Source: an uncultured Bacteroidia bacterium (GTDB lineage Bacteria; Bacteroidota; Bacteroidia; J057; CALLMJ01). From it: DNA of 64,000 bases. Positions 1 through 64,000 of this stretch are shown one piece after another. Within the stretch, counting starts at the first letter, position 1. Each line of letters starts with the position of its first letter. The stretch spans positions 13,177 through 77,176 of the forward strand of contig CALLMJ010000091.1 in the NCBI GenBank assembly GCA_938006875.1, written 5' to 3'. The translations under genes and the position numbers were made by a program. The notes beneath the pieces are model-generated. The model ran no database searches. It was given only the letters and a program-made list of their open reading frames with translations, and was not told the origin of the DNA.

Positions 1-2188
1 ATAAGGCTAATAATATTGTCCAAATACTTCTATACCAAGGAGGTAAAACTTTAAATTCAAAAATAATGGGTTCCGATAATTCTCCATAAGCATTTTTAGC
101 AATAATTTTTAGGGTATAATTCCCTTCTCTTATTCCGTTAAATTGTATAATTGAGGATGACTGCCAATTAGACCACTCTGAATTATCAGAACCTTCTAAA
201 AGATATTGAAATTGGTTTCCACTTTCATTGATATAACTGTTAGTTCCTAACTCAATACGGATTTGATTAAGAGAATAAACGATATTGGGTTTAAAATTTT
301 CTTGTTGAACCGTTTGAAATAATCCTTCTTTATTTAAATAATTTCCGCCGAAATAAACAGAATCTCTACCAATAATAACTTGCCTAATAAAACATTTAAA
401 ATTTTTGGAATTTAATGTTTGTTTTTTACTCATTAAAAGAACATCGCCATAACCCACAATCACTAAATTATCATTAGCAAAACCTACATCAGGTTTTTGA
501 CGCAATATGTTATGATAGCCAGTAGAATCAAGCTGATTATTCTTTACCTGAATATAACCAGCTTCATTTTCAATCCAGATTTGGTCATTTTTAATTTCAA
601 AATCATAATCTTTCAGTAAATTAGTAAGTTCAGCATGAATCAGAAATCTTCCATTTTGAAATTGATAAATTCCTTTATTTGATTTAAAATAAATTTTGGA
701 TTGATATTTAAAAACCTTAATACTACCCTCTGGTAAACCTGAAGCGGTATCATAACGAGAAATTTTTACAGCATTGCTTATTTCTAAAAGAAAAACACCT
801 TGCACAGCAGTACCCGCCCATAATTTGCCTTCTGATTCTTCTTCAATGGAATTGAGTTCCATTTTTACTTCATTAAACTTTTTATCTAATTTCCAACCTC
901 CTTCATTTTTTATTCTATACAAACCGGGTAATGCTAATACATAAGCAGAATTACTATTTAGAGACGGGGTTACATGAACGGTATAGTCATTTTGGATAAT
1001 GGGTTTAACGATACCATCTGTAATATCATAAGCTCCTTGGTTGGTAGCTACTAAAACATTATTACCAAGGATTTGTAAGTTCCATGCTTCGGATGTAATA
1101 GAATTTAAACGTTCAACTCTATTGTTTTTAATTATGTATGCCCCTTGAGAAGTAGAAACATATGTTATTCCTTTTAAATGACAAATATCAGAAATACGTC
1201 CTTGTAAACCATGAAAAGCAGAAAACATTTTAACGGGTATATCAACAGCAATTTTGGTTAAACCTTTTCCATGTCCTAACCATAAATTATTTTCATGATC
1301 TCCAAATATGGCATACATATCATTATCAGGTAGGCCATTTTCTTTATTCAAATAATAAATAGAATTCTCAGACTTATTAATATAAACAGAACCGCCTTTC
1401 ATAGTAGCCACCGCTAAATTTTCACCAACCGATGTAATATCATAAATTTTGTTTGCTTTTAAATAAGCCTCTGCATTGGTATTTAATTTAGTAAAACTAC
1501 CATTATATGAATAAATATTACCTTCATAAGTTGCAATGTAATAATTGCCAGATTTAGTTTTTGTTATTCCAGAAATTTCTTGATCTTGAAATATTTTGCC
1601 TCCTGGAACAGGTTTTAATTCTCTATCCACTTCATGAAGACCTTTTCCATTAATATTAATCCAAATTTTATTATTCACCATTCCAGAACCTAACACTCTA
1701 TCTTCTAAAACAAACTTTTGAAAGGTCTTTAATTGACCGTTGTCAGTAGAACGAAATACAACATTGTCAGAAATATAAACTGTAGCATCTGCATTTTGAT
1801 AAATCTTTTCTACATCTTTTAATAGGAGTTGATCTTGTTTATTTAAGAAGGACCTCCAAGATTTGTAGAAATAAGATCCATTTTTATCATAATCTAAAAT
1901 ACCAAAATCAGATTTACAACCCACAATTACTTGATTTGTTTTGGTGATAAACAAAGATCTAACAGGAGTTGGAGTAGAAACTAATCTCCAATTTCCATCA
2001 AAGACCAAAACTCCTTTATTATTAGCCATAAACAACAACCCCCTAACATCTTCTTGAATATTCCAAATAATTGGTGCCGCATTGAAATCTTTTGTAGTAT
2101 AATTTTTTGTATAAAAATTATTTTGGGCATTCAAATAATTGATTATAAATAATATAACCACAAAACATAGTTTAAAATAGTTATTCAT
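1..2188 (-). CDS. Sensor protein, periplasmic part: beta-propeller (two-component regulator propeller) repeats plus Y_Y_Y-type domain. The C-terminal part lies outside the window.
   Basis: Absent from the ORF track because it runs off the window. The ATG at 2186-2188 (complement) opens a frame I read without stops down to nt 2. The translation begins MNNYFKLCFVVILFIINYLNAQNN (signal/anchor). It ends ...FEFKVLPPWYRSIWTILLAL, the PPWY-plus-hydrophobic-helix junction typical after the Y_Y_Y domain of Bacteroidota hybrid sensors. Confidence 0.7.
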   Translation of the reverse strand, partial: MNNYFKLCFVVILFIINYLNAQNNFYTKNYTTKDFNAAPIIWNIQEDVRGLLFMANNKGVLVFDGNWRLVSTPTPVRSLFITKTNQVIVGCKSDFGILDYDKNGSYFYKSWRSFLNKQDQLLLKDVEKIYQNADATVYISDNVVFRSTDNGQLKTFQKFVLEDRVLGSGMVNNKIWININGKGLHEVDRELKPVPGGKIFQDQEISGITKTKSGNYYIATYEGNIYSYNGSFTKLNTNAEAYLKANKIYDITSVGENLAVATMKGGSVYINKSENSIYYLNKENGLPDNDMYAIFGDHENNLWLGHGKGLTKIAVDIPVKMFSAFHGLQGRISDICHLKGITYVSTSQGAYIIKNNRVERLNSITSEAWNLQILGNNVLVATNQGAYDITDGIVKPIIQNDYTVHVTPSLNSNSAYVLALPGLYRIKNEGGWKLDKKFNEVKMELNSIEEESEGKLWAGTAVQGVFLLEISNAVKISRYDTASGLPEGSIKVFKYQSKIYFKSNKGIYQFQNGRFLIHAELTNLLKDYDFEIKNDQIWIENEAGYIQVKNNQLDSTGYHNILRQKPDVGFANDNLVIVGYGDVLLMSKKQTLNSKNFKCFIRQVIIGRDSVYFGGNYLNKEGLFQTVQQENFKPNIVYSLNQIRIELGTNSYINESGNQFQYLLEGSDNSEWSNWQSSSIIQFNGIREGNYTLKIIAKNAYGELSEPIIFEFKVLPPWYRSIWTILLAL

Positions 2189-2290
2189 ACGTTGAGTAAA
2201 TTTGTATCGCAATTTATAAAACATTATTTTTCAGTAACCAAAATATTTTAAAAAAAAATTAACAATTTTATAATCAAACTAACCAAAATA

Positions 2291-3169
2291 TTATTGACAA
2301 TATTCTTGAATGTAAGTTAAAAACTCTGCATTTTTTTTTAAACTAAAATAATTGCTATCACGACTCACAACTGATTGGTTATAAATTGAATTGAGGTTAA
2401 TAAATGATAAATTATTGCTTTCCCAAAAACGAAGTAAATTTTGGAATTGCAATTTTGCATCAGCACCTTGAATATTAGAATGGGTTATAAAAATTTTCTT
2501 ACTTTTAAATGAATTTGAAATAATAGGATGAAGTTTTCTAGCTAACTTTTTATATTTATCCGAGGGGTGATGTTCATAAAAAATACCTACGGTATTTGAA
2601 TAATTATGTAATATACAGTCTTTTGTCTTATGTAATAGAGAAGAATAAAAAATAGGAAAATAGTAAGAACTTTGAAGTGTTATAACAAAATTTTGATAAA
2701 TATCAGGCATATTTTCAATATTTTCAAAATCTACTGCATAAGCAAAACTAGATAATGATTTGAAAGTTTTTAAATTTATCAACAGGTTTTGTAATAATTT
2801 TTGATAATTCAAATTCCAATTGAGTAAAAATGTATCAGCTACTTTTATAGACTCTTGATTCCATTTCGATAATATAATATGAGTTTTAAATTGCCTATTT
2901 TCTAAATAACTTAAAATTTTATTAAGGCATTGAATATTTTCTAAATAAGGAAAATTTAAAGTATCATTCCTTACAATTAATTCAATACCAATATTATTAA
3001 TACCTAACCTTTGAATATTCTCAAAATCCTGATAAAAAAGCAAGCTATCATAATCATTATCTAAACGAAATGAAAAAGATATGGAAACGTTGGGTTGTTC
3101 AAGTTTAGGATTACAAGAAATCCCAAAAATTAAAATGATTAGGGTACCTTTTAATAAAAACCAATTCAT
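2291..3169 (-). CDS. Hypothetical lipoprotein
   Basis: 292-aa ORF. The N-terminus MNWFLLKGTLIILIFGISCNPK looks like a lipoprotein signal peptide with a Cys. I recognise no family motif. Confidence 0.6.
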   Translation of the reverse strand: MNWFLLKGTLIILIFGISCNPKLEQPNVSISFSFRLDNDYDSLLFYQDFENIQRLGINNIGIELIVRNDTLNFPYLENIQCLNKILSYLENRQFKTHIILSKWNQESIKVADTFLLNWNLNYQKLLQNLLINLKTFKSLSSFAYAVDFENIENMPDIYQNFVITLQSSYYFPIFYSSLLHKTKDCILHNYSNTVGIFYEHHPSDKYKKLARKLHPIISNSFKSKKIFITHSNIQGADAKLQFQNLLRFWESNNLSFINLNSIYNQSVVSRDSNYFSLKKNAEFLTYIQEYCQ

Positions 3170-3977
3170 GAGTAACTATTTTATAATCAGAATTATATAT
3201 CCCCTTTTCAGAAAAAAAATCTTTTCTCACCAAACCATAAGCATGTAAGATAGTCTGATTATCAAATATAAAACCTACATGAGTAACGGAATGTTGGTTC
3301 TTTCCAAAAAAAGCTAAATCACCGAATTGATGATTACCGTAGGGAATTAATTCACCTAGATCGGCTTGCTGATAGGCATCACGAGGTAAATAGATATTTT
3401 GAGCTAGCATTAATAATTGTGTTAAACCAGAGCAATCAATACCCCAATTAGATCTACCGCCCCATAAATAAGGGGTACCCAGCAAATCTTTGATAACTTG
3501 ATTAATTTCAGTTGTTTGATAATGATTTAAAATCTTAGAACCTATTGGATATTTAAAATTTAAAGTAAAATCTCTGAAATAATCATTTTGAAATGCACCT
3601 AACTGATGTGATGAAACATACCCAAAATAACCATCTTCTGAAAAACCAAAATCAAAATTATCCACTGAGAAAAAAGTACTAAATTTTTCACCCATTAAAA
3701 GCTGAGAAATCATCTCCGAAGAATGTAAAGGTAATTTTCTTATTGGGGCATAAGAAGTTTTTGCCTGACTTATATTAGCTATCCCTATTGTTGTATGATA
3801 AAAATTTTTTAAAAATTTTAAAATTATATTCCAATTACCACTTAATGTAAAATATAATTGATTATTTTCTATATGTGATGATTTAAGAATTTCATTTGGA
3901 AATAAGTACTCAGGCTTGGGTTCAGAATCTAAAAGGGAAATTGGAAAACTTAAATGAAAATCACGATTAGATAGCAT
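3111..3977 (-). CDS. C40 family (NlpC/P60) cell-wall peptidase
   Basis: GTPYLWGGRSNWGIDCSGLTQLL...HVGF contains the catalytic Cys and His arrangement of NlpC/P60. The 3' end overlaps the next gene by 59 nt. Confidence 0.85.
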   Translation of the reverse strand: MLSNRDFHLSFPISLLDSEPKPEYLFPNEILKSSHIENNQLYFTLSGNWNIILKFLKNFYHTTIGIANISQAKTSYAPIRKLPLHSSEMISQLLMGEKFSTFFSVDNFDFGFSEDGYFGYVSSHQLGAFQNDYFRDFTLNFKYPIGSKILNHYQTTEINQVIKDLLGTPYLWGGRSNWGIDCSGLTQLLMLAQNIYLPRDAYQQADLGELIPYGNHQFGDLAFFGKNQHSVTHVGFIFDNQTILHAYGLVRKDFFSEKGIYNSDYKIVTHELVFIKRYPNHFNFWDFL

Positions 3978-3994
3978 ATTACAATTTTTTAAAC

Positions 3995-4750
3995 TTAGGA
4001 ATGCTCATTCATTAGAATTTTTAGTGCTAATTCAGAAGCCTTTTGCTCAGCACTTTTCTTTTTTACATCAGTAGCTTGAGCAATTAATTTATCACCAATT
4101 TTAACACCAATCGTATATATACGGTGATTCCCTCTATTTTCTTCGTTGATAACTTCATAAGATAAGGAAGAAATTTTCTTTTTTTGGACAAACTCTAACA
4201 GTCTACTTTTATAATTATGGTCAGTTTTTTCTAATTCGGAAACATCTACATGACCTTGAATAATCGTTTTATAAATAAAATTTTTTGCATAAAAAAAGCC
4301 TTTATCTAAAAAAATTGCACCAATAAAAGCTTCTAGTGCATTACCATAAATGGAAGGATTAGGATTGGAATTGACTTTATAATCAAAAAAAATAATGCTA
4401 TCAAAACCTAATTTTAGAGCAATTTCATTTAAACATGCTCTATTAACTATTTTAGAACGCATTTCCGTAAGAAAACCTTCATCTTTATTAGGATATTTTT
4501 TAAAAAGATACTCAGCAATTACCATTCCCAAAACGGAATCCCCTAAGTATTCAAGACGTTCATTACACTCTATAGCATTATTTTTAGAATTTTTCACGAT
4601 TGAACTATGGCTAAAAGCTTGCTTATAAAGCCTATAATCAAAAGGCAATATACCCGTAAGAAGTTTGACTTTTTTTATAAATTCCTTTTCTTTATGAAAA
4701 AAAAGATTATAATTAGCCAACAAATAACTTACTGGATATAGAATTCTCAA
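3995..4750 (-). CDS. rnc: Ribonuclease III
   Basis: RNase III signature ERLEYLGDSVLG and a C-terminal dsRBD-like region (KKKSAEQKASELALKIL). Confidence 0.9.
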   Translation of the reverse strand: MRILYPVSYLLANYNLFFHKEKEFIKKVKLLTGILPFDYRLYKQAFSHSSIVKNSKNNAIECNERLEYLGDSVLGMVIAEYLFKKYPNKDEGFLTEMRSKIVNRACLNEIALKLGFDSIIFFDYKVNSNPNPSIYGNALEAFIGAIFLDKGFFYAKNFIYKTIIQGHVDVSELEKTDHNYKSRLLEFVQKKKISSLSYEVINEENRGNHRIYTIGVKIGDKLIAQATDVKKKSAEQKASELALKILMNEHS

Positions 4751-4753
4751 AAT

Positions 4754-6016
4754 TTAAGAAGAAAATTTTTTAAATAATAAAGAAGAATTATGCCCTCCAA
4801 AGCCAAAAGTGTTAGAAATAGCAAAATTTACAACTCTATTTTTAGGTTGATGAAAGGTATAATCCAAATCACAATCAGGATCGTCTGTAAAATGATTAAT
4901 TGTGGGTGGAATTAAATCATTTTTAACAGCTAAAATAGTTGCAATAGCTTCAATAACACCCGCAGCACCTAATAAATGACCTGTCATTGATTTTGTGGAA
5001 CAAATAGAAATATTTTTAGCATGTTCACCAAAAACATTCTTAATTGCATTAGTTTCTGCAATATCACCCTTGGGAGTTGATGTACCATGTACATTAATAT
5101 GGTCAATATCAGATAAATTGCAGCCCGAGGAAATTAAAGCGTTTTTCATAACAGCAATAACGCCCTTACCCTCCGGATCAGGTTCTGTGAGATGATGAGC
5201 ATCAGCTGTTAAACCAATACCTATTAATTCAGCATAAATTTTTGCACCTCTTGCCATTGCAGATTCGTAGGTTTCAAGAACAATACAACCAGAGCCTTCG
5301 CCTAAAACGAAACCATCTCTATCTTTATCAAAAGGACGGCTAGCTGTTTTAGGATCATCATTTCTTTCAGATAAAGCATGCATAGAATTAAAACCACCTA
5401 CACCAGCTTCATTAATCGCTGCTTCTGCACCTCCTGTAACAACTATATCCGCTAAACCACTCTGAATTAACATAAATCCATCAGCAATACAATTAGAAGA
5501 AGTTGCACAAGCTGAAACACAAGAGTAATTAGGTCCTCTAAAACCATATCTCATGGACACATGGCCTGGAAGAATATCAATGATCATTTTGGGGATAAAA
5601 AATGGATTAAATCTTGGAGTACCATCACCCTTAGCAAAATCACTTACCTCCTTAATAAAAGTTTCAAGCCCTCCGATTCCAGAACCCATAACTACTCCCA
5701 CACGAAAAGGGTCAATGGAGGAAATATCATTAATATTATGAAGACCAGCATCCTGAACCGCTTCAGTTGCAGCAGCAATACCAAAATGGCAAAATAAATC
5801 CATCCTTCTCGCTTCTTTTTTATCTAAATAATTTTGTACATCAAAATTTTTTACTTCACATGCAAAATGCGTTCTAAACTTTGATGCATCAAAACGAGTT
5901 ATTTTATCAGCACCACTCGTACCAGAAATTAAACCTTTCCAGTACGAGTCAATACCAATACCCACTGGAGTTACTGCACCTATTCCGGTAACAACTACTC
6001 TTCTGTGAAATTTCAT
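4754..6016 (-). CDS. fabF: Beta-ketoacyl-ACP synthase II
   Basis: 420 aa, full-length KAS II pattern: RRVVVTGIG, active-site ACATS, HGTSTP, GHLLGAAG. Lies directly downstream of acpP. Confidence 0.95.
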   Translation of the reverse strand: MKFHRRVVVTGIGAVTPVGIGIDSYWKGLISGTSGADKITRFDASKFRTHFACEVKNFDVQNYLDKKEARRMDLFCHFGIAAATEAVQDAGLHNINDISSIDPFRVGVVMGSGIGGLETFIKEVSDFAKGDGTPRFNPFFIPKMIIDILPGHVSMRYGFRGPNYSCVSACATSSNCIADGFMLIQSGLADIVVTGGAEAAINEAGVGGFNSMHALSERNDDPKTASRPFDKDRDGFVLGEGSGCIVLETYESAMARGAKIYAELIGIGLTADAHHLTEPDPEGKGVIAVMKNALISSGCNLSDIDHINVHGTSTPKGDIAETNAIKNVFGEHAKNISICSTKSMTGHLLGAAGVIEAIATILAVKNDLIPPTINHFTDDPDCDLDYTFHQPKNRVVNFAISNTFGFGGHNSSLLFKKFSS

Positions 6017-6017
6017 T

Positions 6018-6257
6018 TTAACTGTTAATTCTTACCTCTATATACTTGACAACATCACCAACGGTAGAAATTTTTTGTGCATCTTGATCAGGAATAGTAA
6101 TGTTAAATTCTTTTTCTAATTCCATGATTAATTCAACGGTATCAAGAGAATCCGCACCTAAATCATTAGCGAAACTTGCTTCGGGGGTTACTTCTTTCGC
6201 TTCAACGCCGAGTTTATCAACAATAATACCTCTAATTCTTTCTAAAATACTTGCCAT
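6018..6257 (-). CDS. acpP: Acyl carrier protein
   Basis: 79 aa with the phosphopantetheine attachment motif [11 protein letters not shown]. Confidence 0.95.
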
Positions 6258-6377
6258 ATTTCTCTTATTTATTGTTTTGTATTGAACTGCAAAAATAACT
6301 TTTTTTTTACAAACAACAAAATAATGCTAAAATATCAACCAAACTAAAAACAAAAAATTGAAAATGAATTATTTAAG

Positions 6378-7661
6378 TTAACTAAAAAATTTAGAAAATT
6401 CTATCCAATAATTTGGAAATGATTTGGATACAACTCTCAAATCATCAAATTGTATGTTATTAATTAAAGGTTTTAGCAATGATAAAGACATAGCCATACG
6501 ATGATCATGATAAGTATTAAAAAAAACTTGTTCAGGAAAAGCATCAACATTATTTATAATTACGCAAATTCCAAGATTGTCGTCATAATTCATGATAATA
6601 CCAACTTTTTCTAACTCATTTTTTATAGCTAGCAACCTATGTGTTTCTTTATACTTCAATGTGTCAAGACCAGAAAAAATGTATTTTCCTTTCTTATAAG
6701 CAGTTAAAACCGCAAAAGTTTGAAATAAATCTGGTGTAGATGAAAAGTCCCATTCAAAAGGAATTAGTTCAAAATTAAAAGGATTGATTTCTAAATCTCT
6801 ATCGTTAGATGTAAAAAATTCTACACCCAATTCAGTCCAATAAAATAATTGATCCACATCTGGTTGAAAAGATTGTATAGATAAATTAGGTAAAATAATA
6901 GGAATTTTTAAAATGCAAGATAAGGCAATAAAATATGAAGCATTAGTCCAATCTGCTGATACAGTATAGGAATAATAATCAAATGTATTTTTCGTAAGAA
7001 CAAATGTATTATCAAGATTATAATCCCATACAATACCCAGTTTTTCCATCATTTTTAAAGTCATTAATACATAAGACTCAGAAGAAAAATCATGATTAGT
7101 AATAATAATTTTAAAATTTAATGGTAATGATGGACCTAAAAGCAAAACAGAAGTAAGAAATTGTGAAGAAATAATATTATCATGAAATAAAATTTGAACT
7201 ACATCAATATTATTTTTTCCATTAAAGGTAAGAGGTAAACTTGATTCTAATTGATCAAAATCAAAAGTAATTCCTAATTGAGTTAAAGCATTGGTCAATG
7301 GTTGTATGGGTCTTTTAGATAACGAATTGTGACCAATAAATTGAAATTTATAAGGCAATATGGAGCATAATGAAACTAAAAAACGGAAAGCAGTACCAGC
7401 TTGATGCACATTCACTATATTTAAAGTATTAAAATGAACATTTTTAGAATTAATCAAAAGATTATTGCCTTGTGGTTCTAAATTAGTACCCATTTGATGA
7501 TAAAAATCATAAATCACTTTTGTATCATCACAAAATGAAAAATTTTGAATGGTAAAATCATGTTTAGCTTGAAAGGCTAAAATAAATAATCTATTGATTT
7601 CACTTTTTGAATAAGGTAAAGATAATGACAACATAAAAAAAGGCTGCACAAATGCAGCCAC
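6378..7661 (-). CDS. aroA: 3-phosphoshikimate 1-carboxyvinyltransferase (EPSP synthase). The likely true start is the ATG at 7634 (MLSLSLPYSKSE...).
   Basis: LPYSKSEINRLFILAF near the N-terminus (compare LPGSKS-x-NR) and HDHRMAMSLSLL near the C-terminus. The length fits EPSP synthase. Confidence 0.85.
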   Translation of the reverse strand: MAAFVQPFFMLSLSLPYSKSEINRLFILAFQAKHDFTIQNFSFCDDTKVIYDFYHQMGTNLEPQGNNLLINSKNVHFNTLNIVNVHQAGTAFRFLVSLCSILPYKFQFIGHNSLSKRPIQPLTNALTQLGITFDFDQLESSLPLTFNGKNNIDVVQILFHDNIISSQFLTSVLLLGPSLPLNFKIIITNHDFSSESYVLMTLKMMEKLGIVWDYNLDNTFVLTKNTFDYYSYTVSADWTNASYFIALSCILKIPIILPNLSIQSFQPDVDQLFYWTELGVEFFTSNDRDLEINPFNFELIPFEWDFSSTPDLFQTFAVLTAYKKGKYIFSGLDTLKYKETHRLLAIKNELEKVGIIMNYDDNLGICVIINNVDAFPEQVFFNTYHDHRMAMSLSLLKPLINNIQFDDLRVVSKSFPNYWIEFSKFFS

Positions 7662-7685
7662 AAAAATAAATGATATAATTAAAAA

Positions 7686-7856
7686 CTACATATTTTTTAA
7701 ACGCTCCTGAATAATTTTTTGAGCATCATCAGTTAAAACAATTTCTTCTTTAAAAGAATAAGCACCTGTTTTAGAATTTTTATAAGCAGAAATAATTTTA
7801 GACATACTTACTGCTTTTTCTTTAGATTTTAACGTTGCAACTACTTTCTTTGCCAT
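7686..7856 (-). CDS. Small DUF4295-like protein (56 aa), the usual Bacteroidota partner of rpmG
   Basis: Below the ORF-track size cut-off. ATG at 7854-7856 (complement), TAG at 7686-7688. My translation is MAKKVVATLKSKEKAVSMSKIISAYKNSKTGAYSFKEEIVLTDDAQKIIQERLKNM. It lies 21 nt downstream of rpmG on the same strand. Confidence 0.7.
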   Translation of the reverse strand: MAKKVVATLKSKEKAVSMSKIISAYKNSKTGAYSFKEEIVLTDDAQKIIQERLKNM

Positions 7857-7877
7857 AATTCATTAAATTAAAAATAA

Positions 7878-8063
7878 TTATTTAGTTTCTCTATGAATCG
7901 TCATTTTTTTCAAAATGGGATTATATTTTTTTAATTCTAGCCTTCCTGTTGTATTTTTTTTATTTTTTTGGGTATGATACCTTGAAGTACCAGGTAGACC
8001 ACTTGCCTTATGTTCTGTGCACTCTAAAATCACTTGAATACGATTTCCTTTACTCTTAGCCAT
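7878..8063 (-). CDS. rpmG: 50S ribosomal protein L33
   Basis: 61 aa: [19 protein letters not shown]...[22 protein letters not shown], the typical L33 sequence. Confidence 0.95.
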
Positions 8064-8109
8064 TGTTTAAAAATATTTAGACCGCAAAATTAATAATAAA
8101 AATTTTAAA

Positions 8110-8502
8110 TTACAACTTTTCTCTAATTTTTTGTGCAATTAAATCTAATTGTTCGGAAGAAAGTTGAACACGAGGTTTCGTAAAATTCAAATCATCAACA
8201 GAATCCAAAGGAATTAAATGAACATGAGCGTGTGGAACTTCCAAGCCAACAACTGCAACACCAATTTTTTTGCATGGAATAGCCTTTTTTATTGCCTCAG
8301 AAACAATTTTAGAAAATAAATTTAAACCTATAAATAACTCATCATCTAAATCAAAATAATAATCAATTTCACGTTTAGGGATCACTAAAACATGCCCTTC
8401 TTTCACGGGATTAACATCTAAAAAAGCTAAAAAATCATTTGTTTCTGCAATTTTATAACAAGGTATTTCACCAGAAACAATTTTAGAAAAAATAGTAGCC
8501 AT
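8110..8502 (-). CDS. HIT (histidine triad) family nucleotide hydrolase
   Basis: 130 aa with the histidine triad HAHVHLIP. Confidence 0.85.
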   Translation of the reverse strand: MATIFSKIVSGEIPCYKIAETNDFLAFLDVNPVKEGHVLVIPKREIDYYFDLDDELFIGLNLFSKIVSEAIKKAIPCKKIGVAVVGLEVPHAHVHLIPLDSVDDLNFTKPRVQLSSEQLDLIAQKIREKL

Positions 8503-8975
8503 TATCTTGTAATTTCTAATATTTCAAATTTTAATGTACCTGCAGGAACTTTAATTTCTACAACATCACCAACAACTTTACCTAATAAACCATTACCAAT
8601 TGGTGATTCTACGGATATTTTGCCTTCTTTTAAATTAGCTTCTTTCTGAGATACCAAAGTATAAGTAACCGTATCACCTTTAATAAGATTTTTTAACTTT
8701 ACAGTAGAAAGAATATAAACTTTAGAAGTATCAATTTCTTCATCGGAAAGAATTCTAGAATTGATAAGCATCTCTTCCAACTTAGAAATTTTAAGCTCAA
8801 GGAGACCTTGAGCTTCTTTTGCTGCATCATATTCAGCATTCTCACTTAGGTCTCCTTTTTCTCGTGCCTCTGCAATTGCGGCAGCAATTTTGGCTCTTTC
8901 TTTGGTTTTTAAATCGTGAAGTTCTTGAACAAGCTTATCGTAGCCTTCTTTTGTAAGATAATATATTTCCGCCAT
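8502..8975 (-). CDS. greA: Transcription elongation factor GreA
   Basis: 157 aa. N-terminal coiled coil with GDLSENAEYDAAKE, and a C-terminal FKBP-like domain. Confidence 0.95.
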   Translation of the reverse strand: MAEIYYLTKEGYDKLVQELHDLKTKERAKIAAAIAEAREKGDLSENAEYDAAKEAQGLLELKISKLEEMLINSRILSDEEIDTSKVYILSTVKLKNLIKGDTVTYTLVSQKEANLKEGKISVESPIGNGLLGKVVGDVVEIKVPAGTLKFEILEITR

Positions 8976-8980
8976 AATAA

Positions 8981-10048
8981 TTATAAATTTACTCTACAAC
9001 CAAGTGAATGAGTACCTTGAAATGGATTAGTAGTTCTATAACTATAATCAAGACCAAAAGAAGAATATCTTCCATCACCAGATTTAAAAGGTATTTCAAC
9101 GGTAGCACCAAATGCTAACCCTGTATAAACATTCATTCTTTCTTCAGGATTAGTTATACCCTTTTCCCAAACATAAGCAGCTCTAAACATAAAATACTTT
9201 TTAAAACGATATTCAGCACCAGCTCCAATTTGATCCCTAGCAAAAGCATTTGCAGTAAAATTTACCATAGGTAAAATGGTATGAATAGTAGCAACAGAAT
9301 CACCACCAAAATTTAATTCATAAGATGCACCAATATTTAGCTGAGTAGGTAATTCAAATTTAGAAGCAACAGTAGCTACATTACTAGTAAATCTACTGTT
9401 AGAGCCCCCCAAATTAGCTCTTTGGGTTAATCCATCACCAGTGTATCTCATTTCAGGACCCACATTTTTTAATGCAACACCAATACGAAACTTACCATCT
9501 TTGTCAGTATATTGAACACCCGCATCAAAAGCAACTCCATTAGCAGCAACATCAGTAATAGATTCATGAATTAAACGTGTTGTAAAACCAACAAATATTC
9601 TATCTTCTACGAAAGTTTTTGCATAAGAAACTCCAATATTTAAAAAAGTTGGACTAAAAGTGCCTAAAGTACCATCTGGTTGATCGATGGTAGTTCTTTG
9701 AAAATCACCTAAATCAAAAGATACAACAGATAATCCAAGTACTCCTCCCTTTTTTAAACTTTGTGAAAATCCAAATGTATTCAAGTTAATATCCGTCCCA
9801 ACTAAATATCTCGTATGAGAAAATATTAATTCTGTTCTTTTGGTTCTTGCTAAACCTGCTGGGTTATTAATAACAGACTCAATTCCATAGCCATTGGAAG
9901 TATTTATACCATGAACTCCAGAATTTCTTGCCCATGGATTAATTAATAATTGAGTTGCTCCAGCTTGACCAGCCCTTTCGGGGTTCCCAGCTAATAAAAA
10001 CTGGGAACTTAAATAGGTTAAAACTATTATTATTGCTATACTTTTCAT
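8981..10048 (-). CDS. Outer-membrane beta-barrel protein, PorV/PorQ-like (FadL-like) family, putative
   Basis: Signal peptide, then AGQAGATQLLINPWARNSGVHG. This resembles the G-x-aG-x(3)-L-x-I-x(3)-AR-x(3)-G N-terminal motif of the PorV/PorQ family. The remainder has alternating beta-strand character. It starts 17 nt downstream of a CTD-bearing giant protein. Confidence 0.5.
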   Translation of the reverse strand: MKSIAIIIVLTYLSSQFLLAGNPERAGQAGATQLLINPWARNSGVHGINTSNGYGIESVINNPAGLARTKRTELIFSHTRYLVGTDINLNTFGFSQSLKKGGVLGLSVVSFDLGDFQRTTIDQPDGTLGTFSPTFLNIGVSYAKTFVEDRIFVGFTTRLIHESITDVAANGVAFDAGVQYTDKDGKFRIGVALKNVGPEMRYTGDGLTQRANLGGSNSRFTSNVATVASKFELPTQLNIGASYELNFGGDSVATIHTILPMVNFTANAFARDQIGAGAEYRFKKYFMFRAAYVWEKGITNPEERMNVYTGLAFGATVEIPFKSGDGRYSSFGLDYSYRTTNPFQGTHSLGCRVNL

Positions 10049-10065
10049 TTTTAAAAATTCAAATT

Positions 10066-13000
10066 TTAATATGCTGTTAAATCAATTTCTGGCATTATAC
10101 CAAAGAATTTCACTACTTTTTGTCCTAAATCACCTGCGTCTATATGAATAATATAGACACCACTTGCAACAGGGACACCATTATTATTTTTCAAATCCCA
10201 TTCTAAGTTGGGGGCATCTGAATCTTTTTTATAAGTTCTAACTAAAGTACCATTTAAAGTAAATATTTTTACTGTACATTTTTGTGGTAGATTAGTTAAT
10301 TTAACTCTACTATCGACCTGAGTATTTTCGTATCTATATTTACCTGTACCAGAACGTCCATAATAAGGATTAGGAACAACTCTAATTAAATCCAAAGCAT
10401 TCTCTGCAATATCTTTTTGATTTAAACTTGCAGCTAAGCGATTGGTGTTAAAAGTGTAGGTAGGATTATCATTAGAGAATTTTTTATTCACTCTTAACTT
10501 AATTGTAACATCACAAGGCATGTCTTCTGGTTTTTTGAAAGCAAATTTTGAATCTCTTAACATTGCGATAGTTACCCATGCGAAGGTATTATGAGCATCA
10601 CTTATGGATACAGAACCAACACCCGGAACATTAGGAAAAACATGACCATTATTAGCACCTTGAGCTACGTCTGAATTACCTACTTTTAAACTTTGAGCTA
10701 AGGTAGCACAACCATCATATTCTGTATTGCTTACATATATATAATGACGTCCACCAACTGCATTAAAATCAGACCCGAACGAAGCAGTAGGATTAAAAAT
10801 CATATCATTTCCGTTTTGATTAGCATACCAAGATGCCTCTGCAAATAAAATATTTAATCTTTTTCCATTATCAACATTGATGGCATAACCAGGAAACCAA
10901 GACATACCTTGAGAGTTTATATCAAGGTTTGAGGATTCATTATTGCCATTGATATCTTTAGAAATTGCCCATCTTGCCGTCATAGGATGAGATCCACCTT
11001 GACCAGCATTTGCTAAGGATTTAGTTGGAGAAGATTCAAGAACAACACATCTTGACCATTTTGATTTGTCTCTTGTCAAAACAATATCAACATTAGGTAG
11101 TTTATTTAAAGTAACTGCATCTCCAATAAAAGCTTCATTATTATTTTGAGTTTCAGCATAAGAAATTCTTGGTCCGATAACCCCAGTGATAGAATTATAA
11201 GAACGTGTCATAATATAAGGTGCCCAAGTTCTATCCAAAACTTTTTCAAATACTTCTTTTGGATCATAAGCGAAATAATTTCTATAAAAAGTAATAGAAG
11301 AACCGTCAGCGCCATAATCTTCTGTTACATCATTATTTCCAGGAGTTTTATGAGCGTTACCCGATAATATCCAGTTCCACTGATCAACAGTATTGGTTTC
11401 ATAATCTTCAAGACCAGTTAACCATGCTTTTGAGGGATCGCTATGTTCAATAGTAGCACCAACAAAACCATTAGTAGGGTCATTCGCCCAATCCCCAGGA
11501 TCAGAAACATCTCTAGCAGAAATAGAAATACCATGTCCATTAATAATTTTTTCTACACCATTTAAAGGTTTAGGATTAGATACACCGGTAGCAGTATCGT
11601 AAACATAAGTAGATTTAAATAATTCCTGCCACACGTTGTTGGTCTTAGTATATAATATCCAATCAGCCCGAACTTGAGTTGAACCTCTATTCTCAATGAG
11701 AGTATCAACCGTCAGTCTAATCATATAATCTCTAGCTTGAACTTCTTTTGGGTTTACTACCTTTATATCAAAAGGTCCAAAACCCGACTGATAAACTAGT
11801 TCATTGACTGTTCCAGACAAGATATTATTTTTAATATCGTCACGCAAATCTAAAAATCTACCACCTGTACCATTTCCTTGATTACGAGTAATTTCTGGTG
11901 CATCACCGTACTGTGAATTTATACGGGTACCAAAATTTTCAAATTCAACTTTATGAGCTACAGCTTTATATCGTTTAAAATTACCGTTACCAGGAACAAA
12001 TTTTCTTCCATCAGCAGAAGTATCATTATAAGCATAGGCAATAATCGTATAATAATAAGGTCTATAATTTACTAAACGTTTATCGGAACCATCAGCAAAT
12101 AAATCTTCGGTTACTCTCACCGATCTAACAATTCCTTTATTAGAACCTTGAACCATGATTTGGTCAACGATTACAGGTTCCGTTAAACCAGCAACTAATT
12201 CAGAAGTTCTATTAACAATGGTTGAAACTGAATCTTGAATATCACATTGCAATAAAACTCTTGCTTTATCGGAATTATTAAGTTCAGAAGCTGATACAGT
12301 ACTATCAATTAATTGATAAACTATGTATCCTTGAAATTTAAAAAAGGGAGATTTTCCAGGTGGTAAAGATGAACTTGCTAGAACGGGATCTTTTTCAGCG
12401 TAATTTTCAAAATAATTATTGGAAATTAGACCAATTTTAGAATAATCCCAAGTTAACAATAATTCTTTATCGTACTCATTAATTGTTAAATCTGGTGCGT
12501 CAGGACCATTTAAAACTTGGAAATCGTTATCAAATAAAGCTTGAGCAATGTCGTCAGCTCGTAGTAGTCTACATAAAGAAGCTATTTCATCATTAGGAGA
12601 ACCAGGAGCCCATACAGCACCAATCACAATTTCATTTACTGCACCAGGAGTTAATGTAAAAGGACCTGCTGACATCAAGAAGCGTCTATCAAAGGGAGGA
12701 TTACCAGCCGATTTTTCAGTCCAACCTGATGCAGCAGCACAAGGACCACCAGGCCATCCAGGAAATATATAATTGGTTCTAGGGAATGCAGTACTCTCAG
12801 CAGAACGACCTCTCTGACCGTCAGCAGTCATGGGAGAGCCATCTTTCCAAAATCCTGTTAAATATTGATAAAAATGATTAGGGCTTGAAGGATTACCATA
12901 AGGAGTAAAGTCATTATCATAATAAACAAATTTTGCCATACCGATTCTTTCTCCTGGCTCATCAATCATTCCATCTTTATCATTATCTACACCATCGTTT

Positions 13001-14016
13001 GCGTCTGCCAGAGGGCCTTGAAAGAAATCCACACCGAAAGAAGGTATTACATTACCATATCCCTGAGCGGTTTCATCGTTATTATCCCCATTATAAATAT
13101 ATCCCAAGCCTCTAATGGTATCACAGCCTACATAATCATCGGAGTAGTTCCCTAAATCTGCATCTACCCATTGTCCAATGTAAGTATTAAAAATAGTATT
13201 CGTAGAACGGTTGATAACTTTTTGTTTGTAGAAAGTCATATCATTTAATTGGTTAGAAGCAGCAAAAGCAAAAGCTAATACTTGTATTTCTAGACCAATT
13301 TGCTCGCCTCCCGTTTCAGTATGAATATTACCTTTATCATTTATGACCCACCAAATTGCTTGGTCTCCATCTACTTTTGGATAATCGCCTCCAATTTCTG
13401 GATCATAAATAGCATTATTGTTAACATCCACAAAAGGAGCTAAATAGGTTTCAAAGTCAGGGTCATTATTCATTGCAGGCCATTCTTTGATAGTGGGATA
13501 TTTAGCAAAATCCACTGAATTAGAAGCAAAATCAGCTCTAAATTGATTGATTTCAGCACGAGTTATTTTAAACATTTTATCCCATTGCTTACAAATTGCA
13601 TCATCAGTGGTAGCAGGGCCATAATTTTGACCTAAAGAAATTTTCAATGGGCCAGGATAAAAATCATTACCACTCTGTCGATAAGTTTGAGCAGCCACTC
13701 TTAACTGACCCGCTTGGTCATAACCACCAATCCATAAAGAAGCGGCAAAAGCAGAGTGTTTCCCTGAACCTTTTGGAACTTCGTAACGAGGATTTCCCAC
13801 TAAATCCCACCACATATCACCACCATTGTGCAACAACGTTCTTACGTTATTGATATCTAACTGGGCAGAGGCACTAGAAGGAACACAACCTGCCGCAGTT
13901 TTCGCTACACCGCCCGTTTTTCTTGGTCCACCGGGCACATTTTCTTTTGCTTGTATGGTTAAACTCAATAACCAAAAGCAAAATAACATCAATTGAATTT
14001 TTATTTTCTGAGCCAT
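10066..14016 (-). CDS. Large (1316 aa) secreted protein of unknown function with a C-terminal T9SS-type / FlgD-Ig-like beta-sandwich sorting domain
   Basis: Signal peptide MAQKIKIQLMLFCFWLLSLTIQA. The C-terminus is VVPNPYY...VKIFTLNGTLVRTY...EWDLKNNNGVPVASGVYIIHIDA...KVVKFFGI. I recognise no catalytic motif. Confidence 0.8.
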   Translation of the reverse strand: MAQKIKIQLMLFCFWLLSLTIQAKENVPGGPRKTGGVAKTAAGCVPSSASAQLDINNVRTLLHNGGDMWWDLVGNPRYEVPKGSGKHSAFAASLWIGGYDQAGQLRVAAQTYRQSGNDFYPGPLKISLGQNYGPATTDDAICKQWDKMFKITRAEINQFRADFASNSVDFAKYPTIKEWPAMNNDPDFETYLAPFVDVNNNAIYDPEIGGDYPKVDGDQAIWWVINDKGNIHTETGGEQIGLEIQVLAFAFAASNQLNDMTFYKQKVINRSTNTIFNTYIGQWVDADLGNYSDDYVGCDTIRGLGYIYNGDNNDETAQGYGNVIPSFGVDFFQGPLADANDGVDNDKDGMIDEPGERIGMAKFVYYDNDFTPYGNPSSPNHFYQYLTGFWKDGSPMTADGQRGRSAESTAFPRTNYIFPGWPGGPCAAASGWTEKSAGNPPFDRRFLMSAGPFTLTPGAVNEIVIGAVWAPGSPNDEIASLCRLLRADDIAQALFDNDFQVLNGPDAPDLTINEYDKELLLTWDYSKIGLISNNYFENYAEKDPVLASSSLPPGKSPFFKFQGYIVYQLIDSTVSASELNNSDKARVLLQCDIQDSVSTIVNRTSELVAGLTEPVIVDQIMVQGSNKGIVRSVRVTEDLFADGSDKRLVNYRPYYYTIIAYAYNDTSADGRKFVPGNGNFKRYKAVAHKVEFENFGTRINSQYGDAPEITRNQGNGTGGRFLDLRDDIKNNILSGTVNELVYQSGFGPFDIKVVNPKEVQARDYMIRLTVDTLIENRGSTQVRADWILYTKTNNVWQELFKSTYVYDTATGVSNPKPLNGVEKIINGHGISISARDVSDPGDWANDPTNGFVGATIEHSDPSKAWLTGLEDYETNTVDQWNWILSGNAHKTPGNNDVTEDYGADGSSITFYRNYFAYDPKEVFEKVLDRTWAPYIMTRSYNSITGVIGPRISYAETQNNNEAFIGDAVTLNKLPNVDIVLTRDKSKWSRCVVLESSPTKSLANAGQGGSHPMTARWAISKDINGNNESSNLDINSQGMSWFPGYAINVDNGKRLNILFAEASWYANQNGNDMIFNPTASFGSDFNAVGGRHYIYVSNTEYDGCATLAQSLKVGNSDVAQGANNGHVFPNVPGVGSVSISDAHNTFAWVTIAMLRDSKFAFKKPEDMPCDVTIKLRVNKKFSNDNPTYTFNTNRLAASLNQKDIAENALDLIRVVPNPYYGRSGTGKYRYENTQVDSRVKLTNLPQKCTVKIFTLNGTLVRTYKKDSDAPNLEWDLKNNNGVPVASGVYIIHIDAGDLGQKVVKFFGIMPEIDLTAY

Positions 14017-14019
14017 AAT

Positions 14020-17000
14020 TTAAAAATTAAAAATTACACCTAATCTTAAACGTCTTGGTAAACTAAAATTAAAAGGACTATTCGCTTTGATTGTGTATAA
14101 ATCCACAAATGAAGCAGGACTAAACTGAGTAGCAATCGTTTGCTGACCAATAGAAGATTGTAAAAATCCGTTATCATCAGGCAAACCAGAATAAGTATAA
14201 ACACCAATGATATTTTTGGTATTTAATAGGTTCAAACATAATATATGTACATTTAAAGAATATTCTCTTGTACGGCTTTTTTGCCCAGTTTCTTCATTAA
14301 CCTTTTCTTTGCCACCAAAATAAAAATCTCTATCAATTCTTAAATCAAAACGTAAATTGAAGGGCAATCTTGAACCTTGTGGAGTACCAGCAGTTTGAAT
14401 GTTTGGATTAATACCAAACTGTACATCAGCAGTATTAGGTAAGGAGTTTCTAGTAAATGGAGTACCAGAACCTAAATTAAAGGTTAAGTTAGCACCGAAG
14501 TTTTTGAAAGGATAAATTCTTTTTCCAGTGCTGTCATTTCCACCAAAACCAGGACCATTTAAATATTTACCAGGTTTCACTTGGTCTCCTGTAAATCTAA
14601 AATCTACGTTTCCAGTGAATGTATGTCTTTGATCAAATGAAAGAGGTAACAAAGTTCTAAGTACTGCAAAACCCTCAATAGAACCTAACGTTGCTCTTGA
14701 AGAGTTGAAGCTAGAACCTGTACCACTTGCGAATTGTAATGTATAAGCAGCACGCATTTTAACAGGACCCATTCTACGAGATTCTAATGACCCAGAAAAA
14801 CCTTTTACAGTAGAAAAGTCTAAATTTTCAAAGGAATCATAAGTGATGGGATACGCAAAATTATTACGGAGTACCTGAATCATATTACGCATTTCACGGT
14901 AGAAAGCGGTTAATGTTAAAGCCATTTTATCACCAACAGCCTGTTTAAAACCTACTTCATAGTCAATGGTAGTTTCGGGTTTTAAATTAGGGTTATTGAT
15001 AGAGCTGGTAGCATTTTGGTTTATGAAAAGATAATTTGTAAACTGGCCAATTTCAGCAGCTTTTGGGCGTTGAGTTAAAACATCATAGTGAGCAAAGAAA
15101 AGAGCTTCATCAGAAATTGGGAATGAGAAAGAAATACGAGGCATAACATTTACTTGAGGTTTATAGTCCGTAAAAGCGTCAATACTTAATGTATCCGACT
15201 TTATGTAAGGTTGAACTTTACCACCTGTTGCTAGTAAACGAGGGTCGGTAGGAGTTCCATTAGCATCATACCAAATAGACTCATCTCTATAACCAATAAT
15301 TCTACTCGGATTATTGATATTATCAACATAAGGAGCCCATGTAGATTTTACGGTTGATGGTAAAGAAGTACCCAATAAATTTGCTGCTTCACCTGCATTA
15401 TAAAAATCTCTCATAATGAATTTATCTTTCAATACTTTTTGGTTAGCATCAAAGCGGTCTACACGTACACCTATATTGAAAATCATTTTATTGACTTCAA
15501 ATTTATCTTGTAAAAAAACTGCTAAATAGGAAGGAGAATAAGCGTTTTGATGTCTAAAATCTTTATTGGTAAAGAACTCATTATCCGCTTTTCTTCCTAC
15601 TCTATTTCCTCTAAAATCATAACCATAATAAGTAACGAAAGAGGCACCATTATTGAGTAATTCATCAGCATTGAACATATCTAAACTAAAAGTACTGGGA
15701 TCCATAGCATCAATTTGTAAAAATTCTGTACCATTAATAGGTTTACCTAATGCTTGTCTTAAATTTCTATCAAAATTCGATTGTCCTGATTCTTCATATT
15801 TTCTATCGTAATGTACAATATCTTGGAAAACCCCGTTCACATAAACCGGCATAGGATTGTCATAATCAATAGTAGTTAAATGTTTATTCGCTAATTGCCG
15901 CATAATACTCCAGATTGCTCTAGATGAGATACCCCAATATCTTTGAGTTCTTTGTTGAAACTCAAAACCGAATTTAATATTGTGATTACCAATTTCAGCA
16001 GTTGCCTGACCCGTCAAACGATACATTTGTTCGTTATATTTTGAATAAATACCAAAAATATTACCTTGAGGGTTATATAAAGAATAAATATTTTGAGGGA
16101 CGTCTCCATTACGAACACCTCCTAAAATTAATAAATCCGTTTGTGATAATACTGTATTAGAAGTTCTTGTTGAAAAAGTTGTAAAATCAAATACTTGTCT
16201 TGGATTGTTTCTTAAATAAGAATAAATATCTTTAAGATAATTAGCCATTAAAGGATTACTAGAGTTAGCAGCACTAAATACATAATTAGTATCAGTAAAA
16301 CCGATAGTACCTAAATATGGACCTTGTGAAATTGAGGGATTATGAAATTCAGAACCTGGATTTATAGGAAATAAAATTTCTGCAAAATTAGAAGTAAAGC
16401 TTCCATAGTGTCCATAATTGAAGATTCTGTCTCTATGTCTATCATCCATTCTATTTTGGTTAAATACTTGATAATCAGCTTGGATGGTATAGAACAAATT
16501 TTTAATAAAAGAACCAGTATCTTGGAAAACTTGTTGGAAACGTATGTAACCACGAGCCGTATAATCTTTTCTACGTTCAAAGGCTTCTTGAGCTAACAAT
16601 GAATTGGTTAAACTCCAAACTCTTAAATTGGTGTTATCATAATTTCCGCCTACTTTGATGAAAGAGTTTTTGCCTAATTGGTAATCTAATCTAACATTGG
16701 CTCTAATTCCTCTATTCAATGCACCATCTTTCCATTTTTCGTTAATAATGTCATTTCTTGTTAAATAATTCGCTCTATTAATAAAGAAAGTACCATCAGG
16801 AGAAGTAGTTAAAGGATGATTTTTTAAATCTTCTAAAACTTCAGGTTTTACTTTGTAGATACCAACCGCTGAAGGGCTTGCATCTCTTTGTGATTCCAAC
16901 TCAAAACCTGCGAAATAACCTAGTTTCGTATTAGTTCTTTTTCCTGTTGAATCTTTTTTACTGATGAGAGGACCAGAACCAGAAACTGCGACTAAATTAT

Positions 17001-17733
17001 AACCATATCTATCAAATACTTCCGAAGTAATTGCCTCAACGGAGCCTGTATGCTCAGCACTGGGAGCAGAAGTAGTAATTTGAATAATACCCCCTGTTGC
17101 ATCACCATATTCAGCAGGCGTACCACCCGTAATAACGGATAACTGAGAAATTGCTGCACGAGGTAAGGCAGTTCTACCACTCACACGAACACCATCAATA
17201 AAATATTCTTGACCTTCAGCACGAGCACCTCTTACATTAAAACCTTGTTGGTCATCTTTTTGTACAATACCTGCACTTGTTGCTATATTAGAAGATATAC
17301 TTCTTGATGCTAATTTATCTAAATCTTGTTTCGTTAATGTATTTCCAGAAACGGTTTGGTCTGCTTCAATGAGTTTTTCACCTGTAATTTCCACAGTACC
17401 CATTTCCACAACTGCCCCAACAAAGATTTCTCGGACTACTGTTTTTCCTGGACCCACCACAACTCCTTTGATGGTTGTAACTTGACCAGAATAAGAGACC
17501 TCTATATCATAATTTCCCGGAGTTACAGGAGAAAAACTATATTCTCCTTTATCGTCTGTATTCATACCTCCCTTCAAGACACCATTCAAATAAATTTTTA
17601 CAGTAGCAAAGGGAAGCGTTTCTTTAGTTTCATTATCCCTAACGACCCCTTTAATTTTGGCGGCATCCTGCCCATACAAAAAACTGTTACTAAACAAAAG
17701 TAACAATATCAAATATTTAAGCCGTTTATACAT
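14020..17733 (-). CDS. TonB-dependent-receptor-like outer-membrane protein with an N-terminal carboxypeptidase-regulatory-like domain (about 1237 aa from the ATG at 17733; the ORF is open to 17799)
   Basis: MYKRLKYLILLLLFSNSFLYGQ signal peptide. CarboxypepD_reg-like GVVRDNETKETLPFATVKIY. Plug-like segment NVRGARAEGQEYFIDGVRV. C-terminal barrel ending ...LGVIFNF. Confidence 0.8.
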   Translation of the reverse strand: MYKRLKYLILLLLFSNSFLYGQDAAKIKGVVRDNETKETLPFATVKIYLNGVLKGGMNTDDKGEYSFSPVTPGNYDIEVSYSGQVTTIKGVVVGPGKTVVREIFVGAVVEMGTVEITGEKLIEADQTVSGNTLTKQDLDKLASRSISSNIATSAGIVQKDDQQGFNVRGARAEGQEYFIDGVRVSGRTALPRAAISQLSVITGGTPAEYGDATGGIIQITTSAPSAEHTGSVEAITSEVFDRYGYNLVAVSGSGPLISKKDSTGKRTNTKLGYFAGFELESQRDASPSAVGIYKVKPEVLEDLKNHPLTTSPDGTFFINRANYLTRNDIINEKWKDGALNRGIRANVRLDYQLGKNSFIKVGGNYDNTNLRVWSLTNSLLAQEAFERRKDYTARGYIRFQQVFQDTGSFIKNLFYTIQADYQVFNQNRMDDRHRDRIFNYGHYGSFTSNFAEILFPINPGSEFHNPSISQGPYLGTIGFTDTNYVFSAANSSNPLMANYLKDIYSYLRNNPRQVFDFTTFSTRTSNTVLSQTDLLILGGVRNGDVPQNIYSLYNPQGNIFGIYSKYNEQMYRLTGQATAEIGNHNIKFGFEFQQRTQRYWGISSRAIWSIMRQLANKHLTTIDYDNPMPVYVNGVFQDIVHYDRKYEESGQSNFDRNLRQALGKPINGTEFLQIDAMDPSTFSLDMFNADELLNNGASFVTYYGYDFRGNRVGRKADNEFFTNKDFRHQNAYSPSYLAVFLQDKFEVNKMIFNIGVRVDRFDANQKVLKDKFIMRDFYNAGEAANLLGTSLPSTVKSTWAPYVDNINNPSRIIGYRDESIWYDANGTPTDPRLLATGGKVQPYIKSDTLSIDAFTDYKPQVNVMPRISFSFPISDEALFFAHYDVLTQRPKAAEIGQFTNYLFINQNATSSINNPNLKPETTIDYEVGFKQAVGDKMALTLTAFYREMRNMIQVLRNNFAYPITYDSFENLDFSTVKGFSGSLESRRMGPVKMRAAYTLQFASGTGSSFNSSRATLGSIEGFAVLRTLLPLSFDQRHTFTGNVDFRFTGDQVKPGKYLNGPGFGGNDSTGKRIYPFKNFGANLTFNLGSGTPFTRNSLPNTADVQFGINPNIQTAGTPQGSRLPFNLRFDLRIDRDFYFGGKEKVNEETGQKSRTREYSLNVHILCLNLLNTKNIIGVYTYSGLPDDNGFLQSSIGQQTIATQFSPASFVDLYTIKANSPFNFSLPRRLRLGVIFNF

Positions 17734-18008
17734 AAAGTTTTTGTATTGAAGATTTATCATGTCCACTCTATATTTTCTACTTATTATTTCTTTAAACAAT
17801 TCGGCAAATATACAATAAAAGATTTTTTATCTACCAAATTCGTTAATTTTTTTTTAATTTTTTTGTCATATTCGCAATTTTCATAAAACTAAAAAACTTA
17901 TTTTATTGAAAAACAGCTATATAAACAATTCCTAAATTATTTTCTATTGTTACTAATTATTACAAGATAAAAAGCTATTTTTGATAGCAAGCTTTGATAT
18001 TTTTTTAT

Positions 18009-18839
18009 TTAAAGTTGCGTTTTTAACAATATTAATAAATCCTGCCAAACTTTTTCTTTTCCTACTTCATTAAAAATTTCGTGATACATCTCAGGATAAA
18101 TTTTCAGAGTAGAACCATTTTCTTTAGAGATTTTTTCAAAAAAATCTTGTGTAGCTTTTGCATCTACCAATTTATCATCACCAGCTATCAAAAAATGTAA
18201 ACCTTTTTGGGTTTTTGTAACATCTAAAAAGGCTGATTCTATAGCTTTCATAGTTGCTTCGTACCAACCCGCAGTAGCATTTTTCAACACCAATTTATCA
18301 TTTTTGTAGTTTTCTACTACTTTAGGGTCATGAGATATATGATCTGGATTTAAGCCAGATGGTATAGAAATTTGAGGATAAATATTTACGATAAGTTTGG
18401 ATAATGATTTTTTCCAACCAGGTACGTGAGCTGATACACCGAGAAATGGTGAAGATACGACTTTTAAAAGCCAATGATTTTTTTCATACATAGTTTGGTG
18501 ATAGCGTATCACAATTAAACCTCCCATAGAATGACCCACTAAAAACCATTTTGTTTTGGGATATTTCTGTTCATAATAATTCCTAACTATGTTCAAGTCT
18601 TGAAGGTATTCATTAAAATTTTGAATGTAAGCTCTAATCCCTTCACTTTTTCCATGACCTCTCAAATCAAAACCTACTGAATTAAAACCTTTTTCAGCAA
18701 AAAAATTCATAATTTCAATAAATCTCATGGAATGTTCAGCAAAACCATGAACCCATAAAATGGTTGGAGCTTCTTCTGAAAAGAAATTTGAAATAGTAAA
18801 AAGTTTAAGTCCATTAGATTGAATAAACTCTGTTTTCAT
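18009..18839 (-). CDS. Alpha/beta hydrolase (lysophospholipase / monoacylglycerol-lipase-like)
   Basis: 276 aa with HG oxyanion region WVHGFAEH, nucleophile elbow GHSMGG and a C-terminal YHEIFNE (His). Confidence 0.8.
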   Translation of the reverse strand: MKTEFIQSNGLKLFTISNFFSEEAPTILWVHGFAEHSMRFIEIMNFFAEKGFNSVGFDLRGHGKSEGIRAYIQNFNEYLQDLNIVRNYYEQKYPKTKWFLVGHSMGGLIVIRYHQTMYEKNHWLLKVVSSPFLGVSAHVPGWKKSLSKLIVNIYPQISIPSGLNPDHISHDPKVVENYKNDKLVLKNATAGWYEATMKAIESAFLDVTKTQKGLHFLIAGDDKLVDAKATQDFFEKISKENGSTLKIYPEMYHEIFNEVGKEKVWQDLLILLKTQL

Positions 18840-18846
18840 TTGTATA

Positions 18847-19704
18847 TTAAATTGTAATTAGTTCAGATATTAATAATATTGCCATTACAGTCATGAATAA
18901 ACCTAACCACATTTTGGGATAGACTTTTTCATTAAAAAACAAAACACCTACAAAAGTAAGTAAAAATATAATTCCTATGTTATTTAATGGGAAAAATTTT
19001 GAGCCATCCATTTTATTTAAAGCACTTAACATAAAAATTAAAGAAAAAAAATTGGGAACTCCTAATAAAATTCCTGATATTATATTTTTTAATTGCGGAA
19101 CATTTTTGTTAATAATTAAATAGCTGAAACCCAGAATACCAGCAGTACCGAAAACCATGATTGTAAAAATATCCTGAGGTACAGAAAAAGAATAATAAAA
19201 TGTAAATACTTTAAAAACGGTATCGATGATGCCATTCCCAACAAATAAAATAATTCCTCGCTTTAATATATTGTTACTTTCTAATTTTTTTTGCGAATTT
19301 GAGGAATTCAGAAAATAAATAGCCATTAATGCAACGATTAATCCTATTCCTTGTAGAACAGTAATTTTTTCTTGAAATAAAAATATAGAAACACTCACAG
19401 GTACTACAACCGAAATTCTCCCAAACAAACCTGTATAACTTAATCCTATTTCTTGAGAAGCTTTACCGATTTGAAAAAACATAAAAATAAATAAAAAACC
19501 TTGTAAAACTGCTAATGCATACACTCCAAAATCTAAATGGAGCATTTGCCTAAATACATTTTTGTTATATAAGATACCACAAACTACACAAACTGCATAA
19601 TTCACGGTAATAGCTTGAATTAGCTCGATGTTTTTCTTTTGAAATAAGCGGAACAATATCACCAATAAACAAGAGGTGATTACAGAACCGAGTAAAAAAA
19701 TCAT
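18847..19704 (-). CDS. Polytopic membrane protein, DMT/EamA-like transporter (putative)
   Basis: 285 aa with about 10 hydrophobic segments in two similar halves. No stronger motif is recognised. Confidence 0.55.
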   Translation of the reverse strand: MIFLLGSVITSCLLVILFRLFQKKNIELIQAITVNYAVCVVCGILYNKNVFRQMLHLDFGVYALAVLQGFLFIFMFFQIGKASQEIGLSYTGLFGRISVVVPVSVSIFLFQEKITVLQGIGLIVALMAIYFLNSSNSQKKLESNNILKRGIILFVGNGIIDTVFKVFTFYYSFSVPQDIFTIMVFGTAGILGFSYLIINKNVPQLKNIISGILLGVPNFFSLIFMLSALNKMDGSKFFPLNNIGIIFLLTFVGVLFFNEKVYPKMWLGLFMTVMAILLISELITI

Positions 19705-19716
19705 GCTAATAAAGAT

Positions 19717-20580
19717 TTATTTAGGGCATTTATCTTTTGCTTCAATCACATAAGTGAGAATAAAACCTGTATAAAAATACCAATCTTTTTGATTTTTAAA
19801 ACCGCGAGTTAAATTTTCGCGATAGGAACTATTGGAATAATTGGAACCGAAGTCAGTAAAAACACTTCTATCGGAAAGTTGCATGGGTATGGCGCCCTGC
19901 TGTCGCAGCATTTCTTGAGGATCTACATAGCGGTCGCTTACATCATCTAGATAATCTGTAAATAATTTTCTTGCACCAAGTTCTAAAGCTAAATCCCATT
20001 TTTCACCCATTCTAAATTTAAAACCACCTCCAAAAGGAATATTGAATTGAGTTAATTTATATGGCTTTGGAGTACCCTCTAATCCTTTTAAATATTGACC
20101 TTCTGTACCAATGGGTTGTAAATCATACCATTTACCATTTAATTGAGCTTGTGGGTTAAATCTATAGATAGCTAAGCCTGCAAAAACATATGGAGTAAAA
20201 ATGGGTCTAAATATAGACCTTCCATAACTTCCAATAAAATCATACACTAAATTTACATTAAACTCATTGATTTCACTTCTGAAATGAAGATTTCTGTTTT
20301 TTCTTTTTTCGTCTGTTGATAAAGAATCTGCTGCACCTATTCTACCATAAAGATACCCTAACCTTAAATACATGTGAGGATTAAAATGATAATTGGCTAC
20401 AAATCCGCCACCGGGTTTGGTAAATTTTAACGTATTATTATCATCTAAATCACCTTTGTAATTAGTAGCACCTAAAGTAGGACCAAAAGAAAAATAGTTA
20501 TGTCTTCTTTGAGCTTTTGAATAATGAGTATAAAACACAAAAACCAAGAAAATAATTAAAGCAAAAACAGAGTTTTTCAT
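19717..20580 (-). CDS. Outer-membrane beta-barrel protein (DUF6089-like); start taken at the ATG at 20580
   Basis: MKNSVFALIIFLVFVFYTHYSKAQ signal peptide, then FSFGPTLGATNYKGDLDD and alternating aromatic/Gly strands. Confidence 0.55.
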   Translation of the reverse strand: MKNSVFALIIFLVFVFYTHYSKAQRRHNYFSFGPTLGATNYKGDLDDNNTLKFTKPGGGFVANYHFNPHMYLRLGYLYGRIGAADSLSTDEKRKNRNLHFRSEINEFNVNLVYDFIGSYGRSIFRPIFTPYVFAGLAIYRFNPQAQLNGKWYDLQPIGTEGQYLKGLEGTPKPYKLTQFNIPFGGGFKFRMGEKWDLALELGARKLFTDYLDDVSDRYVDPQEMLRQQGAIPMQLSDRSVFTDFGSNYSNSSYRENLTRGFKNQKDWYFYTGFILTYVIEAKDKCPK

Positions 20581-20722
20581 TGAGTAAAAAATAAGAATTC
20601 CAAAATTAGGATAAAAAATTGAAAACACAAAATTTTTTAAAAGTTGAACATAATAGCTTTAAGACTTTATAAACACATTTCGTGCAAAGCGAAAAAACTG
20701 TTTGTTTTAAATTTCAAGAATT

Positions 20723-23131
20723 TTATTTTGCTAACAAATTACTTTCCAATTTTTTAACTGATTTTTCTAATTCGTTTAATTGATTTTTTAGATTCTGAAT
20801 TTCTATTTTAAGATTCTGGTTTTCCTGTTTTAATTCCTCCATTTCTGTTTTATCAACTTTTATTGTGTTCAAATCTTTCACTGCATTAAGCATTGTCCAA
20901 AGAATAGGGTCATGATTTAAACTTAAATATTCATGATTTTTATTGTAAATGATAGCCTCTGGGATAATTTTTTCTACATCTTGTGCAATAAAACCAGTAT
21001 GAACTCCATCAGAAACAATTCCTAATGGATTATCTTTTTTGTATTCATAAAAGACGGGTTGTATTTGCAATAAATCTTTTAATCCTCTATTGAAATGAGT
21101 AATATGGGTTTTTAGTCTTTTATCGGAAAAAGTAGCCCATGTTCCACCTCCTGTTTTACTTGCATTACCATTTACGGATAACGCCTGGTCAGGATTAGCA
21201 GTATTGATGCCAACATTGTTATTATTATGTTGAACAATTATAGATGGATTACCTGTTGTTGATCCGGCTCCTGTACCTCGAATAATCATGAATTTTCCTA
21301 CTCCTTCTCCATTGCTAGCACCCGTATTAATCAGATGAAACCATACCCCTCCTGTTGAAGAATTATGAACGGAATACCAGGTTCCTATATTAGAAGATGA
21401 TTGTACTCTAGAGACCCAACTAACATTGCTTGAGATTTCAAAAGGCGTATTAGGCGCATTGGTTCCTAAACCTAAATACCCACTAAAATATCCTTTACCT
21501 TGAAAGTAACCACCAAAGCCGGTATTAGGTGCTTTACCATATACTCCTGCTGCATTGGGATGGTTACTAGTAACTTCCCCAATAACTCCTGAAACAGCGG
21601 CAGAGTTATGATTATGTAAACCGTAAACACCTGCGGAAGACGTATTACTAGAATTAGCAACTCCTTGAACACCCCAAGCAGTGGCAGTAGTAGCATCAGA
21701 AAACCCTCTTACACCAGCAGAATTTGTCCCATTGCCCGTATTTCTACCATAAACACCGTAGGTTTGTCCTGCACCCGTTTGACGACCATAAACACCTGAT
21801 GAAAAGGTAGTAGCACTACTAGACTCTCCCCAAACCCCTGTAACATCAGCTGTTGTACCCGTTGCAACGCCTTTTATAGCAGCAGTATTAGTATTTGAAC
21901 TAGCAACTGTTGCAGATATTGCATAAGTTGCATTGGCTGTTGTAGAGGTATTTTCTACTAATAAAGCCGCAGAATTGGTTGTTGTAGAGGTAGAACGGAT
22001 GATAGCAGTATTTAAAGAATTATTAGTAATCCTAAAATTTGCTGTTTGGTCAGAAAAAAATTGATTATTAATATAGAATATTGAACCAGAGGGAATATCA
22101 CCCGCTGATATAGGGCTAGAAACAAAACTAGTACCATTTCCCCTTAAATAGCTTCCAACAGGTGCTGAACCACTTATTCTATAACCACCCGCATTAATAA
22201 TACCTGGAGATACATCTAATCTGGTAGAAGGTGTTGCAGTACCGATGCCCACTTCTCCTGAATTGGTTATAGTCATGGCTCTTGAAATTGTAGAGTTACC
22301 ATCTTTGGTTATCCAAAAAGAAATAGAGGTTGGCAAATCGTTAGAGTTAGAAGAAATCATATCTCTTTGAAATACAATAGCCGCTTGATCCTGTGAAACT
22401 TGAGCATCCCCTACGCGAATAATAGCTAAAGTATCACCAGCATTTGTAACCCAGTCCCCATGTTGTAAGAAAGTACTAGGTCCAAAAGTTCCTTTCCTTA
22501 AATGTAAAGTATAAAACGGGTTAGTAGTACCTATTCCAACCAAACCTGTATTATTGATTACCATTCTATTATTTCCATTTGTTCCAAAAAATAATGGTAA
22601 ATTATCGTAATTTATTAAATTCACACCGAAAGAATTATTTTCTAAAATGGCTCCAAATGTGGAAGAAGCATTATGGGTTAAACGAATAGTTGAGTAATTA
22701 TTTGAAGGTTGATGAATATGCAAATCTGCGGTGGGATTGGTAGTACTTATTCCTATTTTTCCTACTGCATCAACGAAAATTCCTTCATCGTCTCCATCAT
22801 TAGATAAATAATAACCTTGAAGCAATATATTTTGTATTGCGCTGTGGTCACCTAAATTATCTCCTAATGGGTCTTGATAAATCCAATCTAAACCATCATA
22901 ATAATAAAATCCTTCTATACCATCTGTTTGAAAAACTAAAAGTCCAGTAGCAGGGCTGGTGATATTAGTTCTTTGAGTGGATGTCATTCTAGGTACGAGT
23001 AATCCTTTATTAGTTGAAGATAAATCTAAAATACTACTAGGATCAGGCAAAGTTGTACCTATACCAATTTGTGCAATAACAGTATGTGAACAAAAAAGCA
23101 AGAATGCAATTAATTGTAAAATATTTTTCAT
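20723..23131 (-). CDS. Secreted tail-fibre-like protein with a C-terminal intramolecular-chaperone (peptidase S74) domain and a coiled coil
   Basis: Signal peptide, then the N-terminal IGIGTTLPDPSSILDLSS..GLLVPRMTSTQR module. Next come long Ser/Thr/Gly/Asn beta-helix-like repeats. These are followed by SDKRLKTHITHF...GFIAQDVEKIIPEAI (the S74 chaperone signature) and a heptad coiled coil. Confidence 0.75.
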   Translation of the reverse strand: MKNILQLIAFLLFCSHTVIAQIGIGTTLPDPSSILDLSSTNKGLLVPRMTSTQRTNITSPATGLLVFQTDGIEGFYYYDGLDWIYQDPLGDNLGDHSAIQNILLQGYYLSNDGDDEGIFVDAVGKIGISTTNPTADLHIHQPSNNYSTIRLTHNASSTFGAILENNSFGVNLINYDNLPLFFGTNGNNRMVINNTGLVGIGTTNPFYTLHLRKGTFGPSTFLQHGDWVTNAGDTLAIIRVGDAQVSQDQAAIVFQRDMISSNSNDLPTSISFWITKDGNSTISRAMTITNSGEVGIGTATPSTRLDVSPGIINAGGYRISGSAPVGSYLRGNGTSFVSSPISAGDIPSGSIFYINNQFFSDQTANFRITNNSLNTAIIRSTSTTTNSAALLVENTSTTANATYAISATVASSNTNTAAIKGVATGTTADVTGVWGESSSATTFSSGVYGRQTGAGQTYGVYGRNTGNGTNSAGVRGFSDATTATAWGVQGVANSSNTSSAGVYGLHNHNSAAVSGVIGEVTSNHPNAAGVYGKAPNTGFGGYFQGKGYFSGYLGLGTNAPNTPFEISSNVSWVSRVQSSSNIGTWYSVHNSSTGGVWFHLINTGASNGEGVGKFMIIRGTGAGSTTGNPSIIVQHNNNNVGINTANPDQALSVNGNASKTGGGTWATFSDKRLKTHITHFNRGLKDLLQIQPVFYEYKKDNPLGIVSDGVHTGFIAQDVEKIIPEAIIYNKNHEYLSLNHDPILWTMLNAVKDLNTIKVDKTEMEELKQENQNLKIEIQNLKNQLNELEKSVKKLESNLLAK

Positions 23132-23244
23132 GATGCAAATATAATTATAAATTATATTTTCGCAATTTTTTTTATTTTTTCATATTTTTCATAATTTTGA
23201 GCTTGTGTCGTAGTTTTGTGGCATAATTTAAGGAAATCCAAAAC

Positions 23245-26200
23245 ATGGCTCAATTTGTTCATTTACATTCTCATACAGAATACAGTTTATTAGACGGTGC
23301 AGCGAAAATAGAAGATTTAATAGATAAAGCTCATCAAAACCAAATGCCCGCAATTGCTATTTCCGACCACGGCAATATGTTTGGTGTTCCTCAATTCGCT
23401 TTAAACGCTAAATCCAAAAACATTAAACCCATCATTGGTTGTGAATTTTATATCTGTAAATATGACCTTAAAAACTTTACCAAAGAAAATGAAACCTATC
23501 ATCAAATTCTTTTAGCACGAAATGAACAAGGTTATAAAAATTTAATGTATCTAAACAGCATCGCTTACCAAGAAGGGTATTACTACAAACCTCGTATTGA
23601 TAAAGAAATTTTAAGTAAACATGCCGAGGGGCTTATTGCGACCACTTGTTGCCTAGCCTCCGAAATCAATCAAAACATTTTAAAAGGAAATTTACAAGAA
23701 GCAGAAGAGTTATTTAAATGGTATCTTAATCTCTTCGGTGAACATTATTATGTTGAATTGCAAAGACATAACCTTAAAGACCAAGAAACATGTAATCAAA
23801 TATTGATTCAATGGGCAAAAAAATATAACGTAAAAATTATTGCTACTAATGACTCGCATTACGTAAATAAAGAAGATGCGGATGCTCACGATTTGCTTTT
23901 AGCCTTACAAACCGGTTCAGATTATTATGAAAAAAATCGGTTCCGTTTCACAGATGATAACAACGAACTTAATCCTAGGTTTTATTTTAAAACTGCCGAA
24001 GAAATGTTGGATATTTTCCAGGATATTCCAGAGGCAGTAGAAAATACGGTTGCCGTTGCTGAAACCGTGGACTTTAAATTAAACTTAAATTCAGATTTAC
24101 TTTTACCGATTTACAAAGTTCCTGCAGGTTTTCAGTCTATGATGGAATATTTAACGTATTTAACTTGGGAAGGAGCGAAAGTCCGTTATCCTATTATTAC
24201 TCCTGAAATAACCGAAAGGATTGAACATGAGCTAAAAATTATAGAAAAAATGGGTTTTGAGGGGTATTTCTTAATAGTTCAAGGTTTTACAACAGAAGCC
24301 CGAAAACGTGGAGTATTAGTAGGACCAGGAAGAGGATCCGCCGCAGGTTCTGTTGTTGCTTATTGCATCGGTATCATTGATATTGACCCTATGGAATATG
24401 CTTTACTCTTTGAAAGGTTCTTAAACCCTGAACGTATTTCTCCACCTGATATTGATATAGATTTTGACGACGAAGGAAGGCAAGCTGTTATTGATTATGT
24501 AGTAGAAGAGTACGGTAGAAATTCGGTTTGTCAAATCATTACCTACGGTACTATGGGAGCTAAAACAGCTTTGAGAGATGTAGGTAGAACCCTTAAAATT
24601 CCCCTTGATGAAGTAAATAAAATTGCTAAACTCATACCCGAAAAACCAGGTATAACCTTTAAAAAAGCTTTTTCCAAAGAAGATAACCCCGATAATTTCC
24701 AAAAATTACTTGAACTTAAAAATAATGGGCGTGAAGAAATCCAAAAACTGTTCAATTATGCGATGACCTTGGAAGGTACCACCCGACATACCGGCGTCCA
24801 TGCGGCAGGGGTAATTATTGCACCCGGTGAACTCTATAATTATGTCCCGTTAGCTGTTAATAAAGATAAAGTCGTTACTACTCAATACGATGGACCCTCC
24901 GCTGAAAAAGTAGGTCTTTTAAAAATGGATTTTCTGGGGCTCAAAACTTTATCTATCATGAAAACCTGTTGTAAAATCATCAAACAAACACAAAGTATAG
25001 AAATTAATCCTCAAAAAGTTCCTTTAGATGACCCTAAAACTTTTGAATTGTACCAAAAAGGTGAAACCGTTGCAACGTTTCAGTTTGAATCTGATGGTAT
25101 GCAAAAATATTTAAGACAATTAAAACCAACCAATATTGAGGATTTAATTGCTATGAACGCTTTGTACCGCCCAGGACCTATGGACAATATCCCTACGTTT
25201 ATTGATAGAAAACATGGTAAGCAACCCATAGAATATGAACACCCTAAATTGGAGTCTATACTCAAAAATACTTATGGAATTATGGTTTATCAAGAACAAG
25301 TTATGCAGATTGCACAAGCGATTGCAGGATATAGTTTAGGAGGTGCAGATTTGTTACGTAGAGCCATGGGCAAAAAGAAAAAAGAAGTTATGGAAGCAGA
25401 GCGTTCCAAGTTTGTGGAAGGTGCAATTCAACAAGGTGTAGAAAAGGAAACTGCTGAAAAAATTTTTGATACCATGGCGAAATTTGCGGAATACGGTTTT
25501 AATAAATCACATGCCGCCGCTTACTCTGTTTTAGCCTATCAAACTGCTTACCTAAAAGCTCACTTCCCCCATGAATACATGGCAGCAGTACTATCCCATC
25601 ATATTAACGACATCAAAGATATAACCTTTTTCATTGAAGAATGCCGAAGAATGAAAATTGAAGTACTACCTCCTTGTGTGAATGAATCAGAAATGCTTTT
25701 TTCTGTTAACAAAAATAAACAAATACGATTCGGTTTAAATGCTATCAAAGGGCTCGGAGAGGCAAGTGCAGAAACCATTATTAATGAAAGAAAAAAAGGT
25801 GGTGCTTATAAAGATATTTATGATTTTATAACAAGGCTTGATAACAAAACTTTAAATAAAAAGAATTTTGAAAGTTTAATTTATAGCGGTGCTTTAGATT
25901 TTGATAAAAATATAAAACGTTATCAATACTTAACAAAAGCCAATGAAAAAGAAGAAAGTTTCATGGAAAAACTTATGCAGTTTTGTGTAAAATATCATCA
26001 AAACCAACAAAAACAATCATCTTCTGTTTTATTTGGAATAGGTACAATGAACGATATTATAGAAAAACCATTACCTCCTCAAAATTTAGAGCCTTGGTCT
26101 CATATTCAGCAACTAAAACATGAAAGAAATTTTTTAGGTTTTTACTTAACAGGTCATCCATTAGATAAATATAAACATGAAATCAAGGCTTTTACAACTT

Positions 26201-26727
26201 GTGCAATTTCAGAAATTGATAATTTTAAAAACAAAGAAGTGAAAATAGCAGGAATAGTAACAGATTTTCAAGAAAAAGTTTCTCAAAAAGGTACAAAGTG
26301 GGGCAAGGTAATGATTGAAGATTTTCAAGGTTCTGTTGAAATTACTTTGTTTGGTGAAGACTTTTTAAAATTTAAACACTTTTTCGTTTTGGATAACATG
26401 TTATTTTTGACTTGTAGCTATTTACCCAATTTTAAAAATCCTGACCAGTATGATATTCGTATAAAAGAAATTAAACTTTTAGAAGATATGTTAAGCCAAG
26501 CCAAAGAAATTGTCATTGAAATTGATAATTTATTATTTGATAATCAAAAAGTTAAAGAACTTTATCAAATTTTTCAGCATCATAAAGGAAAAAATAATGT
26601 TAAATTTGCTATTCGTTCAGGTTTTGGTATGGAATTATTAACAATGAGTAAAAATACTAACATTGAAATAAATAATTCTTTGCTCATGGAACTTGAACAG
26701 GGTCATTTTGAGTTTAGTCTAAAATAA
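23245..26727 (+). CDS. dnaE: DNA polymerase III alpha subunit
   Basis: 1160 aa. PHP domain FVHLHSHTEYSLLDG, polymerase core GPGRGSAAGS and DFLGLKTL, and a C-terminal OB fold. Confidence 0.97.
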   Translation: MAQFVHLHSHTEYSLLDGAAKIEDLIDKAHQNQMPAIAISDHGNMFGVPQFALNAKSKNIKPIIGCEFYICKYDLKNFTKENETYHQILLARNEQGYKNLMYLNSIAYQEGYYYKPRIDKEILSKHAEGLIATTCCLASEINQNILKGNLQEAEELFKWYLNLFGEHYYVELQRHNLKDQETCNQILIQWAKKYNVKIIATNDSHYVNKEDADAHDLLLALQTGSDYYEKNRFRFTDDNNELNPRFYFKTAEEMLDIFQDIPEAVENTVAVAETVDFKLNLNSDLLLPIYKVPAGFQSMMEYLTYLTWEGAKVRYPIITPEITERIEHELKIIEKMGFEGYFLIVQGFTTEARKRGVLVGPGRGSAAGSVVAYCIGIIDIDPMEYALLFERFLNPERISPPDIDIDFDDEGRQAVIDYVVEEYGRNSVCQIITYGTMGAKTALRDVGRTLKIPLDEVNKIAKLIPEKPGITFKKAFSKEDNPDNFQKLLELKNNGREEIQKLFNYAMTLEGTTRHTGVHAAGVIIAPGELYNYVPLAVNKDKVVTTQYDGPSAEKVGLLKMDFLGLKTLSIMKTCCKIIKQTQSIEINPQKVPLDDPKTFELYQKGETVATFQFESDGMQKYLRQLKPTNIEDLIAMNALYRPGPMDNIPTFIDRKHGKQPIEYEHPKLESILKNTYGIMVYQEQVMQIAQAIAGYSLGGADLLRRAMGKKKKEVMEAERSKFVEGAIQQGVEKETAEKIFDTMAKFAEYGFNKSHAAAYSVLAYQTAYLKAHFPHEYMAAVLSHHINDIKDITFFIEECRRMKIEVLPPCVNESEMLFSVNKNKQIRFGLNAIKGLGEASAETIINERKKGGAYKDIYDFITRLDNKTLNKKNFESLIYSGALDFDKNIKRYQYLTKANEKEESFMEKLMQFCVKYHQNQQKQSSSVLFGIGTMNDIIEKPLPPQNLEPWSHIQQLKHERNFLGFYLTGHPLDKYKHEIKAFTTCAISEIDNFKNKEVKIAGIVTDFQEKVSQKGTKWGKVMIEDFQGSVEITLFGEDFLKFKHFFVLDNMLFLTCSYLPNFKNPDQYDIRIKEIKLLEDMLSQAKEIVIEIDNLLFDNQKVKELYQIFQHHKGKNNVKFAIRSGFGMELLTMSKNTNIEINNSLLMELEQGHFEFSLK

Positions 26728-26738
26728 TAAATATAACA

Positions 26739-27068
26739 ATGGGAAATTATTCAATTGAAATTACAGATCAAAATTTTGAAGAAGTTGTATTAAATTCTGA
26801 TAAGCCTGTTTTAGTGGATTTTTGGGCAGAATGGTGCGGTCCCTGTTTAATGATTGCTCCTGCTATTGAAGAACTTGCTCAAGAATATCAAGGTAAGTTT
26901 GTAATTGGTAAAATGAACGTAGATAATAATTCTGAAGTGCCAATGCAATATGGTATTAGAAACATTCCTACTCTTTTGTTCTTTAAAGGCGGTAATATTA
27001 TTGACAAACAAGTAGGTGCCTCTGCTAAAAGTGCATTAAAATCTAAATTAGAGGCTATTTTAGCTTAA
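26739..27068 (+). CDS. trxA: Thioredoxin
   Basis: 109 aa with the WCGPC active site. Confidence 0.95.
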   Translation: MGNYSIEITDQNFEEVVLNSDKPVLVDFWAEWCGPCLMIAPAIEELAQEYQGKFVIGKMNVDNNSEVPMQYGIRNIPTLLFFKGGNIIDKQVGASAKSALKSKLEAILA

Positions 27069-27087
27069 CTTCAAAATTTTTTGTCAT

Positions 27088-27125
27088 AGACCTGAGTTTC
27101 ATAAAACTCAGGTCTATTATTTTGT
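27088..27125 (+). terminator. Rho-independent terminator after trxA
   Basis: Perfect 11-bp stem AGACCTGAGTT (27088-27098) / AACTCAGGTCT (27105-27115), followed by ATTATTTTG. Confidence 0.8.
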
Positions 27126-27159
27126 GATAACTAAATTACTAACTCAATAATCTTAGAAA

Positions 27160-28983
27160 TTACTTGCAATACTTCTGAGTTAAGTCTTCCGCTTCTTTTA
27201 AACCTAACTCTTTTGCTTTTCTCCAATCATTACAAGCTTCTGTTTTTTTGCTGAGGTTATAATTAGCAATCCCACGATTGTAATAAGCTAAAGGGTCTTT
27301 GGGGTCAATTCTAATGGCATTATTATAGCTAATTATAGCGGTCTGATAATCTTTTTTGTCAGCATGAATGGTTCCCATGTTATTATAGGCACCTGCGTTG
27401 TTAGGGTCTAATTTTATACTGAGTTCATAATCCTTTAAAGCTTCATCATTTTTTTGCAGTTTAGAATAAATATTGGCACGATTAAAATAATAAGTAGGTT
27501 CTTTTTTATCTAACTCAATGGCTTTGTTGTAGTTATTTAAACTTTTGTTATAATCTTGCTTGGCTTCAAAACATTTCGCTTTCACTGCATAAACTTCTGC
27601 ATAATCATAATTATTTTTTAAAGCTTTATCAGCATCTTCAAGGGCTTGATCATAAGCACCCATTTCACTATATAGTTTAGCACGACCATAAAATGAATAA
27701 CCATCATTAGGATTGAGTTCTAATGCTTTACTAAAATCTTGCAGTGCCCATTCATATTTTTTTAAATTTTTTCTGATAATCCCTCTAAAAGCATATCCAG
27801 ATTGAAAATTAGGGTTATTTTTTATAGCGGAATTAATATCATCTTCAGCTTCAATATAAAGTTGTTTATTAAATCTTATCACAGCACGGTTATAATAAGC
27901 TAAGGTATCACCTTGATGAATTTTAATTGCAGTGTTTAAATCTGCTTCAGCACCATTTAAGTCTCCTGTTTCTTTTCTTGCAATCGCTCTTCCAATGAGT
28001 AAATGAGCATTATTAGGATCATTTTTTAGCGCAATATTATAATCATTTAAAGCATTCGGATAATCTTTTTGTTCGGAATATAGAAATGCACGTTGTAAAT
28101 ACACCTCTGAGTTATTAGGGCTTAATTGTAAAGATTTATTAAAATCCACTAATGCACTTTTATAATCTTTCATTTTGGTTTTGGTGATTCCTCGGCTCAA
28201 ATAAGCATTAACATAATTGGGATTGAGTTCTAAAGCTTTATTATAATCCTCTAAAGCTCCTTTAAAATCCTGAATTTGACGTTTGGCATTTCCTCTATTA
28301 ACATAAGCTGAAGCCATTTGAGGGCTAATTTCTAATGCTTTGGTAAAACATTCTATTGCTTTTGTAAATTTATTCATTTCGCTATAAGCAACACCATTTG
28401 AATACCAAGCATGAGGGTCAGTAGGGTTAATAGAAACCGCTTTTTCAAAATCTTGAATGGCACCTGAGTAATCGCCAATTTGTTTTTTGGATCCACCTCT
28501 TTCAACATACCCTCTTGAATTTTCTGGTTCTAATGAAACGGCTTTATCTCCATCAGAAATAGCATCTTTATTTTGGAATAATCCCCTTTTTGCTATAGAC
28601 CTCGCAATATAAGCCGTTGATTTATTCGGATTAATCATAATAGCTTTATCACAATCTTGTATGGATTCATTATACTGGTTCAGGTTATTTGAAGCATAAG
28701 CACGCCCAACTAAAGCATCATATAAATTATTTTTTAATGCTAAAGATTGTGAATAAGCATTTTTTGCATTTATATAGTCCCCTAAACCAAAATAAGCTTC
28801 TCCCATGTAAAGATAAAAATCAGGATTTTTGCTTTCTAATGTTTTGATTTTTTCTAAATCTTTTAATGCTGATTTATAATCATATTTTTCTAATTTATTT
28901 TTTGCATCTTGAAGGGTTTGACCTTGTAAAAAATTGACTAAAAAATATAAAATCAAAACTATTTTGTTCATTATATACAACAT
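27160..28983 (-). CDS. Exported tetratricopeptide-repeat (TPR) protein
   Basis: 607 aa. N-terminal signal peptide, then about 15 consecutive 34-residue TPR units (A-x-x-D-[FY]-x-K-A-[LI]-x-[LI]-[ND]-P). Confidence 0.85.
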   Translation of the reverse strand: MLYIMNKIVLILYFLVNFLQGQTLQDAKNKLEKYDYKSALKDLEKIKTLESKNPDFYLYMGEAYFGLGDYINAKNAYSQSLALKNNLYDALVGRAYASNNLNQYNESIQDCDKAIMINPNKSTAYIARSIAKRGLFQNKDAISDGDKAVSLEPENSRGYVERGGSKKQIGDYSGAIQDFEKAVSINPTDPHAWYSNGVAYSEMNKFTKAIECFTKALEISPQMASAYVNRGNAKRQIQDFKGALEDYNKALELNPNYVNAYLSRGITKTKMKDYKSALVDFNKSLQLSPNNSEVYLQRAFLYSEQKDYPNALNDYNIALKNDPNNAHLLIGRAIARKETGDLNGAEADLNTAIKIHQGDTLAYYNRAVIRFNKQLYIEAEDDINSAIKNNPNFQSGYAFRGIIRKNLKKYEWALQDFSKALELNPNDGYSFYGRAKLYSEMGAYDQALEDADKALKNNYDYAEVYAVKAKCFEAKQDYNKSLNNYNKAIELDKKEPTYYFNRANIYSKLQKNDEALKDYELSIKLDPNNAGAYNNMGTIHADKKDYQTAIISYNNAIRIDPKDPLAYYNRGIANYNLSKKTEACNDWRKAKELGLKEAEDLTQKYCK

Positions 28984-29025
28984 ATTAACTGAAATTTATA
29001 CGCAATAGTAAGAAAAAGTTACTTT

Positions 29026-29062
29026 AAAAAAAAGAGGCTTTTCCGAAAATAGAAGCCTCTTT
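29026..29062 (-). terminator. Rho-independent terminator after the POT transporter gene
   Basis: 10-bp stem 29031-29040 / 29053-29062 (AAAGAGGCTT / AAGCCTCTTT). On the minus strand it is followed by a run of seven T. Confidence 0.8.
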
Positions 29063-29083
29063 TGTTGTTTTAGTTTCTCATAA

Positions 29084-30670
29084 TTAATTTTCTTCGTGCA
29101 TCATTTGAGTTAATTTTTTTGATAATGCAAACATAATCAAAGCAGCTAATCCAGAAAATATTACAAATACCATAAAGAAATCATATAAATCCTTAATTTG
29201 GAAACCTAAAAGTACGGGTTTTTTGGGATTAGAAGGATCAGGATAGAATTGAGAAAATACGCCTGCTAATTTATTGGCAGTAGAAGTGGATAAAAACCAA
29301 ACTCCCATTAGTAATGATGCAAACCTTGCAGGTGCTAATTTATTTACCATAGAAAGCCCAATGGGAGATAAACAAAGTTCACCGATAGTATGAAGCAAAT
29401 ACAATGTAGTTAACCATAACATACTCACTTTAACGTTAGGGTTTAGGTTTTTAACACCAAAAGTAATAATAAAATAACCGATTGCTAAAAATAATAAACC
29501 GAAAGCTTGTTTTAAAGGAGAAGAAGGTTCTAAGCCTTTTTTATTAAGAGCCTGCCAAATCAAAGAAAATACAGGTGCTAAAGCCACAATAAAAATGGCA
29601 TTAAAACTTTGAAAGTAACTAGCTGGCATTTCCCACCCAAAAAGCTTACGGTTGGTTTGTTCAGCAGCAAAAACTGTTAATGAGGCTCCTGCTTGTTCAA
29701 ATGCAATCCAAAAAGCAATCACAAAGAATGCCGAAATGAAAATAACCCAAATACGTTCTTTTTCAATAGTAGTTAAAGTAGGGTCTGTAATAATAGAAGC
29801 AGGTGCCGCTAAAGTCAAAGAATAAATAAAAATACCAATCCAATCCAATTTTGCAAATTCTTCCCCTTGAACTAACGATATTCCCACAAAAAGAACTAAT
29901 GAACCTATAATCCAACCTATAAGCCTTCCAATGCTATTATCTTTTTTATCTTCGGAATTTCCTTTTATGAATTTAGAGGAATCTGGTTTTCCACCAATAG
30001 CTTCACCAGTGGGAGTAACTAAATATTTATTCTTTAATAGTTCAAAGGAAACAATACTTATAATCATACCTATACAAGCAGCCAAAAAACCCCATTTAAA
30101 GTATTCAGGAAGAGCTTTTCCACTGGAATCATAGTGTTCACCTAATGCACCGCAAACTAATGGAGCAAAAAATGCACCCAGATTAATCCCCATATAAAAA
30201 ATAGTAAATGCAGCATCTTTTCTTGTATCTGTTTGAGAATATAAACTCCCTACCATAGTAGAAATATTAGGTTTAAAAAAACCATTACCCATAATTAAAC
30301 ATCCTAAACCACATAACATTAAAATATTAGCAAATTCAAAGTTTGAATAATTACTTGCACTTAAAAACATTAAAAATTGACCAAGAGCCATTAATAAACC
30401 TCCTACTAAGATAGATTTTCTATTGCCCCAATAACGGTCAGAAATATAACCACCAATAAGAGGAGTTAGATACACTAAACCTGTATAGCTACCATAGATT
30501 TGAGCAGCTTGGCTTTTATTCATCATAAGAGCATTCAAAAGGTAAAGCGTAAATATGGCACGCATACCGTAATAACTAAAACGTTCCCACATTTCTGTAA
30601 AAAACAATAAATAAAGACCTTCTGGATGACCTTTGGGCGTTTCTTTTTGTACTTCGTTTGATATTTCCAT
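29084..30670 (-). CDS. Proton-dependent oligopeptide transporter (POT/PTR2 family, DtpT-like); start taken at the ATG at 30670 (the ORF is open to 30775)
   Basis: PTR2 signature region FTEMWERFSYYGMRAIFTLYL. About 14 TM segments. Confidence 0.9.
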   Translation of the reverse strand: MEISNEVQKETPKGHPEGLYLLFFTEMWERFSYYGMRAIFTLYLLNALMMNKSQAAQIYGSYTGLVYLTPLIGGYISDRYWGNRKSILVGGLLMALGQFLMFLSASNYSNFEFANILMLCGLGCLIMGNGFFKPNISTMVGSLYSQTDTRKDAAFTIFYMGINLGAFFAPLVCGALGEHYDSSGKALPEYFKWGFLAACIGMIISIVSFELLKNKYLVTPTGEAIGGKPDSSKFIKGNSEDKKDNSIGRLIGWIIGSLVLFVGISLVQGEEFAKLDWIGIFIYSLTLAAPASIITDPTLTTIEKERIWVIFISAFFVIAFWIAFEQAGASLTVFAAEQTNRKLFGWEMPASYFQSFNAIFIVALAPVFSLIWQALNKKGLEPSSPLKQAFGLLFLAIGYFIITFGVKNLNPNVKVSMLWLTTLYLLHTIGELCLSPIGLSMVNKLAPARFASLLMGVWFLSTSTANKLAGVFSQFYPDPSNPKKPVLLGFQIKDLYDFFMVFVIFSGLAALIMFALSKKLTQMMHEEN

Positions 30671-30962
30671 TATTTCAAATAAATGAACCGTAAAATTATA
30701 AACTTTTTCAAAATACAAATAAACTTTGAAGAATTTGTGTTTTAAATCTATAAATTTTTTGCAAAGCTTTAACAATTTAAAATCTTTGGAATAACAAAAA
30801 ATTCATCTTTTTTTAAAATAGAGATTTTGAACGAAATTTTTGTTTTGATTACAACTAATTGTATTAAATTAAATTATGCATGGGATAGCGACATTTTGAA
30901 ACCTATCAACAAAAGTTTATAGTTTGATTTATCTAAATGTTGAAAATTAATTTTCTACCTGT

Positions 30963-31700
30963 GGTCATTGAGTAGGCACAGCCATACCGAAGGTCATTGA
31001 GTAGGCTTAGCCGTACCGAAATGACTTTGTTTCGGAGAAAAGCGGTCGTTTCGGTACGTTCGCTTCACTCACTACTCAACGAACGCATATATCTATGACC
31101 AGTCATTGAGTAGGCGTTGCCGTACCAAAGGTCATTGAGTAGGCGTTGCCGTACCGAAATGACCTTGTTTCGGAGAAAAGCGGTTGTTTCGGTACGTTCG
31201 ATACACTCACTACTCAACGACCGCATATATCTATGACCGGTCATTGAGTAGGCGTAGCCGTAACGAAGGTCATTGAGTAGGCGTTGCCATATCGAAGGTC
31301 ATTGAGTAGGCGTTGCCGTATCCAAATGACCTTGCTTCGGGGAAAAGCGGTCGTTTCGGTACGTTCGCTTCACTTTCTACTCAACGACCGCATATATCTA
31401 TGACCAATCATTGAGCAGGCGTAGCCGTACCGAAGGTCATTGAGTAGGCGTTGCCGTATCGAAATGACCTTGTTTCGGAGAAAAGCGGTTGTTTCGGTAC
31501 GTTCGCTTCACTCTCTACTCAACAACCGCATATATCTATGACCAGTCATTGATTAGGCGTAGCCGTACCGAAGGTCATTGAGTATGCGTTGCCGTATCGA
31601 AGGTCATTGAGTAGGCGTTGCCGTATCGAAATGACCTTGTTTCGGAGAAAAGCGGTCGTTTCGGTACGTTCGCTTCACTCTCTACTCAACAACCGCATGT
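30963..31700 (+). repeat. Higher-order tandem repeat array: 12 copies of a 29-nt direct repeat in five units (138, 138, 167, 138 and about 157 nt). Each unit is closed by an 80-nt tail carrying an inverted copy.
   Basis: Read directly from the sequence. Consensus sub-repeat: GGTCATTGAGTAGGCGTTGCCGTACCGAA. Sub-repeat starts: 30963, 30992, 31101, 31130, 31239, 31268, 31297, 31406, 31435, 31544, 31573, 31602. Tail: ATGACCTTGTTTCGGAGAAAAGCGGTCGTTTCGGTACGTTCGCTTCACTCACTACTCAACGACCGCATATATCTATGACC. No ORF of 60 aa or more in any frame. Confidence 0.95.
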
Positions 31701-31738
31701 ATTATTATAAAAAAAACCTATGAGAAGAATTTATTTTT

Positions 31739-31765
31739 TTGGGAAAAATTTTGGCTTTATTTTTG
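31739..31765 (+). promoter_or_regulatory. Candidate Bacteroidota-type promoter for the TlpA-like gene (TTG ... TATTTTTG)
   Basis: TATTTTTG at 31758-31765 matches the TAnnTTTG -7 consensus, 22 nt before the ATG. A TTG at 31739-31741 lies 16 nt upstream. Motif match only. Confidence 0.3.
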
Positions 31766-31787
31766 CTACTCAATCAAAAAAGTAAGA

Positions 31788-32300
31788 ATGAAAAAAAATA
31801 TTTTTATTGCAATCATTTTATTGGCATTTCAATGTGTTTTTGCTCAAAATAAAAGACCTCTACCTTCAGTTAATATTAAAACCCTTGATGGAAAGGCTTT
31901 TAATTCCAAAGAATTTGATAACAATGGAAAGCCTATAATTATTTCTTTTTGGGCTACTTGGTGTAAACCTTGTATTCAAGAACTCATTAATATTTCTGAA
32001 GTTTATGACGAGTGGCAAAAAGAAACTGGTGTAAAATTAATTGCTATTTGTATTGATGACGCCAGAAATATCGCAAAAGTTCCTAGTTTTGTTAAGGGAA
32101 AAGACTGGAAATATGAAGTCTATTTAGACGTAAATTCTGATTTTAAAAGGGAACTTGGAGTGAATAATGTTCCTCATACTTTTCTTTTAGATGGTAATAA
32201 AAACGTAGTCTGGGACCATAATTCTTACACCAACGGGGACGAAGAAAAATTATACGAATTAGTAAAAAAACTTTCTAACGGAGAAACCATTAAAGAATAA
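31788..32300 (+). CDS. TlpA/redoxin-family periplasmic thiol:disulfide oxidoreductase
   Basis: Signal peptide plus the thioredoxin-fold motif FWATWCKPC. Confidence 0.85.
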   Translation: MKKNIFIAIILLAFQCVFAQNKRPLPSVNIKTLDGKAFNSKEFDNNGKPIIISFWATWCKPCIQELINISEVYDEWQKETGVKLIAICIDDARNIAKVPSFVKGKDWKYEVYLDVNSDFKRELGVNNVPHTFLLDGNKNVVWDHNSYTNGDEEKLYELVKKLSNGETIKE

Positions 32301-32307
32301 AACAAAA

Positions 32308-33102
32308 ATGGAATTTTTTGAAGTCAATCATCAAGGGAAAGTAGCTATTATCTACTTTAATCGTCCTAATAAATTAAACGCAATGAACAAAATCTTCTGG
32401 GACGAACTTAATCCTTTAATTGAAGAGTATGAAGCCCGAAAAGACATCAAAGTAATTCTTTGGGCTGCAAAAGGCAAAGGGTTTAGTGCAGGTTTGGATT
32501 TAATGGAATTTTTTTCTCATTATCAATCAGTTTTGTTTTCTGGTGATTCAAAAAAATTAGAAAATTTAATTAAAGAATTACAAAAACCTTTCATTCAAAT
32601 AGCCAATAGTTCAAAAGTACATATTGCGGCTATTCATGGTGCTTGCGTTGGAGGAGGATTAGATTTTATTTCTGCTTGTGATTTACGTTTTGCTTCAAAA
32701 GATGCCTTTTTTTCTTTGAGGGAAACTAAAATGGCTATTGTTGCCGACTTAGGTTCTTTGAATCGTTTACCACAAATTATTGGTTATAACCATACTCAAC
32801 ACATGGCTTATACGGGTGATGATTTTTCGGCTGAAAAAGTGTATTCATGGGGACTAGTTTCTGAAGTATTTGAAAATCAAGAAATTTTATTACAAGAAAC
32901 TTTAAAAATTGCTGAAAAAATTGCCGAGAATTCTAGTATCGTCCTTAAAGGTGTAAAAAAATTATTGAATTATCAATGGAATAAAACTCCTGAAGAAGGT
33001 CTTGATTACATTGCTCAATGGAATAGTAAAAATTTATTGAATTCAGATTTCTTAGAATTAACTACAGCTTTAGCAGAAAAAAGGAAACCCAATTTTAGTT
33101 GA
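32308..33102 (+). CDS. Enoyl-CoA hydratase/isomerase (crotonase) family protein
   Basis: Crotonase fold motifs FNRPNKLNAM, GFSAGLDL and IHGACVGGGLDFISACD. Confidence 0.85.
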   Translation: MEFFEVNHQGKVAIIYFNRPNKLNAMNKIFWDELNPLIEEYEARKDIKVILWAAKGKGFSAGLDLMEFFSHYQSVLFSGDSKKLENLIKELQKPFIQIANSSKVHIAAIHGACVGGGLDFISACDLRFASKDAFFSLRETKMAIVADLGSLNRLPQIIGYNHTQHMAYTGDDFSAEKVYSWGLVSEVFENQEILLQETLKIAEKIAENSSIVLKGVKKLLNYQWNKTPEEGLDYIAQWNSKNLLNSDFLELTTALAEKRKPNFS

Positions 33103-33130
33103 TTTTCATATTAAAATTAAGAGATTTTTA

Positions 33131-33213
33131 GTTTTCCGAAGCTATAGATAAGCCCACTTCGGAAAACTCAGTGTAAAGGTAGCAACGCAAACCATAAGAA
33201 AGCAAGTCCATGC
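33131..33213. repeat. GC-rich intergenic hairpin element, copy A
   Basis: Perfect 10-bp hairpin TTTTCCGAAG (33132-33141) / CTTCGGAAAA (33157-33166). The 27-nt core AGCCCACTTCGGAAAACTCAGTGTAAA (33151-33177) recurs at 36184-36210 with one difference. Confidence 0.7.
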
Positions 33214-33301
33214 TAAAATAAAAACTTCTAAATTTTTCACAACAAATTGCTTTTTAGTTTTGTTTTTGAAGAAATATATTGTTAATTTTGAAAATTGGTT
33301 T

Positions 33302-33964
33302 ATGATTTTAAGACTATTTTTTCTCCTTTGTTTGTTTTTAACACAAAAATTGGTGAGTCAGAATAAAGGAAATCCTTGTTTAATTCAGCCAGGGTATGTA
33401 GTAAAAATCATGCCATTTAGTATTGTGGATAGTTGGGGATTGCCTTCTTTAAGAATTGCTAACGAAATTCGTTTGTTTCCCGGTTGGAATTATGAATTGG
33501 ATTTAGGGTATTATCTCCCTGAAGATGCACCAAGACACGAAAAAATTAAAGGAATTTATTTAAGTAATCAATTTCGGCATTACTTTTTTTTATATTCAGG
33601 ATTTATTGCTTTTCAAATTATTTACAAAAATCAAAGTTTTACTTTGAGAGATTCTGTTACCGTAGAAACGGGTGTTTCTTCCAATCCTTATTATAAATTT
33701 TATAGTCCGATTAATATTCAAAGAAGAGTTTTTGCAATAAATTGTGTAATTGGTAAACAAATATTTTTTGACCGTTTTATTTGGGAAATTTATGGCGGTA
33801 TAGGTTTAAGGATTAGAAATGTAAGCCATTTGTCTGAAAAAGTGGACGGTTTCTATGATTATATGGAATTTAAAACCACTCAACAAATGTATAATCCTAC
33901 AAAAAATGAGATACAACCGAATTTGGTTTTAGGTTTTAAATTCGGATATTGGTTATTTCGTTAA
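33302..33964 (+). CDS. Hypothetical exported protein (possible small outer-membrane barrel); start taken at the ATG at 33302 (the track start at 33260 is a TTG)
   Basis: MILRLFFLLCLFLTQKLVSQ signal peptide and alternating aromatic strands. No family is recognised. Confidence 0.55.
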   Translation: MILRLFFLLCLFLTQKLVSQNKGNPCLIQPGYVVKIMPFSIVDSWGLPSLRIANEIRLFPGWNYELDLGYYLPEDAPRHEKIKGIYLSNQFRHYFFLYSGFIAFQIIYKNQSFTLRDSVTVETGVSSNPYYKFYSPINIQRRVFAINCVIGKQIFFDRFIWEIYGGIGLRIRNVSHLSEKVDGFYDYMEFKTTQQMYNPTKNEIQPNLVLGFKFGYWLFR

Positions 33965-34017
33965 AAAATATTATATTGGGTTTTGTTTAATTACTAACAA
34001 AAAACTAATTTTGCTAT

Positions 34018-34824
34018 ATGAATAAACTTATAAAAGCTATTCAAAACAAAAATTCTTATTTGTGTGTGGGTTTAGATGCTTCACCTATTTATTGGTCTCA
34101 AGACATACCTTCAAATGTTCAAGGGTTAGAATATTTTTGTAAGTCTATTATTGAAGCAACCCAAGATTATACGATTGCTTATAAATTAAATTTGGCTTTT
34201 TTTGAAGTTTGGGGACACGAAGGATTAGAAACGATGAACAGAATTTTAGAATTTATTCCTCATGATATTTTCACTGTTGCAGATGCAAAAAGAAGTGATA
34301 TTGGTCACTCTGCAAGTTTTTACGCAAAAACTTTTTTTGAAACTTATAATTTTGATTCTATTACTGTGAATCCTTATATGGGCAAGGATAGTATAGAACC
34401 TTTTTTAGAGTATAAAGATAAAATAACTTTTTTGTTAGGTTTAACTTCAAATGAAGGCGCAGAAGATTTTCAGTTAATGGGTGACCCTCCTTTTTATGAA
34501 CAAGTTATTAGAAAATCTATGTTATGGAATATTCATAATAATATAGGTTTTGTGATGGGTGCTACACGCCCAAATGCAATCCAAACACTCAGGAACATTT
34601 ATCCTAAAGCACCGTTACTAATACCCGGTATTGGTGCACAATCCGGTGATTTAGCCAAAACTATTCAAAATGCTTATTACAAAGATACTCCTATGTTAAT
34701 CACCATCAGTAGAGCTATACTTTATGCTGATACTTCCAAAAATTTCCTTCAAAAAGCCAAAGAAAAAGCTCTAAATTATTATCAAGAGATTTCCCAAATT
34801 CTTCATGAACTTTCTCTTTCTTAA
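34018..34824 (+). CDS. pyrF: Orotidine-5'-phosphate decarboxylase (type 2)
   Basis: LCVGLD, KLNLAFFE and ADAKRSDIGHSA motifs of long-form PyrF. Confidence 0.9.
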   Translation: MNKLIKAIQNKNSYLCVGLDASPIYWSQDIPSNVQGLEYFCKSIIEATQDYTIAYKLNLAFFEVWGHEGLETMNRILEFIPHDIFTVADAKRSDIGHSASFYAKTFFETYNFDSITVNPYMGKDSIEPFLEYKDKITFLLGLTSNEGAEDFQLMGDPPFYEQVIRKSMLWNIHNNIGFVMGATRPNAIQTLRNIYPKAPLLIPGIGAQSGDLAKTIQNAYYKDTPMLITISRAILYADTSKNFLQKAKEKALNYYQEISQILHELSLS

Positions 34825-36001
34825 CCGTTTTTTTGCTATCATCATTTTGATTGGAGTGGTGATTGTTCTCGGAACATTGTATTATTCCAATAGTTTGGTA
34901 AGTACCTTAGCAAAGGAAGAAGAAAATCGTATTCGTTTGTATGCAGAAGTTTTAAAATATATTGCTAATTCCGAAAATACTGAAACCGATTTTTTGTTCA
35001 ATCATATCATAAAAATTGATACCAATAAAATTCCTGTTATCAATGTACCAGCTATCATTGTAAACGAAAAAGGAGAACCCATAGGAGATAATTTGAATCT
35101 GCCCAACAATTTAACTTATGAACAAAAAAAAGACCGTATTTTAAAAGAACTAGATTACATGAAATCCTTTGGTTTTGAGCCTATTCCGATTGAATACGTG
35201 AAAGAAAAATTTAATTACATTTATTACCGTGAATCCGATAACCTTATTAGATTGAGAAATTATCCTTATGTAACCTTTTCATTATTATTGGTTTTTGTAT
35301 TGATACTTTTTGTTTTATTTTATATTGCTAAAAGAAATGAACAAAATCAAGTTTGGGCTGGATTAGCCAAAGAAACCGCTCATCAGTTGGGAACTCCTAT
35401 TTCTGGTTTAATTGCTTGGATTGAACTTCTAAAACTTAATGAAAATGAAGACGTTAAAGTAGCTGTTGAAGAAATGGAAAAAGATGTGAATAGATTAGTA
35501 AAAGTTTCTGAACGATTTTCAAAAATTGGTTCTACTCCCGAACTTACTCTTCAACCGATCCTTCCTACTTTAAACCAACTTGTAGAATACATGCAAACCC
35601 GTTTTCATAATAATGGAAAAATTTTTATTCAATTAATTCCTGAAATTTCAGAGGATTTATCTTTACCCTACAATAAAATTTTATTAGAATGGGTATTGGA
35701 AAACCTAATCAAAAACGCTATAGATGCTTTTGAAAAAGGTACTGGAAAAATTCTCATTCATATTCATCTACAAAATCACCAATTATTCATTGATGTAACA
35801 GATAACGGTAAAGGTATAGAACCTAAGCATGTCAAATATGTATTTAAACCGGGTTTTTCTACTAAAAAAAGAGGTTGGGGACTGGGTTTAAGTTTGGCAA
35901 AAAGAATTATAGAATTTTATCACAAAGGAAAAATTTTCGTTTTACATTCTGAAATAGGAAAAGGAACTACATTCAGGATTGTTTTAAACGTATTGACATA
36001 G
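34805..36001 (+). CDS. Membrane sensor histidine kinase (no response regulator adjacent)
   Basis: Two TM segments. H-box ETAHQLGTPISGL, N-box ENLIKNAIDAF, G1 DNGKGI, G2 GWGLGLSLAKRI. Overlaps pyrF by 20 nt. Confidence 0.85.
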   Translation: MNFLFLNRFFAIIILIGVVIVLGTLYYSNSLVSTLAKEEENRIRLYAEVLKYIANSENTETDFLFNHIIKIDTNKIPVINVPAIIVNEKGEPIGDNLNLPNNLTYEQKKDRILKELDYMKSFGFEPIPIEYVKEKFNYIYYRESDNLIRLRNYPYVTFSLLLVFVLILFVLFYIAKRNEQNQVWAGLAKETAHQLGTPISGLIAWIELLKLNENEDVKVAVEEMEKDVNRLVKVSERFSKIGSTPELTLQPILPTLNQLVEYMQTRFHNNGKIFIQLIPEISEDLSLPYNKILLEWVLENLIKNAIDAFEKGTGKILIHIHLQNHQLFIDVTDNGKGIEPKHVKYVFKPGFSTKKRGWGLGLSLAKRIIEFYHKGKIFVLHSEIGKGTTFRIVLNVLT

Positions 36002-36040
36002 CTGTTGTGAAAAGTGAATTATGTAAAGTCAAACTAAACT

Positions 36041-36247
36041 TGTGGTGTGATTGAGGAATCCGAAGGGCACAATTCGATACTCATTGACTACGAATTGGCA
36101 CTGCCTTTTGATGCTGAGTTTACCGAAGCAGAAAAAGGATTGTGAAATTATTGAGTTTACCGAAATGCCGAAGAGAACTGCGAAGCCCACTTCGGTAAAC
36201 TCAGTGTAAACATCAGCCCGACCCGCAGCGTAGCAAGAGGAAAGCCC
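36041..36247. repeat. GC-rich intergenic hairpin element, copy B (long form)
   Basis: Perfect 15-bp stem CTGAGTTTACCGAAG (36114-36128) / CTTCGGTAAACTCAG (36190-36204). A second forward arm TGAGTTTACCGAAA sits at 36152-36165 inside the loop. The core AGCCCACTTCGGTAAACTCAGTGTAAA lies at 36184-36210. The 5' part TCATTGACTA...GGCACTGCC...TACCGAA resembles the 29-nt sub-repeat of the 31-kb array. Confidence 0.75.
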
Positions 36248-36356
36248 CAATCATCATCGTTTTTAATCCATAAAATTTTATCAAACTCTAAAAAATCAAC
36301 GAAAAATTTCTATTACTGATTAAAATTTTTCTATAAATTGCAAACGTTTTGGATAT

Positions 36357-39300
36357 ATGAAAAAAACATTATTCTGGTTATTGTACTTCATTCCATTTTT
36401 TAACTTTGCTCAAGTTACGGACGATTTTTCTGATGGGGATTTTACCAATAATCCTACATGGATAGGTGATGTTTCAGAATTTATTGTGAATGGTAATTTT
36501 CAATTACAATCCAATGGACCGGCTGCAAGTGCTACTCTATATTTATCCACTTCTTCTACTTATGCAAACAACTGTGAATGGCGTTTTTGGGTTCGTTGTG
36601 CTTTTAATCCTTCTACTACCAACCTTGCTCGTATTTATTTAATTTCTGACCAAGCTAATTTAGAAGGCTCTTTAAATGGTTATTATATCCAAATTGGTGG
36701 TATCACTGGCAATGCAGATGCTATAGATTTATTTAGACAAGATGGTAATACCCGAACTAAAATTATTAGTGGAATTCCAGGAAATGCAGGTGCAAATGAT
36801 AATATTTTGGGTATTCGCGTTATACGTGATGCTTCTGGTAATTGGTCAGTTTATTCGGATATTACAGGAGGCACCAATTACCAATTAGAAGGTAATGCTA
36901 CTGATAATACCTATTCTACCTCCGCTTTTATGGGAATTGTTTGTGTACATACCGCTACACGTAACACTTCGTTTTATTACGATGATTTTTATGCGGGTCC
37001 AATCATTGTGGATACAACTCCCCCTTCCGTAAATGCACTAAATGTAATAGACGCAAACACTTTAAGAGTAATTTTTTCGGAAGGTGTTACTCCTGTAACT
37101 GCTCAAAATGTTTCTAATTATTCAGCGAATAACGGTCTGGGAAATCCCGCTTCAGCAAATTTAATCAATGCAACTACCGTTGAATTAGTATTTTCTAATA
37201 GCTTTGTAGACGGTTTACAAAATACATTAACCGTTCAAAATATTTCAGATTATGCAAGTAATCTCATGCCAAGCCCTCAAAATATTGATTTTACTTACTT
37301 TGCACCAGCGGTAGCAGTAGAATATGATGTGGTTTTCAATGAACTAATGGCTGACCCTGACCCGCAAGTAGCTTTACCCAACCAAGAATTTATAGAAATT
37401 TATAATCGTTCTAACAAAAATTTGAATTTACAAAATTGGACTTTATCAGATTTAAGTTCTACGGTTACTTTGCCTAATTATATCCTTGCACCTAATTCAT
37501 ACTTGATTTTATGTGCTAATGCACATGTATCTTTGTTTTCAGGTTATGGACCCACTTTGGGTTTATCCTCATTACCTTCTTTGAATAATTCATCCGATGT
37601 TTTTACCTTAAAAAATCAAAATGGCGATGTGATTGATGTAGTAGCTTATTTTGATTCTTGGTATAAAGACCCTATCAAGAAAAATGGTGGTTGGACATTA
37701 GAAAGAATAAGTTACGATAATTTTTGTAGAGATTCTGCGAATTGGGCAGCTTCTGTCAATCTCAATGGAGGTACTCCTGGAGTCCAAAATTCTATTTTCA
37801 ATCAATTTACTGATATTTTACCACCACAACTGGTTTCCGTTTCCCTTCAAGACCCTCAAACTATCGTATTAAATCTGAATGAATCCATTGACAGTGTAGA
37901 TGCTCTCAACTTCAATAAATATCTGGTAAATAATGGTATAGGTAACCCTCAATCTGTTCAAATTACCAATAAACTTAAAACCCTTATTTTAACTTTTGCG
38001 AATGCTTTACAACCCTCTGTTATTTATGAACTTACTGTTACGAATTTAAAAGACTGTATCGGAAATGTAAATAACAGTTTAACAGTAAATTTAGGTATTC
38101 CAGAACCAGCAAATCCCAATGATGTTGTAATCAATGAATTCATGGCTGACCCTGACCCCGTCATTGGTTTACCCAACCAAGAATTCGTAGAATTATTTAA
38201 TGCTTCTAATAAAATAATTGATTTAGGTGGGTGGAAATTTGCAGATGCTTCTACGCAAGTAACTCTAAATTCTTTTCTGCTTTTGCCTAATTCATACGTA
38301 ATTTTAACTTCCACAGCAAATGCAAATTTATTTATTTCTTATGGAAATGTTTTAGGTGTAGGCAGCTTACCTTCCTTAAATAACACGTCAGATGATTTGT
38401 ATTTGTATGACAATAATGATGTTCTCATTTCTACTGTCAGTTATAAAGATAGTTGGTACAGAGATCCTTTGAAAAAAAATGGAGGTTGGACTTTAGAAAG
38501 AGTTAGCCCTTTTATTACTTGTAATGACTCTGCAAATTGGAGAGTTTCGGAAAATCCTCAAGGTGGTACTCCTGGTGCTCAAAATTCTATTTTTAATCAG
38601 TTTACTGATATATTACCTCCTCAACCTTTAGGAATTACTGTTATTAATCCTAACATTATCCAATTGAATCTTAATGAATCGGTAGATATTGCTGATGCTT
38701 CCAATCCTAATAAATATGTGATTAACAACGGTATAGGCATAGCTCAAAGTGTGAACATTTTAAATAATGGAACTACATTAGAATTAATTTTTTCGAATAC
38801 ATTACAGCCAAATGTGCTTTATGAGCTTGTTGTCAATAATTTACGTGATTGTATTGGGAATATCAATAATTACTTTACGATGATTTTAGGTATTCCAGAA
38901 CCTGCAAATCCCAATGATGTTGTAATCAATGAATTCATGGCTGACCCTGACCCCGTCATTGGTTTACCTAACCAAGAATTCGTAGAATTATTTAATGCTT
39001 CTAATAAAATAATTGATTTAGGAGGGTGGCGTTTCACTGATGGTTCTTCAAACGTGAATTTACCTTCTTATTTGCTTATGCCCAATACTTATGTACTCTT
39101 GACTTCAACGTCTAACGTAAATTTATTTACTCCTTATGGAAATGTTCTTGGTGTGGGCAGTTTGCCTTCATTAAATAACTCAGGTGATGATTTAGCTTTG
39201 TATGATGCGAATGACAACTTAATCTCACAAGTAAAATATCGTGATTCTTGGTATCAAGATAACATAAAAAAAGCCGGTGGTTGGACGTTAGAACGTGTAA

Positions 39301-41339
39301 ATCCTTATATAACTTGCAATGATTCTGCGAACTGGCGAGCTTCTGTGGACACACGAGGTGGTACGCCTAATGAACAAAATTCTATCTTTGGACAAATTCA
39401 AGATGTGCTTCCTCCCAATATTTTTAACGCTTTTGTAGAGTTACCCAGCACTATTTATGTTATTTTTAACGAAACATTTGACCCTTCCTTGTGGGATATT
39501 TCAGATTTTGATTTACAAGGATTTGGAAATCCCATTTCTTATTCAACTGCGGATAATCCCACGTTAAAACTTACTTTTTCTAATACTTTTGTACAAGGGA
39601 CTATTTATACGTTGAATATTCAAAAAGTAAAAGATTGTGTGGGAAATCAAGCCAATAATTTAAGTATTCAAGTTGGAATACCCATACCAGCAGATTTTAA
39701 CGATGTAATTATCAATGAAATTATGGCAGACCCTGACCCCATTGTGGGTTTACCAGAAGTGGAGTACGTAGAAATTTATAACCGTTCAAACAAAATTTTA
39801 GATGTCTCCGAATGGACTTTATCCGATAACCTTTCAAATGGTAAATTTCCCCAAAATAGCATTATTATGCCTAATTCTTATTGGTTATTATGTTCTAACA
39901 GTGCAAGTAATGAATTAAAAAACTTAGGTAATACATTTGCTTTAAGCAGTTTTCCAGGGCTAAATAATAGTGGCGAATTAATTACATTACGTGATAGAGA
40001 TGGAAATCTCATTGATTTTGTGTTTTATAAGGATAGTTGGTATCGTGATGAAATAAAGAAAAACGGTGGTTGGTCATTAGAAAGAATAGACCCTAACTCA
40101 TGCGTCGTAGAAGAAAATTGGAGAGCCTCTATGGACATTACCGGTGGAACCCCTGGACGTATCAATTCTATTTTTGGTCAAATTTTAGATACCATTCCCC
40201 CAAAAATTCAGGAAATCAAACTTATTAATAAAACTACTATCCTAGTGGTTTTTAATGAAAAAATGAATGAAACCGATTTAGAAAATCTACAACTTTATGA
40301 TTTACAACCCAGTATAGGACAACCAGCTCATGTTATTTCCAATTTTGAAAAAAATCAAATAGAGCTTATTTTTCCTTTTGAATTGGATAGCAACCGTGTT
40401 TATACCTTGAATATCAATAATATAAAAGATTGTTCTGGTAACCTTTCAGCTCTTTTAAGTGGAGAAGTTGCTGTACCCATTTCTGCTCAAAAAGGGGATA
40501 TTATTCTCAATGAAATTTTATATGAGCCACGCACAGGCGGAAAAAGATATATAGAAATTTATAACAAAACCAACCAATGGTTAGATATAAGCAATTGGAA
40601 AATTGGACGTGCTAATGATGCTGATGAAGTGTATCAATCCGTAAAAATTCCTGATTATTTGGTCATTAGACCTTATGGACATATGGCTTTCACTCAAGAT
40701 ACTTTTAACATTAAACAAGAATATAACCCTCCTGTTCACGCTGTTTTGGTGCAATTAAGTAAAAGTATTCCAGCATATGACAGTAAATCAGATAAAGTGG
40801 TTTTAATGAATTCCCAAGATGTAAGAATAGATGAAGTTCGTTACAGCCGTGATTGGCATTATAACGACTTAGTAACTCGTAGAGGTGTTGCCTTAGAGCG
40901 TTTAAGTCCAGACCAACCTTCCCAAAGTGAATCCAATTGGTTTTCAGCAAGTTCTATTGTTCGTTATGGTACACCTGGCTATAAAAATTCTCAATCTTAT
41001 AGACCAGAAAATCAAGATAAAACCTTTTACATAAACCCTAAAATATTTTCACCAGACTTTGATGGTTTTGATGATGTTTTGGCATTACATTATGAATTCC
41101 CCCAAAATGATAACAACATTCGTATTACCATTTTTGATAGTGAAGGAAGAATTATCAAAATATTGAAAAACAATTTATTAGTAGGTAACGAACCCGGTTA
41201 CTTTTTATGGGACGGAACTGATGATTCAGGAAGAGTGGTTCAAATTGGTACTTACATTGCAGTTTTGGAAGTAGTGAATATTGGAACAGGCGAAAAGAAA
41301 TCATATAAAGCGGCTTTTGTGGTAGCAAAAAAGAAATGA
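36357..41339 (+). CDS. Giant (1660 aa) secreted protein with five lamin-tail-domain (LTD) modules alternating with Ig-like modules and a C-terminal FlgD-Ig/T9SS-like domain
   Basis: Signal peptide MKKTLFWLLYFIPFFNFAQ. The LTD core motif (V/I)INE(F/L/I)MADPDP..GLP..E(F/Y)(V/I)E(L/I)(F/Y)N occurs four times, plus a diverged fifth copy (ILNEILYEP...YIEIYNKT). The C-terminus is FSPDFDGFDDVLALHY...ITIFDSEGRIIKIL...WDGTDDSGRVVQIGTYIAVLEV. Confidence 0.85.
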   Translation: MKKTLFWLLYFIPFFNFAQVTDDFSDGDFTNNPTWIGDVSEFIVNGNFQLQSNGPAASATLYLSTSSTYANNCEWRFWVRCAFNPSTTNLARIYLISDQANLEGSLNGYYIQIGGITGNADAIDLFRQDGNTRTKIISGIPGNAGANDNILGIRVIRDASGNWSVYSDITGGTNYQLEGNATDNTYSTSAFMGIVCVHTATRNTSFYYDDFYAGPIIVDTTPPSVNALNVIDANTLRVIFSEGVTPVTAQNVSNYSANNGLGNPASANLINATTVELVFSNSFVDGLQNTLTVQNISDYASNLMPSPQNIDFTYFAPAVAVEYDVVFNELMADPDPQVALPNQEFIEIYNRSNKNLNLQNWTLSDLSSTVTLPNYILAPNSYLILCANAHVSLFSGYGPTLGLSSLPSLNNSSDVFTLKNQNGDVIDVVAYFDSWYKDPIKKNGGWTLERISYDNFCRDSANWAASVNLNGGTPGVQNSIFNQFTDILPPQLVSVSLQDPQTIVLNLNESIDSVDALNFNKYLVNNGIGNPQSVQITNKLKTLILTFANALQPSVIYELTVTNLKDCIGNVNNSLTVNLGIPEPANPNDVVINEFMADPDPVIGLPNQEFVELFNASNKIIDLGGWKFADASTQVTLNSFLLLPNSYVILTSTANANLFISYGNVLGVGSLPSLNNTSDDLYLYDNNDVLISTVSYKDSWYRDPLKKNGGWTLERVSPFITCNDSANWRVSENPQGGTPGAQNSIFNQFTDILPPQPLGITVINPNIIQLNLNESVDIADASNPNKYVINNGIGIAQSVNILNNGTTLELIFSNTLQPNVLYELVVNNLRDCIGNINNYFTMILGIPEPANPNDVVINEFMADPDPVIGLPNQEFVELFNASNKIIDLGGWRFTDGSSNVNLPSYLLMPNTYVLLTSTSNVNLFTPYGNVLGVGSLPSLNNSGDDLALYDANDNLISQVKYRDSWYQDNIKKAGGWTLERVNPYITCNDSANWRASVDTRGGTPNEQNSIFGQIQDVLPPNIFNAFVELPSTIYVIFNETFDPSLWDISDFDLQGFGNPISYSTADNPTLKLTFSNTFVQGTIYTLNIQKVKDCVGNQANNLSIQVGIPIPADFNDVIINEIMADPDPIVGLPEVEYVEIYNRSNKILDVSEWTLSDNLSNGKFPQNSIIMPNSYWLLCSNSASNELKNLGNTFALSSFPGLNNSGELITLRDRDGNLIDFVFYKDSWYRDEIKKNGGWSLERIDPNSCVVEENWRASMDITGGTPGRINSIFGQILDTIPPKIQEIKLINKTTILVVFNEKMNETDLENLQLYDLQPSIGQPAHVISNFEKNQIELIFPFELDSNRVYTLNINNIKDCSGNLSALLSGEVAVPISAQKGDIILNEILYEPRTGGKRYIEIYNKTNQWLDISNWKIGRANDADEVYQSVKIPDYLVIRPYGHMAFTQDTFNIKQEYNPPVHAVLVQLSKSIPAYDSKSDKVVLMNSQDVRIDEVRYSRDWHYNDLVTRRGVALERLSPDQPSQSESNWFSASSIVRYGTPGYKNSQSYRPENQDKTFYINPKIFSPDFDGFDDVLALHYEFPQNDNNIRITIFDSEGRIIKILKNNLLVGNEPGYFLWDGTDDSGRVVQIGTYIAVLEVVNIGTGEKKSYKAAFVVAKKK
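38094..39027 (+). repeat. Intragenic 795-nt-period duplication inside the LTD gene, with an almost identical tract of about 140 nt
   Basis: 38094-38232 and 38889-39027 differ at only about 3 positions by eye (GGTATTCCAGAACC[A/T]GCAAATCCCAATGATGTTGTAATCAATGAATTCATGGCTGACCCTGACCCC...). The flanking module sequence is clearly more diverged. Confidence 0.9.
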
Positions 41340-41361
41340 TAGAAAAAAACGCATTCTTTGG

Positions 41362-41390
41362 CTGCGAAGTGGTAGCGAAACCATAAACAA
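41362..41390. repeat. Short fragment related to the GC-rich intergenic elements (copy C)
   Basis: CTGCGAAGTGGTAGCGAAACCATAAACAA combines CTGCGAAG (compare 36178-36185) with GGTAGC..GAAACCATAA (compare GGTAGCAACGCAAACCATAAGAA at 33179-33201). Confidence 0.4.
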
Positions 41391-41451
41391 TAATCTATAT
41401 TTTATTTGCAACTCAATTGCAATTGCAATAATTTTGTAAAAAAAACGAAAA

Positions 41452-43773
41452 TTGGTAAAACTTCTTGTTTGCTTATGTTTTCTTTGGGGTTCTTTAAGTT
41501 TCGCTCAATTAAGAATAAAAGGTTCTGTTCAAGATGAACAAAATTTGCCACTGCCTAATACCAAAATTTGGTTACATGAACTCAATAAAGGTGTGCTGTC
41601 GGATTTAAAAGGGAATTTCGAAATTCTCATTCAAAAAAAAGGAAATTATCATTTGCATATTACATTTTTAGGTTACAAATCCAAAATTTTAGAATTTTAC
41701 TTAGAAAAAGATACTTTTCTCAATATTCAGTTATTCCCGAGCCAATTAGAACTAAAAGATGTAGTAATTGAATCCAATATTCAAAAAATATTGATTCAAG
41801 AAAGTTCTCAAGATTTAGCGATTATTACTCAAGATTTTGTAATTAAAAGAAATTTTGATAATTTATTAAAAAGTTTAGACAGAATAGCAGGTATCAATAC
41901 TATAAACATAGGAGTAGGAGCTTCAAAACCAGTTATTAGAGGGTTAAGTTTCAATAGGATAGTGGTTGCGGAAAATGGTATTAAACAAGAAGGACAACAA
42001 TGGGGTGGTGACCATGGATTAGAAATTGATGGATTTAATTTTGATGAAATAGAAATTTTGAAAGGTCCTTCTGCTTTATTTTATGGTTCTGATGCGATGG
42101 GAGGTGTTATTCATATTCAACAAAAGCCCCCTGCTCATGAAGGTATATATTTACATACTTTACAAGGCTATCGTTCTAATAATCAATCTATTTTTCAAAG
42201 TTCTTATGTTGCCTATAAAAAAAATCATTTTTCTTTACAGTTTCGTCATACTTACCAAAACTACGGAGATTATGGAGTTCCATCGGATAGTTTTATTTAT
42301 AATTCGTATGTTTTGCCCATAGAAAACCAAAGATTAAAAAATACTAGTGGCAGGGAATGGAATCAAATGATACGTATGGGTTATCATGGAAATGCAATCA
42401 ATAGCTTTGTTACGGTAAGTCACTTTTACCAGAACTTAGGTTTTTTTTCAGGAGCATTTGGCATTCCTACTGCATATAACGTCAAACAAGATGGTAATTT
42501 TAGAAATATTGGGTTGCCTTATCAAAATATTCAACATTTAAAAGTCCAGTCTAATAATCAAATTTTAATAGGTAAAGATTGGTTAGAAATGGATGCCGCT
42601 TGGCAACAAAATTATAGAAAAGAATTTTCCAAAGCACATTCTCATGGTCAAAATACAACAGATAGCCTTGCATTAGGTCTTTTGTTAAATACCTTTTCAG
42701 CGAATTTACGCTACTTTAAAAAATGGAGTCAATGGAAATGGGTTTCAGGAATGAGCCAACAATATCAAAAAAATCATATCAGCGGATTTGAATATTTAAT
42801 TCCTAATTTTCAACGTTTTCAAATAGGATTTTTTCAATTTTTGCAATATAAAAAAAATGAAAATTGGATATTTAACACAGGTGCAAGAGTTGATTATGGT
42901 AATGATGAACTTCAAGAAGCCTATGTAGATTTTTATCGTAGAGGGGTTTATTTAGGAAAGCAATTAAGAAGTCCTTTCATTCATAGAAATTATTGGAATT
43001 ATAGTTTTGCAATAGGTTTATCTTGGTTTATAACTGAAAAATGGAACCTTAAATATAATTTTGGAACTGATTTTCGTTATCCAGCGCCTTCTGAGCTAGC
43101 CTCTAATGGTGTTCATCACGGTACTTTTCGCCATGAAATGGGAAATCCTAATTTACTACCCGAAAAAGGTTATCAAAATGATTTAACCATTCACTATGAA
43201 AATTCTAAATGGGAGTTTAAATTATCGGGATTTGCTTCCTATTTTTCTAATTACATTTATTTGTCGCCTACGTCCAGATTTTCAACTCTACCAGAAGGTG
43301 GACAAGTGTATCAATATTTACAAAATGATGCCATTTTATGGGGTGGTGAAATTTTTATGGATTACCATTTTATTGAAGATTTACATGCAAGTATCAGTGG
43401 TGATTTTGCTTGGGGCCAAAATTGGGTTCAAGATAGACCTCTGCCTTTTATGCCTCAACCCTCCATTTTAAGCCATTTAGAATATATCCCCAAATTCTTA
43501 AATCCTTATAAAACAGAATTCTGGATTGAACATCGTTATGCTTTCCCTCAATACCGTGTAGTCATCAATGAACCTGAAACCCCAGCTTTTCATTTGTGGA
43601 ATTTGGGTATTCAGTCTCAAAAAAAATTAAAAACACAAAGTTTAAGTTTAGGTTTTCAAATTCAAAATGTATTGAATACTAAATATTTTTATCATTTAAG
43701 CAAATACCGTTTATTAAACATATACGAACCTGCCAGAAATTTTGTAATTCAATTACAATGGAAATGGAATTAA
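41452..43773 (+). CDS. TonB-dependent receptor with a CarboxypepD_reg N-terminal domain (TTG start as listed in the track)
   Basis: Signal peptide. GSVQDEQNLPLPNTKIWL (CarboxypepD_reg). Plug region IRGLSFNRIVVAENGIKQEGQQWGGDHG and EILKGPSALFYGSDAMGGVIHI. The barrel ends ...QLQWKWN. Confidence 0.85.
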   Translation: MVKLLVCLCFLWGSLSFAQLRIKGSVQDEQNLPLPNTKIWLHELNKGVLSDLKGNFEILIQKKGNYHLHITFLGYKSKILEFYLEKDTFLNIQLFPSQLELKDVVIESNIQKILIQESSQDLAIITQDFVIKRNFDNLLKSLDRIAGINTINIGVGASKPVIRGLSFNRIVVAENGIKQEGQQWGGDHGLEIDGFNFDEIEILKGPSALFYGSDAMGGVIHIQQKPPAHEGIYLHTLQGYRSNNQSIFQSSYVAYKKNHFSLQFRHTYQNYGDYGVPSDSFIYNSYVLPIENQRLKNTSGREWNQMIRMGYHGNAINSFVTVSHFYQNLGFFSGAFGIPTAYNVKQDGNFRNIGLPYQNIQHLKVQSNNQILIGKDWLEMDAAWQQNYRKEFSKAHSHGQNTTDSLALGLLLNTFSANLRYFKKWSQWKWVSGMSQQYQKNHISGFEYLIPNFQRFQIGFFQFLQYKKNENWIFNTGARVDYGNDELQEAYVDFYRRGVYLGKQLRSPFIHRNYWNYSFAIGLSWFITEKWNLKYNFGTDFRYPAPSELASNGVHHGTFRHEMGNPNLLPEKGYQNDLTIHYENSKWEFKLSGFASYFSNYIYLSPTSRFSTLPEGGQVYQYLQNDAILWGGEIFMDYHFIEDLHASISGDFAWGQNWVQDRPLPFMPQPSILSHLEYIPKFLNPYKTEFWIEHRYAFPQYRVVINEPETPAFHLWNLGIQSQKKLKTQSLSLGFQIQNVLNTKYFYHLSKYRLLNIYEPARNFVIQLQWKWN

Positions 43774-43816
43774 AGGGATAATAATTTGAGCCTGCACTAA
43801 TCTATATTTCTATTTT

Positions 43817-45424
43817 CTACTGCTTTAAAAACTGTATACTTTCTAATGTTTGATTCAAATGGTAAACATTAAAAATATAACACCCTGATGATAACCAACT
43901 TAAATCTATTTCAAAGGACTTTTGGTTCTTGGTATCCCACCTACTTAAAATTCTGCCTTGTAGGTCTATAAGTTCTAATTTTTCCATAGCGTTTGAGGTT
44001 AATACAGTGGTAAGGTTTTGAACGGGATTAGGAAAAATAACGTCAGAATTTTGAGTAAATAAAGTAGATGGATACTCTGTATGAGTAAGTATGCTACAAT
44101 AATTATAATGTTCTCCATGACTTGATGTATCAATAATAATATTTTCATCACCTTGCATGTAATAAGTAAAAGTGAAAAAGTTCAACATCATTTCGTCTGT
44201 TGTAGCTTCACCAGCAGTTACATTTTGTGGAGGATTATTAGGGTTAAAAGGATTATTGGAAGTATTATCATAAAATGCTTTGGACCATAAAACAGTCTGT
44301 TTAGGAACTTTTATGGGTTTTTGAAAAAAATAATTTCCTTGCCATGAAAAATTCCAATTGTTAATACGTATAAAATTTATGGTATCTCCATTAGGTTTTA
44401 CTCCATAAGTTTGAATTGATCTTCCAATGAGGTGCATATGAGGAGCAACCGCAAAAACACTTAAATCTATTTGATTCGGAACGGTAAATTTTTCAATAAA
44501 AAGTTTAGTGCTATCCGCAGGAATAAATAAGGGACCATTTTGAAGGCTATTGGATCCATGATTAAGAGGGGATTGTGTAATTAATTCCCGAGCAGAACCA
44601 GAAGAAAACTTAAATTGAATACGTGTAGAATCTACTTGCCCAATAGAACCTGCTGGATAATGAATTTGTAGTACAATTACAGAATTCGGGTCTAATTTAT
44701 AACCAAAACCATTAGGAGCTTTGAATTTTAACTCACCAGGTGCCCAAACTCCGATGAGTTTATAATTTGCTGAATTAGAAGGCTGATTAAATCCTGGATT
44801 AGGATCATTGGCTTGGTCATTTAATGAATTACCAGTAGGGTCTAAGAATATCAATACATGATGAACTATTTCAGGATTACCCGGTAAAATTTCCCATTCA
44901 TTAATGTACTTTACAGTGGAGAAATTGGTAGGAATAGCAAAATAACGATAAACATCCTTGTTAGAAGCATTAGAAGTAAAAGTTTGAATTTTATCGGAAA
45001 AATCAGGATTTTGAATTAAACCTTGTAAGGAATAAGAAGGTGGTGTAGGTGTATTTGCAGGATTACCTTGAGGAGTACCATTATTCACCCAGTCTCTGAT
45101 AGCTTGTATTTCTTGTTGTGATAATGTAGGGTCATAAGCATATTTTTGATACGTATTATCAGGTGGCCAGGGTGGCATTTCTGTTGACAAATGGTGGGTT
45201 TTATTACTTGCTCCTTCCACCATATTTAAAATTGCTTGGGCATAATTGGCTGTTTGTGTATAATCCATGAGACTGATTGGTCCAATACCTCCTGGATGAT
45301 GGCATTTTGTGCAGTGTGAATAAATTATACATGCAATATCGTCTGAGTAAGTCGGTACTTGTGCTTTCAAAAATGGAAGACTTAAAAACCCTAAAAAATA
45401 ACAAATAATAATAATCTTTTTCAT
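43817..45424 (-). CDS. Secreted fusion protein: N-terminal c-type haem-binding motif domain, then a copper type II (PHM/DBH-like) monooxygenase-like domain, then a T9SS type-A C-terminal sorting domain
   Basis: Start taken at the ATG at 45424 (MKKIIIICYFLGFLSLPFLKAQ). It has CTKCHH (CxxCH) followed by MPPWPPD...IRDWV. His/Met pattern: VHHVLIF, LQIHYP, PHMHLIGRS, TTDEMM, which parallels the HH...H / HxH...M copper ligands of peptidylglycine monooxygenase. The CTD is FPNPVQNLTTVL...LELIDLQGRIL...GCYIFNV. Confidence 0.6.
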   Translation of the reverse strand: MKKIIIICYFLGFLSLPFLKAQVPTYSDDIACIIYSHCTKCHHPGGIGPISLMDYTQTANYAQAILNMVEGASNKTHHLSTEMPPWPPDNTYQKYAYDPTLSQQEIQAIRDWVNNGTPQGNPANTPTPPSYSLQGLIQNPDFSDKIQTFTSNASNKDVYRYFAIPTNFSTVKYINEWEILPGNPEIVHHVLIFLDPTGNSLNDQANDPNPGFNQPSNSANYKLIGVWAPGELKFKAPNGFGYKLDPNSVIVLQIHYPAGSIGQVDSTRIQFKFSSGSARELITQSPLNHGSNSLQNGPLFIPADSTKLFIEKFTVPNQIDLSVFAVAPHMHLIGRSIQTYGVKPNGDTINFIRINNWNFSWQGNYFFQKPIKVPKQTVLWSKAFYDNTSNNPFNPNNPPQNVTAGEATTDEMMLNFFTFTYYMQGDENIIIDTSSHGEHYNYCSILTHTEYPSTLFTQNSDVIFPNPVQNLTTVLTSNAMEKLELIDLQGRILSRWDTKNQKSFEIDLSWLSSGCYIFNVYHLNQTLESIQFLKQ

Positions 45425-45463
45425 AAAGCAATATTTTTCTTGCAAATTTAAAAAGGAATTGAA

Positions 45464-46522
45464 TTAAAAAATAAAAATTTTCCAAAAAGCGGAGAAAATC
45501 ACTAAAAATAATGAAATGGGTAATAAAACTTTCCATGAAAATTGAAGCAACTGGTCAGCTCTAAAACGAGGCCAACTCCAACGTATCCACATCATGATAA
45601 AAATTAAAATCAAGGATTTGGAAAATAGCCAAAAACTACTCCAAAACCCACCTCCATTCGTTATATCAAATAAATTGATGGATCCAAAATTTGGAAGAGG
45701 GCTATTCCAGCCACCCAAAAACATAATCACAGATAACAAACTGATAATTAACATATTCGCATATTCCGCTAACATAATGGTAGCAAATGCAAATCCTCCA
45801 TACTCCGTATGAAATCCAGCAATCAACTCGGATTCTGCTTCGGGAATATCAAAAGGGGCTCTATTGCATTCCGCTATCCCAGCAACAAAAAAAACAAAAA
45901 ATACGATTATCAAATGAGGATGCTGAAAAATTGACCATAAAAAAATACCTCCATAGTGCTTTGCGTTCCAAATACCCCAAACATAACCTTCTGTACTTTG
46001 CATGAAAATAATTTTTTCAATATTTAAAGTTCCATAAATTATAGCAACCGATAAAATAGCAAATCCTAATGGAATTTCATAAGCAATCATTTGGGAAATC
46101 GCCCTGATAGAACCGTATAGGGAATATTTATTGTTGCTCGCCCAACCTGCCATTAAAATGCCGATGACATCAATAGAAACCATAGTCATAACCCATAAAA
46201 TCGCTAAATTGATATTTGCATATAACCCAGATTGAGAAAACGGCAAAACAGCAAACCCTGCAAAAACAGAAGCAAAAATTAATAACGGTGCAATCCAAAA
46301 TAAAATTTTATCCGCAGAATCAGGAACAATTATTTCTTTTTGTAATAATTTTAGAATATCAGCAAAAGTTTGTAATGTTCCTTTGTATCCTACTTCGTCG
46401 GGCCCTACCCTATCCTGAATAAAAGCTGCAATTTTTCTTTCTGCATAAACTCCTAATAAAGCATAAATAGCTATAAATCCAAACGTTAGAGCAATTGGAG
46501 TTAATATATTGAGAATTTCCAA
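45464..46522 (-). CDS. nuoH: NADH-quinone oxidoreductase subunit H
   Basis: 352 aa. AERKIAAFIQDRVGPDEVGYKGTLQTFADILKLL and ECNRAPFDIPEAESELIAGFHTEYGG are the conserved NuoH/ND1 motifs. The start as listed is a TTG. Confidence 0.9.
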   Translation of the reverse strand: MEILNILTPIALTFGFIAIYALLGVYAERKIAAFIQDRVGPDEVGYKGTLQTFADILKLLQKEIIVPDSADKILFWIAPLLIFASVFAGFAVLPFSQSGLYANINLAILWVMTMVSIDVIGILMAGWASNNKYSLYGSIRAISQMIAYEIPLGFAILSVAIIYGTLNIEKIIFMQSTEGYVWGIWNAKHYGGIFLWSIFQHPHLIIVFFVFFVAGIAECNRAPFDIPEAESELIAGFHTEYGGFAFATIMLAEYANMLIISLLSVIMFLGGWNSPLPNFGSINLFDITNGGGFWSSFWLFSKSLILIFIMMWIRWSWPRFRADQLLQFSWKVLLPISLFLVIFSAFWKIFIF

Positions 46523-46799
46523 ATTTATGAAATGTTTGGCAAAAATAATGAAAAACTTCTAAATAAACAAAAAATACAATAAAGGAGTAAAACCCAACCC
46601 CGTTTAATCAGCTATCTGAAAATATTCCTTCAGAAATGCGGGGTTTTGATACCAATTGGGTGCAAACCACCTTTAATAATCCTACTGCCCAGTAAAGCTC
46701 CCCTCCTGCTGGAAATATATCTTTGAAGTTCGCTTCGTAAACGAAAGTAAAAATAAAAGTGATTTAATTTGGGAACAAATTTTGTATTTTTGTGGAAAA

Positions 46800-47171
46800 A
46801 TGATATTAAGAATCATAAAGCGAGTTTTTTTTGTTGTATTTATGTGCATTGTTTCTTTTACTTCTGCACAAATTGATTACGAATTTTTTATTGATATTCG
46901 TTTTAGGGGAGTACAAAAACCAGGAGTAATTTTTGAGGTCATAAAACCTATTTTAGATGAAGATGCTCTTGAAAACAATTTTAAATTAGAAAAATTAGAC
47001 ATCATCAAATACGATGAACCCGATAAACAAAATTTACTTTCAATTCGTCTTAAAATTATCTTTAACGAAGAAGGTGATGCCTGGCAATATTGTGGTGATT
47101 TAAAAAAAGACATTGCTACTGAGCTAATTAATCAAAAATTATCATTTTTAAAAATGGATTGTAGGTTTTAA
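46800..47171 (+). CDS. Small hypothetical exported protein; start taken at the ATG at 46800
   Basis: MILRIIKRVFFVVFMCIVSFTSAQ signal peptide. No recognised family. Confidence 0.5.
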   Translation: MILRIIKRVFFVVFMCIVSFTSAQIDYEFFIDIRFRGVQKPGVIFEVIKPILDEDALENNFKLEKLDIIKYDEPDKQNLLSIRLKIIFNEEGDAWQYCGDLKKDIATELINQKLSFLKMDCRF

Positions 47172-47185
47172 ATTGTTTTACTTAA

Positions 47186-48664
47186 ATGAACTTAAAAAAT
47201 CTGTTTTTTTCTTCTGAAATTCACAAACTTATTTCATTTTCAGCTAATTTTCCAAATTGGAATAAAATTATAGAGAACCGTAATCGTTTTGGTTGTAATC
47301 GAGAGTTATTAGTAAAAAAACTAGTTGAACAAAATCAATTGAATTTCAGTAAAAAAACTGAAAAAAATATTGAGTCTTTAAAAAGTTCTAAAACCTTTAC
47401 TGTTACCACGGGTCATCAAATTTGTTATGGAAGTGGACCTTTATACGTAATTTACAAAACATTATCTATCATTGAATTATGTAAAAAACTCAACCAAAAA
47501 TTCTCGGATTATCATTTTATTCCTGTTTTTTGGTTAGCTTCAGAAGATCATGATTATTTAGAAGTAAATCATTTTTATCAAGGCTATCAAAACAAAGTTG
47601 AATATCATGGGAAATTTCAGGGTGCAGTGGGCAGGCATAAAATAGACCAATCTTTAATTTATAAAGGTTCTTGGGTAACAGAGCCCTATTTGGAACAAGA
47701 GAATTGGAAAAATTCTTTCCAAGTTTTGTTAAGTTCTATATTCAAAGATGAGGGATTGGTTTTTATTGATGGTGATGATTACGAATGGAAAAAAAGTTTT
47801 TCTTCTTTTTTTTTGAAAGAAATTTTGGAAAAACCCACTTTTAAAAATGTTAGCCAAACCAATATTCAATTAAGAAATTTAGGAATTAAAGTCCAATGGA
47901 ACGTATCGGAAATTAATTTGTTTTACCTAACGGATACTCAAAGAGAAAAAATCCATTTTAAAAATAGTGAATATTTTATTGGAAATGAAGTAGTAAAATT
48001 GGATTGGCTCATGAAAGAAGTTCAGGAACATCCCGATAGAATCAGCCCGAGTGCTGGTTTTAGACCGCTATACCAAGAATTTTTGCTGCCTAATTTGGCT
48101 TACGTGGGTGGTTGGAGTGAAATTCATTATTGGCTTCAATTAAAATCTAATTTTCATGAGTTTAATACATTTTACCCATTATTAATTCCTAGATTTTCTT
48201 ATACTCATATCCCACAAGACATTCAATTGAAATTAATAAATATGGGCTATGAACCTTCTTTTCTTTTAAAAAACTTAAAAGAAATTCAAAGAAGAATTGC
48301 TCAAAAATATTATGATTTTGAAGATTTTAAGAATCATTTTTTTTTCATTCATCAAAAAATTTCTGATTTACAAAATGAAGTAAAAGAAATTTCAGAAAGT
48401 TTAGTTTATTCATTAGAAACTCAGAAGTTTTATTGGAATAAAATTTATCATCAATTAGAAAATAAGCTCATTAAGATGATACAAAACCAAAACCCAAAAG
48501 AATTTTATGAGATTTATAGATTAAAAGATGTGGTTCAGCCTAATGGTTTTATTCAAGAAAGAACGCTGAATATTAGTGCATTGGTTAAAGAAAAAAGCCA
48601 GTTAAAATTTTTTATCGATGAGTTAAAACTTTATTTAGAGGACTATATAAAAGATTTTGTTTAA
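47186..48664 (+). CDS. bshC: Bacillithiol biosynthesis cysteine-adding enzyme BshC (putative)
   Basis: TVTTGHQICYGSGPLYVIYKTLSIIELCKKL and IPVFWLASEDHDYLEVNH match the conserved BshC N-terminal motifs (VVTGQQ..GPLY..K and VFW.A.EDHD..E.N). Confidence 0.8.
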   Translation: MNLKNLFFSSEIHKLISFSANFPNWNKIIENRNRFGCNRELLVKKLVEQNQLNFSKKTEKNIESLKSSKTFTVTTGHQICYGSGPLYVIYKTLSIIELCKKLNQKFSDYHFIPVFWLASEDHDYLEVNHFYQGYQNKVEYHGKFQGAVGRHKIDQSLIYKGSWVTEPYLEQENWKNSFQVLLSSIFKDEGLVFIDGDDYEWKKSFSSFFLKEILEKPTFKNVSQTNIQLRNLGIKVQWNVSEINLFYLTDTQREKIHFKNSEYFIGNEVVKLDWLMKEVQEHPDRISPSAGFRPLYQEFLLPNLAYVGGWSEIHYWLQLKSNFHEFNTFYPLLIPRFSYTHIPQDIQLKLINMGYEPSFLLKNLKEIQRRIAQKYYDFEDFKNHFFFIHQKISDLQNEVKEISESLVYSLETQKFYWNKIYHQLENKLIKMIQNQNPKEFYEIYRLKDVVQPNGFIQERTLNISALVKEKSQLKFFIDELKLYLEDYIKDFV

Positions 48665-48703
48665 ATCAAGTTTGAGTATTTTTAATAATAACACACAGTT
48701 TTC

Positions 48704-50146
48704 TTAGTTTTTTTGGTTTTCTAAAATTTGTTTACCTATTTTTTTCATGTATTCAAAAGCAGGTTCATATTCATTAGGGATTTCGCCATCTAAAATAGCA
48801 TTCCTGATTGCATTTTTGATTTCACCAATTAATGGAGATGGTTTAATTTGGAAATATTCCATAATGATTTCTCCTGTTATAGGCGGTTGCCAATTTCTTA
48901 AATTATCTAATTCAATTACCTCATGGACTCTTTTTTCTACATAATCATAGTTTTTTAAGTATTTTTCTAACTTGTTGTTATCACGAGTAGTAATATCAGC
49001 ACGGCATAATTTTAATAGTTCATCTAAATCTTCACCTGCATCTACAATCAATCTACGAATAGCAGAATCCGTAACTTCTTCATCTACTAAGGCAATAGGT
49101 CTCAAATGCAGTTTTACCATTTTTTGAACAAATTTCATTTTTTCATTTAAGGGTAAACGCAATTTTTTAAAGATTTGTGGAACCATTTGAGCGCCCTTGT
49201 CTTCATGACCATGGAAAGTCCAACCATGTTGAGGGTAGAATTTTTTAGTTGCGGGTTTTGCAATATCATGTAAAATAGCTGACCATCTTAACCAAAGATT
49301 ATCGGAATAAGGGCATAAATTATCTAAAACTTGGAGGGTATGAAAAAAATTATCTTTATGAGCCTTTCCATTAATGACTTCAACGCCATGCATTTTATAC
49401 AATTCAGGAAAGATAATTTCTAATAACCCTGTGTAAAACAGCATTTTAAACCCAGAAGAGGGTTTATTAGCCATTATAATTTTATTGAGTTCTTCGATGA
49501 TTCTTTCTTTTGAAATAATTTTGATACGACTAGCATTAGTACGAATGGCTTCATAGGTTTTTTTTTCCATAGTAAATTCCAGAGTAGTAGCAAAACGAAT
49601 AGCTCGCATCATTCTTAGTGGGTCGTCACAAAAAGTAACATTTGCATCAGTAGGAGTTTTTATGATTTTATTTTTTAAGTCTTCAAGACCATTAAATGGA
49701 TCTATTAATAAGCCATAATTATCAGGATTTAAAGAAATAGACATTGCATTAATAGTCAAATCTCTACGAAGTTGGTCATCGTATAAACTTCCATTTTCTA
49801 CAATAGGTTTTCGGGAATCTCTTCTATAAGATTCTTTTCTTGTACCCACAAACTCAATTTCCAAATCATCTTTTTTTACTAATGCTGTACCAAAATTTTC
49901 AAATACATTAACTTCAGCACCAATAATTTTAGCAAAAATATTAGCAAATTCAATTCCATAAAGAGGTTTTTCTTCAGGTTGATAATTTTCAGGTGGTTCC
50001 ACAACAATATCAATATCTTTGGATATTTTATCTAAAAAATAGTCTCTAACGAAACCGCCTACCACATAAGCCTTAAATTGGGATTTTTCAATAGCAGTTT
50101 TTATATGCTGAAATATAGGCGCTTGTACAGCTTCTTCAACCGTCAT
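48704..50146 (-). CDS. CCA-adding tRNA nucleotidyltransferase / poly(A) polymerase family protein with an HD domain
   Basis: GGFVRDYFL...DIDIVV nucleotidyltransferase head, RRDLTINAM, and HD-domain residues HDIAKP...HGHEDKG. Confidence 0.8.
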   Translation of the reverse strand: MTVEEAVQAPIFQHIKTAIEKSQFKAYVVGGFVRDYFLDKISKDIDIVVEPPENYQPEEKPLYGIEFANIFAKIIGAEVNVFENFGTALVKKDDLEIEFVGTRKESYRRDSRKPIVENGSLYDDQLRRDLTINAMSISLNPDNYGLLIDPFNGLEDLKNKIIKTPTDANVTFCDDPLRMMRAIRFATTLEFTMEKKTYEAIRTNASRIKIISKERIIEELNKIIMANKPSSGFKMLFYTGLLEIIFPELYKMHGVEVINGKAHKDNFFHTLQVLDNLCPYSDNLWLRWSAILHDIAKPATKKFYPQHGWTFHGHEDKGAQMVPQIFKKLRLPLNEKMKFVQKMVKLHLRPIALVDEEVTDSAIRRLIVDAGEDLDELLKLCRADITTRDNNKLEKYLKNYDYVEKRVHEVIELDNLRNWQPPITGEIIMEYFQIKPSPLIGEIKNAIRNAILDGEIPNEYEPAFEYMKKIGKQILENQKN

Positions 50147-50151
50147 AAGAA

Positions 50152-51042
50152 TTAACCCATCAATAGTTCTAATAGTCTATCTAAATCTTCTTGCGAATAA
50201 TAGGGAATTCTTATTTCTCCTTTGCCGTCTTCTTTATGCTGAATATTCACTTTATTACTAAACTTTTTAGAAAGTTTGATTTCTAAATCTTTGAGATGTA
50301 ATTCTAATGGAGAAGTGCTAGAGGGATTTTTTTTCTGTTGAACTTTGGATTGGGAAAGTTCTTGTACCAATTTTTCAACTTGCCTTACAGATAAGTCTTT
50401 ATCAATAATTTGCTTAAAAACTGAAAGTTGAACAATAGGATTATCTATGGTAATAATAGTTCTAGCGTGTCCCATAGAAATTTTGTTCTCACGAATTGCA
50501 ACTTGAATCTCAGGGGGTAATTTTAAAAGCCTTACATAATTATTAATGGTAGCTCTTTTTTTTCCAATTTTTTCACCAACTTGTTCAAGAGTAAGCCGGC
50601 ATTCCTCCATTAATCTTTTATAACCTAAAGCAATTTCAATGGCATTTAAATCTTCACGCTGTACATTTTCAATGATTGCCATTTCAATCATTTGTTCATC
50701 GTTAGCAGAGCGAATATAAGCAGGAATAGAAGTTAATCCAGCAATTTTAGAAGCTCTGAATCTCCTTTCGCCAGAAATAATTTGGTATTCTTTGTCAGAT
50801 AATTTACGTAAAGTAATAGGCTGTATAATTCCTTGAATTTTAATAGATTCTGCTAATTCTTGTAAAGCATCTTGGTCAAAATCAACACGTGGCTGATAAG
50901 GATTAGGTTCAATCCATTCCAAAGGTATTTCATGAATGGCATTTACAGTTTCAATAGCATTTTCAGTAACTTCATTATTTACAGGAGAAATTAAGGCTCC
51001 AAGACCTTTCCCTAGTACACTTTTTTTCTTTTTTTCTTCCAT
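50152..51042 (-). CDS. parB: Chromosome partitioning protein ParB/Spo0J
   Basis: ParB box PNPYQPR...GIIQPITLR...ISGERRFRA and an HTH region. Confidence 0.92.
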   Translation of the reverse strand: MEEKKKKSVLGKGLGALISPVNNEVTENAIETVNAIHEIPLEWIEPNPYQPRVDFDQDALQELAESIKIQGIIQPITLRKLSDKEYQIISGERRFRASKIAGLTSIPAYIRSANDEQMIEMAIIENVQREDLNAIEIALGYKRLMEECRLTLEQVGEKIGKKRATINNYVRLLKLPPEIQVAIRENKISMGHARTIITIDNPIVQLSVFKQIIDKDLSVRQVEKLVQELSQSKVQQKKNPSSTSPLELHLKDLEIKLSKKFSNKVNIQHKEDGKGEIRIPYYSQEDLDRLLELLMG

Positions 51043-51055
51043 GCTTTAATAAATC

Positions 51056-51853
51056 TTACTCTGCATTTGCAACGCTTGTATCTGGAATATTATTTTTTTT
51101 GAGGATTTCACTGGCTAATTCTGTATATGAAATAGAACCTTTTGAATTAGCATCATATAAAATTACAGGTAAACCAAAAGATGGTGCTTCACTAAGTTTT
51201 GCATTTCTATGAATGATAGTATCGAAAACTATATCTTTAAAATGTAGTTTCACTTCATCTACAACTTGGTTAGCAAGCCTTAATCGTGAATCATACATAG
51301 TAAGTAAAATACCTTCAATTGATAAATTGGGATTTAATTTTTGTTGAACAATTTTTATGGTATTCAAAAGTTTACCAAGACCTTCCAGAGCAAAAAATTC
51401 ACATTGAACAGGGATAATCACGGAATCTGCCGCAGTTAAAGCATTTACAGTAATCAAACCAAGAGAAGGTGAACAATCTATAATAATAAAATCATAATCA
51501 TTTTTGATTTTATCAATTACAGACTTCATTTTTTTTTCTCTATCAGGGAGGTTAATTAATTCAATTTCAGCACCTACTAAATCAATGCTTGAAGGTAACA
51601 AAAATAAATTAGGTACTTTGGTTTGAAGTATAGCTTCATTTGGAGAAAGAACTTCATTAATTATACAATTGTAAATACCCGTTTTTATATTTCTGGGATC
51701 AAAACCTACTCCAGAAGTTGCATTAGCCTGAGGGTCTGTATCTATTAATAAAGTTTTAAAATCTTTCGCTGCTAAACTTGCAGACAAATTGATTGCTGTA
51801 GTAGTTTTTCCAACGCCGCCTTTTTGATTCGCTAAGGTTATGATTTTTCCCAT
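51056..51853 (-). CDS. parA: Chromosome partitioning ATPase ParA/Soj
   Basis: Deviant Walker A NQKGGVGKTTT. Full-length ParA pattern, immediately upstream of parB. Confidence 0.95.
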   Translation of the reverse strand: MGKIITLANQKGGVGKTTTAINLSASLAAKDFKTLLIDTDPQANATSGVGFDPRNIKTGIYNCIINEVLSPNEAILQTKVPNLFLLPSSIDLVGAEIELINLPDREKKMKSVIDKIKNDYDFIIIDCSPSLGLITVNALTAADSVIIPVQCEFFALEGLGKLLNTIKIVQQKLNPNLSIEGILLTMYDSRLRLANQVVDEVKLHFKDIVFDTIIHRNAKLSEAPSFGLPVILYDANSKGSISYTELASEILKKNNIPDTSVANAE

Positions 51854-51934
51854 TGTTTCTATTGGTAATAATTAGAAAAATTTTATCGCAAATTTACTGT
51901 AATTCTTTTTTCTAAAAAAGTTTTTTTAAAAATC

Positions 51935-52006
51935 GTTTCCACAAACTGTGGATATTGTTTTTCTCTAAAATTCTTTTTTTAATCACTTTACTAGGGTTTA
52001 TCCACT
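51935..52006. promoter_or_regulatory. Cluster of three DnaA-box-like 9-mers in the parA / NlpC-P60 divergent intergenic region
   Basis: GTTTCCACA (51935-51943, 2 mismatches to TTATCCACA). TGTGGATAT, which is ATATCCACA on the other strand (51947-51955, 1 mismatch). TTATCCACT (51998-52006, 1 mismatch). The first two form the inverted repeat TCCACA-AAC-TGTGGA. Confidence 0.3.
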
Positions 52007-52105
52007 TTTAAACAGAAAATTAATTTATACTCATTATTCTTGTTTATTTTTTCTTGTTTCCTTATTGACTTCTCGGTTATATCTTTACAAAATAATGTTC
52101 TAAAT

Positions 52106-52825
52106 ATGCTCAAGTTTGTTTTTTACTTCACTTTTGTTTATATCTTTATTATTTATGGGACGGGTTGTTCTGTCATAAAAAATTCGCAATCGTCTTCACA
52201 TCCTTTGGTGCATGAAGTTGAAAGAAATTCAATAAGTTTTAAATCTTCAAAAAATAAATTTCCCAAAAATTCTAAAAATTTAGTCCAAGATGTTGAGGAA
52301 AAAAAGAATATTGAAAAAGTATCTGAGGTAAAGATAGCTAAAAAGACAGAAGAAATAACAGTTAGACCCAAAGCAGAAATTATTGAAAAAAATCATAACA
52401 AAAATTCTATTGAAGCAAAAGGGCAAGCTAAAAGCTTAGTGGAAGAAGCTCAAAAATATTTAGGAACTCCTTATAAAATTGGTGGAACCAATAAATCGGG
52501 AATGGATTGTTCAGGATTAGTTATGACGGTTTATCAGACCCAAGGTATTCAATTGCCTAGAATTTCTCCTGACCAATATAAATTTGGGAAACCTATTTCT
52601 GTTGATGAAATTCAACCTGGTGATTTGTTGTTTTTTTCTACTCCTTCTAAGCCTCATCAGATTGGGCATAGTGCTATGTGTGTGGCAATTGAAGATGGAA
52701 AAATCAAGTTTATACATGCCGCTTCAACCGGTGTGAGATACGATTATTTAGTTCCTGGTTACTATCTAACTCATTATAAAGGGGCTTGTAGAGTTTTAGA
52801 TAAAAGTTTATCTTTCAGCAAATAA
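52106..52825 (+). CDS. NlpC/P60 (C40) peptidase lipoprotein; start taken at the ATG at 52106
   Basis: MLKFVFYFTFVYIFIIYGTGCSV (lipobox-like). A Lys/Glu-rich linker follows. The catalytic domain is GTPYKIGGTNKSGMDCSGLV...IGHSAMCV. Confidence 0.85.
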   Translation: MLKFVFYFTFVYIFIIYGTGCSVIKNSQSSSHPLVHEVERNSISFKSSKNKFPKNSKNLVQDVEEKKNIEKVSEVKIAKKTEEITVRPKAEIIEKNHNKNSIEAKGQAKSLVEEAQKYLGTPYKIGGTNKSGMDCSGLVMTVYQTQGIQLPRISPDQYKFGKPISVDEIQPGDLLFFSTPSKPHQIGHSAMCVAIEDGKIKFIHAASTGVRYDYLVPGYYLTHYKGACRVLDKSLSFSK

Positions 52826-52834
52826 ATTTAACAA

Positions 52835-52860
52835 TTTACAAAATGACTTTGTAAAATTTT
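52835..52860. terminator. AT-rich hairpin between convergent genes (possible bidirectional terminator)
   Basis: 8-bp stem TTTACAAA (52835-52842) / TTTGTAAA (52848-52855) followed by ATTTT. The stem is weak because it is AT-only. Confidence 0.4.
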
Positions 52861-52889
52861 AACAGTTCAAATAATTTTTGAGTTATTGG

Positions 52890-53462
52890 TTAATTTTTGT
52901 TATAATGTTCTTGATAGTAACTATCTAAAATTTCATAAAATTCATTTCCAAAGCGTCTAATAATAGCTTGTTTAAGGAATTGATATACAGGAGTTTGATT
53001 TTTTATACCTTTTGAACAAGCACATCTACAAATTTCCCATTCTTCATAATTTACACCAATGATTCCATTTTTTTCCCATAAACGAATAGGATATAAATGA
53101 CAGGAAATAGGTTTTTGAAAATCAATTTTTCCATCTTTCCATGCTTTTTCTATTCCGCATAAAGCAATGCCATTTTCAAAAATCACATAAGCACATTCTT
53201 TTCCATTGACTAATGGGGTAGAAAATTCACCTTTTGAATGTTCAACATATTTGCCTTGTTTTTCAATAGATTTTTTGCCTTTTTCGTTAAGATAGGGTTT
53301 AATTTTTTCGTAAAGTTTATCTAAAATCTCTAATTCGTGGAATTCTAATGGAGCACCTAAGTCTCCTTCAACACAACAATTTCCTTTACATTGGTTAATT
53401 TCGCACTCAAATTTTTCTAAAAAAATATCTTCACTGATTAAGTGATTGTCAATTTGTAGCAT
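52890..53462 (-). CDS. DUF3109-family Cys-rich protein
   Basis: 190 aa. The N-terminal FECEINQCKGNCCVEGDLGAPL matches the conserved C-x-x-C-x-G-x-CC-x-x-G-D-x-GAPL opening of DUF3109 as I remember it. Further Cys pairs occur downstream. Confidence 0.75.
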   Translation of the reverse strand: MLQIDNHLISEDIFLEKFECEINQCKGNCCVEGDLGAPLEFHELEILDKLYEKIKPYLNEKGKKSIEKQGKYVEHSKGEFSTPLVNGKECAYVIFENGIALCGIEKAWKDGKIDFQKPISCHLYPIRLWEKNGIIGVNYEEWEICRCACSKGIKNQTPVYQFLKQAIIRRFGNEFYEILDSYYQEHYNKN

Positions 53463-53464
53463 GG

Positions 53465-55480
53465 TTATTTTTTTTGAAACGCTGGATGTTTTATTTCTTT
53501 ATAACCACCATATTTTGCATAAAGTTCAGGTAAATTTTGTTCTTCTTCAGGATACATTCTTATTAACCAAATAAAATTTCTTTTTTCTACCAAATGTTTC
53601 ATCATGATGTCCTTAGTTTCTTTTTGGCTAAGCTTTACTTTTTTTAGGTTAGGTTCACCATTGCGTTTTCTTAAATTCTTTTCATCTTTGGGTACTAAAA
53701 CTACTAAATGTTTAATGCTTGGTGATTTACGATATTTTACTTTGATTTTTGTAGAGTCTCCATCAACATATCTTACGTATTGAATTAAACGATTTTTAAT
53801 GATATAATCCGTAACAACACTTTTCCCAAATTTTTGAGTCTCTATGATTTGACCCGCTGAAACTCCAGAATAAATAGAATTAAGTTTACAAAAACGTCTT
53901 TTGTTTGTGAAAAAATATTTTAAATCGTCACCCACTCTCTCTAAATTGGATTTGGGTTGAACAATATTCGGATCACAAGGTACTTTGTATTTGTCTAAAG
54001 GTCTATGGCAAATTTTTAAACTTTTATAACAAACATTATCCAATTGTTTATGTTTTACACGGAAAGGTTTTTCACCGCAAGCCAAATCTAATTGCTTATG
54101 TTTCACGCGAAAAGGTTTTTCACCGCAAGCCAAATCTAATTGCTTATGTTTCACGCGGAAAGGTTTTTCACCGCAAGCCAAATCTAATTGCTTATGTTTT
54201 ACGCGGAAAGGTTTTTCACCGCAAGCCAAATCTAATTGCTTATGTGGTACTATTAGTTTTGGATAACAAACATTGTCTAATTGACGATGAGGAATTACTA
54301 ATTTCGGGTAACACATTCTGTCCAAACTTCTATGAGGTACCACAACTTTTGGGTAACAGAAATTTTGGGGATTACCTCTTTTCTGTTTGTATTTGGGCAT
54401 ATTAGCAAAATCTAAATTTTTATGCTTAATTCTTAAACTTTTAGGAGAAATTCCATCTAAACCTCTATGAGACATTCTGTACCTTGGCATGGTAACTCCA
54501 TCATACTGCTTATGTTTCATAGAAATAAAATTTTTAGGATTTCTTGATAACATTACATAACTTGCCGTGGGTATAACAATCAATCCTTTTTTTATTTTTT
54601 GAGCATATTGTTTGGCTACTCTGGTAGGTTTATCCACTTTAAATGCGGGCTCTCTATCTCTTTGTTTTTTAGAGTATATTCTTCTGTTGTCTAAATTCTT
54701 ATGTCTTACAGGGTAAGAAGCCATTCTACGTCTATCCAACTGTTTATGATGAACATGGTAAGAACGCATCGTTTTTAAATCCCTTTGATAATGCTTTTGT
54801 TGATAGTTCGCATATTTACGGCTATCTAAATTTCTATGTTTAACTTGATAGTTCGCATATTTACGGCTATCTAAATTTCTATGTTTAACTTTGTAATTTC
54901 CAGAGAACTTTTTGTTATCGAGTGAATTATGTCTTTTTTGATATTGAGAATAACTTTTGTTATCTAAGCGATTATGTTTTTGTTTGTAATTACCCGCAAA
55001 TCTTTTGTTGTCTAAGGAATTATGTTTTACTCGGTATTGAGGGATATTGACGTTATCAAGCCCTTTTCTACGAATTTTATTTTTATTACCATAAGTTACA
55101 TAATCTAAACTTTTAGGTTTATATCGTTTAATACGGTAAGGGTTTTGGGCTTTATCTAAAGTTTTATGGTATTTTTTAGGATTTTTTTCTCTAAAAGCCT
55201 GAAGTTTTTGTTGAAATTTTTGACGTTTTTTTTGTTGAGCTTGGAACTGCTTAGCTTTTGCAATTTGTTGTTTTCTTAAATGTTTTATATTTACTTGTTT
55301 CTTTTTATGAGGCGTAAACTTGGCTTCTTTTCTGTGATTTCTATGACTTGGATTACAAGTTGGACCTGTACAAGGTTTAAACTCTTGTTCATCTTGTGCA
55401 TTGACAATCAACGGATTAGCCAACAACAAGAAGCCCCAAATCAATAAAATTATTTTATATGGACTCAAAAAGTTTCGCAA
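53465..55480 (-). CDS. Exported, extremely basic repeat protein of unknown function (671 aa, about 20 degenerate H-[KRN]-x-L-D repeats)
   Basis: TTG start as listed. Signal-peptide-like MRNFLSPYKIILLIWGFLLLANPLIVNAQ. Lys/Arg/His/Gln-rich body with recurring (V/I/Q)(K/R/P)H(K/R/N)xLD every 14-16 residues. A non-repetitive C-terminal region of about 170 aa. I recognise no family. Confidence 0.8.
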   Translation of the reverse strand: MRNFLSPYKIILLIWGFLLLANPLIVNAQDEQEFKPCTGPTCNPSHRNHRKEAKFTPHKKKQVNIKHLRKQQIAKAKQFQAQQKKRQKFQQKLQAFREKNPKKYHKTLDKAQNPYRIKRYKPKSLDYVTYGNKNKIRRKGLDNVNIPQYRVKHNSLDNKRFAGNYKQKHNRLDNKSYSQYQKRHNSLDNKKFSGNYKVKHRNLDSRKYANYQVKHRNLDSRKYANYQQKHYQRDLKTMRSYHVHHKQLDRRRMASYPVRHKNLDNRRIYSKKQRDREPAFKVDKPTRVAKQYAQKIKKGLIVIPTASYVMLSRNPKNFISMKHKQYDGVTMPRYRMSHRGLDGISPKSLRIKHKNLDFANMPKYKQKRGNPQNFCYPKVVVPHRSLDRMCYPKLVIPHRQLDNVCYPKLIVPHKQLDLACGEKPFRVKHKQLDLACGEKPFRVKHKQLDLACGEKPFRVKHKQLDLACGEKPFRVKHKQLDNVCYKSLKICHRPLDKYKVPCDPNIVQPKSNLERVGDDLKYFFTNKRRFCKLNSIYSGVSAGQIIETQKFGKSVVTDYIIKNRLIQYVRYVDGDSTKIKVKYRKSPSIKHLVVLVPKDEKNLRKRNGEPNLKKVKLSQKETKDIMMKHLVEKRNFIWLIRMYPEEEQNLPELYAKYGGYKEIKHPAFQKK
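54041..54243 (-). repeat. Four near-perfect 48-nt tandem repeats inside the basic repeat-protein gene
   Basis: CACCGCAAGCC recurs at 54073, 54121, 54169 and 54217 (period 48 nt). The repeats encode 4 x HKQLDLACGEKPFRVK. Confidence 0.95.
54801..54890 (-). repeat. Perfect 45-nt tandem duplication inside the basic repeat-protein gene
   Basis: TGATAGTTCGCATATTTACGGCTATCTAAATTTCTATGTTTAACT occurs at 54801-54845 and again at 54846-54890. It encodes 2 x a 15-aa unit containing VKHRNLDSRKYANYQ. Confidence 0.95.
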
Positions 55481-55858
55481 GAGTGAGTTTTAACAATTTG
55501 CAAATATGCTATAATTTTTATTAAAAAACCAAAAAAGTTTTTCCACTTATGAACAAAATAACCCACATCAATCCAAATACAAAGGATTAATCCACGTATC
55601 CATTTTAGGATTCATTTAAATAACCTTTCAGTCCAATGTTTGAATGAAGTAAATGTTTAAATAATCTTTCAATAAAAATTAACTCTAAAACTATTTTTTT
55701 AAAATCTACTTATGTAAAACAAAAAATGAGAATTTTTATTAACTATTTTCTTGATATTAATGTTATTATGTAGGTTTAAGCTAAAAAAATTGTTAAACTT
55801 TAAAAAACTATTTGCTTAAAAAAAGTTTTTTAATTAATATTGCCAAAAATTCCGTTTT

Positions 55859-57478
55859 ATGAAAAAAATACTTTGTATCGTAGCGTTATTGCTAAATTTA
55901 GGTTTGTTTGCTCAAAATTTTCAAATTGGGCATCGCACAATAAGCCCAATTGACTCATCAAGAAGCAATCGAGTAATTCAAGATACAGAAATTTATTATC
56001 CCGCAAATACAGCGGGAGATAATGTGCCTGTAGCCAATGGAGAATTTCCTGTAATTGTTTTTGGTCATGGTTTTACAATCCGTTGGGACGCTTACAATTA
56101 CATTTGGGAATATTTTGTACCCAAAGGATACATTTGTATTTTTCCACGAACGGAGGGTAACATCAGCCCTAATCATGCGAATTTTGGTGGAGATTTGAAG
56201 TTTTTAGCTCAATGGATACAACAACAAAATGGTATCAATACATCGCCCTTTTATGGAAAAGTAAAAAATAGAGCGGCTGTAATGGGGCATTCTATGGGGG
56301 GAGGTTCCACCTATCTAGCGGCATCAGGAAATAATGTTTTTACAACCATAGTATCTTTAGCCGCCGCAGAGACAAATCCTTCTGCTAAATCTGCCGCTAA
56401 TCAAGTTACTTGCCCCGTCCTAAGCATTGCAGGCGAAGAAGATTGCGTAACACCACCTAATCAGCACCAAATCCCAATCTTTGATAGCCTCGCATCCACA
56501 GTAAAATATTACACAGAATTAAAGGGCTCTTCTCATTGTAATTTTACCAGTAGCGGAGCCTCTACTTGTTTTTCTGCCGAAGGATTGAGTTGTATAGGAT
56601 ACGGTCCATTTATTTCAAGGCAGGAACAAAATACACGTACCTTACGCGTGGCAGAGCATTGGATTGAATTTTTCTTGAAAGAACGTTGTGCTTCTTGGCA
56701 ACAATTTATGGATACGCTACAAGCTTATATTGCTAATCAGAATATTACTGCAAACCAACAAATTGGTACTCCGACTATGTTTCAGCCTGCACAGCCTTCT
56801 GTGAACCCAGTAAGTATTTGTTCAGGAAATTCTGCTACATTAAATGCTACTGACCCAGCTGGAGCAACCTTTCTGTGGTATTCCCAAGTATCTGGTGGTA
56901 CCCCGCTTTACACGGGAAATTCTTTTACTACCCCCAGTCTTAACAATAACACCACTTACTACGTTGAAACAGTGCTTAATACCTGTACTTCCAACCGAAA
57001 AAGTGTAACGGTTACAGTAAATACTGCTCAAACTCCTACGATAACTTTAAATGGTAACATCTTACAGTCCAGTACTGCTTCCTCTTATCAATGGTTTTTG
57101 AATGGAAATCCGATTCCTGGAGCTACGCAACAAACCTACAATCCCTCACAAAATGGTAGTTATACCGTTCAAATTACTGATGCTAATGGTTGTACCGCTA
57201 CATCTGCACCTTTCAATTATAGTACAACTTCTTTTCATTCCAATTTAACAGAAGATTTAAAGATTTATCCTAATCCTACTTGCGGTAACATTTTGCACGT
57301 CAAAGCTTTTTCTTACGAGAATTTAGAATATCAAATTGTGGATTTACAAGGCAGAATTTTACAATCTGGGACGTTAGATAGCGATAGCATTACTTTGAAG
57401 GATTTGACGGACGGAATGTATTTTATAAAACTATTTAAAAAAGATTTTTCGTTTGTTGGTAAATTTATAAAGAATTAG
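55859..57478 (+). CDS. Secreted alpha/beta hydrolase (dienelactone-hydrolase/cutinase-like esterase) with Ig-like modules and a T9SS type-A C-terminal sorting domain
   Basis: Signal peptide. FPVIVFGHGFT, nucleophile elbow GHSMGGG, GEEDCVTP (Asp) and GSSHCNF (His). Ig-like ICSGNSATLNA...TYYVE. CTD LKIYPNPTCGNILHV...IVDLQGRIL...GMYFIKL. Confidence 0.75.
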   Translation: MKKILCIVALLLNLGLFAQNFQIGHRTISPIDSSRSNRVIQDTEIYYPANTAGDNVPVANGEFPVIVFGHGFTIRWDAYNYIWEYFVPKGYICIFPRTEGNISPNHANFGGDLKFLAQWIQQQNGINTSPFYGKVKNRAAVMGHSMGGGSTYLAASGNNVFTTIVSLAAAETNPSAKSAANQVTCPVLSIAGEEDCVTPPNQHQIPIFDSLASTVKYYTELKGSSHCNFTSSGASTCFSAEGLSCIGYGPFISRQEQNTRTLRVAEHWIEFFLKERCASWQQFMDTLQAYIANQNITANQQIGTPTMFQPAQPSVNPVSICSGNSATLNATDPAGATFLWYSQVSGGTPLYTGNSFTTPSLNNNTTYYVETVLNTCTSNRKSVTVTVNTAQTPTITLNGNILQSSTASSYQWFLNGNPIPGATQQTYNPSQNGSYTVQITDANGCTATSAPFNYSTTSFHSNLTEDLKIYPNPTCGNILHVKAFSYENLEYQIVDLQGRILQSGTLDSDSITLKDLTDGMYFIKLFKKDFSFVGKFIKN

Positions 57479-57507
57479 TAATTTTGTTATTTTAAAATAG
57501 AGATTTT

Positions 57508-58677
57508 ATGGCTACAAAAGAAACTGCTCAACATGAGCTTATAAAAGAGAGTTTATCAAAATTTTTAACAAAGGAAGTTCTTCCATACATAGACCAGTGG
57601 GAGAAAGATAAGTTTTGTTCAAAAGAGATATTTCAAAAAATGGGGGAGCAGGGCTTTTTTGGGGTTAGTTTTCCTGAACAATATGGCGGAAGTGGATTAG
57701 ATTTTTGGGCTGCGGTAGCAGTATCAGAGGTGATGGCTAAATTTAATATGGGTGGGCTTGGCATGTCCTTGTATGCTCATAATTTTTTACCATTACCTTT
57801 AATTTTAGCCGCTGGAACAGAAGAACAAAAACAAAAATATTTGGTACCAGCACTAAAAGGAGAAAAAATTGCTGCATTAGGTATTACAGAACCCGGCGCA
57901 GGCTCCGATGTCGGTGGTATTAAAACTACTGCCGTAGAAAAAGATGACCACTACGTTATTAATGGCTCTAAAATGTTTATTACTAACGGTAATTTAGCCG
58001 ATTTTATTGTTGTGGTTACAAGAACCGGCGAAGGCTATGATTTTACTAACTTTATTTTTGAAACTAATACTCCAGGTTTCAAATCCATTGAAGTCAAAAA
58101 CAAACTCGGAATGCATACCTCCGATACCGCTCAACTTTTCTTTGATAATTGTATTGTCCCTAAAACACAAGTACTCGGACAAAAAAGTATGGGTTTTTAT
58201 TATATCATGAACAACTTACAAGAAGAAAGGTTGTTAGCTTCTGTTACAGCAACTTTTGCGGCAGAATGGGCTTTAGAAAAAGCCATTTTATATAGTAAAG
58301 AACGTGAAGCATTTGGGAGACAAATTGGTAAATTTCAAGTTATTCGTCATAAAATTGCTGAAATGGCCACTAAATTAGAGGCTTGTAAAGCCATAACTTT
58401 TAGAGCGGTTCAGGATTTTATTGATAATGGTGCAGGTGCGGTTCGTTCTATTACGATGGCTAAAGCGTTTACTTGTCATGAAGCTCAACTTATTATTGAT
58501 GAAGCACTCCAAATTCATGGTGGCTGGGGATATATGGAAGACTACGGCTTGGCAAGAGCATTTAGAGATTGTAGATTATTAACTATTGGAGCTGGTACCT
58601 CAGAAGTTATGAATGAAATTATCTCCAAAATCGTCATTGAAGAAGTGAAACATAAAACGGTTATTGACCATAGGTAA
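57508..58677 (+). CDS. Acyl-CoA dehydrogenase
   Basis: 389 aa. ALGITEPGAGSDVGG, MFITNG and a C-terminal QIHGGWGYMEDYGLARAFRD. Confidence 0.92.
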   Translation: MATKETAQHELIKESLSKFLTKEVLPYIDQWEKDKFCSKEIFQKMGEQGFFGVSFPEQYGGSGLDFWAAVAVSEVMAKFNMGGLGMSLYAHNFLPLPLILAAGTEEQKQKYLVPALKGEKIAALGITEPGAGSDVGGIKTTAVEKDDHYVINGSKMFITNGNLADFIVVVTRTGEGYDFTNFIFETNTPGFKSIEVKNKLGMHTSDTAQLFFDNCIVPKTQVLGQKSMGFYYIMNNLQEERLLASVTATFAAEWALEKAILYSKEREAFGRQIGKFQVIRHKIAEMATKLEACKAITFRAVQDFIDNGAGAVRSITMAKAFTCHEAQLIIDEALQIHGGWGYMEDYGLARAFRDCRLLTIGAGTSEVMNEIISKIVIEEVKHKTVIDHR

Positions 58678-58705
58678 TTTTGAAAATTTGTTAAGTGGTA
58701 TTGAG

Positions 58706-58730
58706 GCAGTTCATTAGGACTGCTTTTTTT
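58706..58730 (+). terminator. Rho-independent terminator after the acyl-CoA dehydrogenase gene
   Basis: GCAGTTC (58706-58712) / GGACTGC (58717-58723), a 7-bp stem with one G-U pair and loop ATTA, followed by seven T. Confidence 0.85.
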
Positions 58731-58922
58731 ACGTTTCCCATAATTTTTTATATTAATTTGGGAGCCCCTACTCTTTCCACAAGCCGCCCATTAGGTTTAT
58801 GCACTTTTAAACTAATACATAAACTCTTTCAAGCACAAAACCTTTTTAAATTAGTGTAATTCGTATCAGTAAGTGTAATGAAACGAATTGACGTAGCGAA
58901 CAACTAAATATCTTTAAAGAAG

Positions 58923-60611
58923 CTATAAAATTAAACTTTTCTCAATTTTTTGTTTAAATTCATCAATTTGTTCTAAAAATTTACTTTCTAAATTTTGAAT
59001 TTCATTCTGAATATCTAAAATAAAATCATGATCTTTAACGCTTTTCAAATTAATTTTTACATTATACAAAGCTGATTGATATGCACTAATTAAACAATTT
59101 AAAGCTGTGCCCATATCGGTAATTGCATTGGGATTTCCCTCTTTTATCATTAAAAAAATATCCCATTTCATTTCTAAACATTTTTTACAAACTTGTAAAG
59201 GGACCCATGTTGCATATTGATTAGCCTTTTCAATTTCTATTTCTTTAAGTTTTTTTTCCTGCTCATTACTTTCATTTAAACGATAAGCATTCATAACATT
59301 TTTATAGGAGTTGGAATCTTCATCAATATAATAAAGTAAATCTTGAATATGCATTTGGAATTTTTCAGCTATTTCAGAAAAGAATGGAACTTTAGAATCC
59401 CAACCTTTTTTGTTCGCAGAACCATTGGCAACCATAGCCGTTAAAGCCGCTGACAGTGCTCCACATAACGCAGCAACACTTCCACCACCAGGTATAGCAC
59501 TTTCAGATGCCAATTTTTGAGTAAAACCTTTGATAGTTTGATTTATTAATAATTTTTCTGAATTTTCTTCTTCCTGAATTGCATATTCAATGATTTTTTT
59601 CTTATAATCAAAAGGTCGAATTTCATTTAAACCTAATGTATGTATAGCAAATTGAATTAATTCTTCTTCACTTAAACCAGTTGAACGATTTTGTTTTTTT
59701 AAGTAAAATTTTGCAGTATCTAATAAACATTTTTTAGGTACTAAACCTACAATTTCAGAACCAGTAACTCTTAATCCTCTTTGAAATGCAGATTCTTCGC
59801 AAGCATGGAAAGCATCATGTAAATTTGCTACATGAATATTGGTCAAGTTCATAGAAACCTGTGCAAAACCATATTCTTCAACGTACCAGCCAATAGCTCT
59901 AACGGTTTTTAATTTTCCTGGTTCACGAACCTCTTTTCCATTTTCATCATAAACTTTTTTACCATTTTCATCTAATTTTACTCGCCCAATTTCTCTTATA
60001 TCAAAAGCTACAGAATTAGCTCTTTTAACAGAAGTTGTGTTTAAATTTACATTATAAGCTACCAAAAAGTCTCTAACACCAATAACCGTAGCACCAGATT
60101 TTTCATTAAAAGTATTTGGACCATAATCGGGTTTCCATTCATTAAGTTGCATTTTTTGGGCAAATCCTTCATATTCTCCTTCACGTATTTTTGATAAAGA
60201 TTTACGATAATCTGCTGTTGCAGCATATTCATATAAATAAACAGGAATTTGAAGTTCCTCTCCTACCCTTTTTGCTAATTTTTTTGCAAATTCTACACAT
60301 TCCTCAATTGTGATACCATCAATAGGAACAATAGGACAAACATCGGTTGCTCCCATACGTGGATGTTCACCATGATGTTTACGCATATCTATAAGCTCGG
60401 CGGCAACTTTTATAGCTTGAAAAGCGGCTTCAACTACTTTTTCAGGTTCTCCAACAAAAGTATAAACGGTTCTATTCGTAGACTTTCCAGGGTCAATATC
60501 CAATAATTTTACACCTTCAACTTTTCTGATTGCATCAGCAATTTGATTGATGATTTCTTGGTTTTTTCCTTCTGAAAAATTAGGAATACAACTAACTAAT
60601 CTTTTTTTCAT
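58923..60611 (-). CDS. ftcD: Bifunctional glutamate formimidoyltransferase / formimidoyltetrahydrofolate cyclodeaminase
   Basis: 562 aa. The N-terminus LVSCIPNFSEGKNQEIINQIA...NRTVYTFVG is typical of the formiminotransferase domain. The C-terminal helical part of about 200 aa (GGGSVAALCGALSAAL) is typical of the cyclodeaminase domain. Confidence 0.9.
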   Translation of the reverse strand: MKKRLVSCIPNFSEGKNQEIINQIADAIRKVEGVKLLDIDPGKSTNRTVYTFVGEPEKVVEAAFQAIKVAAELIDMRKHHGEHPRMGATDVCPIVPIDGITIEECVEFAKKLAKRVGEELQIPVYLYEYAATADYRKSLSKIREGEYEGFAQKMQLNEWKPDYGPNTFNEKSGATVIGVRDFLVAYNVNLNTTSVKRANSVAFDIREIGRVKLDENGKKVYDENGKEVREPGKLKTVRAIGWYVEEYGFAQVSMNLTNIHVANLHDAFHACEESAFQRGLRVTGSEIVGLVPKKCLLDTAKFYLKKQNRSTGLSEEELIQFAIHTLGLNEIRPFDYKKKIIEYAIQEEENSEKLLINQTIKGFTQKLASESAIPGGGSVAALCGALSAALTAMVANGSANKKGWDSKVPFFSEIAEKFQMHIQDLLYYIDEDSNSYKNVMNAYRLNESNEQEKKLKEIEIEKANQYATWVPLQVCKKCLEMKWDIFLMIKEGNPNAITDMGTALNCLISAYQSALYNVKINLKSVKDHDFILDIQNEIQNLESKFLEQIDEFKQKIEKSLIL

Positions 60612-60626
60612 TTTATATTAATTTTA

Positions 60627-61097
60627 CTAAAATTTACTTTTTACTGCAATAGCTGAAATCTCTACATTTACATTACGTGGTAAACTTTTCACAGCAACCG
60701 CTTCCCTAGCAGGAAGTATTTTTACCTCTTTAAAATATTCTGCATAAACACGATTGATAACTTCATAATGAGCTATATCCGTCATAAAAATGGTTATTTT
60801 TACCAAATCATTAGGCTCAAAACCTGCCTCTTTAACTATCTGAAATAAATTCTTTAAAACTTGGTGAGTTTCTTTTTCTATATCTTCTACTACCAAAGAT
60901 GAAGTATAAGGGTCAATAGCAATTTGTCCGCCAATAAACAACATATTATCTACAACTACGCCAGGACTGTAAGGAGCTATTGGATTTATTCCTTTTGGAA
61001 ATACTGCCTTAACAAAGTTCTCCTGTTGATGAAAACACTTGCATGACGTTAAATATAAGGAACTAAATAAAATGGTTATCCATAAGTTAATGCTCAT
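60627..61097 (-). CDS. RidA/YjgF-family protein with an N-terminal lipoprotein-type signal sequence
   Basis: The RidA core PIAPYSPGVVVDNMLFIGGQIAIDP...PAREAVAVKSLPRNVNVEISAIA is preceded by MSINLWITILFSSLYLTSC. Confidence 0.85.
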   Translation of the reverse strand: MSINLWITILFSSLYLTSCKCFHQQENFVKAVFPKGINPIAPYSPGVVVDNMLFIGGQIAIDPYTSSLVVEDIEKETHQVLKNLFQIVKEAGFEPNDLVKITIFMTDIAHYEVINRVYAEYFKEVKILPAREAVAVKSLPRNVNVEISAIAVKSKF

Positions 61098-61118
61098 TAA
61101 TAAAATCTATAAAAGCCA

Positions 61119-61508
61119 TTAATTTTTTACTGCAATACCTGAAATTTCTACATTTACATTTCTTGGTAAGGTTTTCACTGCAACTGCTTCTCTGGCTGGA
61201 TAAACCTCTATACCATCAAAATACTCACCGTAAATTTTATTGATAATCTCATAAAATGACATATCAGACATAAAAATAGTAATTTTTACTAAATCATTAG
61301 GAACAAATCCTGCTTCTTTCAAAACTTGAAACAAATTATTCATTACTTGATGCGTTTCATTTTCAATCGTATCAGTTACTAATTGACCGGTTTCGGGATT
61401 TATGGCTATTTGACCACTAATAAAAAGCATGTTGTTCAATAATACTCCGGGACTATAAGGAGCAATTGGTTTAATACCGTTCGGAAAAATTCCTTCTTTC
61501 ATATACAA
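61119..61508 (-). CDS. RidA/YjgF-family enamine/imine deaminase (cytoplasmic-type paralogue)
   Basis: 129 aa, collinear with the neighbouring paralogue: PIAPYSPGVLLNNMLFISGQIAINP...PAREAVAVKTLPRNVNVEISGIA. No signal peptide. Confidence 0.9.
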   Translation of the reverse strand: MYMKEGIFPNGIKPIAPYSPGVLLNNMLFISGQIAINPETGQLVTDTIENETHQVMNNLFQVLKEAGFVPNDLVKITIFMSDMSFYEIINKIYGEYFDGIEVYPAREAVAVKTLPRNVNVEISGIAVKN

Positions 61509-61514
61509 ATTATA

Positions 61515-62846
61515 TTATGATTGTATTTCAACTTTATAAAAAATAAACTGATCCTTATTTTTTCCTAAGAAATAAGCTCCTTGGGAATTTTTTATAAAAG
61601 GACGTGACAAAATTAAAGTAAATGGCTGATTGAAAAAGAATTCTTTTACAACACTCTGCCTTTCAAAGTTCCAGAAAATATAAGTTGGATTTTGATTAGG
61701 TTCAAAAAAATTCTTTGAATTCATTTTACCATTAATTAAACATAGATTACTCCAAAATACGGGTTTAATATAAATTTCATTTCCTAAATATGTAGAATTA
61801 TAATAGGGAAGCATAGTGCTACGTTTTGTTAACCAATTGGTTATGTATAAATTGTGAATAGAAAATAAAGGAGACTTTTCGATATATGGAAAATAATTTA
61901 GATTTATTCCATCATATTCAAAATAATATTGATAATTTTGACTTCCAAAAATACTTTCTAGCACCAATGAATCTTTCGGTGAATTGGAATTCAAAAAATA
62001 AGCATATTCAGGTTTTTCTGCTCCCAGAATTCCCAAACTTTGGTTTTTCTCTAATAAATAATGCTTATTAAAAAATTTTTTAAAGGAAATTTCTGAAACC
62101 CATAATGTATCATCAGTTTTAATATGGTAAAATAAACCCATTGCTGATTCACTTTTATCTCTAATTTTTAAATCCATTCCAGATTGATTTTCATATTGAA
62201 AAAAATTAACTATTTGAAGGTTTTCAAAGGGTGTGATTTCTTTTTGAAAATAACTTAATGAATTAAAGTATTTATCAAAAATTTTTACGCAAATATAGGT
62301 ATAATCAATAGATTTAACCTTCTTTTTTTGAAAATAGTACAAATGATAACCAATAGATAGTTTTACCAAATAGTATTGATAGGGATTAATTTGTTGATCA
62401 TTAAGTATGTAATTTAATGAAGGTAAAGATTCACGAACTGCTAGCTTTTTATAAGCTGGATTTACTTTTTTTTGTTTAAAATTAAAAATTCTATATCCAT
62501 ATTCTACTACATTTTTGTCATTAATAAAATTGGTTTTAGCAGAAAAAATTCTCAATGTATCAAATTGAAAATCAATATTATTATAATACTCTGTGGAAGC
62601 GTTTTCTAATTCAATTTTATATTGAAATTCCAATTCTTTATTTAAAAATACCAAAAAAAATTGGTAAGAGCCAGATAATTTCTGATTTTGAAATAACCCA
62701 ACATAACCACTATCGGTTGCAATAAACTGTGATGGCAATGAATTTGATGGCAAAATAAAAGTATTTCCCGAAGTCATAAATACCTTTTGACCTATCAATT
62801 TACTTGAAATAATTAAGAATAAAATCAAATGTAAAAGTTTTACCAT
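61515..62846 (-). CDS. Hypothetical exported protein
   Basis: 443 aa. MVKLLHLILFLIISSKLIGQ signal peptide. Asn/Tyr/Phe-rich. No family recognised. Confidence 0.7.
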   Translation of the reverse strand: MVKLLHLILFLIISSKLIGQKVFMTSGNTFILPSNSLPSQFIATDSGYVGLFQNQKLSGSYQFFLVFLNKELEFQYKIELENASTEYYNNIDFQFDTLRIFSAKTNFINDKNVVEYGYRIFNFKQKKVNPAYKKLAVRESLPSLNYILNDQQINPYQYYLVKLSIGYHLYYFQKKKVKSIDYTYICVKIFDKYFNSLSYFQKEITPFENLQIVNFFQYENQSGMDLKIRDKSESAMGLFYHIKTDDTLWVSEISFKKFFNKHYLLEKNQSLGILGAEKPEYAYFLNSNSPKDSLVLESIFGSQNYQYYFEYDGINLNYFPYIEKSPLFSIHNLYITNWLTKRSTMLPYYNSTYLGNEIYIKPVFWSNLCLINGKMNSKNFFEPNQNPTYIFWNFERQSVVKEFFFNQPFTLILSRPFIKNSQGAYFLGKNKDQFIFYKVEIQS

Positions 62847-62911
62847 TAAGTCCCAAAATTAATCAAATATAATGAATCATACAAAGTAAATACCAAAAAT
62901 TTTCTAAAAAT

Positions 62912-62946
62912 AGAAAATAAAAAATCCCTCTTCTAAAAGAGGGATT
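62912..62946 (-). terminator. Rho-independent terminator after the Omp28-like gene
   Basis: 10-bp stem 62923-62932 / 62937-62946 (AATCCCTCTT / AAGAGGGATT) with loop CTAA. On the minus strand it is followed by TTTTATTTTC. Confidence 0.8.
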
Positions 62947-62967
62947 ACTTCATGAAAAAAACATTAA

Positions 62968-64000
62968 CTAGCGATTTATCACTAATTTTTTACTTAAACT
63001 ATTGTTGGAAGTAGTAATATTTACTACATAAGTTCCATTGGAAAAATTAGAAGTATTAATATCTAATTCTTGAACACCTTGATAAAACTCAATGGATTCT
63101 TTATAAACGGTTTTACCAGTAATGTCTAAAATTTGAATATTAACCACATCTTTTGAAGGAAGATTAAATGAAATCGTTGTGAAATTAGTTGCAGGATTAG
63201 GATAAATCTCAAGACCTTGAATGCTGTTTGAGGAAGATATACTGGTTGTTGTCAAATCTAATTTTTGAGAGATTACATTAAGAACAGGTCTTTCATTCAA
63301 ATCATTAGTAAACTCTTGTACCAATCCTACAATAGAAATTCTATTTTCATCATAATCTTGTGGCAAAGTAAAAGTATAAGATTGGTTATAGGTTGCACCA
63401 TCAGTAACCATTTGAGGAATAGATCCATTAGCACCCCAAACTCCTAAAGGCCACCATCTTGCAACATGTCTATGTTGATATCCAACAATAGGATTACCTG
63501 CCTGGTAATATGGATGACCTGATTGTGAATTGTAAAAATTGGCTTGGTCCCATCCTTGACCCGTTCCTGACATACTATCTTGAACAACTACAATCCCAAA
63601 TCTATAGTCTCTATCATTTGTATTAATTTTACTATCTGCTGTTAATTCAACGGTAACTGTTCTTGTCCATGCATCATAAGAATGAGTCATAGATAGTCCG
63701 AACGGTACAGCCAGATTGTTTCTTATAGAAGCATAAATTGACCATTGAGTTCTTGATACATCTACACCCGATAGATTTAAAAACTTAAATCTATCTATAT
63801 AACCAGTTGGAAAACCACTTGCATAAACATTTACTGAGTCGGTTTGGTCATTAGACATAGCATCGTAATCATGTACTGCATAACCAATAACATTGGGATT
63901 AGAATTTAATACTTGCAATAATTTAACTGCTCCATCTGGGCAGAATTGGCACCATGCTCCCGTTGCTTCTTCTAATAAAGTTTTTTTCGCAGGTTTAGCA
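62968..64000 (-). CDS. Omp28-related thioredoxin-fold-like surface protein with a T9SS type-A C-terminal sorting domain; the N-terminus lies outside the window
   Basis: The track starts it at a TTG (63918), but the frame stays open to the window edge. My translation of 63919-63999 is AKPAKKTLLEEATGAWCQFCPDGAVKL, i.e. the EE.TG.WC..CP motif of Omp28-related proteins. The CTD is LEIYPNPATNFTTISF...IQILDITGKTV...GTYVVNI. Confidence 0.75.
   Translation of the reverse strand, partial: AKPAKKTLLEEATGAWCQFCPDGAVKLLQVLNSNPNVIGYAVHDYDAMSNDQTDSVNVYASGFPTGYIDRFKFLNLSGVDVSRTQWSIYASIRNNLAVPFGLSMTHSYDAWTRTVTVELTADSKINTNDRDYRFGIVVVQDSMSGTGQGWDQANFYNSQSGHPYYQAGNPIVGYQHRHVARWWPLGVWGANGSIPQMVTDGATYNQSYTFTLPQDYDENRISIVGLVQEFTNDLNERPVLNVISQKLDLTTTSISSSNSIQGLEIYPNPATNFTTISFNLPSKDVVNIQILDITGKTVYKESIEFYQGVQELDINTSNFSNGTYVVNITTSNNSLSKKLVINR

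Follow-up and report, generated by a model that had tools for sequence, protein, structure and literature searches.

A five-unit hairpin repeat array in an uncultured Bacteroidia bacterium, a probable member of an undescribed family of small interspersed elements

The window (the whole 64-kb stretch of DNA analyzed here) contains a GC-rich array of hairpin-forming repeats between a peptide transporter gene and a TlpA-like redoxin gene. We consider the array to be an insertion, amplified in place, of a small interspersed repeat that is non-coding and forms hairpins, representing a new non-autonomous REPIN/MITE/BOX-like family, and we place the probability of this reading at about 0.6. We arrive at it because of the dispersal of the repeat, the shuffling of its modules, its solo, doubled, deleted and decayed forms, its presence or absence among close relatives, the breakage of a contig within it, and its lack of coding capacity and of covariation. 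As far as seen, and among the matches listed, the family is restricted to a few AT-rich uncultured Bacteroidia. The features of the locus and the copies found in other genomes are collected in Table 1.

Table 1. Features of the array locus in the window and copies of the repeat on other contigs
Feature	Position	Strand	Description
POT/PTR2 peptide transporter gene	29084..30670	-	Pfam marks of the syntenic gene of the closest relative (L001)
Segment without counterpart in the closest relative	30745..31704	.	blastn of L001 against the window
AT-rich leader module	30818..30956	+	~80% identical to L008:5141-5282 and L090:4559-4701 (alignment, blastn, nhmmer)
Promoter-like TTGAAA-16-TATAGT (10/12)	30896..30923	+	faces the array; identical in all three leader copies
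Unit 1	30963..31100	+	two 29-mers (centres ACA, TTA), 80-nt tail
Unit 2	31101..31238	+	two 29-mers (centres GTT, GTT), tail with GGTTG variant
Unit 3	31239..31405	+	three 29-mers (centres GTA, GTT, GTT), tail
Unit 4	31406..31543	+	two 29-mers (centres GTA, GTT), tail with GGTTG variant
Unit 5	31544..31699	+	three 29-mers, shortened tail, end ...CAACAACCGCATG
TlpA/AhpC-TSA-like redoxin gene	31788..32300	+	Pfam marks of the syntenic L001 gene
L008 copy (MAG CALLNY01)	5310-5410		one unit
Decayed L008 copy (MAG CALLNY01)	5553-5655	-	diverged, inverted; found with the nhmmer unit profile
L020 copy (MAG CALLNY01)	1718-1815	-	one unit
L090 copy (MAG CALLNY01)	4729-4835		single-29-mer unit
L090 copy (MAG CALLNY01)	4841-4975		two-29-mer unit
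L042 copy (MAG CALIZB01)	1315-1350	-	35-nt hairpin and remnant of the right terminus

The array consists of five head-to-tail units at 30963-31699, with sizes of 138, 138, 167, 138 and 156 nt (the count of units is as assembled). These hold 2, 2, 3, 2 and 3 abutting copies of a 29-mer with the consensus GGTCATTGAGTAGGCGTTGCCGTACCGAA, and each group is followed by a tail of approximately 80 nt that carries a diverged inverted copy. The original prediction had described five units of two or three forward 29-mers with one inverted arm, and TRF, the motif matches and the parsing of the units all agree with that description. The TRF periods were 29, 138, 167 and 305 nt across 30963-31702. The 29-mer consensus had 10 matches at up to three mismatches, compared to approximately none expected in the 64-kb window, all of them in the array and on the + strand. 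Its 14-nt core had 12 matches, compared to 0.2 expected, all on the + strand and all within 30963-31630; neither motif was found outside the array in the 64 kb. The GC content of the array is 0.48-0.49, against 0.20-0.33 in the flanks, and the block is thus as distinct from its surroundings as had been noted. Identity between units, taken over the terminal 29-mer copy and the tail, is 91-98%, and units 2+3 are 93% identical to units 4+5, which constitutes a 305-nt higher-order duplication. These identities indicate that the array grew in three steps, from the 29-mer to the 138/167-nt unit and then to the 305-nt unit pair.

The finer variants bear out the original prediction in part. The alternation of GGTCG with GGTTG in units 2 and 4 is present, as is the palindrome ATGACCGGTCAT at the unit junction at 31233-31244. 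The proposed rule that first copies carry GTA or ACA and later copies GTT is broken by unit 2, whose first centre is GTT, and by unit 1, whose second centre is TTA. The sequence CATATATCTATGACC, given as the end of every unit, closes the others but is missing from unit 5, whose end adjoins the sequence shared with the closest relative from 31705 onward. An assembly artefact, in the form of a mis-assembled or over-expanded repeat, would draw on the tendency of short-read assemblers to misjudge tandem copy number and on a related contig, L090, that breaks inside the element. However, the units differ at 2-9% of their positions, and do so in a nested and consistent way; an independent relative is collinear with both flanks; and the same unit occurs in independent assemblies. 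We find an artefact scarcely credible.

The basic unit measures approximately 95-100 nt and is bounded by 13-nt inverted termini, GGTCATTGAGTAG and CTACTCAACGACC, that match at 12 of 13 positions. A 35-nt hairpin comes first, followed by a short spacer and the diverged inverted copy. The 35-nt hairpin is composed of GGTCATT, a 21-nt loop with the motif GGC-N3-GCC, and AATGACC. Over the five units the forward and inverted arms alternate with the conserved linkers ATGACCTTGTTTCGGAGAAAAGC and GCATATATCTATGACC. The unit looks like an inverted doublet of a small palindrome. The block had been described as free of ORFs; mechanical ORFs of 59 and 44 amino acids do overlap it, but no such peptide is found in the protein database. 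Six-frame translation of two units gave no protein match at E<=10, no reading frame is conserved among the copies of the unit, and neither the 29-nt nor the 167-nt period is divisible by 3.

Copies of the unit are present in other genomes. The genome collection was scanned with a pattern of 16 specified bases, which returned at least 87 rows, approximately 80 of them chance single matches. Every fetched locus was re-scored with the full 29-mer and tail, and at least four real loci were left, in at least two other uncultured Bacteroidia MAGs: at least three on contigs of CALLNY01 (L008, L020 and L090) and at least one in CALIZB01 (L042). The copies at these four loci are 84-100% identical to units of the window. 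The number of units at a given place is 1, 2 or 5, and each unit has 1-3 29-mers. The two units of L090 are a duplication with the same 7-nt upstream piece, AAGGATT, and the contig ends inside the element; assemblies break at repeats. The 35-nt hairpin of L042 (GGTCATT...AATGACC) is nested among other GC-rich repeats. The decayed copy at L008:5553-5655 has lost GGC-N3-GCC, and its fold is no better than that of shuffled sequences (z=0.06). The neighboring genes of the dispersed copies all differ, and include a HEAT-repeat/alkylation-repair-like gene, a gene for a secreted protein, a DinB-like gene with ferrochelatase, and a CHAT-domain gene. L008, L020, L090 and the window show no evident target-site duplication. 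A calibration of divergence through tblastn orthologues between the CALLNY01/CALIZB01 loci and the window yielded none that were usable. JGI metagenome scans with the 29-mer pattern and with the tail pattern gave no matches; of two viral scans, the first gave three chance matches and the second none; and blastn at a distant setting found no match in plasmids and phages.

The repeated element extends upstream of the block that had been delimited at 30963-31700. Those limits hold for the array itself, but the AT-rich sequence at 30818-30956 is part of the same element. This leader, approximately 140 nt in length, recurs ahead of the units in L008 and L090, where the neighboring genes are unrelated to those of the window, and in all three copies the similarity begins abruptly at AATAGAGATTTTGAAC. 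The block 30886-30956 is approximately 93% identical across the window, L008 and L090. Among the matches listed for the nhmmer leader profile, these three places are the only ones. A type I toxin was considered for the leader, and no conserved small ORF was found in it. Downstream of the unit, a trailer of approximately 85 nt is common to L008 and L020. The leader with the unit is thus shared by the window, L008 and L090, and the unit with the trailer by L008 and L020; L020 is without the leader, and the window is without the trailer. Since leader and trailer are present or absent independently of each other, the element is modular, composed of a leader, units of 29-mers with a tail, and a trailer. 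The original prediction, which saw no adjacent partner, was correct for genes and missed both the conserved leader module and the dispersal of the family.

The promoter-like block TTGAAA-16-TATAGT sits in the best-conserved part of the leader and points into the array. This raises the alternative of a leader-driven tandem hairpin RNA, in which a + strand transcript would serve as a multi-copy sRNA, as a precursor processed by RNase III or as the 5' leader of the TlpA-like gene, with the repeat copies being gene copies. However, the Bacteroidota promoter form TTTG-N17-23-TAnnTTTG has no exact match in the leader (the nearest sequence is TTTG-N21-TAGTTTG), a search for terminator-like sites found none, the L020 unit is without a leader, and the L008 element lies between convergent genes. 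The conservation of the leader block at approximately 93%, together with its invariant hexamers, is more than a decaying selfish element predicts, unless transfer was recent.

Folding bears on the same alternative. On both strands, a single unit folds into a bipartite hairpin; the z values are -4 to -5.3 for RNA and -3.5 to -4.7 for DNA. The 15-bp inner stem with one T-G pair is present as originally described. The 13-bp outer stem has the described A-C mismatch, but a second mismatch appears in units with CAACAACC. In an alignment of nine copies from two genomes, the consensus fold of the + strand is the more favorable (-36.7 kcal/mol, vs -24.9 for the - strand), and the long hairpin of approximately 93-95 nt is paired in 93.4% of cells. 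The inner stem is 99% paired and varies only between G-C and G-U, or C-G and U-G, at four pairs. Six positions (pairs 22-66, 25-63, 31-57, 32-56, 35-53 and 41-47) hold G-U on the + strand only, and are A-C on the - strand; these include the invariant U31-G57 and the apical U41-A47/U41-G47, which likewise pair on the + strand only. This pattern in the inner and apical parts hints at selection on the single-stranded form of the + strand, judging from the alignment. The outer stem has the opposite bias, with the invariant A5-C89 and frequent C4-A90 mismatches, both of which are G-U on the - strand, and thus favors the latter.

Compensatory changes in the long hairpin were not found among the nine copies. 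The local 7-bp hairpins GGTCATT/AATGACC and GGTYGTT/AACRACC are paired in 97.4% of cells, slightly better than the long hairpin. The competition of forward copies for one inverted arm, which had been put forward for the array, is a structural possibility only. The GGTYGTT/AACRACC hairpin contains one compensatory pair, T-A in four copies and C-G in three, which is non-significant (78 of 500 shuffles scored as high), and this hairpin is not stable alone. The 35-nt hairpin has a DNA fold of -6.4 kcal/mol (z=-3.1) and is paired in 98% of cells. As the stem variation is of the G-U type and no compensatory pair is significant, the alignment lends no statistical support to a maintained RNA structure and gives a weak hint as to strand only.

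Rfam returned no match at the gathering thresholds for the whole window and the L008, L020, L090 and L042 loci. At E<=10, the array region and the L008 element gave sub-threshold matches only, all below half of the gathering score of the family. The conclusion that the array belongs to no described family thus holds for Rfam and for the blastn comparisons with plasmids and phages. Further points against an RNA are the existence of a decayed copy and the nature of the G-U bias, which amounts to at most six non-independent events (p of approximately 0.03, uncorrected). What keeps the RNA alternative alive is the conserved promoter-like block, together with the + strand bias of the G-U pairs, and we regard this alternative as possible but unlikely. 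A bolder form of it, in which the leader would be a genuine promoter and the element would be a gene, mobile or present in many copies, that encodes a tandem hairpin RNA, with the 29-mers and the inverted arm as alternative structures, strikes us as decidedly doubtful. If it were true, the RNA would belong to a new class of Bacteroidia ncRNA whose dose or processing is adjusted by the number of units, and it might act on the neighboring redoxin gene.

Comparison with relatives returns to the reading of the array as an amplified interspersed repeat. The closest relative (GCA_964493765.1, with a transporter 92% identical) is collinear with the window on both sides, and the Pfam marks of its syntenic genes support the divergent POT and TlpA-like flanks and the intergenic region of approximately 1.1 kb that had been called from the DNA. 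Homology to this relative ends at 30744 of the window and resumes at 31705. In between, the relative has 1.9 kb of other content, in which an MscS channel gene is accompanied by another GC-rich repeat; the array is therefore a lineage-specific replacement, and the difference is not a clean insertion into an empty site. The sequences upstream of the transporter (72 nt, to 30744) and of the redoxin gene (83 nt, 31705-31787) are both conserved with the relative, and hence the replacement lies between two promoter regions and touches neither. Upstream of the transporter, other relatives (at 78-90% identity) have tRNA genes, murD or DAP epimerase, and the element is present in none of them. Neither the TlpA-like protein nor the POT protein of the window had an exact match on record. 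A search for the unit in approximately 70 kb of DNA from relatives found no copy. The window has one unit locus in its 64 kb, and copy number per genome may accordingly be low.

The regular direct repeats combined with inverted motifs, and the ATGACCGGTCAT-type palindromes at unit junctions, could also suit an array of double-stranded protein-binding sites, be it iteron-like, centromere-like or a cluster of nucleoid, gyrase or IHF-type sites. There is a precedent in BIMEs, which are known to be bound by IHF, gyrase and Pol I (PMC2817692). However, the syntenic neighbors, assigned through the closest relative, are ordinary chromosomal genes (thioredoxin, DnaE, POT, redoxin, enoyl-CoA hydratase and OMP decarboxylase), and neither par nor rep genes are among them. 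The 29-bp spacing corresponds to 2.76 helical turns, other places carry single dispersed units, the closest relative has no such array, and the array matches no plasmid or phage. The comparison to plasmid centromeres such as sopC, which the original prediction had offered, does not survive these observations, and a protein-binding array is highly improbable. An oriC and a parS site were considered as well and rejected, boxes of either type being absent.

The REP/BIME-like option of the original prediction is the one that the evidence favors, given the dispersed solo, doubled, truncated and decayed copies and the absence from the closest relative, but strict membership among REPs is not borne out. 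In common with REPINs and BIMEs, the element has a GC-rich palindromic unit with an inverted copy across a short spacer, a hairpin of approximately 100 nt, extragenic dispersed copies, G-T pairs in the stems, and a GTAG motif. The forward and diverged inverted arms fold as a REPIN-like hairpin of approximately 93 nt (z of -3.5 to -5.3), and the alternating arms with conserved linkers are those of a BIME, for which the extra head-to-tail forward copies are atypical. REP clusters also reiterate dimers in tandem with bits of flanking DNA. In contrast, the forward arm here is repeated two to three times head-to-tail, which is rare in REPs, the inverted arm has a different and longer centre, no RAYT is seen in the 64-kb window, and copy number appears low. 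REP/REPIN copies are usually extragenic and dispersed, at tens to thousands per genome. REPs have been defined as stem-loops of 20-40 bp, the stem being 5-13 bp and the loop 2-20 nt (Di Nocera 2013); we counted the 35-nt hairpin as conforming, its stem being 7 bp and its loop, at 21 nt, one nucleotide over. The same survey describes an unpaired GTAG or CGTC tag at the end of the REP. Here GTAG occupies positions 10-13, and strict membership among GTAG-tagged REPs fails because the tag is inside the hairpin loop. Its distance from the 15-bp inner stem is 7 nt on the + strand and 13 nt on the - strand.

A strict REPIN-RAYT system would have these doublets moved by a single-copy RAYT (a Y1 HUH transposase, the gene of which REPs usually flank) encoded elsewhere in the genome, and would extend GTAG-type REPs to the Bacteroidota. 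The inverted doublet of small palindromes forming a long hairpin, the GTAG tetranucleotide in both arms and the tandem clustering typical of REPs all speak for it. The location of GTAG in the 21-nt loop of the 7-bp hairpin and the runs of forward arms speak against it, as does the survey of 2013, which did not find GTAG-type REPs in Bacteroidetes (Di Nocera 2013). No ORF of 80 amino acids or more in the window combines HUH-like and Y-x-x-x-N motifs. More broadly, the 64-kb window has no transposase, RAYT or IS with matching termini, a result that is uninformative for the whole genome. We hold such a strict system to be quite improbable.

Other families of small repeats offer further comparisons. 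In BOX elements, terminal modules surround a variable tandem module (PMC3049150). The BOX elements of Streptococcus pneumoniae and S. suis (boxA, tandem boxB, boxC; boxE/boxF) resemble the present element in being composite, modular, non-coding and interspersed, with terminal modules of approximately 50-130 nt, a variable tandem internal module, a length that grows with the number of modules, and a predicted fold if transcribed. The leader, the 1, 2 or 5 units and the trailer have this composite form, an analogy by description that implies no sequence homology. Unlike in BOX, what is amplified here is a hairpin doublet in its own right, and the reiteration extends to whole doublets; the terminal modules are rich in AT, and of these the window has the 5' one alone. 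MITEs such as the Correia elements of Neisseria, ERIC and RUP are likewise 100-350 nt long, non-coding and highly base-paired, with terminal inverted repeats, dispersed copies among unrelated flanks and possible promoter-like sequence. The 12/13 matching termini, the small size of the unit and its lack of a conserved frame agree with this description. However, MITEs are usually described as AT-rich, whereas the present element is GC-rich in an AT-rich host and amplified in tandem, and neither a target-site duplication nor a cognate IS was identified here.

A conserved AT-rich leader followed by direct repeats of approximately 29 nt is also reminiscent of CRISPR. The likeness ends there, as the 29-mers abut without spacers, the neighbors are not cas genes, and an inverted tail follows each repeat group; a CRISPR array was rejected. 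An integron attC site was rejected as well: ACTCAAC conforms to RYYYAAC and GTTGAGT to GTTRRRY, but their order is wrong and cassettes are lacking. A self-cleaving ribozyme multimer was dismissed on the lack of an Rfam ribozyme match.

For the preferred reading of an amplified interspersed repeat, we propose the following course. The unit is a REPIN-like doublet, able to fold as one long hairpin as well. Its copies would spread by transposition in trans, with the enzyme encoded elsewhere; candidates are a Y1/RAYT-type enzyme acting on single-stranded hairpins, or a transposase that recognizes the inverted termini, and both are possible. Tandem growth would result from unequal recombination or replication slippage between direct repeats, duplicating the 29-mer, then the unit, and then the unit pair. 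At this site the element may be neutral: situated between the two divergent promoters and leaving both intact, it would for that reason be tolerated. Effects on the neighbors, by read-through from the promoter-like block of the leader, by hairpins in a 5' UTR, or by cruciforms and supercoiling, would be by-products.

Most likely, then, the array represents an undescribed family of a familiar kind (REP/REPIN, MITE, BOX), and not a new type of system; by itself it opens no new mechanism. Much is known about small, interspersed palindromic repeats in Proteobacteria and streptococci. To our knowledge, few have been catalogued in Bacteroidota, and fewest in the uncultured lineages. A family that combines nested tandem amplification with separable AT-rich end modules matters for repeat annotation, as it breaks assemblies and can seed spurious ORFs, and it is useful for strain typing. 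It also raises the question of what enzyme mobilizes repeats of this type in Bacteroidia. The same genomes carry further intergenic hairpin repeats that are GC-rich, which suggests that repeats of this sort are a recurrent genomic habit.

The AT-rich non-coding block at window 30886-30956, which lies within the leader module upstream of the array, is approximately 93% identical to its counterparts on two contigs of the MAG CALLNY01 (L008:5212-5282 and L090:4630-4701), that is, across different genomes. The GC-rich units are less conserved (84-90%) than this block. Such a degree of identity is unexpected for an element that is selfish and decaying. The block could be a promoter, a binding site for a transposase or host factor, or the mark of a recent transfer. 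On L008, the intact unit is followed downstream, at a distance of about 150 nt, by a decayed copy in inverted orientation (5553-5655, minus strand), and the AAGGAT motif precedes both copies. The two therefore flank the trailer module as an inverted pair, in the intergenic space between two convergent genes.

A separate GC-rich intergenic repeat family, of the GGGCGTG...CTCACGC type and with arms rich in CTTCGG/CCGAAG, was also encountered (see the table). In the closest relative (GCA_964493765.1, locus L001) it occupies the exact site of the window's array, and on L042, a contig of the MAG CALIZB01, it adjoins the 35-nt hairpin. The window itself holds a 48-nt piece of this repeat (36095-36142), which is 92% identical to L001:4075-4122. 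Several GC-rich hairpin repeat families seem to share the same intergenic landing spots in these AT-rich Bacteroidia genomes. The region upstream of the POT/PTR2 transporter gene is a rearrangement hot spot among the relatives. Both window copies of a further, 28-nt repeat belong to hairpins of the form CCGAA...TTCGG. This repeat and the junction of the 29-mer with the tail in the array have the motif TACCGAAATG in common, which hints at a distant kinship between the two repeat families.

Repeats and palindromes in the window and in related loci
Feature	Position	Context	Remark
28-nt repeat AAGCCCACTTCGG(A/T)AAACTCAGTGTAAA	window 33150-33177 and 36183-36210	two intergenic regions	96% identical
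GGGCGTG...CTCACGC-type repeat	L001:4017-4150; L042:1370-1480 (- strand reading); window 36040-36250		
48-nt tandem repeat, ~4.3 copies	window 54038-54245	within 671-aa ORF 53465-55480 (-)	95% identity
Diverged ~795-nt tandem repeats	window 37324-39389, weaker to 40088	within 1660-aa ORF 36357-41339 (+)	71% identity
Two adjoining small paralogous genes	window 60627-61097 and 61119-61508 (-)	-	72% identical; repeat span 60632-61487
32-nt near-perfect palindrome	window 27086-27117	between convergent thioredoxin-like gene and 607-aa gene	

Two other relatives with a transporter homologue were of note. Directly downstream of the transporter gene (82% identical), L003 carries a gene for a 425-aa reverse transcriptase (RVT_1; 7915-9192), which could belong to a group II intron or to a retroelement of another kind; the window is devoid of this gene. 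Just upstream of the transporter, L096 has a tandem pair of ~75-nt sequences (4720-4900) that are near-identical and by eye look like tRNA genes.

Among the remaining repeats of the window, the 48-nt tandem repeat is an in-frame coding repeat of 16 amino acids. The ~795-nt repeats are suggestive of repeated protein domains, and the 32-nt palindrome is probably a bidirectional terminator.

Follow-up and report, generated by a model that had tools for sequence, protein, structure and literature searches.

The GC-rich element at 36 kb of the window (the whole 64-kb stretch of DNA that was analysed, from a lineage of uncultured Bacteroidia) is a diverged and probably decaying member of a repeat family for which we use the name R1 here. 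The family has a strand-specific conserved fold, is dispersed and turns over between relatives, exchanges its arms and has no coding capacity. In our estimation, there is an even chance that R1 folds as single-stranded DNA and is a mobile or recombining repeat of the non-coding, non-autonomous type. The three-arm layout of the window copy is a local embellishment on the family scaffold.

The element occupies approximately 36044-36258 on the + strand, after a histidine kinase gene (34805-36001) and before an LTD gene (36357-41339; 1660-aa LTD/Big_5/CHU_C product). Measured from the kinase end at 36001 to the LTD start at 36357, the gap between these genes has the length of 355 nt given in the earlier note. 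The perfect 15-bp inverted repeat described there is present, with 100% complementarity between CTGAGTTTACCGAAG at 36114-36128 and CTTCGGTAAACTCAG at 36190-36204, as is the second forward copy within the loop, TGAGTTTACCGAA(ATG) at 36152-36167, which is 94% complementary to 36188-36203 over 16 nt. The 64-kb window has no other perfect 15-bp inverted repeat whose loop measures at most 100 nt, and 30 dinucleotide shuffles lead one to expect 0.1; the observation is correct and chance is ruled out. The element is also the GC-rich island that it was said to be, with a GC content of up to 0.41-0.52 in surroundings of approximately 0.30. Another GC-richer island, at 46.56-46.75 kb, has no significant structure (z = -0.14). 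There are no tRNA or tmRNA genes within the window, and look-ups of the exact protein sequences of the kinase and of an enoyl-CoA hydratase returned no record.

Homologues of the kinase were used to reach syntenic contigs of relatives. One of these, L027 (GCA_964493765.1), whose kinase is 93% identical to that of the window, carries four R1 copies within 21 kb, all of them intergenic, and the core shared by these four copies served as the pattern for a metagenome scan. At least approximately 70 low-GC contigs among the matches listed carry an almost invariant 37-nt core. A covariance model of R1 found 79 copies within 444 kb of low-GC Bacteroidota contigs, and the 57 unique full-length copies, 129-515 nt in length, have one common framework: 5'-GCGTG AGGGATGCGGAGGGC (H1) GGCACTGCC (H2) GGATTG (site 4) TGCCGAAGCGAWAGCGAAGCCCGNAGCAGCCCGACCCGA (H3) GAGGGG CACGC CCAAA. 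The conserved core of approximately 130 nt and six helices bears three or four variable hairpin arms, of which H1 measures 2-24 nt, H2 19-197 nt and H3 12-372 nt, with GGATTGCCGAAGCGAWAGCGAAGCCCGNAGCAGCCCGACCCGA between H2 and H3. Separate left and right flanking modules were considered and rejected, as what looked like modules turned out to lie inside long H2 and H3 arms. In longer repeat clusters, which were found in L040 and L050, R1 usually takes the 3'-most place, and it has a sharp end at ...CACGCCCAAA.

A consensus structure of 29 pairs in helices P1 to P6 was obtained with RNAalifold from 11 compact copies. The element is closed by P1; H1, P4/H2 and the two-pair hairpin P5 branch from a junction within P2 and P3, and P6 bears H3. 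Over 76 distinct copies, pairing holds in 93.4% of cells, compared to 34-45% once the 3' partners are displaced by 1-3 columns. Two-sided changes occur at 15 of the 29 pairs, and not one of 500 shuffles equalled the copies in any of the five pairing measures. Compensatory changes are found even among the four copies of a single genome (UGC/GCA to AGU/ACA, GC-GAAA-GC to GU-GAUA-AC, G-C to A-U). The conservation of the core is partly due to construction, because the core was the criterion for choosing the loci and the alignment follows the model, but the pairing of the varying helices (1, 4, 5, 8) is a product of neither. The element strand is more stable than its complement in 56/57 copies (-112.6 vs -99.7 kcal/mol), U:G pairs recur at two fixed positions and G:U (G:T) wobbles are tolerated. 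In the window, the strand that folds well is the + strand.

The features of the window are as follows, with the evidence for each in brackets where it applies.

30963-31702, + strand: 31-kb array, outside the R1 family, with hairpin arms akin to those of the extra helix
33128-33215, + strand: second copy, 5'-truncated, with arms at 33128-33141 and 33157-33171 around a core remnant
36029-36250, - strand: spurious 73-aa open reading frame across the repeat (no Pfam family, no homologue)
36044-36258, + strand: whole element, a diverged R1 copy (blocks common to the four L027 copies; local match to the R1 model)
36044-36056, + strand: closing helix, 5' strand, pairing with 36245-36258 (RNA and DNA minimum-energy folds)
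36065-36068, + strand: GGGC, 5' strand of helix P3, with its partner GCCC at 36185-36188 (consensus structure; P3 kept 4/4 in the trimmed copy)
36070-36097, + strand: variable arm H1, an AATTCG...CGAATT hairpin (folds; H1 varies in the family, measuring 2-24 nt)
36097-36105, + strand: GGCACTGCC, a block invariant in the family that forms the 5' strand of P4 (consensus structure)
36104-36138, + strand: arm H2, CCTTTT...AAAAAGG (R1-model match; H2 type as in copies L27a, L053 and L086)
36114-36128, + strand: forward arm 1, CTGAGTTTACCGAAG, tip of H2 (family-typical tip)
36152-36167, + strand: forward arm 2, 5' strand of the extra helix, between GGATTG and TGCCGAAG (fourth variable site of the family)
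36166-36188, + strand: core TGCCGAAG-AGAACT-GCGAAGCCC, helices P4', P5 and P3' (GCGAAGC mini-hairpin at 36180-36186)
36188-36204, + strand: inverted arm, 3' strand of the extra helix, able to pair with either forward arm (complementarity)
36214-36225, + strand: CAGCCCGACCCG, conserved family block, P2' and start of P6 (consensus structure)
36225-36237, + strand: arm H3, with a GCGTAGC mini-hairpin cap at 36228-36234
36245-36258, + strand: closing helix, 3' strand (RNA and DNA minimum-energy folds)

From GGGC to the capped H3, all family blocks thus lie in order at 36065-36237, and the series GGCACTGCC, GGATTG, TGCCGAAG..GCGAAGCCC, CAGCCCGACCCG is complete at 36097-36225 on the + strand. The nearest copy is L27a, with 92% identity over 48 nt. 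The covariance model gave a local match only (36099-36142, E 0.017), and 20/29 consensus pairs are retained once the two inserts are trimmed. Helices P3 and P4/H2 are intact, while P1 (GCGTG/CACGC in the family) is replaced by the closing helix, which is longer and of other sequence. The loss of P2b and of half of P5 suggests that the copy may be decaying. The terminal blocks GCGTGAGGGATGCGG... / ...GGGGCACGCCCAAA are absent, the ends here being GTGTGATTGAGGAATCCGA... / ...GGAAAGCCCCAATC, which is why we regard it as either a member of a diverged subfamily or a decaying copy.

Forward arm 1 has the tip form GCTGAG-N(5-8)-CGAAGC that is typical of H2 in the family and was seen in L27a, L053 and L086. 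Forward arm 2 occupies a site at which other R1 copies hold other inserts, the inverted arm lies directly 3' of GCCC, and the two form an extra helix wrapped around the P5 region. This helix is also present in the 33-kb copy and in no copy of any relative examined, which makes the three-arm layout an addition to the family scaffold that is specific to this lineage.

Further copies, on which the earlier note had let its proposal depend, do exist, one at 33.1 kb of the window and more in relatives. At 33.1 kb, in the gap after the enoyl-CoA hydratase gene, the 27-mer core recurs at 33151-33177 with one mismatch, where no occurrence would be expected, and the mismatch is offset by a compensating A:T to T:A change in the opposite arm. 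A contig of the same species has flanks identical to those of the window at this site, with seven substitutions clustered within 45 nt of the element. Its version carries CCGAAGCAATAGCGAAGACC, near the canonical core, and the 33-kb copy can thus be read as a truncated R1 derivative. The version in the window is nearer to the 36-kb copy than that of the same-species contig is, which points to gene conversion.

The relationship to the 31-kb array is more distant than first proposed. The R1 covariance model has no match in the array, blastn with the element as query found none there, and the similarity between the 33-kb copy and an array unit is not significant. The 5' part of the element had been read as a 29-nt array sub-repeat with insertions, a resemblance that was not borne out by shuffling (p = 0.15, 76/500 shuffles, at normal gap costs; p = 0.04, 22/500, at permissive ones), and the GGC-N3-GCC regarded as a retained feature of the array is in fact the invariant GGCACTGCC strand of R1 helix P4. 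The architectures, which had been called the same, are loosely alike, but forward arm 1 is the family's hairpin tip and no tandem sub-repeat. The 10-mer TACCGAAATG does occur in both element and array, as reported, and forms part of a longer resemblance: the arms of the extra helix read ATTGAGT-T-TACCGAAATG ... TTCGGTA-A-ACTCA and the array hairpin arms ATTGAGT-AGGCGTTGCCG-TACCGAAATG ... TTCGGTA-(17 nt)-ACTCAA. With internal inserts allowed, their gapped score was 30, against 17.6 +/- 3.5 in shuffles, a value equalled by 2/1000 shuffles (p about 0.002) and by 3/1785 other segments of the window. One relative contains a 26-nt tandem array of the same TTGAGT..TAYCGAA unit without the GGC-N3-GCC insert. 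Judged from these sequences, the link between array and element appears real but modest, running through a short shared module and apart from R1 membership. The idea of a single dispersed superfamily was partly borne out, in that the family of the element does occupy many intergenic sites, but the array shares a short module with this element and stands outside R1.

Comparison with relatives shows considerable turnover of R1 at equivalent sites. The site after the kinase gene, where the window has its copy on the + strand, holds none in L027 or in the 84% and 80% relatives, while in L155 (kinase 79% identical) an R1 copy directly follows the kinase gene on the minus strand. The kinase-LTD gap of L027 measures 124 nt and lacks the element, and approximately 95 nt ahead of the LTD start codon still align. 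Conversely, L027 has copies in the gap between the LTD and TonB receptor genes and in that between the NADH dehydrogenase and trypsin-like protease genes, both of which are free of R1 in the window. Ahead of the AhpC gene, a canonical R1 in L027 and the 31-kb array in the window stand equally far from the start codon. Among the relatives, the number of R1 copies per 15-21 kb is 0, 2 or 4. The arms change as well: one locus, flanked identically in three contigs, has an H2 hairpin of 19 nt in two of them and of 117 nt in the third, and H1, H2, H3 and site 4 act as exchangeable cassettes. In line with a non-autonomous repeat, no recurrent neighbouring ORF or protein family stands beside the 79 copies, and no Y1 transposase motif was seen in the approximately 430 kb of R1 loci, although RAYTs are single-copy genes.

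The loops of the fold favour single-stranded DNA as the form in which it acts. GCGNAGC (139 times) and GCGNNAGC (57 times) caps number 196 on the element strand, while the complement has 5 and 0 of them; GATA forms the P5 loop of 26 copies and GAAA that of 24; and the apical loops of the element strand are dominated by GNA triloops (57, with 27 GNYA and 21 GNRA). Such caps are very stable mini-hairpins in DNA, and the same GAA caps are borne by known REP hairpins, which is a further reason to favour DNA. Published DNA mini-hairpins of these sequences have a Tm of 70-76 C, while r(GCGAAAGC) melts at 39 C (PMC13037366). The occurrence of R1 in both orientations relative to genes, the lack of an evident shared promoter motif when the upstream flanks were read by eye and the terminator-like hairpin within the commonest H3 arm, which is 103 nt long, all lean towards DNA too; such a hairpin would cut short an RNA of R1.

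If R1 is a repeat of this kind, it would spread and recombine among intergenic sites of low-GC Bacteroidota, its fold forming in single-stranded DNA and being recognised by an enzyme acting in trans, with HUH/Y1-type single-strand transposases as the most evident candidates. The arms would then be shuffled as copies undergo gene conversion with one another. The window copy would have acquired arm 2 at site 4 and the inverted arm beside GCCC, with forward arm 1 as a normal H2 tip, and its extra helix would be built from the TGAGT..TACCGAA module that may also underlie the 31-kb array. The only likely local effect would be to put a stable structure between the two flanking genes, be it in the transcript or in the DNA.

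Several observations count against a single-stranded DNA repeat. A mobilising enzyme, a target-site duplication, a conserved target and a clean pair of filled and empty sites were all sought and not found. There are no direct repeats in 57 flank pairs, and no fixed tetranucleotide precedes the element (ATAT, GTTT, AGCT, ATAA, TGTA, GTAA and others). The window and L027 offer no clean site pair delimiting the ends of the element, because the intergenic DNA is too diverged. Moreover, six helices with purine-rich conserved junctions resemble a functional RNA and go beyond the known ends of REPs, MITEs and IS200/IS605 elements, and wobble pairs are tolerated. All six copies of the window and L027 are co-oriented with both flanking genes, which suits a role at the transcript level. 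The near-identity of the core in distant hosts likewise counts against it. The main metagenomic population belongs to the Bacteroidota as well, since BamG is encoded on one contig, but is distant from the organism of the window, the one marker that they have in common, a ribosomal-type protein, being 57% identical. A core that is nearly identical across such hosts requires either horizontal spread or strong constraint. As the mobilising enzyme is unseen and the complexity of the core is unlike that of known HUH/Y1 substrates, our confidence in the single-stranded DNA repeat stays at the midpoint.

Next in plausibility, less probable but a serious rival, is that R1 is a structured RNA, either cis-acting in mRNA untranslated regions or a multicopy small RNA. 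In the cis form it would protect transcript ends, terminate or insulate, as proposed for REPs, and transcription running on from the kinase gene would cover the window copy; a scan found no terminator-like site on the + strand between that gene and the element. The six helices, their compensatory changes and the strand-specific G:U pairs all support such an RNA, as do the GNRA loops in P5 of about half of the copies and the RNA fold of the window copy, which is better than that of shuffles (z = -2.67). Besides the co-orientation of the six copies mentioned above, an overall count over the 31 copies for which both flanking genes were called has 17 that point the same way as both neighbours. However, 6 of these 31 are antisense to both neighbours, as is the copy in L155, and the adjoining genes are functionally unrelated. 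No intrinsic terminator was apparent by eye in the flanks of R1 copies, and for the window copy a scan detected no U-tract terminator after the arms; this and the want of a visible shared promoter motif speak against an RNA, as does the terminator-like hairpin within H3. GATA loops and GNA triloops are not favoured in RNA, Rfam held nothing relevant for the window or the canonical copies even at E up to 10, and four copies in 21 kb with turnover of sites suit a selfish repeat.

It is unlikely that R1 is instead the orphan RNA or end module of an insertion sequence (TnpB/IscB omega RNA, IS110 bridge RNA) or a retroelement ribozyme. Multiple copies, strand specificity, a complex fold and variable arms are all features of HEARO and omega RNAs, and the position of R1 as the 3'-most module of clusters, with its sharp ...CACGCCCAAA end, would also fit. 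Against this, a recurrent ORF adjoins 0/79 copies, the HEARO and IS605-orfB motifs and all ribozyme families of Rfam lack a match, and no variable guide-like segment was found.

The presence of two 5' arms for one 3' arm could suggest a regulatory switch, an attenuator or riboswitch-like leader of the LTD gene, which we consider very improbable. As the earlier note had pointed out, the alternative pairings are possible (15/15 and 15/16 nt), and the element lies upstream of the LTD gene on the same strand. Yet the LTD orthologue of L027 has no such leader, despite the conserved stretch before its start codon; the same helix precedes an unrelated gene at 33.1 kb, with one forward arm only; no U-tract terminator follows; and R1 members elsewhere adjoin unrelated genes. 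The choice between two 5' arms is most likely a by-product of module duplication and no switch.

A 73-aa minus-strand protein, or a chance inverted repeat, is essentially excluded as an explanation: the frame at 36029-36250 is open, but it starts at TTG and runs across the repeat, it belongs to no Pfam family, the conserved homologue whose existence the earlier note had weighed is absent from 5.8 billion proteins, and the 27-mer recurs in addition to the inverted repeat being unique in the window. This frame had been listed as the only one here; no other minus-strand ORF here reaches 50 aa, but the plus strand has one of 52 aa at 36051-36209.

The R1 family is apparently undescribed so far. 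Rfam 15 (4227 models) gave no match at gathering threshold in the window or in eight loci with canonical copies, and HEARO, the IS605-orfB motifs, Flavo-1 and the ribozymes and riboswitches of Rfam had no match to R1. The hit to AaHKsRNA41 (E 0.009 over 451 nt) reached 21 bits against a threshold of 97 and was put down to chance. Plasmid and phage collections contained no R1 match, viral contigs yielded chance matches only, and a literature search of 8 million papers, by conserved strings and by topic, turned up no description of such a repeat. The window-specific pattern GCCCACTTCGGNNNNCTCAGTG had 26 single matches across many phyla in a genome collection that does not include the source genome, compared to approximately 17 that a hand estimate based on collection size would predict.

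If our reading is true, uncultured Bacteroidota carry dense, fast-turning and structurally complex intergenic repeats that are undescribed in Rfam, the phage and plasmid collections and the literature searched. A conserved multi-helix core, arm swaps between strains at a single locus and loops that obey the rules of stable DNA mini-hairpins make the mechanism testable, and R1 could tell in which of the two forms, single-stranded DNA or RNA, dispersed bacterial repeats act, by what enzyme they are moved and how gene conversion homogenises them. Such elements also seed spurious ORF calls, break assemblies and pass as non-coding RNA genes in screens of GC-rich intergenic regions. It is a more doubtful proposition that R1 represents a novel class of structured mobile nucleic acid, with exchangeable cassettes on a six-helix scaffold, which would serve as a novel kind of single-stranded DNA recombination substrate or a catalytic or guide-type RNA and be kept nearly constant in distant Bacteroidota by horizontal spread or function.

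Among known systems, R1 differs from riboswitch and attenuator leaders in adjoining unrelated genes, in its absence before the LTD orthologue of L027 and in having no terminator. HEARO and omega RNAs are multicopy and strand-specific, with a complex fold and variable arms. R1 shares these properties, and also their intergenic scatter and frequent lack of an adjacent ORF, but has no Rfam match, no nuclease gene at 79 loci and loops that favour DNA. The IS200/IS605-derived PATE have subterminal hairpins and a fixed tetra- or pentanucleotide 5' of the insertion, whereas R1 has no such target. The presence of both R1 orientations within 21 kb of L027 argues against a strict replication-direction bias of the PATE type.

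MITEs, the pneumococcal BOX, ERIC and Correia elements are non-coding, non-autonomous, intergenic and modular, measure 100-500 nt and can fold when transcribed. R1 shares all of these properties, as well as the variable numbers of sub-modules. Unlike MITEs, its terminal inverted repeat is limited to GCGTG/CACGC (5 bp) and it has no target-site duplication, and its conserved internal multi-helix junction is foreign to all four of these groups.

The likeness to REPs, BIMEs and REPINs is broader. R1 is extragenic, GC-rich relative to the genome, locally dense and mosaic with other repeat modules, and it has single-strand hairpins with GAA-type caps, variable site occupancy and compensatory changes. 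A REP, however, is one imperfect palindrome of 20-40 nt that bears a conserved 5' tag (GTAG or CGTC) and usually stands in an inverted pair, while R1 has a six-helix core of 130 nt without a conserved tag at its foot, occurs as single copies and has no RAYT in approximately 430 kb. A link to RAYTs was considered and rejected, as the published REPs of Bacteroidetes RAYT subclass 2.6, which are simple 24-49 nt hairpins plus one palindrome of approximately 120 nt (PMC6006769 Table S1), are unlike R1, and neither a Y1 motif nor a recurrent ORF accompanies its copies.

Finally, GCGNAGC and GCGNNAGC mini-hairpins are found in single-stranded DNA signals, namely the G4 and phiX174 origins, ssiA and the N4 hairpin promoters (PMC13037366). 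R1 resembles these signals in having the same helix-capping mini-hairpins, one active strand and multi-hairpin units of 100-150 nt. They belong to phages and plasmids as single-copy origins or promoters, whereas R1 is a chromosomal repeat, dispersed and present in two orientations.

Arm replacement within R1, the family of structured intergenic repeats with a six-helix core of ~130 nt, could be followed at a single chromosomal locus shared by related strains, with identical flanks in all three contigs:

L066 700-1200 (-), R1 locus
L081 3010-3420 (-), same locus
L127 2340-2750 (-), same locus

The variable arm H2 is a hairpin of 19 nt in two of these contigs, whereas in the third its length is 117 nt. 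A clean exchange of a hairpin cassette has thus taken place within identical flanks.

Strain variation was also seen in the truncated R1 derivative at 33 kb. Window positions 33137-33180 were compared with L157 530-800, a contig of the same species (Logan ERR9287890), and the flanks proved to be 100% identical, while the repeat copy itself carries seven substitutions, all within 45 nt. The window version is nearer than that of L157 to the R1 copy at 36 kb, which suggests gene conversion or hairpin-linked mutation.

Two window sites correspond to R1 copies in L027 (GCA_964493765.1), a relative whose kinase is 93% identical to that of the window:

41345-41400, small GC-rich hairpin GCTGCGAAGTGGTAGCGAAACCATAAAC in the LTD-TonB receptor intergenic gap
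46560-46745 (-), GC-richer island upstream of the NADH dehydrogenase gene

The hairpin, in the gap where L027 carries a full R1 copy, is similar to an H3-type arm of R1 (GCGAAGTGGC..GCCAC) as well as to the 3' portion of the 33-kb copy (GGTAGCAACGCAAACCATAAG). The island, at a site occupied by an R1 copy in L027, gave no R1 match and no significant structure (z = -0.14). Separately, a small gene for an acyl carrier protein (6040-6260 (-)), shorter than the ORF cut-off of 100 aa, lies in the GC-richer 'gap' at 6017-6377.

The surroundings of R1 were examined in further contigs:

L155 11246-11377 (-) and 2514-2671 (-), R1 copies in a relative with a kinase 79% identical
L040 1-830 and L050 6650-7010, clusters of other repeat families, up to ~1 kb, upstream of R1 copies in the metagenomic Bacteroidota population Ga03083xx

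In L155, an R1 copy lies directly 3' of the kinase gene on the opposite strand, and the gene caller placed a 275-aa ORF through it. The L040 and L050 clusters include CCCCTTCTCTAAATGAATTAGAGAGGGGG hairpins and CCACCAACGAAGTTGGTGG, along with repeated truncated R1 5' blocks (GCGTGAGGGATGCGGAG) joined to TTTTCACTCACCCCC units. Across 57 loci, the 12 nt following the R1 3' end (...CACGCCCAAA) show a consistent bias towards A (TAAAAAT-like, ~64% A) on the element strand. This flank may represent a tail or a target preference, or may reflect the A-rich 5' leaders that are typical of Bacteroidota genes.

A weak Rfam match of the 36-kb element to Aggregatibacter sRNA 41 (36025-36217 (-)), a family with a similar GCUGAGCUUGCCGAAGC...GGUUCGGCAAGCUCAGC hairpin, scores 21 bits, where the threshold is 97, and was judged to be chance.

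Tandem repetition within coding sequence was noted in the minus-strand ORF 53465-55480, with a 48-nt repeat (54038-54245, 4.3 copies, 95% matches) and a 45-nt repeat (54800-54891, 2 copies, 100% matches). The 31-kb array has a counterpart in a relative with a kinase 80% identical, 3' of the gene for a TonB-dependent receptor:

L153 15640-15895 and L154 13895-13989, tandem array of at least nine 26-nt units (GAACGTTGAGTAATATATCGAAACGT), extending to the contig end

Its unit is the TTGAGT..TAYCGAA unit of the window array without the GGC-N3-GCC insert. At the array site itself (30963-31702), L027 (4997-6780) instead carries a gene for a mechanosensitive channel and, after it, a canonical R1 copy; array and R1 copy each stop ~88 nt 5' of the AhpC start codon.

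Follow-up and report, generated by a model that had tools for sequence, protein, structure and literature searches.

The locus raised the question of what role is played by a long, strongly basic repeat protein with a signal-like N-terminus, and whether the Cys-rich DUF3109 protein encoded beside it shares in that role. In the window, which is the whole 64,000-nt stretch of DNA that was analysed, the gene occupied positions 53465-55480 of the minus strand, on which all parts of the gene given below also lie. It started with TTG, ended with a TAA stop at 53465-53467 and encoded a protein of 671 aa (about 77-80 kDa when intact), and no ORF of at least 60 aa in the ORF list overlapped it. The protein contained 107 Lys, 53 Arg and 29 His against 53 Asp plus Glu, with a net charge of +107 and a pI of 10.2 over its whole length; Lys and Arg made up 24% of the residues and His only 4%. 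The signal-bearing, basic 671-aa product proposed in an earlier sequence-only reading was therefore recovered in its ORF, its charge, its pI and the n-h-c layout of its N-terminus. Alignment of four orthologous upstream regions (55481-55560, minus strand) revealed a conserved region with long invariant runs, and the TTG start was invariant as well. A ATATTTGC box at 55500-55507 (minus strand), which ended about 20 nt 5' of the start codon, had one mismatch to the Bacteroidetes -7 consensus TAnnTTTG and is a putative promoter element. No Rfam match was found over the whole window.

The body of the protein was dominated by repeats. Eighteen exact H-[KRN]-x-L-D motifs were counted, whereas 2000 shuffled sequences contained 0.07 on average and never more than 2. 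Read in register, the repeats amounted to 24 units, each 15-16 aa long, which fell into two blocks (residues 101-276 and 319-499). Block 1 (54653-55180) held 12 units of 15-17 aa without Cys, with the consensus Y-x-V-K-H-[RKN]-x-L-D-[NS]-[RK]-[RK]-Y-A-N. Block 2 (53984-54526) also held 12 units, which were of the type C-Y-P-K-L-V-I-P-H-[RK]-x-L-D-x-x or C-G-E-K-P-F-R-V-K-H-K-Q-L-D-L-A; the last nine contained one Cys each, and these nine repeat Cys (residues 375-491) were confined to this block. Between the blocks lay a non-repeat linker (residues 277-318, EPAFKVDKPTRVAKQYAQKIKKGLIVIPTASYVMLSRNPKNF; 54527-54652) that was kept in close orthologues and was modelled by AlphaFold2 (AF2) with a short helix at residues 290-297 (pLDDT about 70). 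The position matrix of the unit showed hydrophobic residues at -4 and -2 and basic residues at -3, -1 and +1 around an invariant His, while position +4 was Asp here and Asn or Ser in distant members. The sequence-only reading had counted about 20 such repeats, with one Cys in each of the later ones, and had not recognised in them any described family. The counts agree with this, and so do the searches: the best Pfam match of the full protein had an E-value of 0.46 (10.8 bits), NCBIfam, PHROGs and PADLOC returned 0 families, and a PDB sequence search with the C-terminal profile and both blocks gave only triabin and a TIR protein, at E-values of 0.55 and 1.5.

At the DNA level, block 1 contained a 45-bp repeat in 2 copies of 100% identity (54800-54891), and block 2 a 48-bp repeat in 4.3 copies of 95% identity (54038-54245). 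The CGE[KR]PFRVKHKQLD unit was present in 1 to 5 copies depending on the orthologue, the copies being identical within each orthologue, and repeat copy number varied between close relatives. Copy number shifts fast through in-frame tandem duplication. The repeats were nonetheless under strong purifying selection, with dN/dS values of about 0.03-0.19: block 1 gave 0.04-0.19 against its orthologues and block 2 gave 0.031 against the orthologue L005, which equals the constraint on the C-terminal domain (0.03). A spurious or decaying ORF was rejected on these low values and on the orthologues themselves. The absence of homologues or a decaying gene, either of which the earlier reading had regarded as fatal to its interpretation, was not what was found, because homologues exist and selection is purifying.

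Downstream of the repeats, residues 500-671 (172 aa; 53468-53983) formed a C-terminal domain, which AF2 modelled with confidence. Its signature was VPCDPN ... ETKxIM ... WLxRMYPEExN, and a helix, a long β-hairpin, a strand and three helices were predicted (pLDDT 85.4, pTM 0.70). The earlier description of a non-repetitive region of about 170 aa was right in length and in the lack of repeats, but this region is in fact the domain that defines the family, and its profile matched 62 of the 67 fetched proteins. Among 41 C-terminal domains, no Pfam family was matched by more than 2 members. Foldseek comparison of the domain model with PDB and BFVD gave nothing at E <0.1, the best E-values being 0.25 and 0.15, respectively, with TM scores, taken over the query, that did not exceed about 0.2. 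No match to the domain was found in plasmids and phages by tblastn, so there was no sign of a mobile origin. Since the domain was also found alone behind a signal peptide (P0013, P0033, P0034, P0036, P0039 and P0040), it would be the constant working or anchoring module of the protein. For one of these repeat-free members, LptC was encoded on the same strand, 30 nt upstream of the family gene.

The family proved to be rare, with about 50-60 clusters, and all named or titled records came from uncultured Bacteroidia or Bacteroidota MAGs. Among 5.8 billion proteins six homologues were found, and a search of 1.84 billion gave 55 cluster representatives; a scan of the genome collection gave only 3 MAG loci, and a search with a 41-sequence profile returned only 3 proteins. 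Distant members were 36-46% identical in the C-terminal domain and kept the full layout of signal peptide with [A/G]-Q at its end, Cys-free basic repeats, one-Cys repeats and C-terminal domain. The ORFs of three of them (L021, L011 and L024) had net charges of +65 to +114 and pI values of 10.5-11.4, and contained 19-30 H-x-x-[LFMIV]-[DNSEQ] motifs spaced 15-16 aa apart, compared with about 2 expected. The Cys-repeat type was found in these three and in P0005, P0006 and P0011. Charge, repeat motif and period were thus kept over deep lineages of the family, although Lys was swapped for Arg. This is a small new family with no detectable relatives among known families, so far known only from uncultured Bacteroidota. 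Comparison of the flanking genes brought out no neighbourhood shared across the family, which left no pointer to a pathway.

The N-terminus had the features of an exported protein. The signal peptide (residues 1-28; 55397-55480), as read from the sequence, consisted of MRNFLSPYK, the 17-residue hydrophobic core IILLIWGFLLLANPLIV and NA, with the predicted signal peptidase I (SPI) cut before Q29 (VNA|Q). Bacteroidetes SPI substrates are described by the Q-rule (PMC5837995, PMC10653852), and Gln follows the signal peptide at +1 in most exported Bacteroidetes proteins (PMC5837995). The basic n-region, the h-region, the small residue at -1 and Gln at +1 were all present, and a hydrophobic N-terminus followed by [A/G/S]-Q was found in every full-length family member. 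Export through Sec with cleavage by SPI before Q29 is therefore strongly supported by these predicted features, and the N-terminal signal of the sequence-only reading looks cleavable. The shared Gln at +1 places the family among the Q-rule substrates of Bacteroidota, but these are a targeting class rather than a functional family, so membership says nothing about the role of the protein. A lipoprotein (SPII) was rejected because the lipobox Cys was absent, the first Cys being residue 37, nine past the predicted cleavage site. Cargo of the type IX secretion system (T9SS) was also rejected because neither PF18962 (Por_Secre_tail) nor NCBIfam was matched, and the modelled C-terminal domain was mixed α/β with three terminal helices instead of an Ig-like β-sandwich. 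In the same Pfam search, a neighbouring esterase gene (55859-57478) did match Por_Secre_tail (5.2e-11).

Directly past the signal peptide was a C-x-G-P-x-C loop (C37-T-G-P-T-C42; 55355-55372), which was shared by most full-length repeat-bearing members (P0001-4, 6, 21, 22, 24, 30, 41, 44 and 51) at a distance of 20-40 residues from the N-terminus. Of the 13 Cys of the protein, this Cx4C pair and the pair C502/C531 (at least 90% conserved) suggest disulfides. The AF2 model then placed a long basic, K/Q-rich α-helix of 54 residues at residues 59-112 (55145-55306); in the full-length model it was resolved as helices 59-99 and 101-112, with a pLDDT of about 90 over residues 70-100. The dN/dS of this region was 0.07-0.10.

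The gene immediately downstream (52890-53462, minus strand) encoded a Cys-rich protein of 190 aa that matched DUF3109 (PF11307, now labelled Rv0495c) with an E-value of 2.3e-72 and 243 bits (cutoff 33.5), residues 1-179 being aligned to profile positions 1-180 of 181. Its ATG (53462) was 2 nt from the repeat gene's stop, a search of 52700-55900 revealed no terminator-like site, and in 7 of 7 close lineages (C-terminal domain at least 90% identical) it lay directly downstream with a gap of at most 5 nt, these pairs spanning at least four different flanking contexts. The two genes are thus probably co-transcribed in this clade, and the co-transcription suggested earlier is plausible as judged from gap, terminators and pairing. 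The conservation of the pair held among close lineages and failed beyond them, since DUF3109 was found in the flanks of 0 of 9 distant lineages (C-terminal domain at most 46% identical). Because the linkage is limited to one narrow clade and absent beside distant members, it does not characterise the family as a whole. The DUF3109 product, which had no signal peptide, belongs to the cytoplasm and is no general partner of family members.

As a whole, the data are best explained, though tentatively, by an exported modular protein whose repeat array binds an anionic polymer of the envelope or matrix; judged from the charge, an envelope protein with multivalent anionic-polymer binding is the most likely role. 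The product combines the Cx4C loop, the 54-residue basic helix, the two repeat blocks and the folded 172-aa C-terminal domain, and the array would serve as a multivalent polycationic binding region. Each unit would present a short run in which hydrophobic and basic residues alternate up to the invariant His, and the units would jointly hold the protein on the polymer, for which LPS or anionic phospholipid surfaces, peptidoglycan, and extracellular DNA or polysaccharide are candidates. Weighing against this role, the strictly invariant His and Leu and the dN/dS values down to 0.03 indicate a specificity beyond that of bulk electrostatics. In a bolder form, which must be considered doubtful, the H-x-x-L-[D/N/S] units would be a new multivalent sequence-specific module, with Cys-punctuated cationic amphipathic strands that coat or cross-link an LPS/phospholipid surface or peptidoglycan; with the C-terminal domain of unseen fold they would form an envelope-stabilising or tethering system specific to Bacteroidota, with fast repeat gain and loss adjusting its reach.

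The invariant His could instead be a ligand, the repeats being a metal- or haem-binding array that acts as a periplasmic buffer or store and is possibly linked to the Cys-rich DUF3109 protein. The His was invariant in every unit family-wide, one Cys was present in each of the last nine units of block 2, in a helix the H-x-x-x-D spacing would bring both residues to the same face, and DUF3109 was tightly linked in this clade. An M. tuberculosis deletion mutant of the DUF3109 homologue Rv0495c has raised ROS and is more susceptible to free iron (bioRxiv 10.1101/2023.08.22.554105). However, Lys and Arg outnumbered His by 24% to 4%, and such dense positive charge disfavours the binding of cations; the +4 position was not Asp in distant members, and block 1 had no Cys at all. 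DUF3109 was missing beside all distant members and, without a signal peptide, would reside in a different compartment. An array of this kind thus seems unlikely.

Similarly improbable is a regular fold of the repeats, in which each unit makes one 15-16-aa turn of a rod or solenoid that may be a disulfide ladder; in the envelope, such a rod would be an adjustable spacer or ruler that separates the N-terminal helix from the C-terminal domain. The strict period of 15-16 aa, the conserved Leu and [D/N/S] that recall core and ladder positions of solenoids, the single Cys at a fixed position of the unit, and the strong sequence constraint combined with a copy number that differs by lineage would all fit such a structure. 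AlphaFold is usually confident on solenoids, but AF2 modelling from a shallow alignment of 26 sequences left both blocks without secondary structure, at a pLDDT of 34-46. A composition with so much K, R, N, Q, S and P is usual in disordered regions, and the repeat Cys are odd in number (nine). The low pLDDT may reflect the shallow alignment and not true disorder. The AlphaFold run that the earlier reading had proposed for the choice between solenoid and disorder gave no solenoid and left the repeats unmodelled (pLDDT <50).

Export itself could be doubted, as a net charge of +107 is unusual in a Sec passenger and the positive-inside rule favours the cytoplasm. The N-terminal segment would then be a membrane anchor and the polycationic body would bind nucleic acid or membrane on the cytoplasmic side; basic residues followed the putative cleavage site directly in some distant members. 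This is very unlikely in view of the [A/G/S]-Q past the hydrophobic core in all full-length members and of the conserved Cys pairs that suggest disulfides. In this clade the N-flank was positive and the 15 residues past the core were net negative, with an acidic start of the mature region (QDEQEF), and known DNA-binding domains were not matched in Pfam or NCBIfam. A polyprotein precursor cut into many cationic antimicrobial or signalling peptides of 15-16 aa, perhaps modified by the product of the tightly linked DUF3109 gene, would account for the identical, recently duplicated units and the basic residues that flank each of them, but it can hardly be upheld with a conserved folded C-terminal domain, repeat-free members, no protease, transporter or immunity genes nearby and a DUF3109 protein that is cytoplasmic and absent beside distant members.

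An exported protein that binds an anionic polymer through its repeats was also compared with known systems. TonB and TolA have a similar layout, with an N-terminal hydrophobic segment, a long charged repetitive or helical region and a small folded C-terminal domain. Unlike these proteins, the repeat protein had an N-terminus that looks cleavable, lacked a TonB-type SHLS motif and was built of H-x-x-L-D units rather than Pro-Lys or Pro-Glu. The absence of Pfam matches spoke against a TonB_C or TolA domain, and with no Foldseek match in PDB and no exbBD or tolQR genes nearby, a TonB/TolA protein was rejected. At one distant locus (L002), the family gene was followed closely by a PstS-like and a TPR gene, a pair that often lies 3' of tonB in Bacteroidota.

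The LPS-binding cationic β-hairpins, such as the loop of the Limulus anti-LPS factor and peptides of the tachyplesin/protegrin type, share with the repeats the Cys-bracketed stretches of alternating hydrophobic and basic residues and the strong positive charge, a likeness that indicates a possible mode of action only. These hairpins have paired Cys, whereas the repeat protein had one Cys per 15-16-aa unit and its units belonged to a protein of 80 kDa that also has a folded domain; neither sequence homology nor a predicted hairpin structure was found. The ACGEKPF...KH...L segment resembled the H-TGEKPY-x-C linker of C2H2 arrays, and through it phmmer matched eukaryotic zinc-finger proteins (P0066, P0048 and P0063). 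A C2H2 zinc finger was rejected because the C-x2-4-C-x12-H-x3-5-H ligand pattern was absent, each unit having one Cys and one His as C-x8-H, and because no Pfam zf-C2H2 match was obtained. These three eukaryotic matches, like P0038 and P0061, lacked the C-terminal domain and were discarded as artefacts of repeats and composition.

If the polymer-binding reading is true, the protein is an undescribed component of the envelope, so far from uncultured Bacteroidota only. It would add an answer to how the envelope is organised or stabilised in diderms without Braun's lipoprotein, or to how matrix polymers are bound, and it would show that a Sec passenger with a net charge above +100 is possible. 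At present it is a well-documented "conserved hypothetical". Because its repeats disrupt the assembly of metagenomes and lead gene callers astray, databases list fewer members of the family than exist. Several of its members come from hot-spring or mat metagenomes.

The repeat protein was encoded on the minus strand (53465-55480, TTG start, 671 aa), and no overlapping ORF of at least 60 aa was found on this interval. It contained 107 Lys, 53 Arg and 29 His residues versus only 53 Asp and Glu residues together, with a net charge of +107 and a pI of 10.2, consistent with the hyper-basic body claimed in the sequence-only reading. About 20 H-[KRN]-x-L-D repeats had been claimed as well. Our analysis revealed 18 copies of the strict motif; shuffling the protein 2000 times gave 0.07 copies on average and never more than 2. 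In register, the array comprised 24 units of 15-16 aa, with a first block at residues 101-276 and a second at 319-499. Part of the array was very young in its DNA, which held a 48-bp repeat (4.3 copies, 95% identity, 54038-54245) and an exact 45-bp duplication (54800-54891). The gene is genuine rather than decaying or spurious. A search of 5.8 billion proteins gave four close homologues (68-76% full-length identity) and two distant ones, and exhaustive phmmer against 1.84 billion cluster representatives gave 55 matches. In comparisons with three orthologues, in which dS was at or near saturation, dN/dS was 0.03 in the C-terminal domain (residues 500-671) and 0.031 in the block of Cys repeats, and ranged over 0.04-0.19 in the first block. 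These low values showed amino-acid-level constraint on the repeats, which in block 2 was as tight as on the folded domain.

The family is defined by the C-terminal 172 residues, not by the repeats. Five C-terminal regions were used to build a profile, which matched 62 of the 67 fetched proteins. In window-protein numbering, near-invariant positions of the domain were C531, G543, G552, E621-T622-K623 and Y643-P644-E645-E646, and its signature was ETKxIM...WLxRMYPEExN. Some members consisted only of a signal peptide and this domain (~180-220 aa). The family was rare, and each record that carried a name or title was an uncultured Bacteroidia or Bacteroidota MAG. Neither the repeat motif, for which this had been supposed, nor the C-terminal domain has a described relative. 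The fetched proteins that the profile missed were long eukaryotic ones, including a C2H2 zinc-finger protein; they matched the repeat region only and were rejected as composition or repeat artefacts.

The repeat architecture is not peculiar to the source organism. When full ORFs were re-read, distant loci with a C-terminal domain only 36-38% identical shared the layout of a signal peptide, numerous basic repeats without Cys (such as PIPRQTQHKQLNRYNM, ~10 copies in locus L021), CYPxhxhKHKDLSxx-type repeats and the C-terminal domain. Their repeat-bearing proteins had net charges of +65 to +114, pI values of 10.5-11.4 and 19-30 motifs of the form H-x-x-[LFMIV]-[DNSEQ], spaced 15-16 aa apart, against ~2 expected by chance. 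Arg was found where the window protein has Lys, so that charge and motif, not composition, were the conserved feature. In the position matrix, -4 and -2 were hydrophobic and -3, -1 and +1 basic; His was invariant at 0, and Leu occupied +3 and D/N/S +4. The array was shared by distant members and missing from others, and is therefore an ancient but dispensable accessory. The unit CGE[KR]PFRVKHKQLD varied from 1 to 5 copies even among close orthologues, and its copies were identical inside one lineage and different between lineages, which means that units are still being duplicated and lost, or evolve in concert. The reality, architecture, family and constraint of the gene are established, and they describe a conserved hypothetical family, clean and unusually well delimited, that does not overturn current understanding.

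Several contigs started (L013) or ended (L014 and L018) inside the array, indicating that the repeats break metagenome assemblies. Gene callers also shortened distant homologues; P0012 was annotated as 188 aa, and the open frame in L011 (4648-6567) was ~620 aa including the signal peptide. Database counts and lengths for the family are thus underestimates. P0009 in L010 (5562-6762) overlapped an upstream 149-aa call, possibly through a frameshift or assembly error.

The favoured reading is that the window protein is an exported modular envelope protein, in which the C-terminal domain would be a constant working or anchoring head and the array a multivalent polycationic arm on an anionic polymer or surface, with LPS or anionic phospholipid, peptidoglycan, and extracellular DNA or polysaccharide as candidate ligands. 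The ligand and role are tentative, somewhat short of an even chance, and are suggested by the charge, the alternation of hydrophobic with basic residues and a few envelope-gene neighbours. The broad design (signal peptide, variable tandem repeats, folded C-terminal domain) is familiar among envelope proteins. Envelope genes were scattered, each near members in single lineages only: PorV upstream of P0009, an SLT/LysM transglycosylase near P0006 and P0012, and an LptC-domain gene 30 nt upstream of P0013 on the same strand, an adjacency that hints, in one lineage, at an envelope or LPS link. P0013 (L008 5419-6648) was a repeat-less member of 215 aa with a signal peptide and the C-terminal domain, and SprA lay ~3.5 kb beyond this pair.

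One rival reading is that the His/Cys/Asp array binds metal or haem; one Cys stood at a fixed position in each of the last nine units. Another is that the repeats form an ordered rod or ruler. Full-length AF2 on 26 sequences gave the signal-peptide helix, the C-terminal domain, a long basic helix at residues 59-112 (pLDDT ~90 over 70-100) and a short helix in the conserved linker at residues 290-297. For the solenoid or disordered state raised in the sequence-only reading, no solenoid was obtained, and both blocks had a pLDDT of 34-46 without secondary structure, so the model would fit repeats that are disordered, ordered only on binding or oxidation, or represented by too shallow an alignment. 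The low dN/dS of the repeats speaks against a merely compositional spacer. A third rival is a cytoplasmic, membrane-anchored polycation. The weakest, a peptide polyprotein, sits poorly beside a family defined by its C-terminal domain.

The N-terminus (MRNFLSPYK, IILLIWGFLLLANPLIV, then NA/QDEQEF, the slash dividing -1 from +1) began with a positive n-region, followed by an h-region of 17 residues; the residue at -1 was small and that at +1 was Gln, which fits the signal claimed earlier. A hydrophobic N-terminus followed by [A/G/S]-Q occurred in every full-length member, matching the Q-rule of Gln at +1 in Bacteroidetes signal-peptidase-I substrates (PMC5837995; PMC10653852). The start of the mature protein was acidic, which may allow Sec to export a passenger this basic, and the conserved Cys pairs C37-x4-C42 and C502/C531 would fit an oxidising compartment. 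Export is well supported by the sequence. Neither a lipobox nor a T9SS sorting domain was found in the window protein, although the neighbouring esterase has the latter, and with the signal layout this predicts a periplasmic or otherwise envelope-associated location.

The TAA stop of the repeat gene and the next ATG, which opens a gene for a 190-aa protein (52890-53462, minus strand), were 2 nt apart. This protein matched PF11307/DUF3109 end to end (E 2.3e-72), and no terminator-like site was found in 52700-55900. By tblastn over all 24 fetched loci, DUF3109 lay directly 3' (gap at most 5 nt) wherever the C-terminal domain was at least 90% identical to that of the window, in seven lineages (window, L013, L017, L018, L005, L004=L014 and L006=L007=L019) with at least four different flanking-gene sets; none of the lineages whose domain identity was 46% or below had it in the flanks. 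The pair thus travels as a unit in one narrow clade, where the two genes are very probably co-transcribed, and the pairing proposed earlier stood for close relatives but is not a family feature. The DUF3109 product had no signal peptide, and the sole functional data on its family concern M. tuberculosis Rv0495c in cytosolic redox balance (bioRxiv 10.1101/2023.08.22.554105). Nothing in the analysis pointed to joint action of the two products.

No other conserved neighbours across the family were found in the compared loci. The NlpC/P60, ParA, ParB and CCA-adding-enzyme genes were common to the window (52040-52825, plus strand, and 48704-51853, minus strand) and L005 (3707-7825), and were rearranged relative to the pair, which implied that it moved as a unit between close relatives. 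L005 (KatS3mg035 MAG) also carried two adjacent GmrSD_N (DUF262) genes at 1-3581 near the orthologous locus, candidate type IV restriction or defence genes. In L002 (6001-9924), a PstS-like periplasmic binding protein gene followed the distant member P0005 by 7 nt, and then a TPR protein gene. Such a gene pair is commonly 3' of tonB in the exbBD-tonB clusters of Bacteroidota; the L002 locus had no exbBD genes. The divergently transcribed neighbour in the window (55859-57478, plus strand) is a secreted esterase, in which a PETase-like/chlorophyllase-like alpha/beta-hydrolase domain is combined with a pair of CHU_C-associated Ig_7 domains and the T9SS sorting domain Por_Secre_tail.

The upstream regions of four orthologues (window 55481-55640, L004, L005 and L006) were strongly conserved over 80 nt, and the TTG start codon was found in all four. 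This stretch contained a ATATTTGC box ~20 nt 5' of the start. The Bacteroidetes -7 consensus is TAnnTTTG, and the box, one mismatch from it, is what we take to be a candidate promoter element. Conservation extended well past the box, for example to GTGGAAAAACTTTTTTGGTTTTTT ~55 nt 5' of the start codon, and this part may represent a site of regulation or an element of the -33/UP type.
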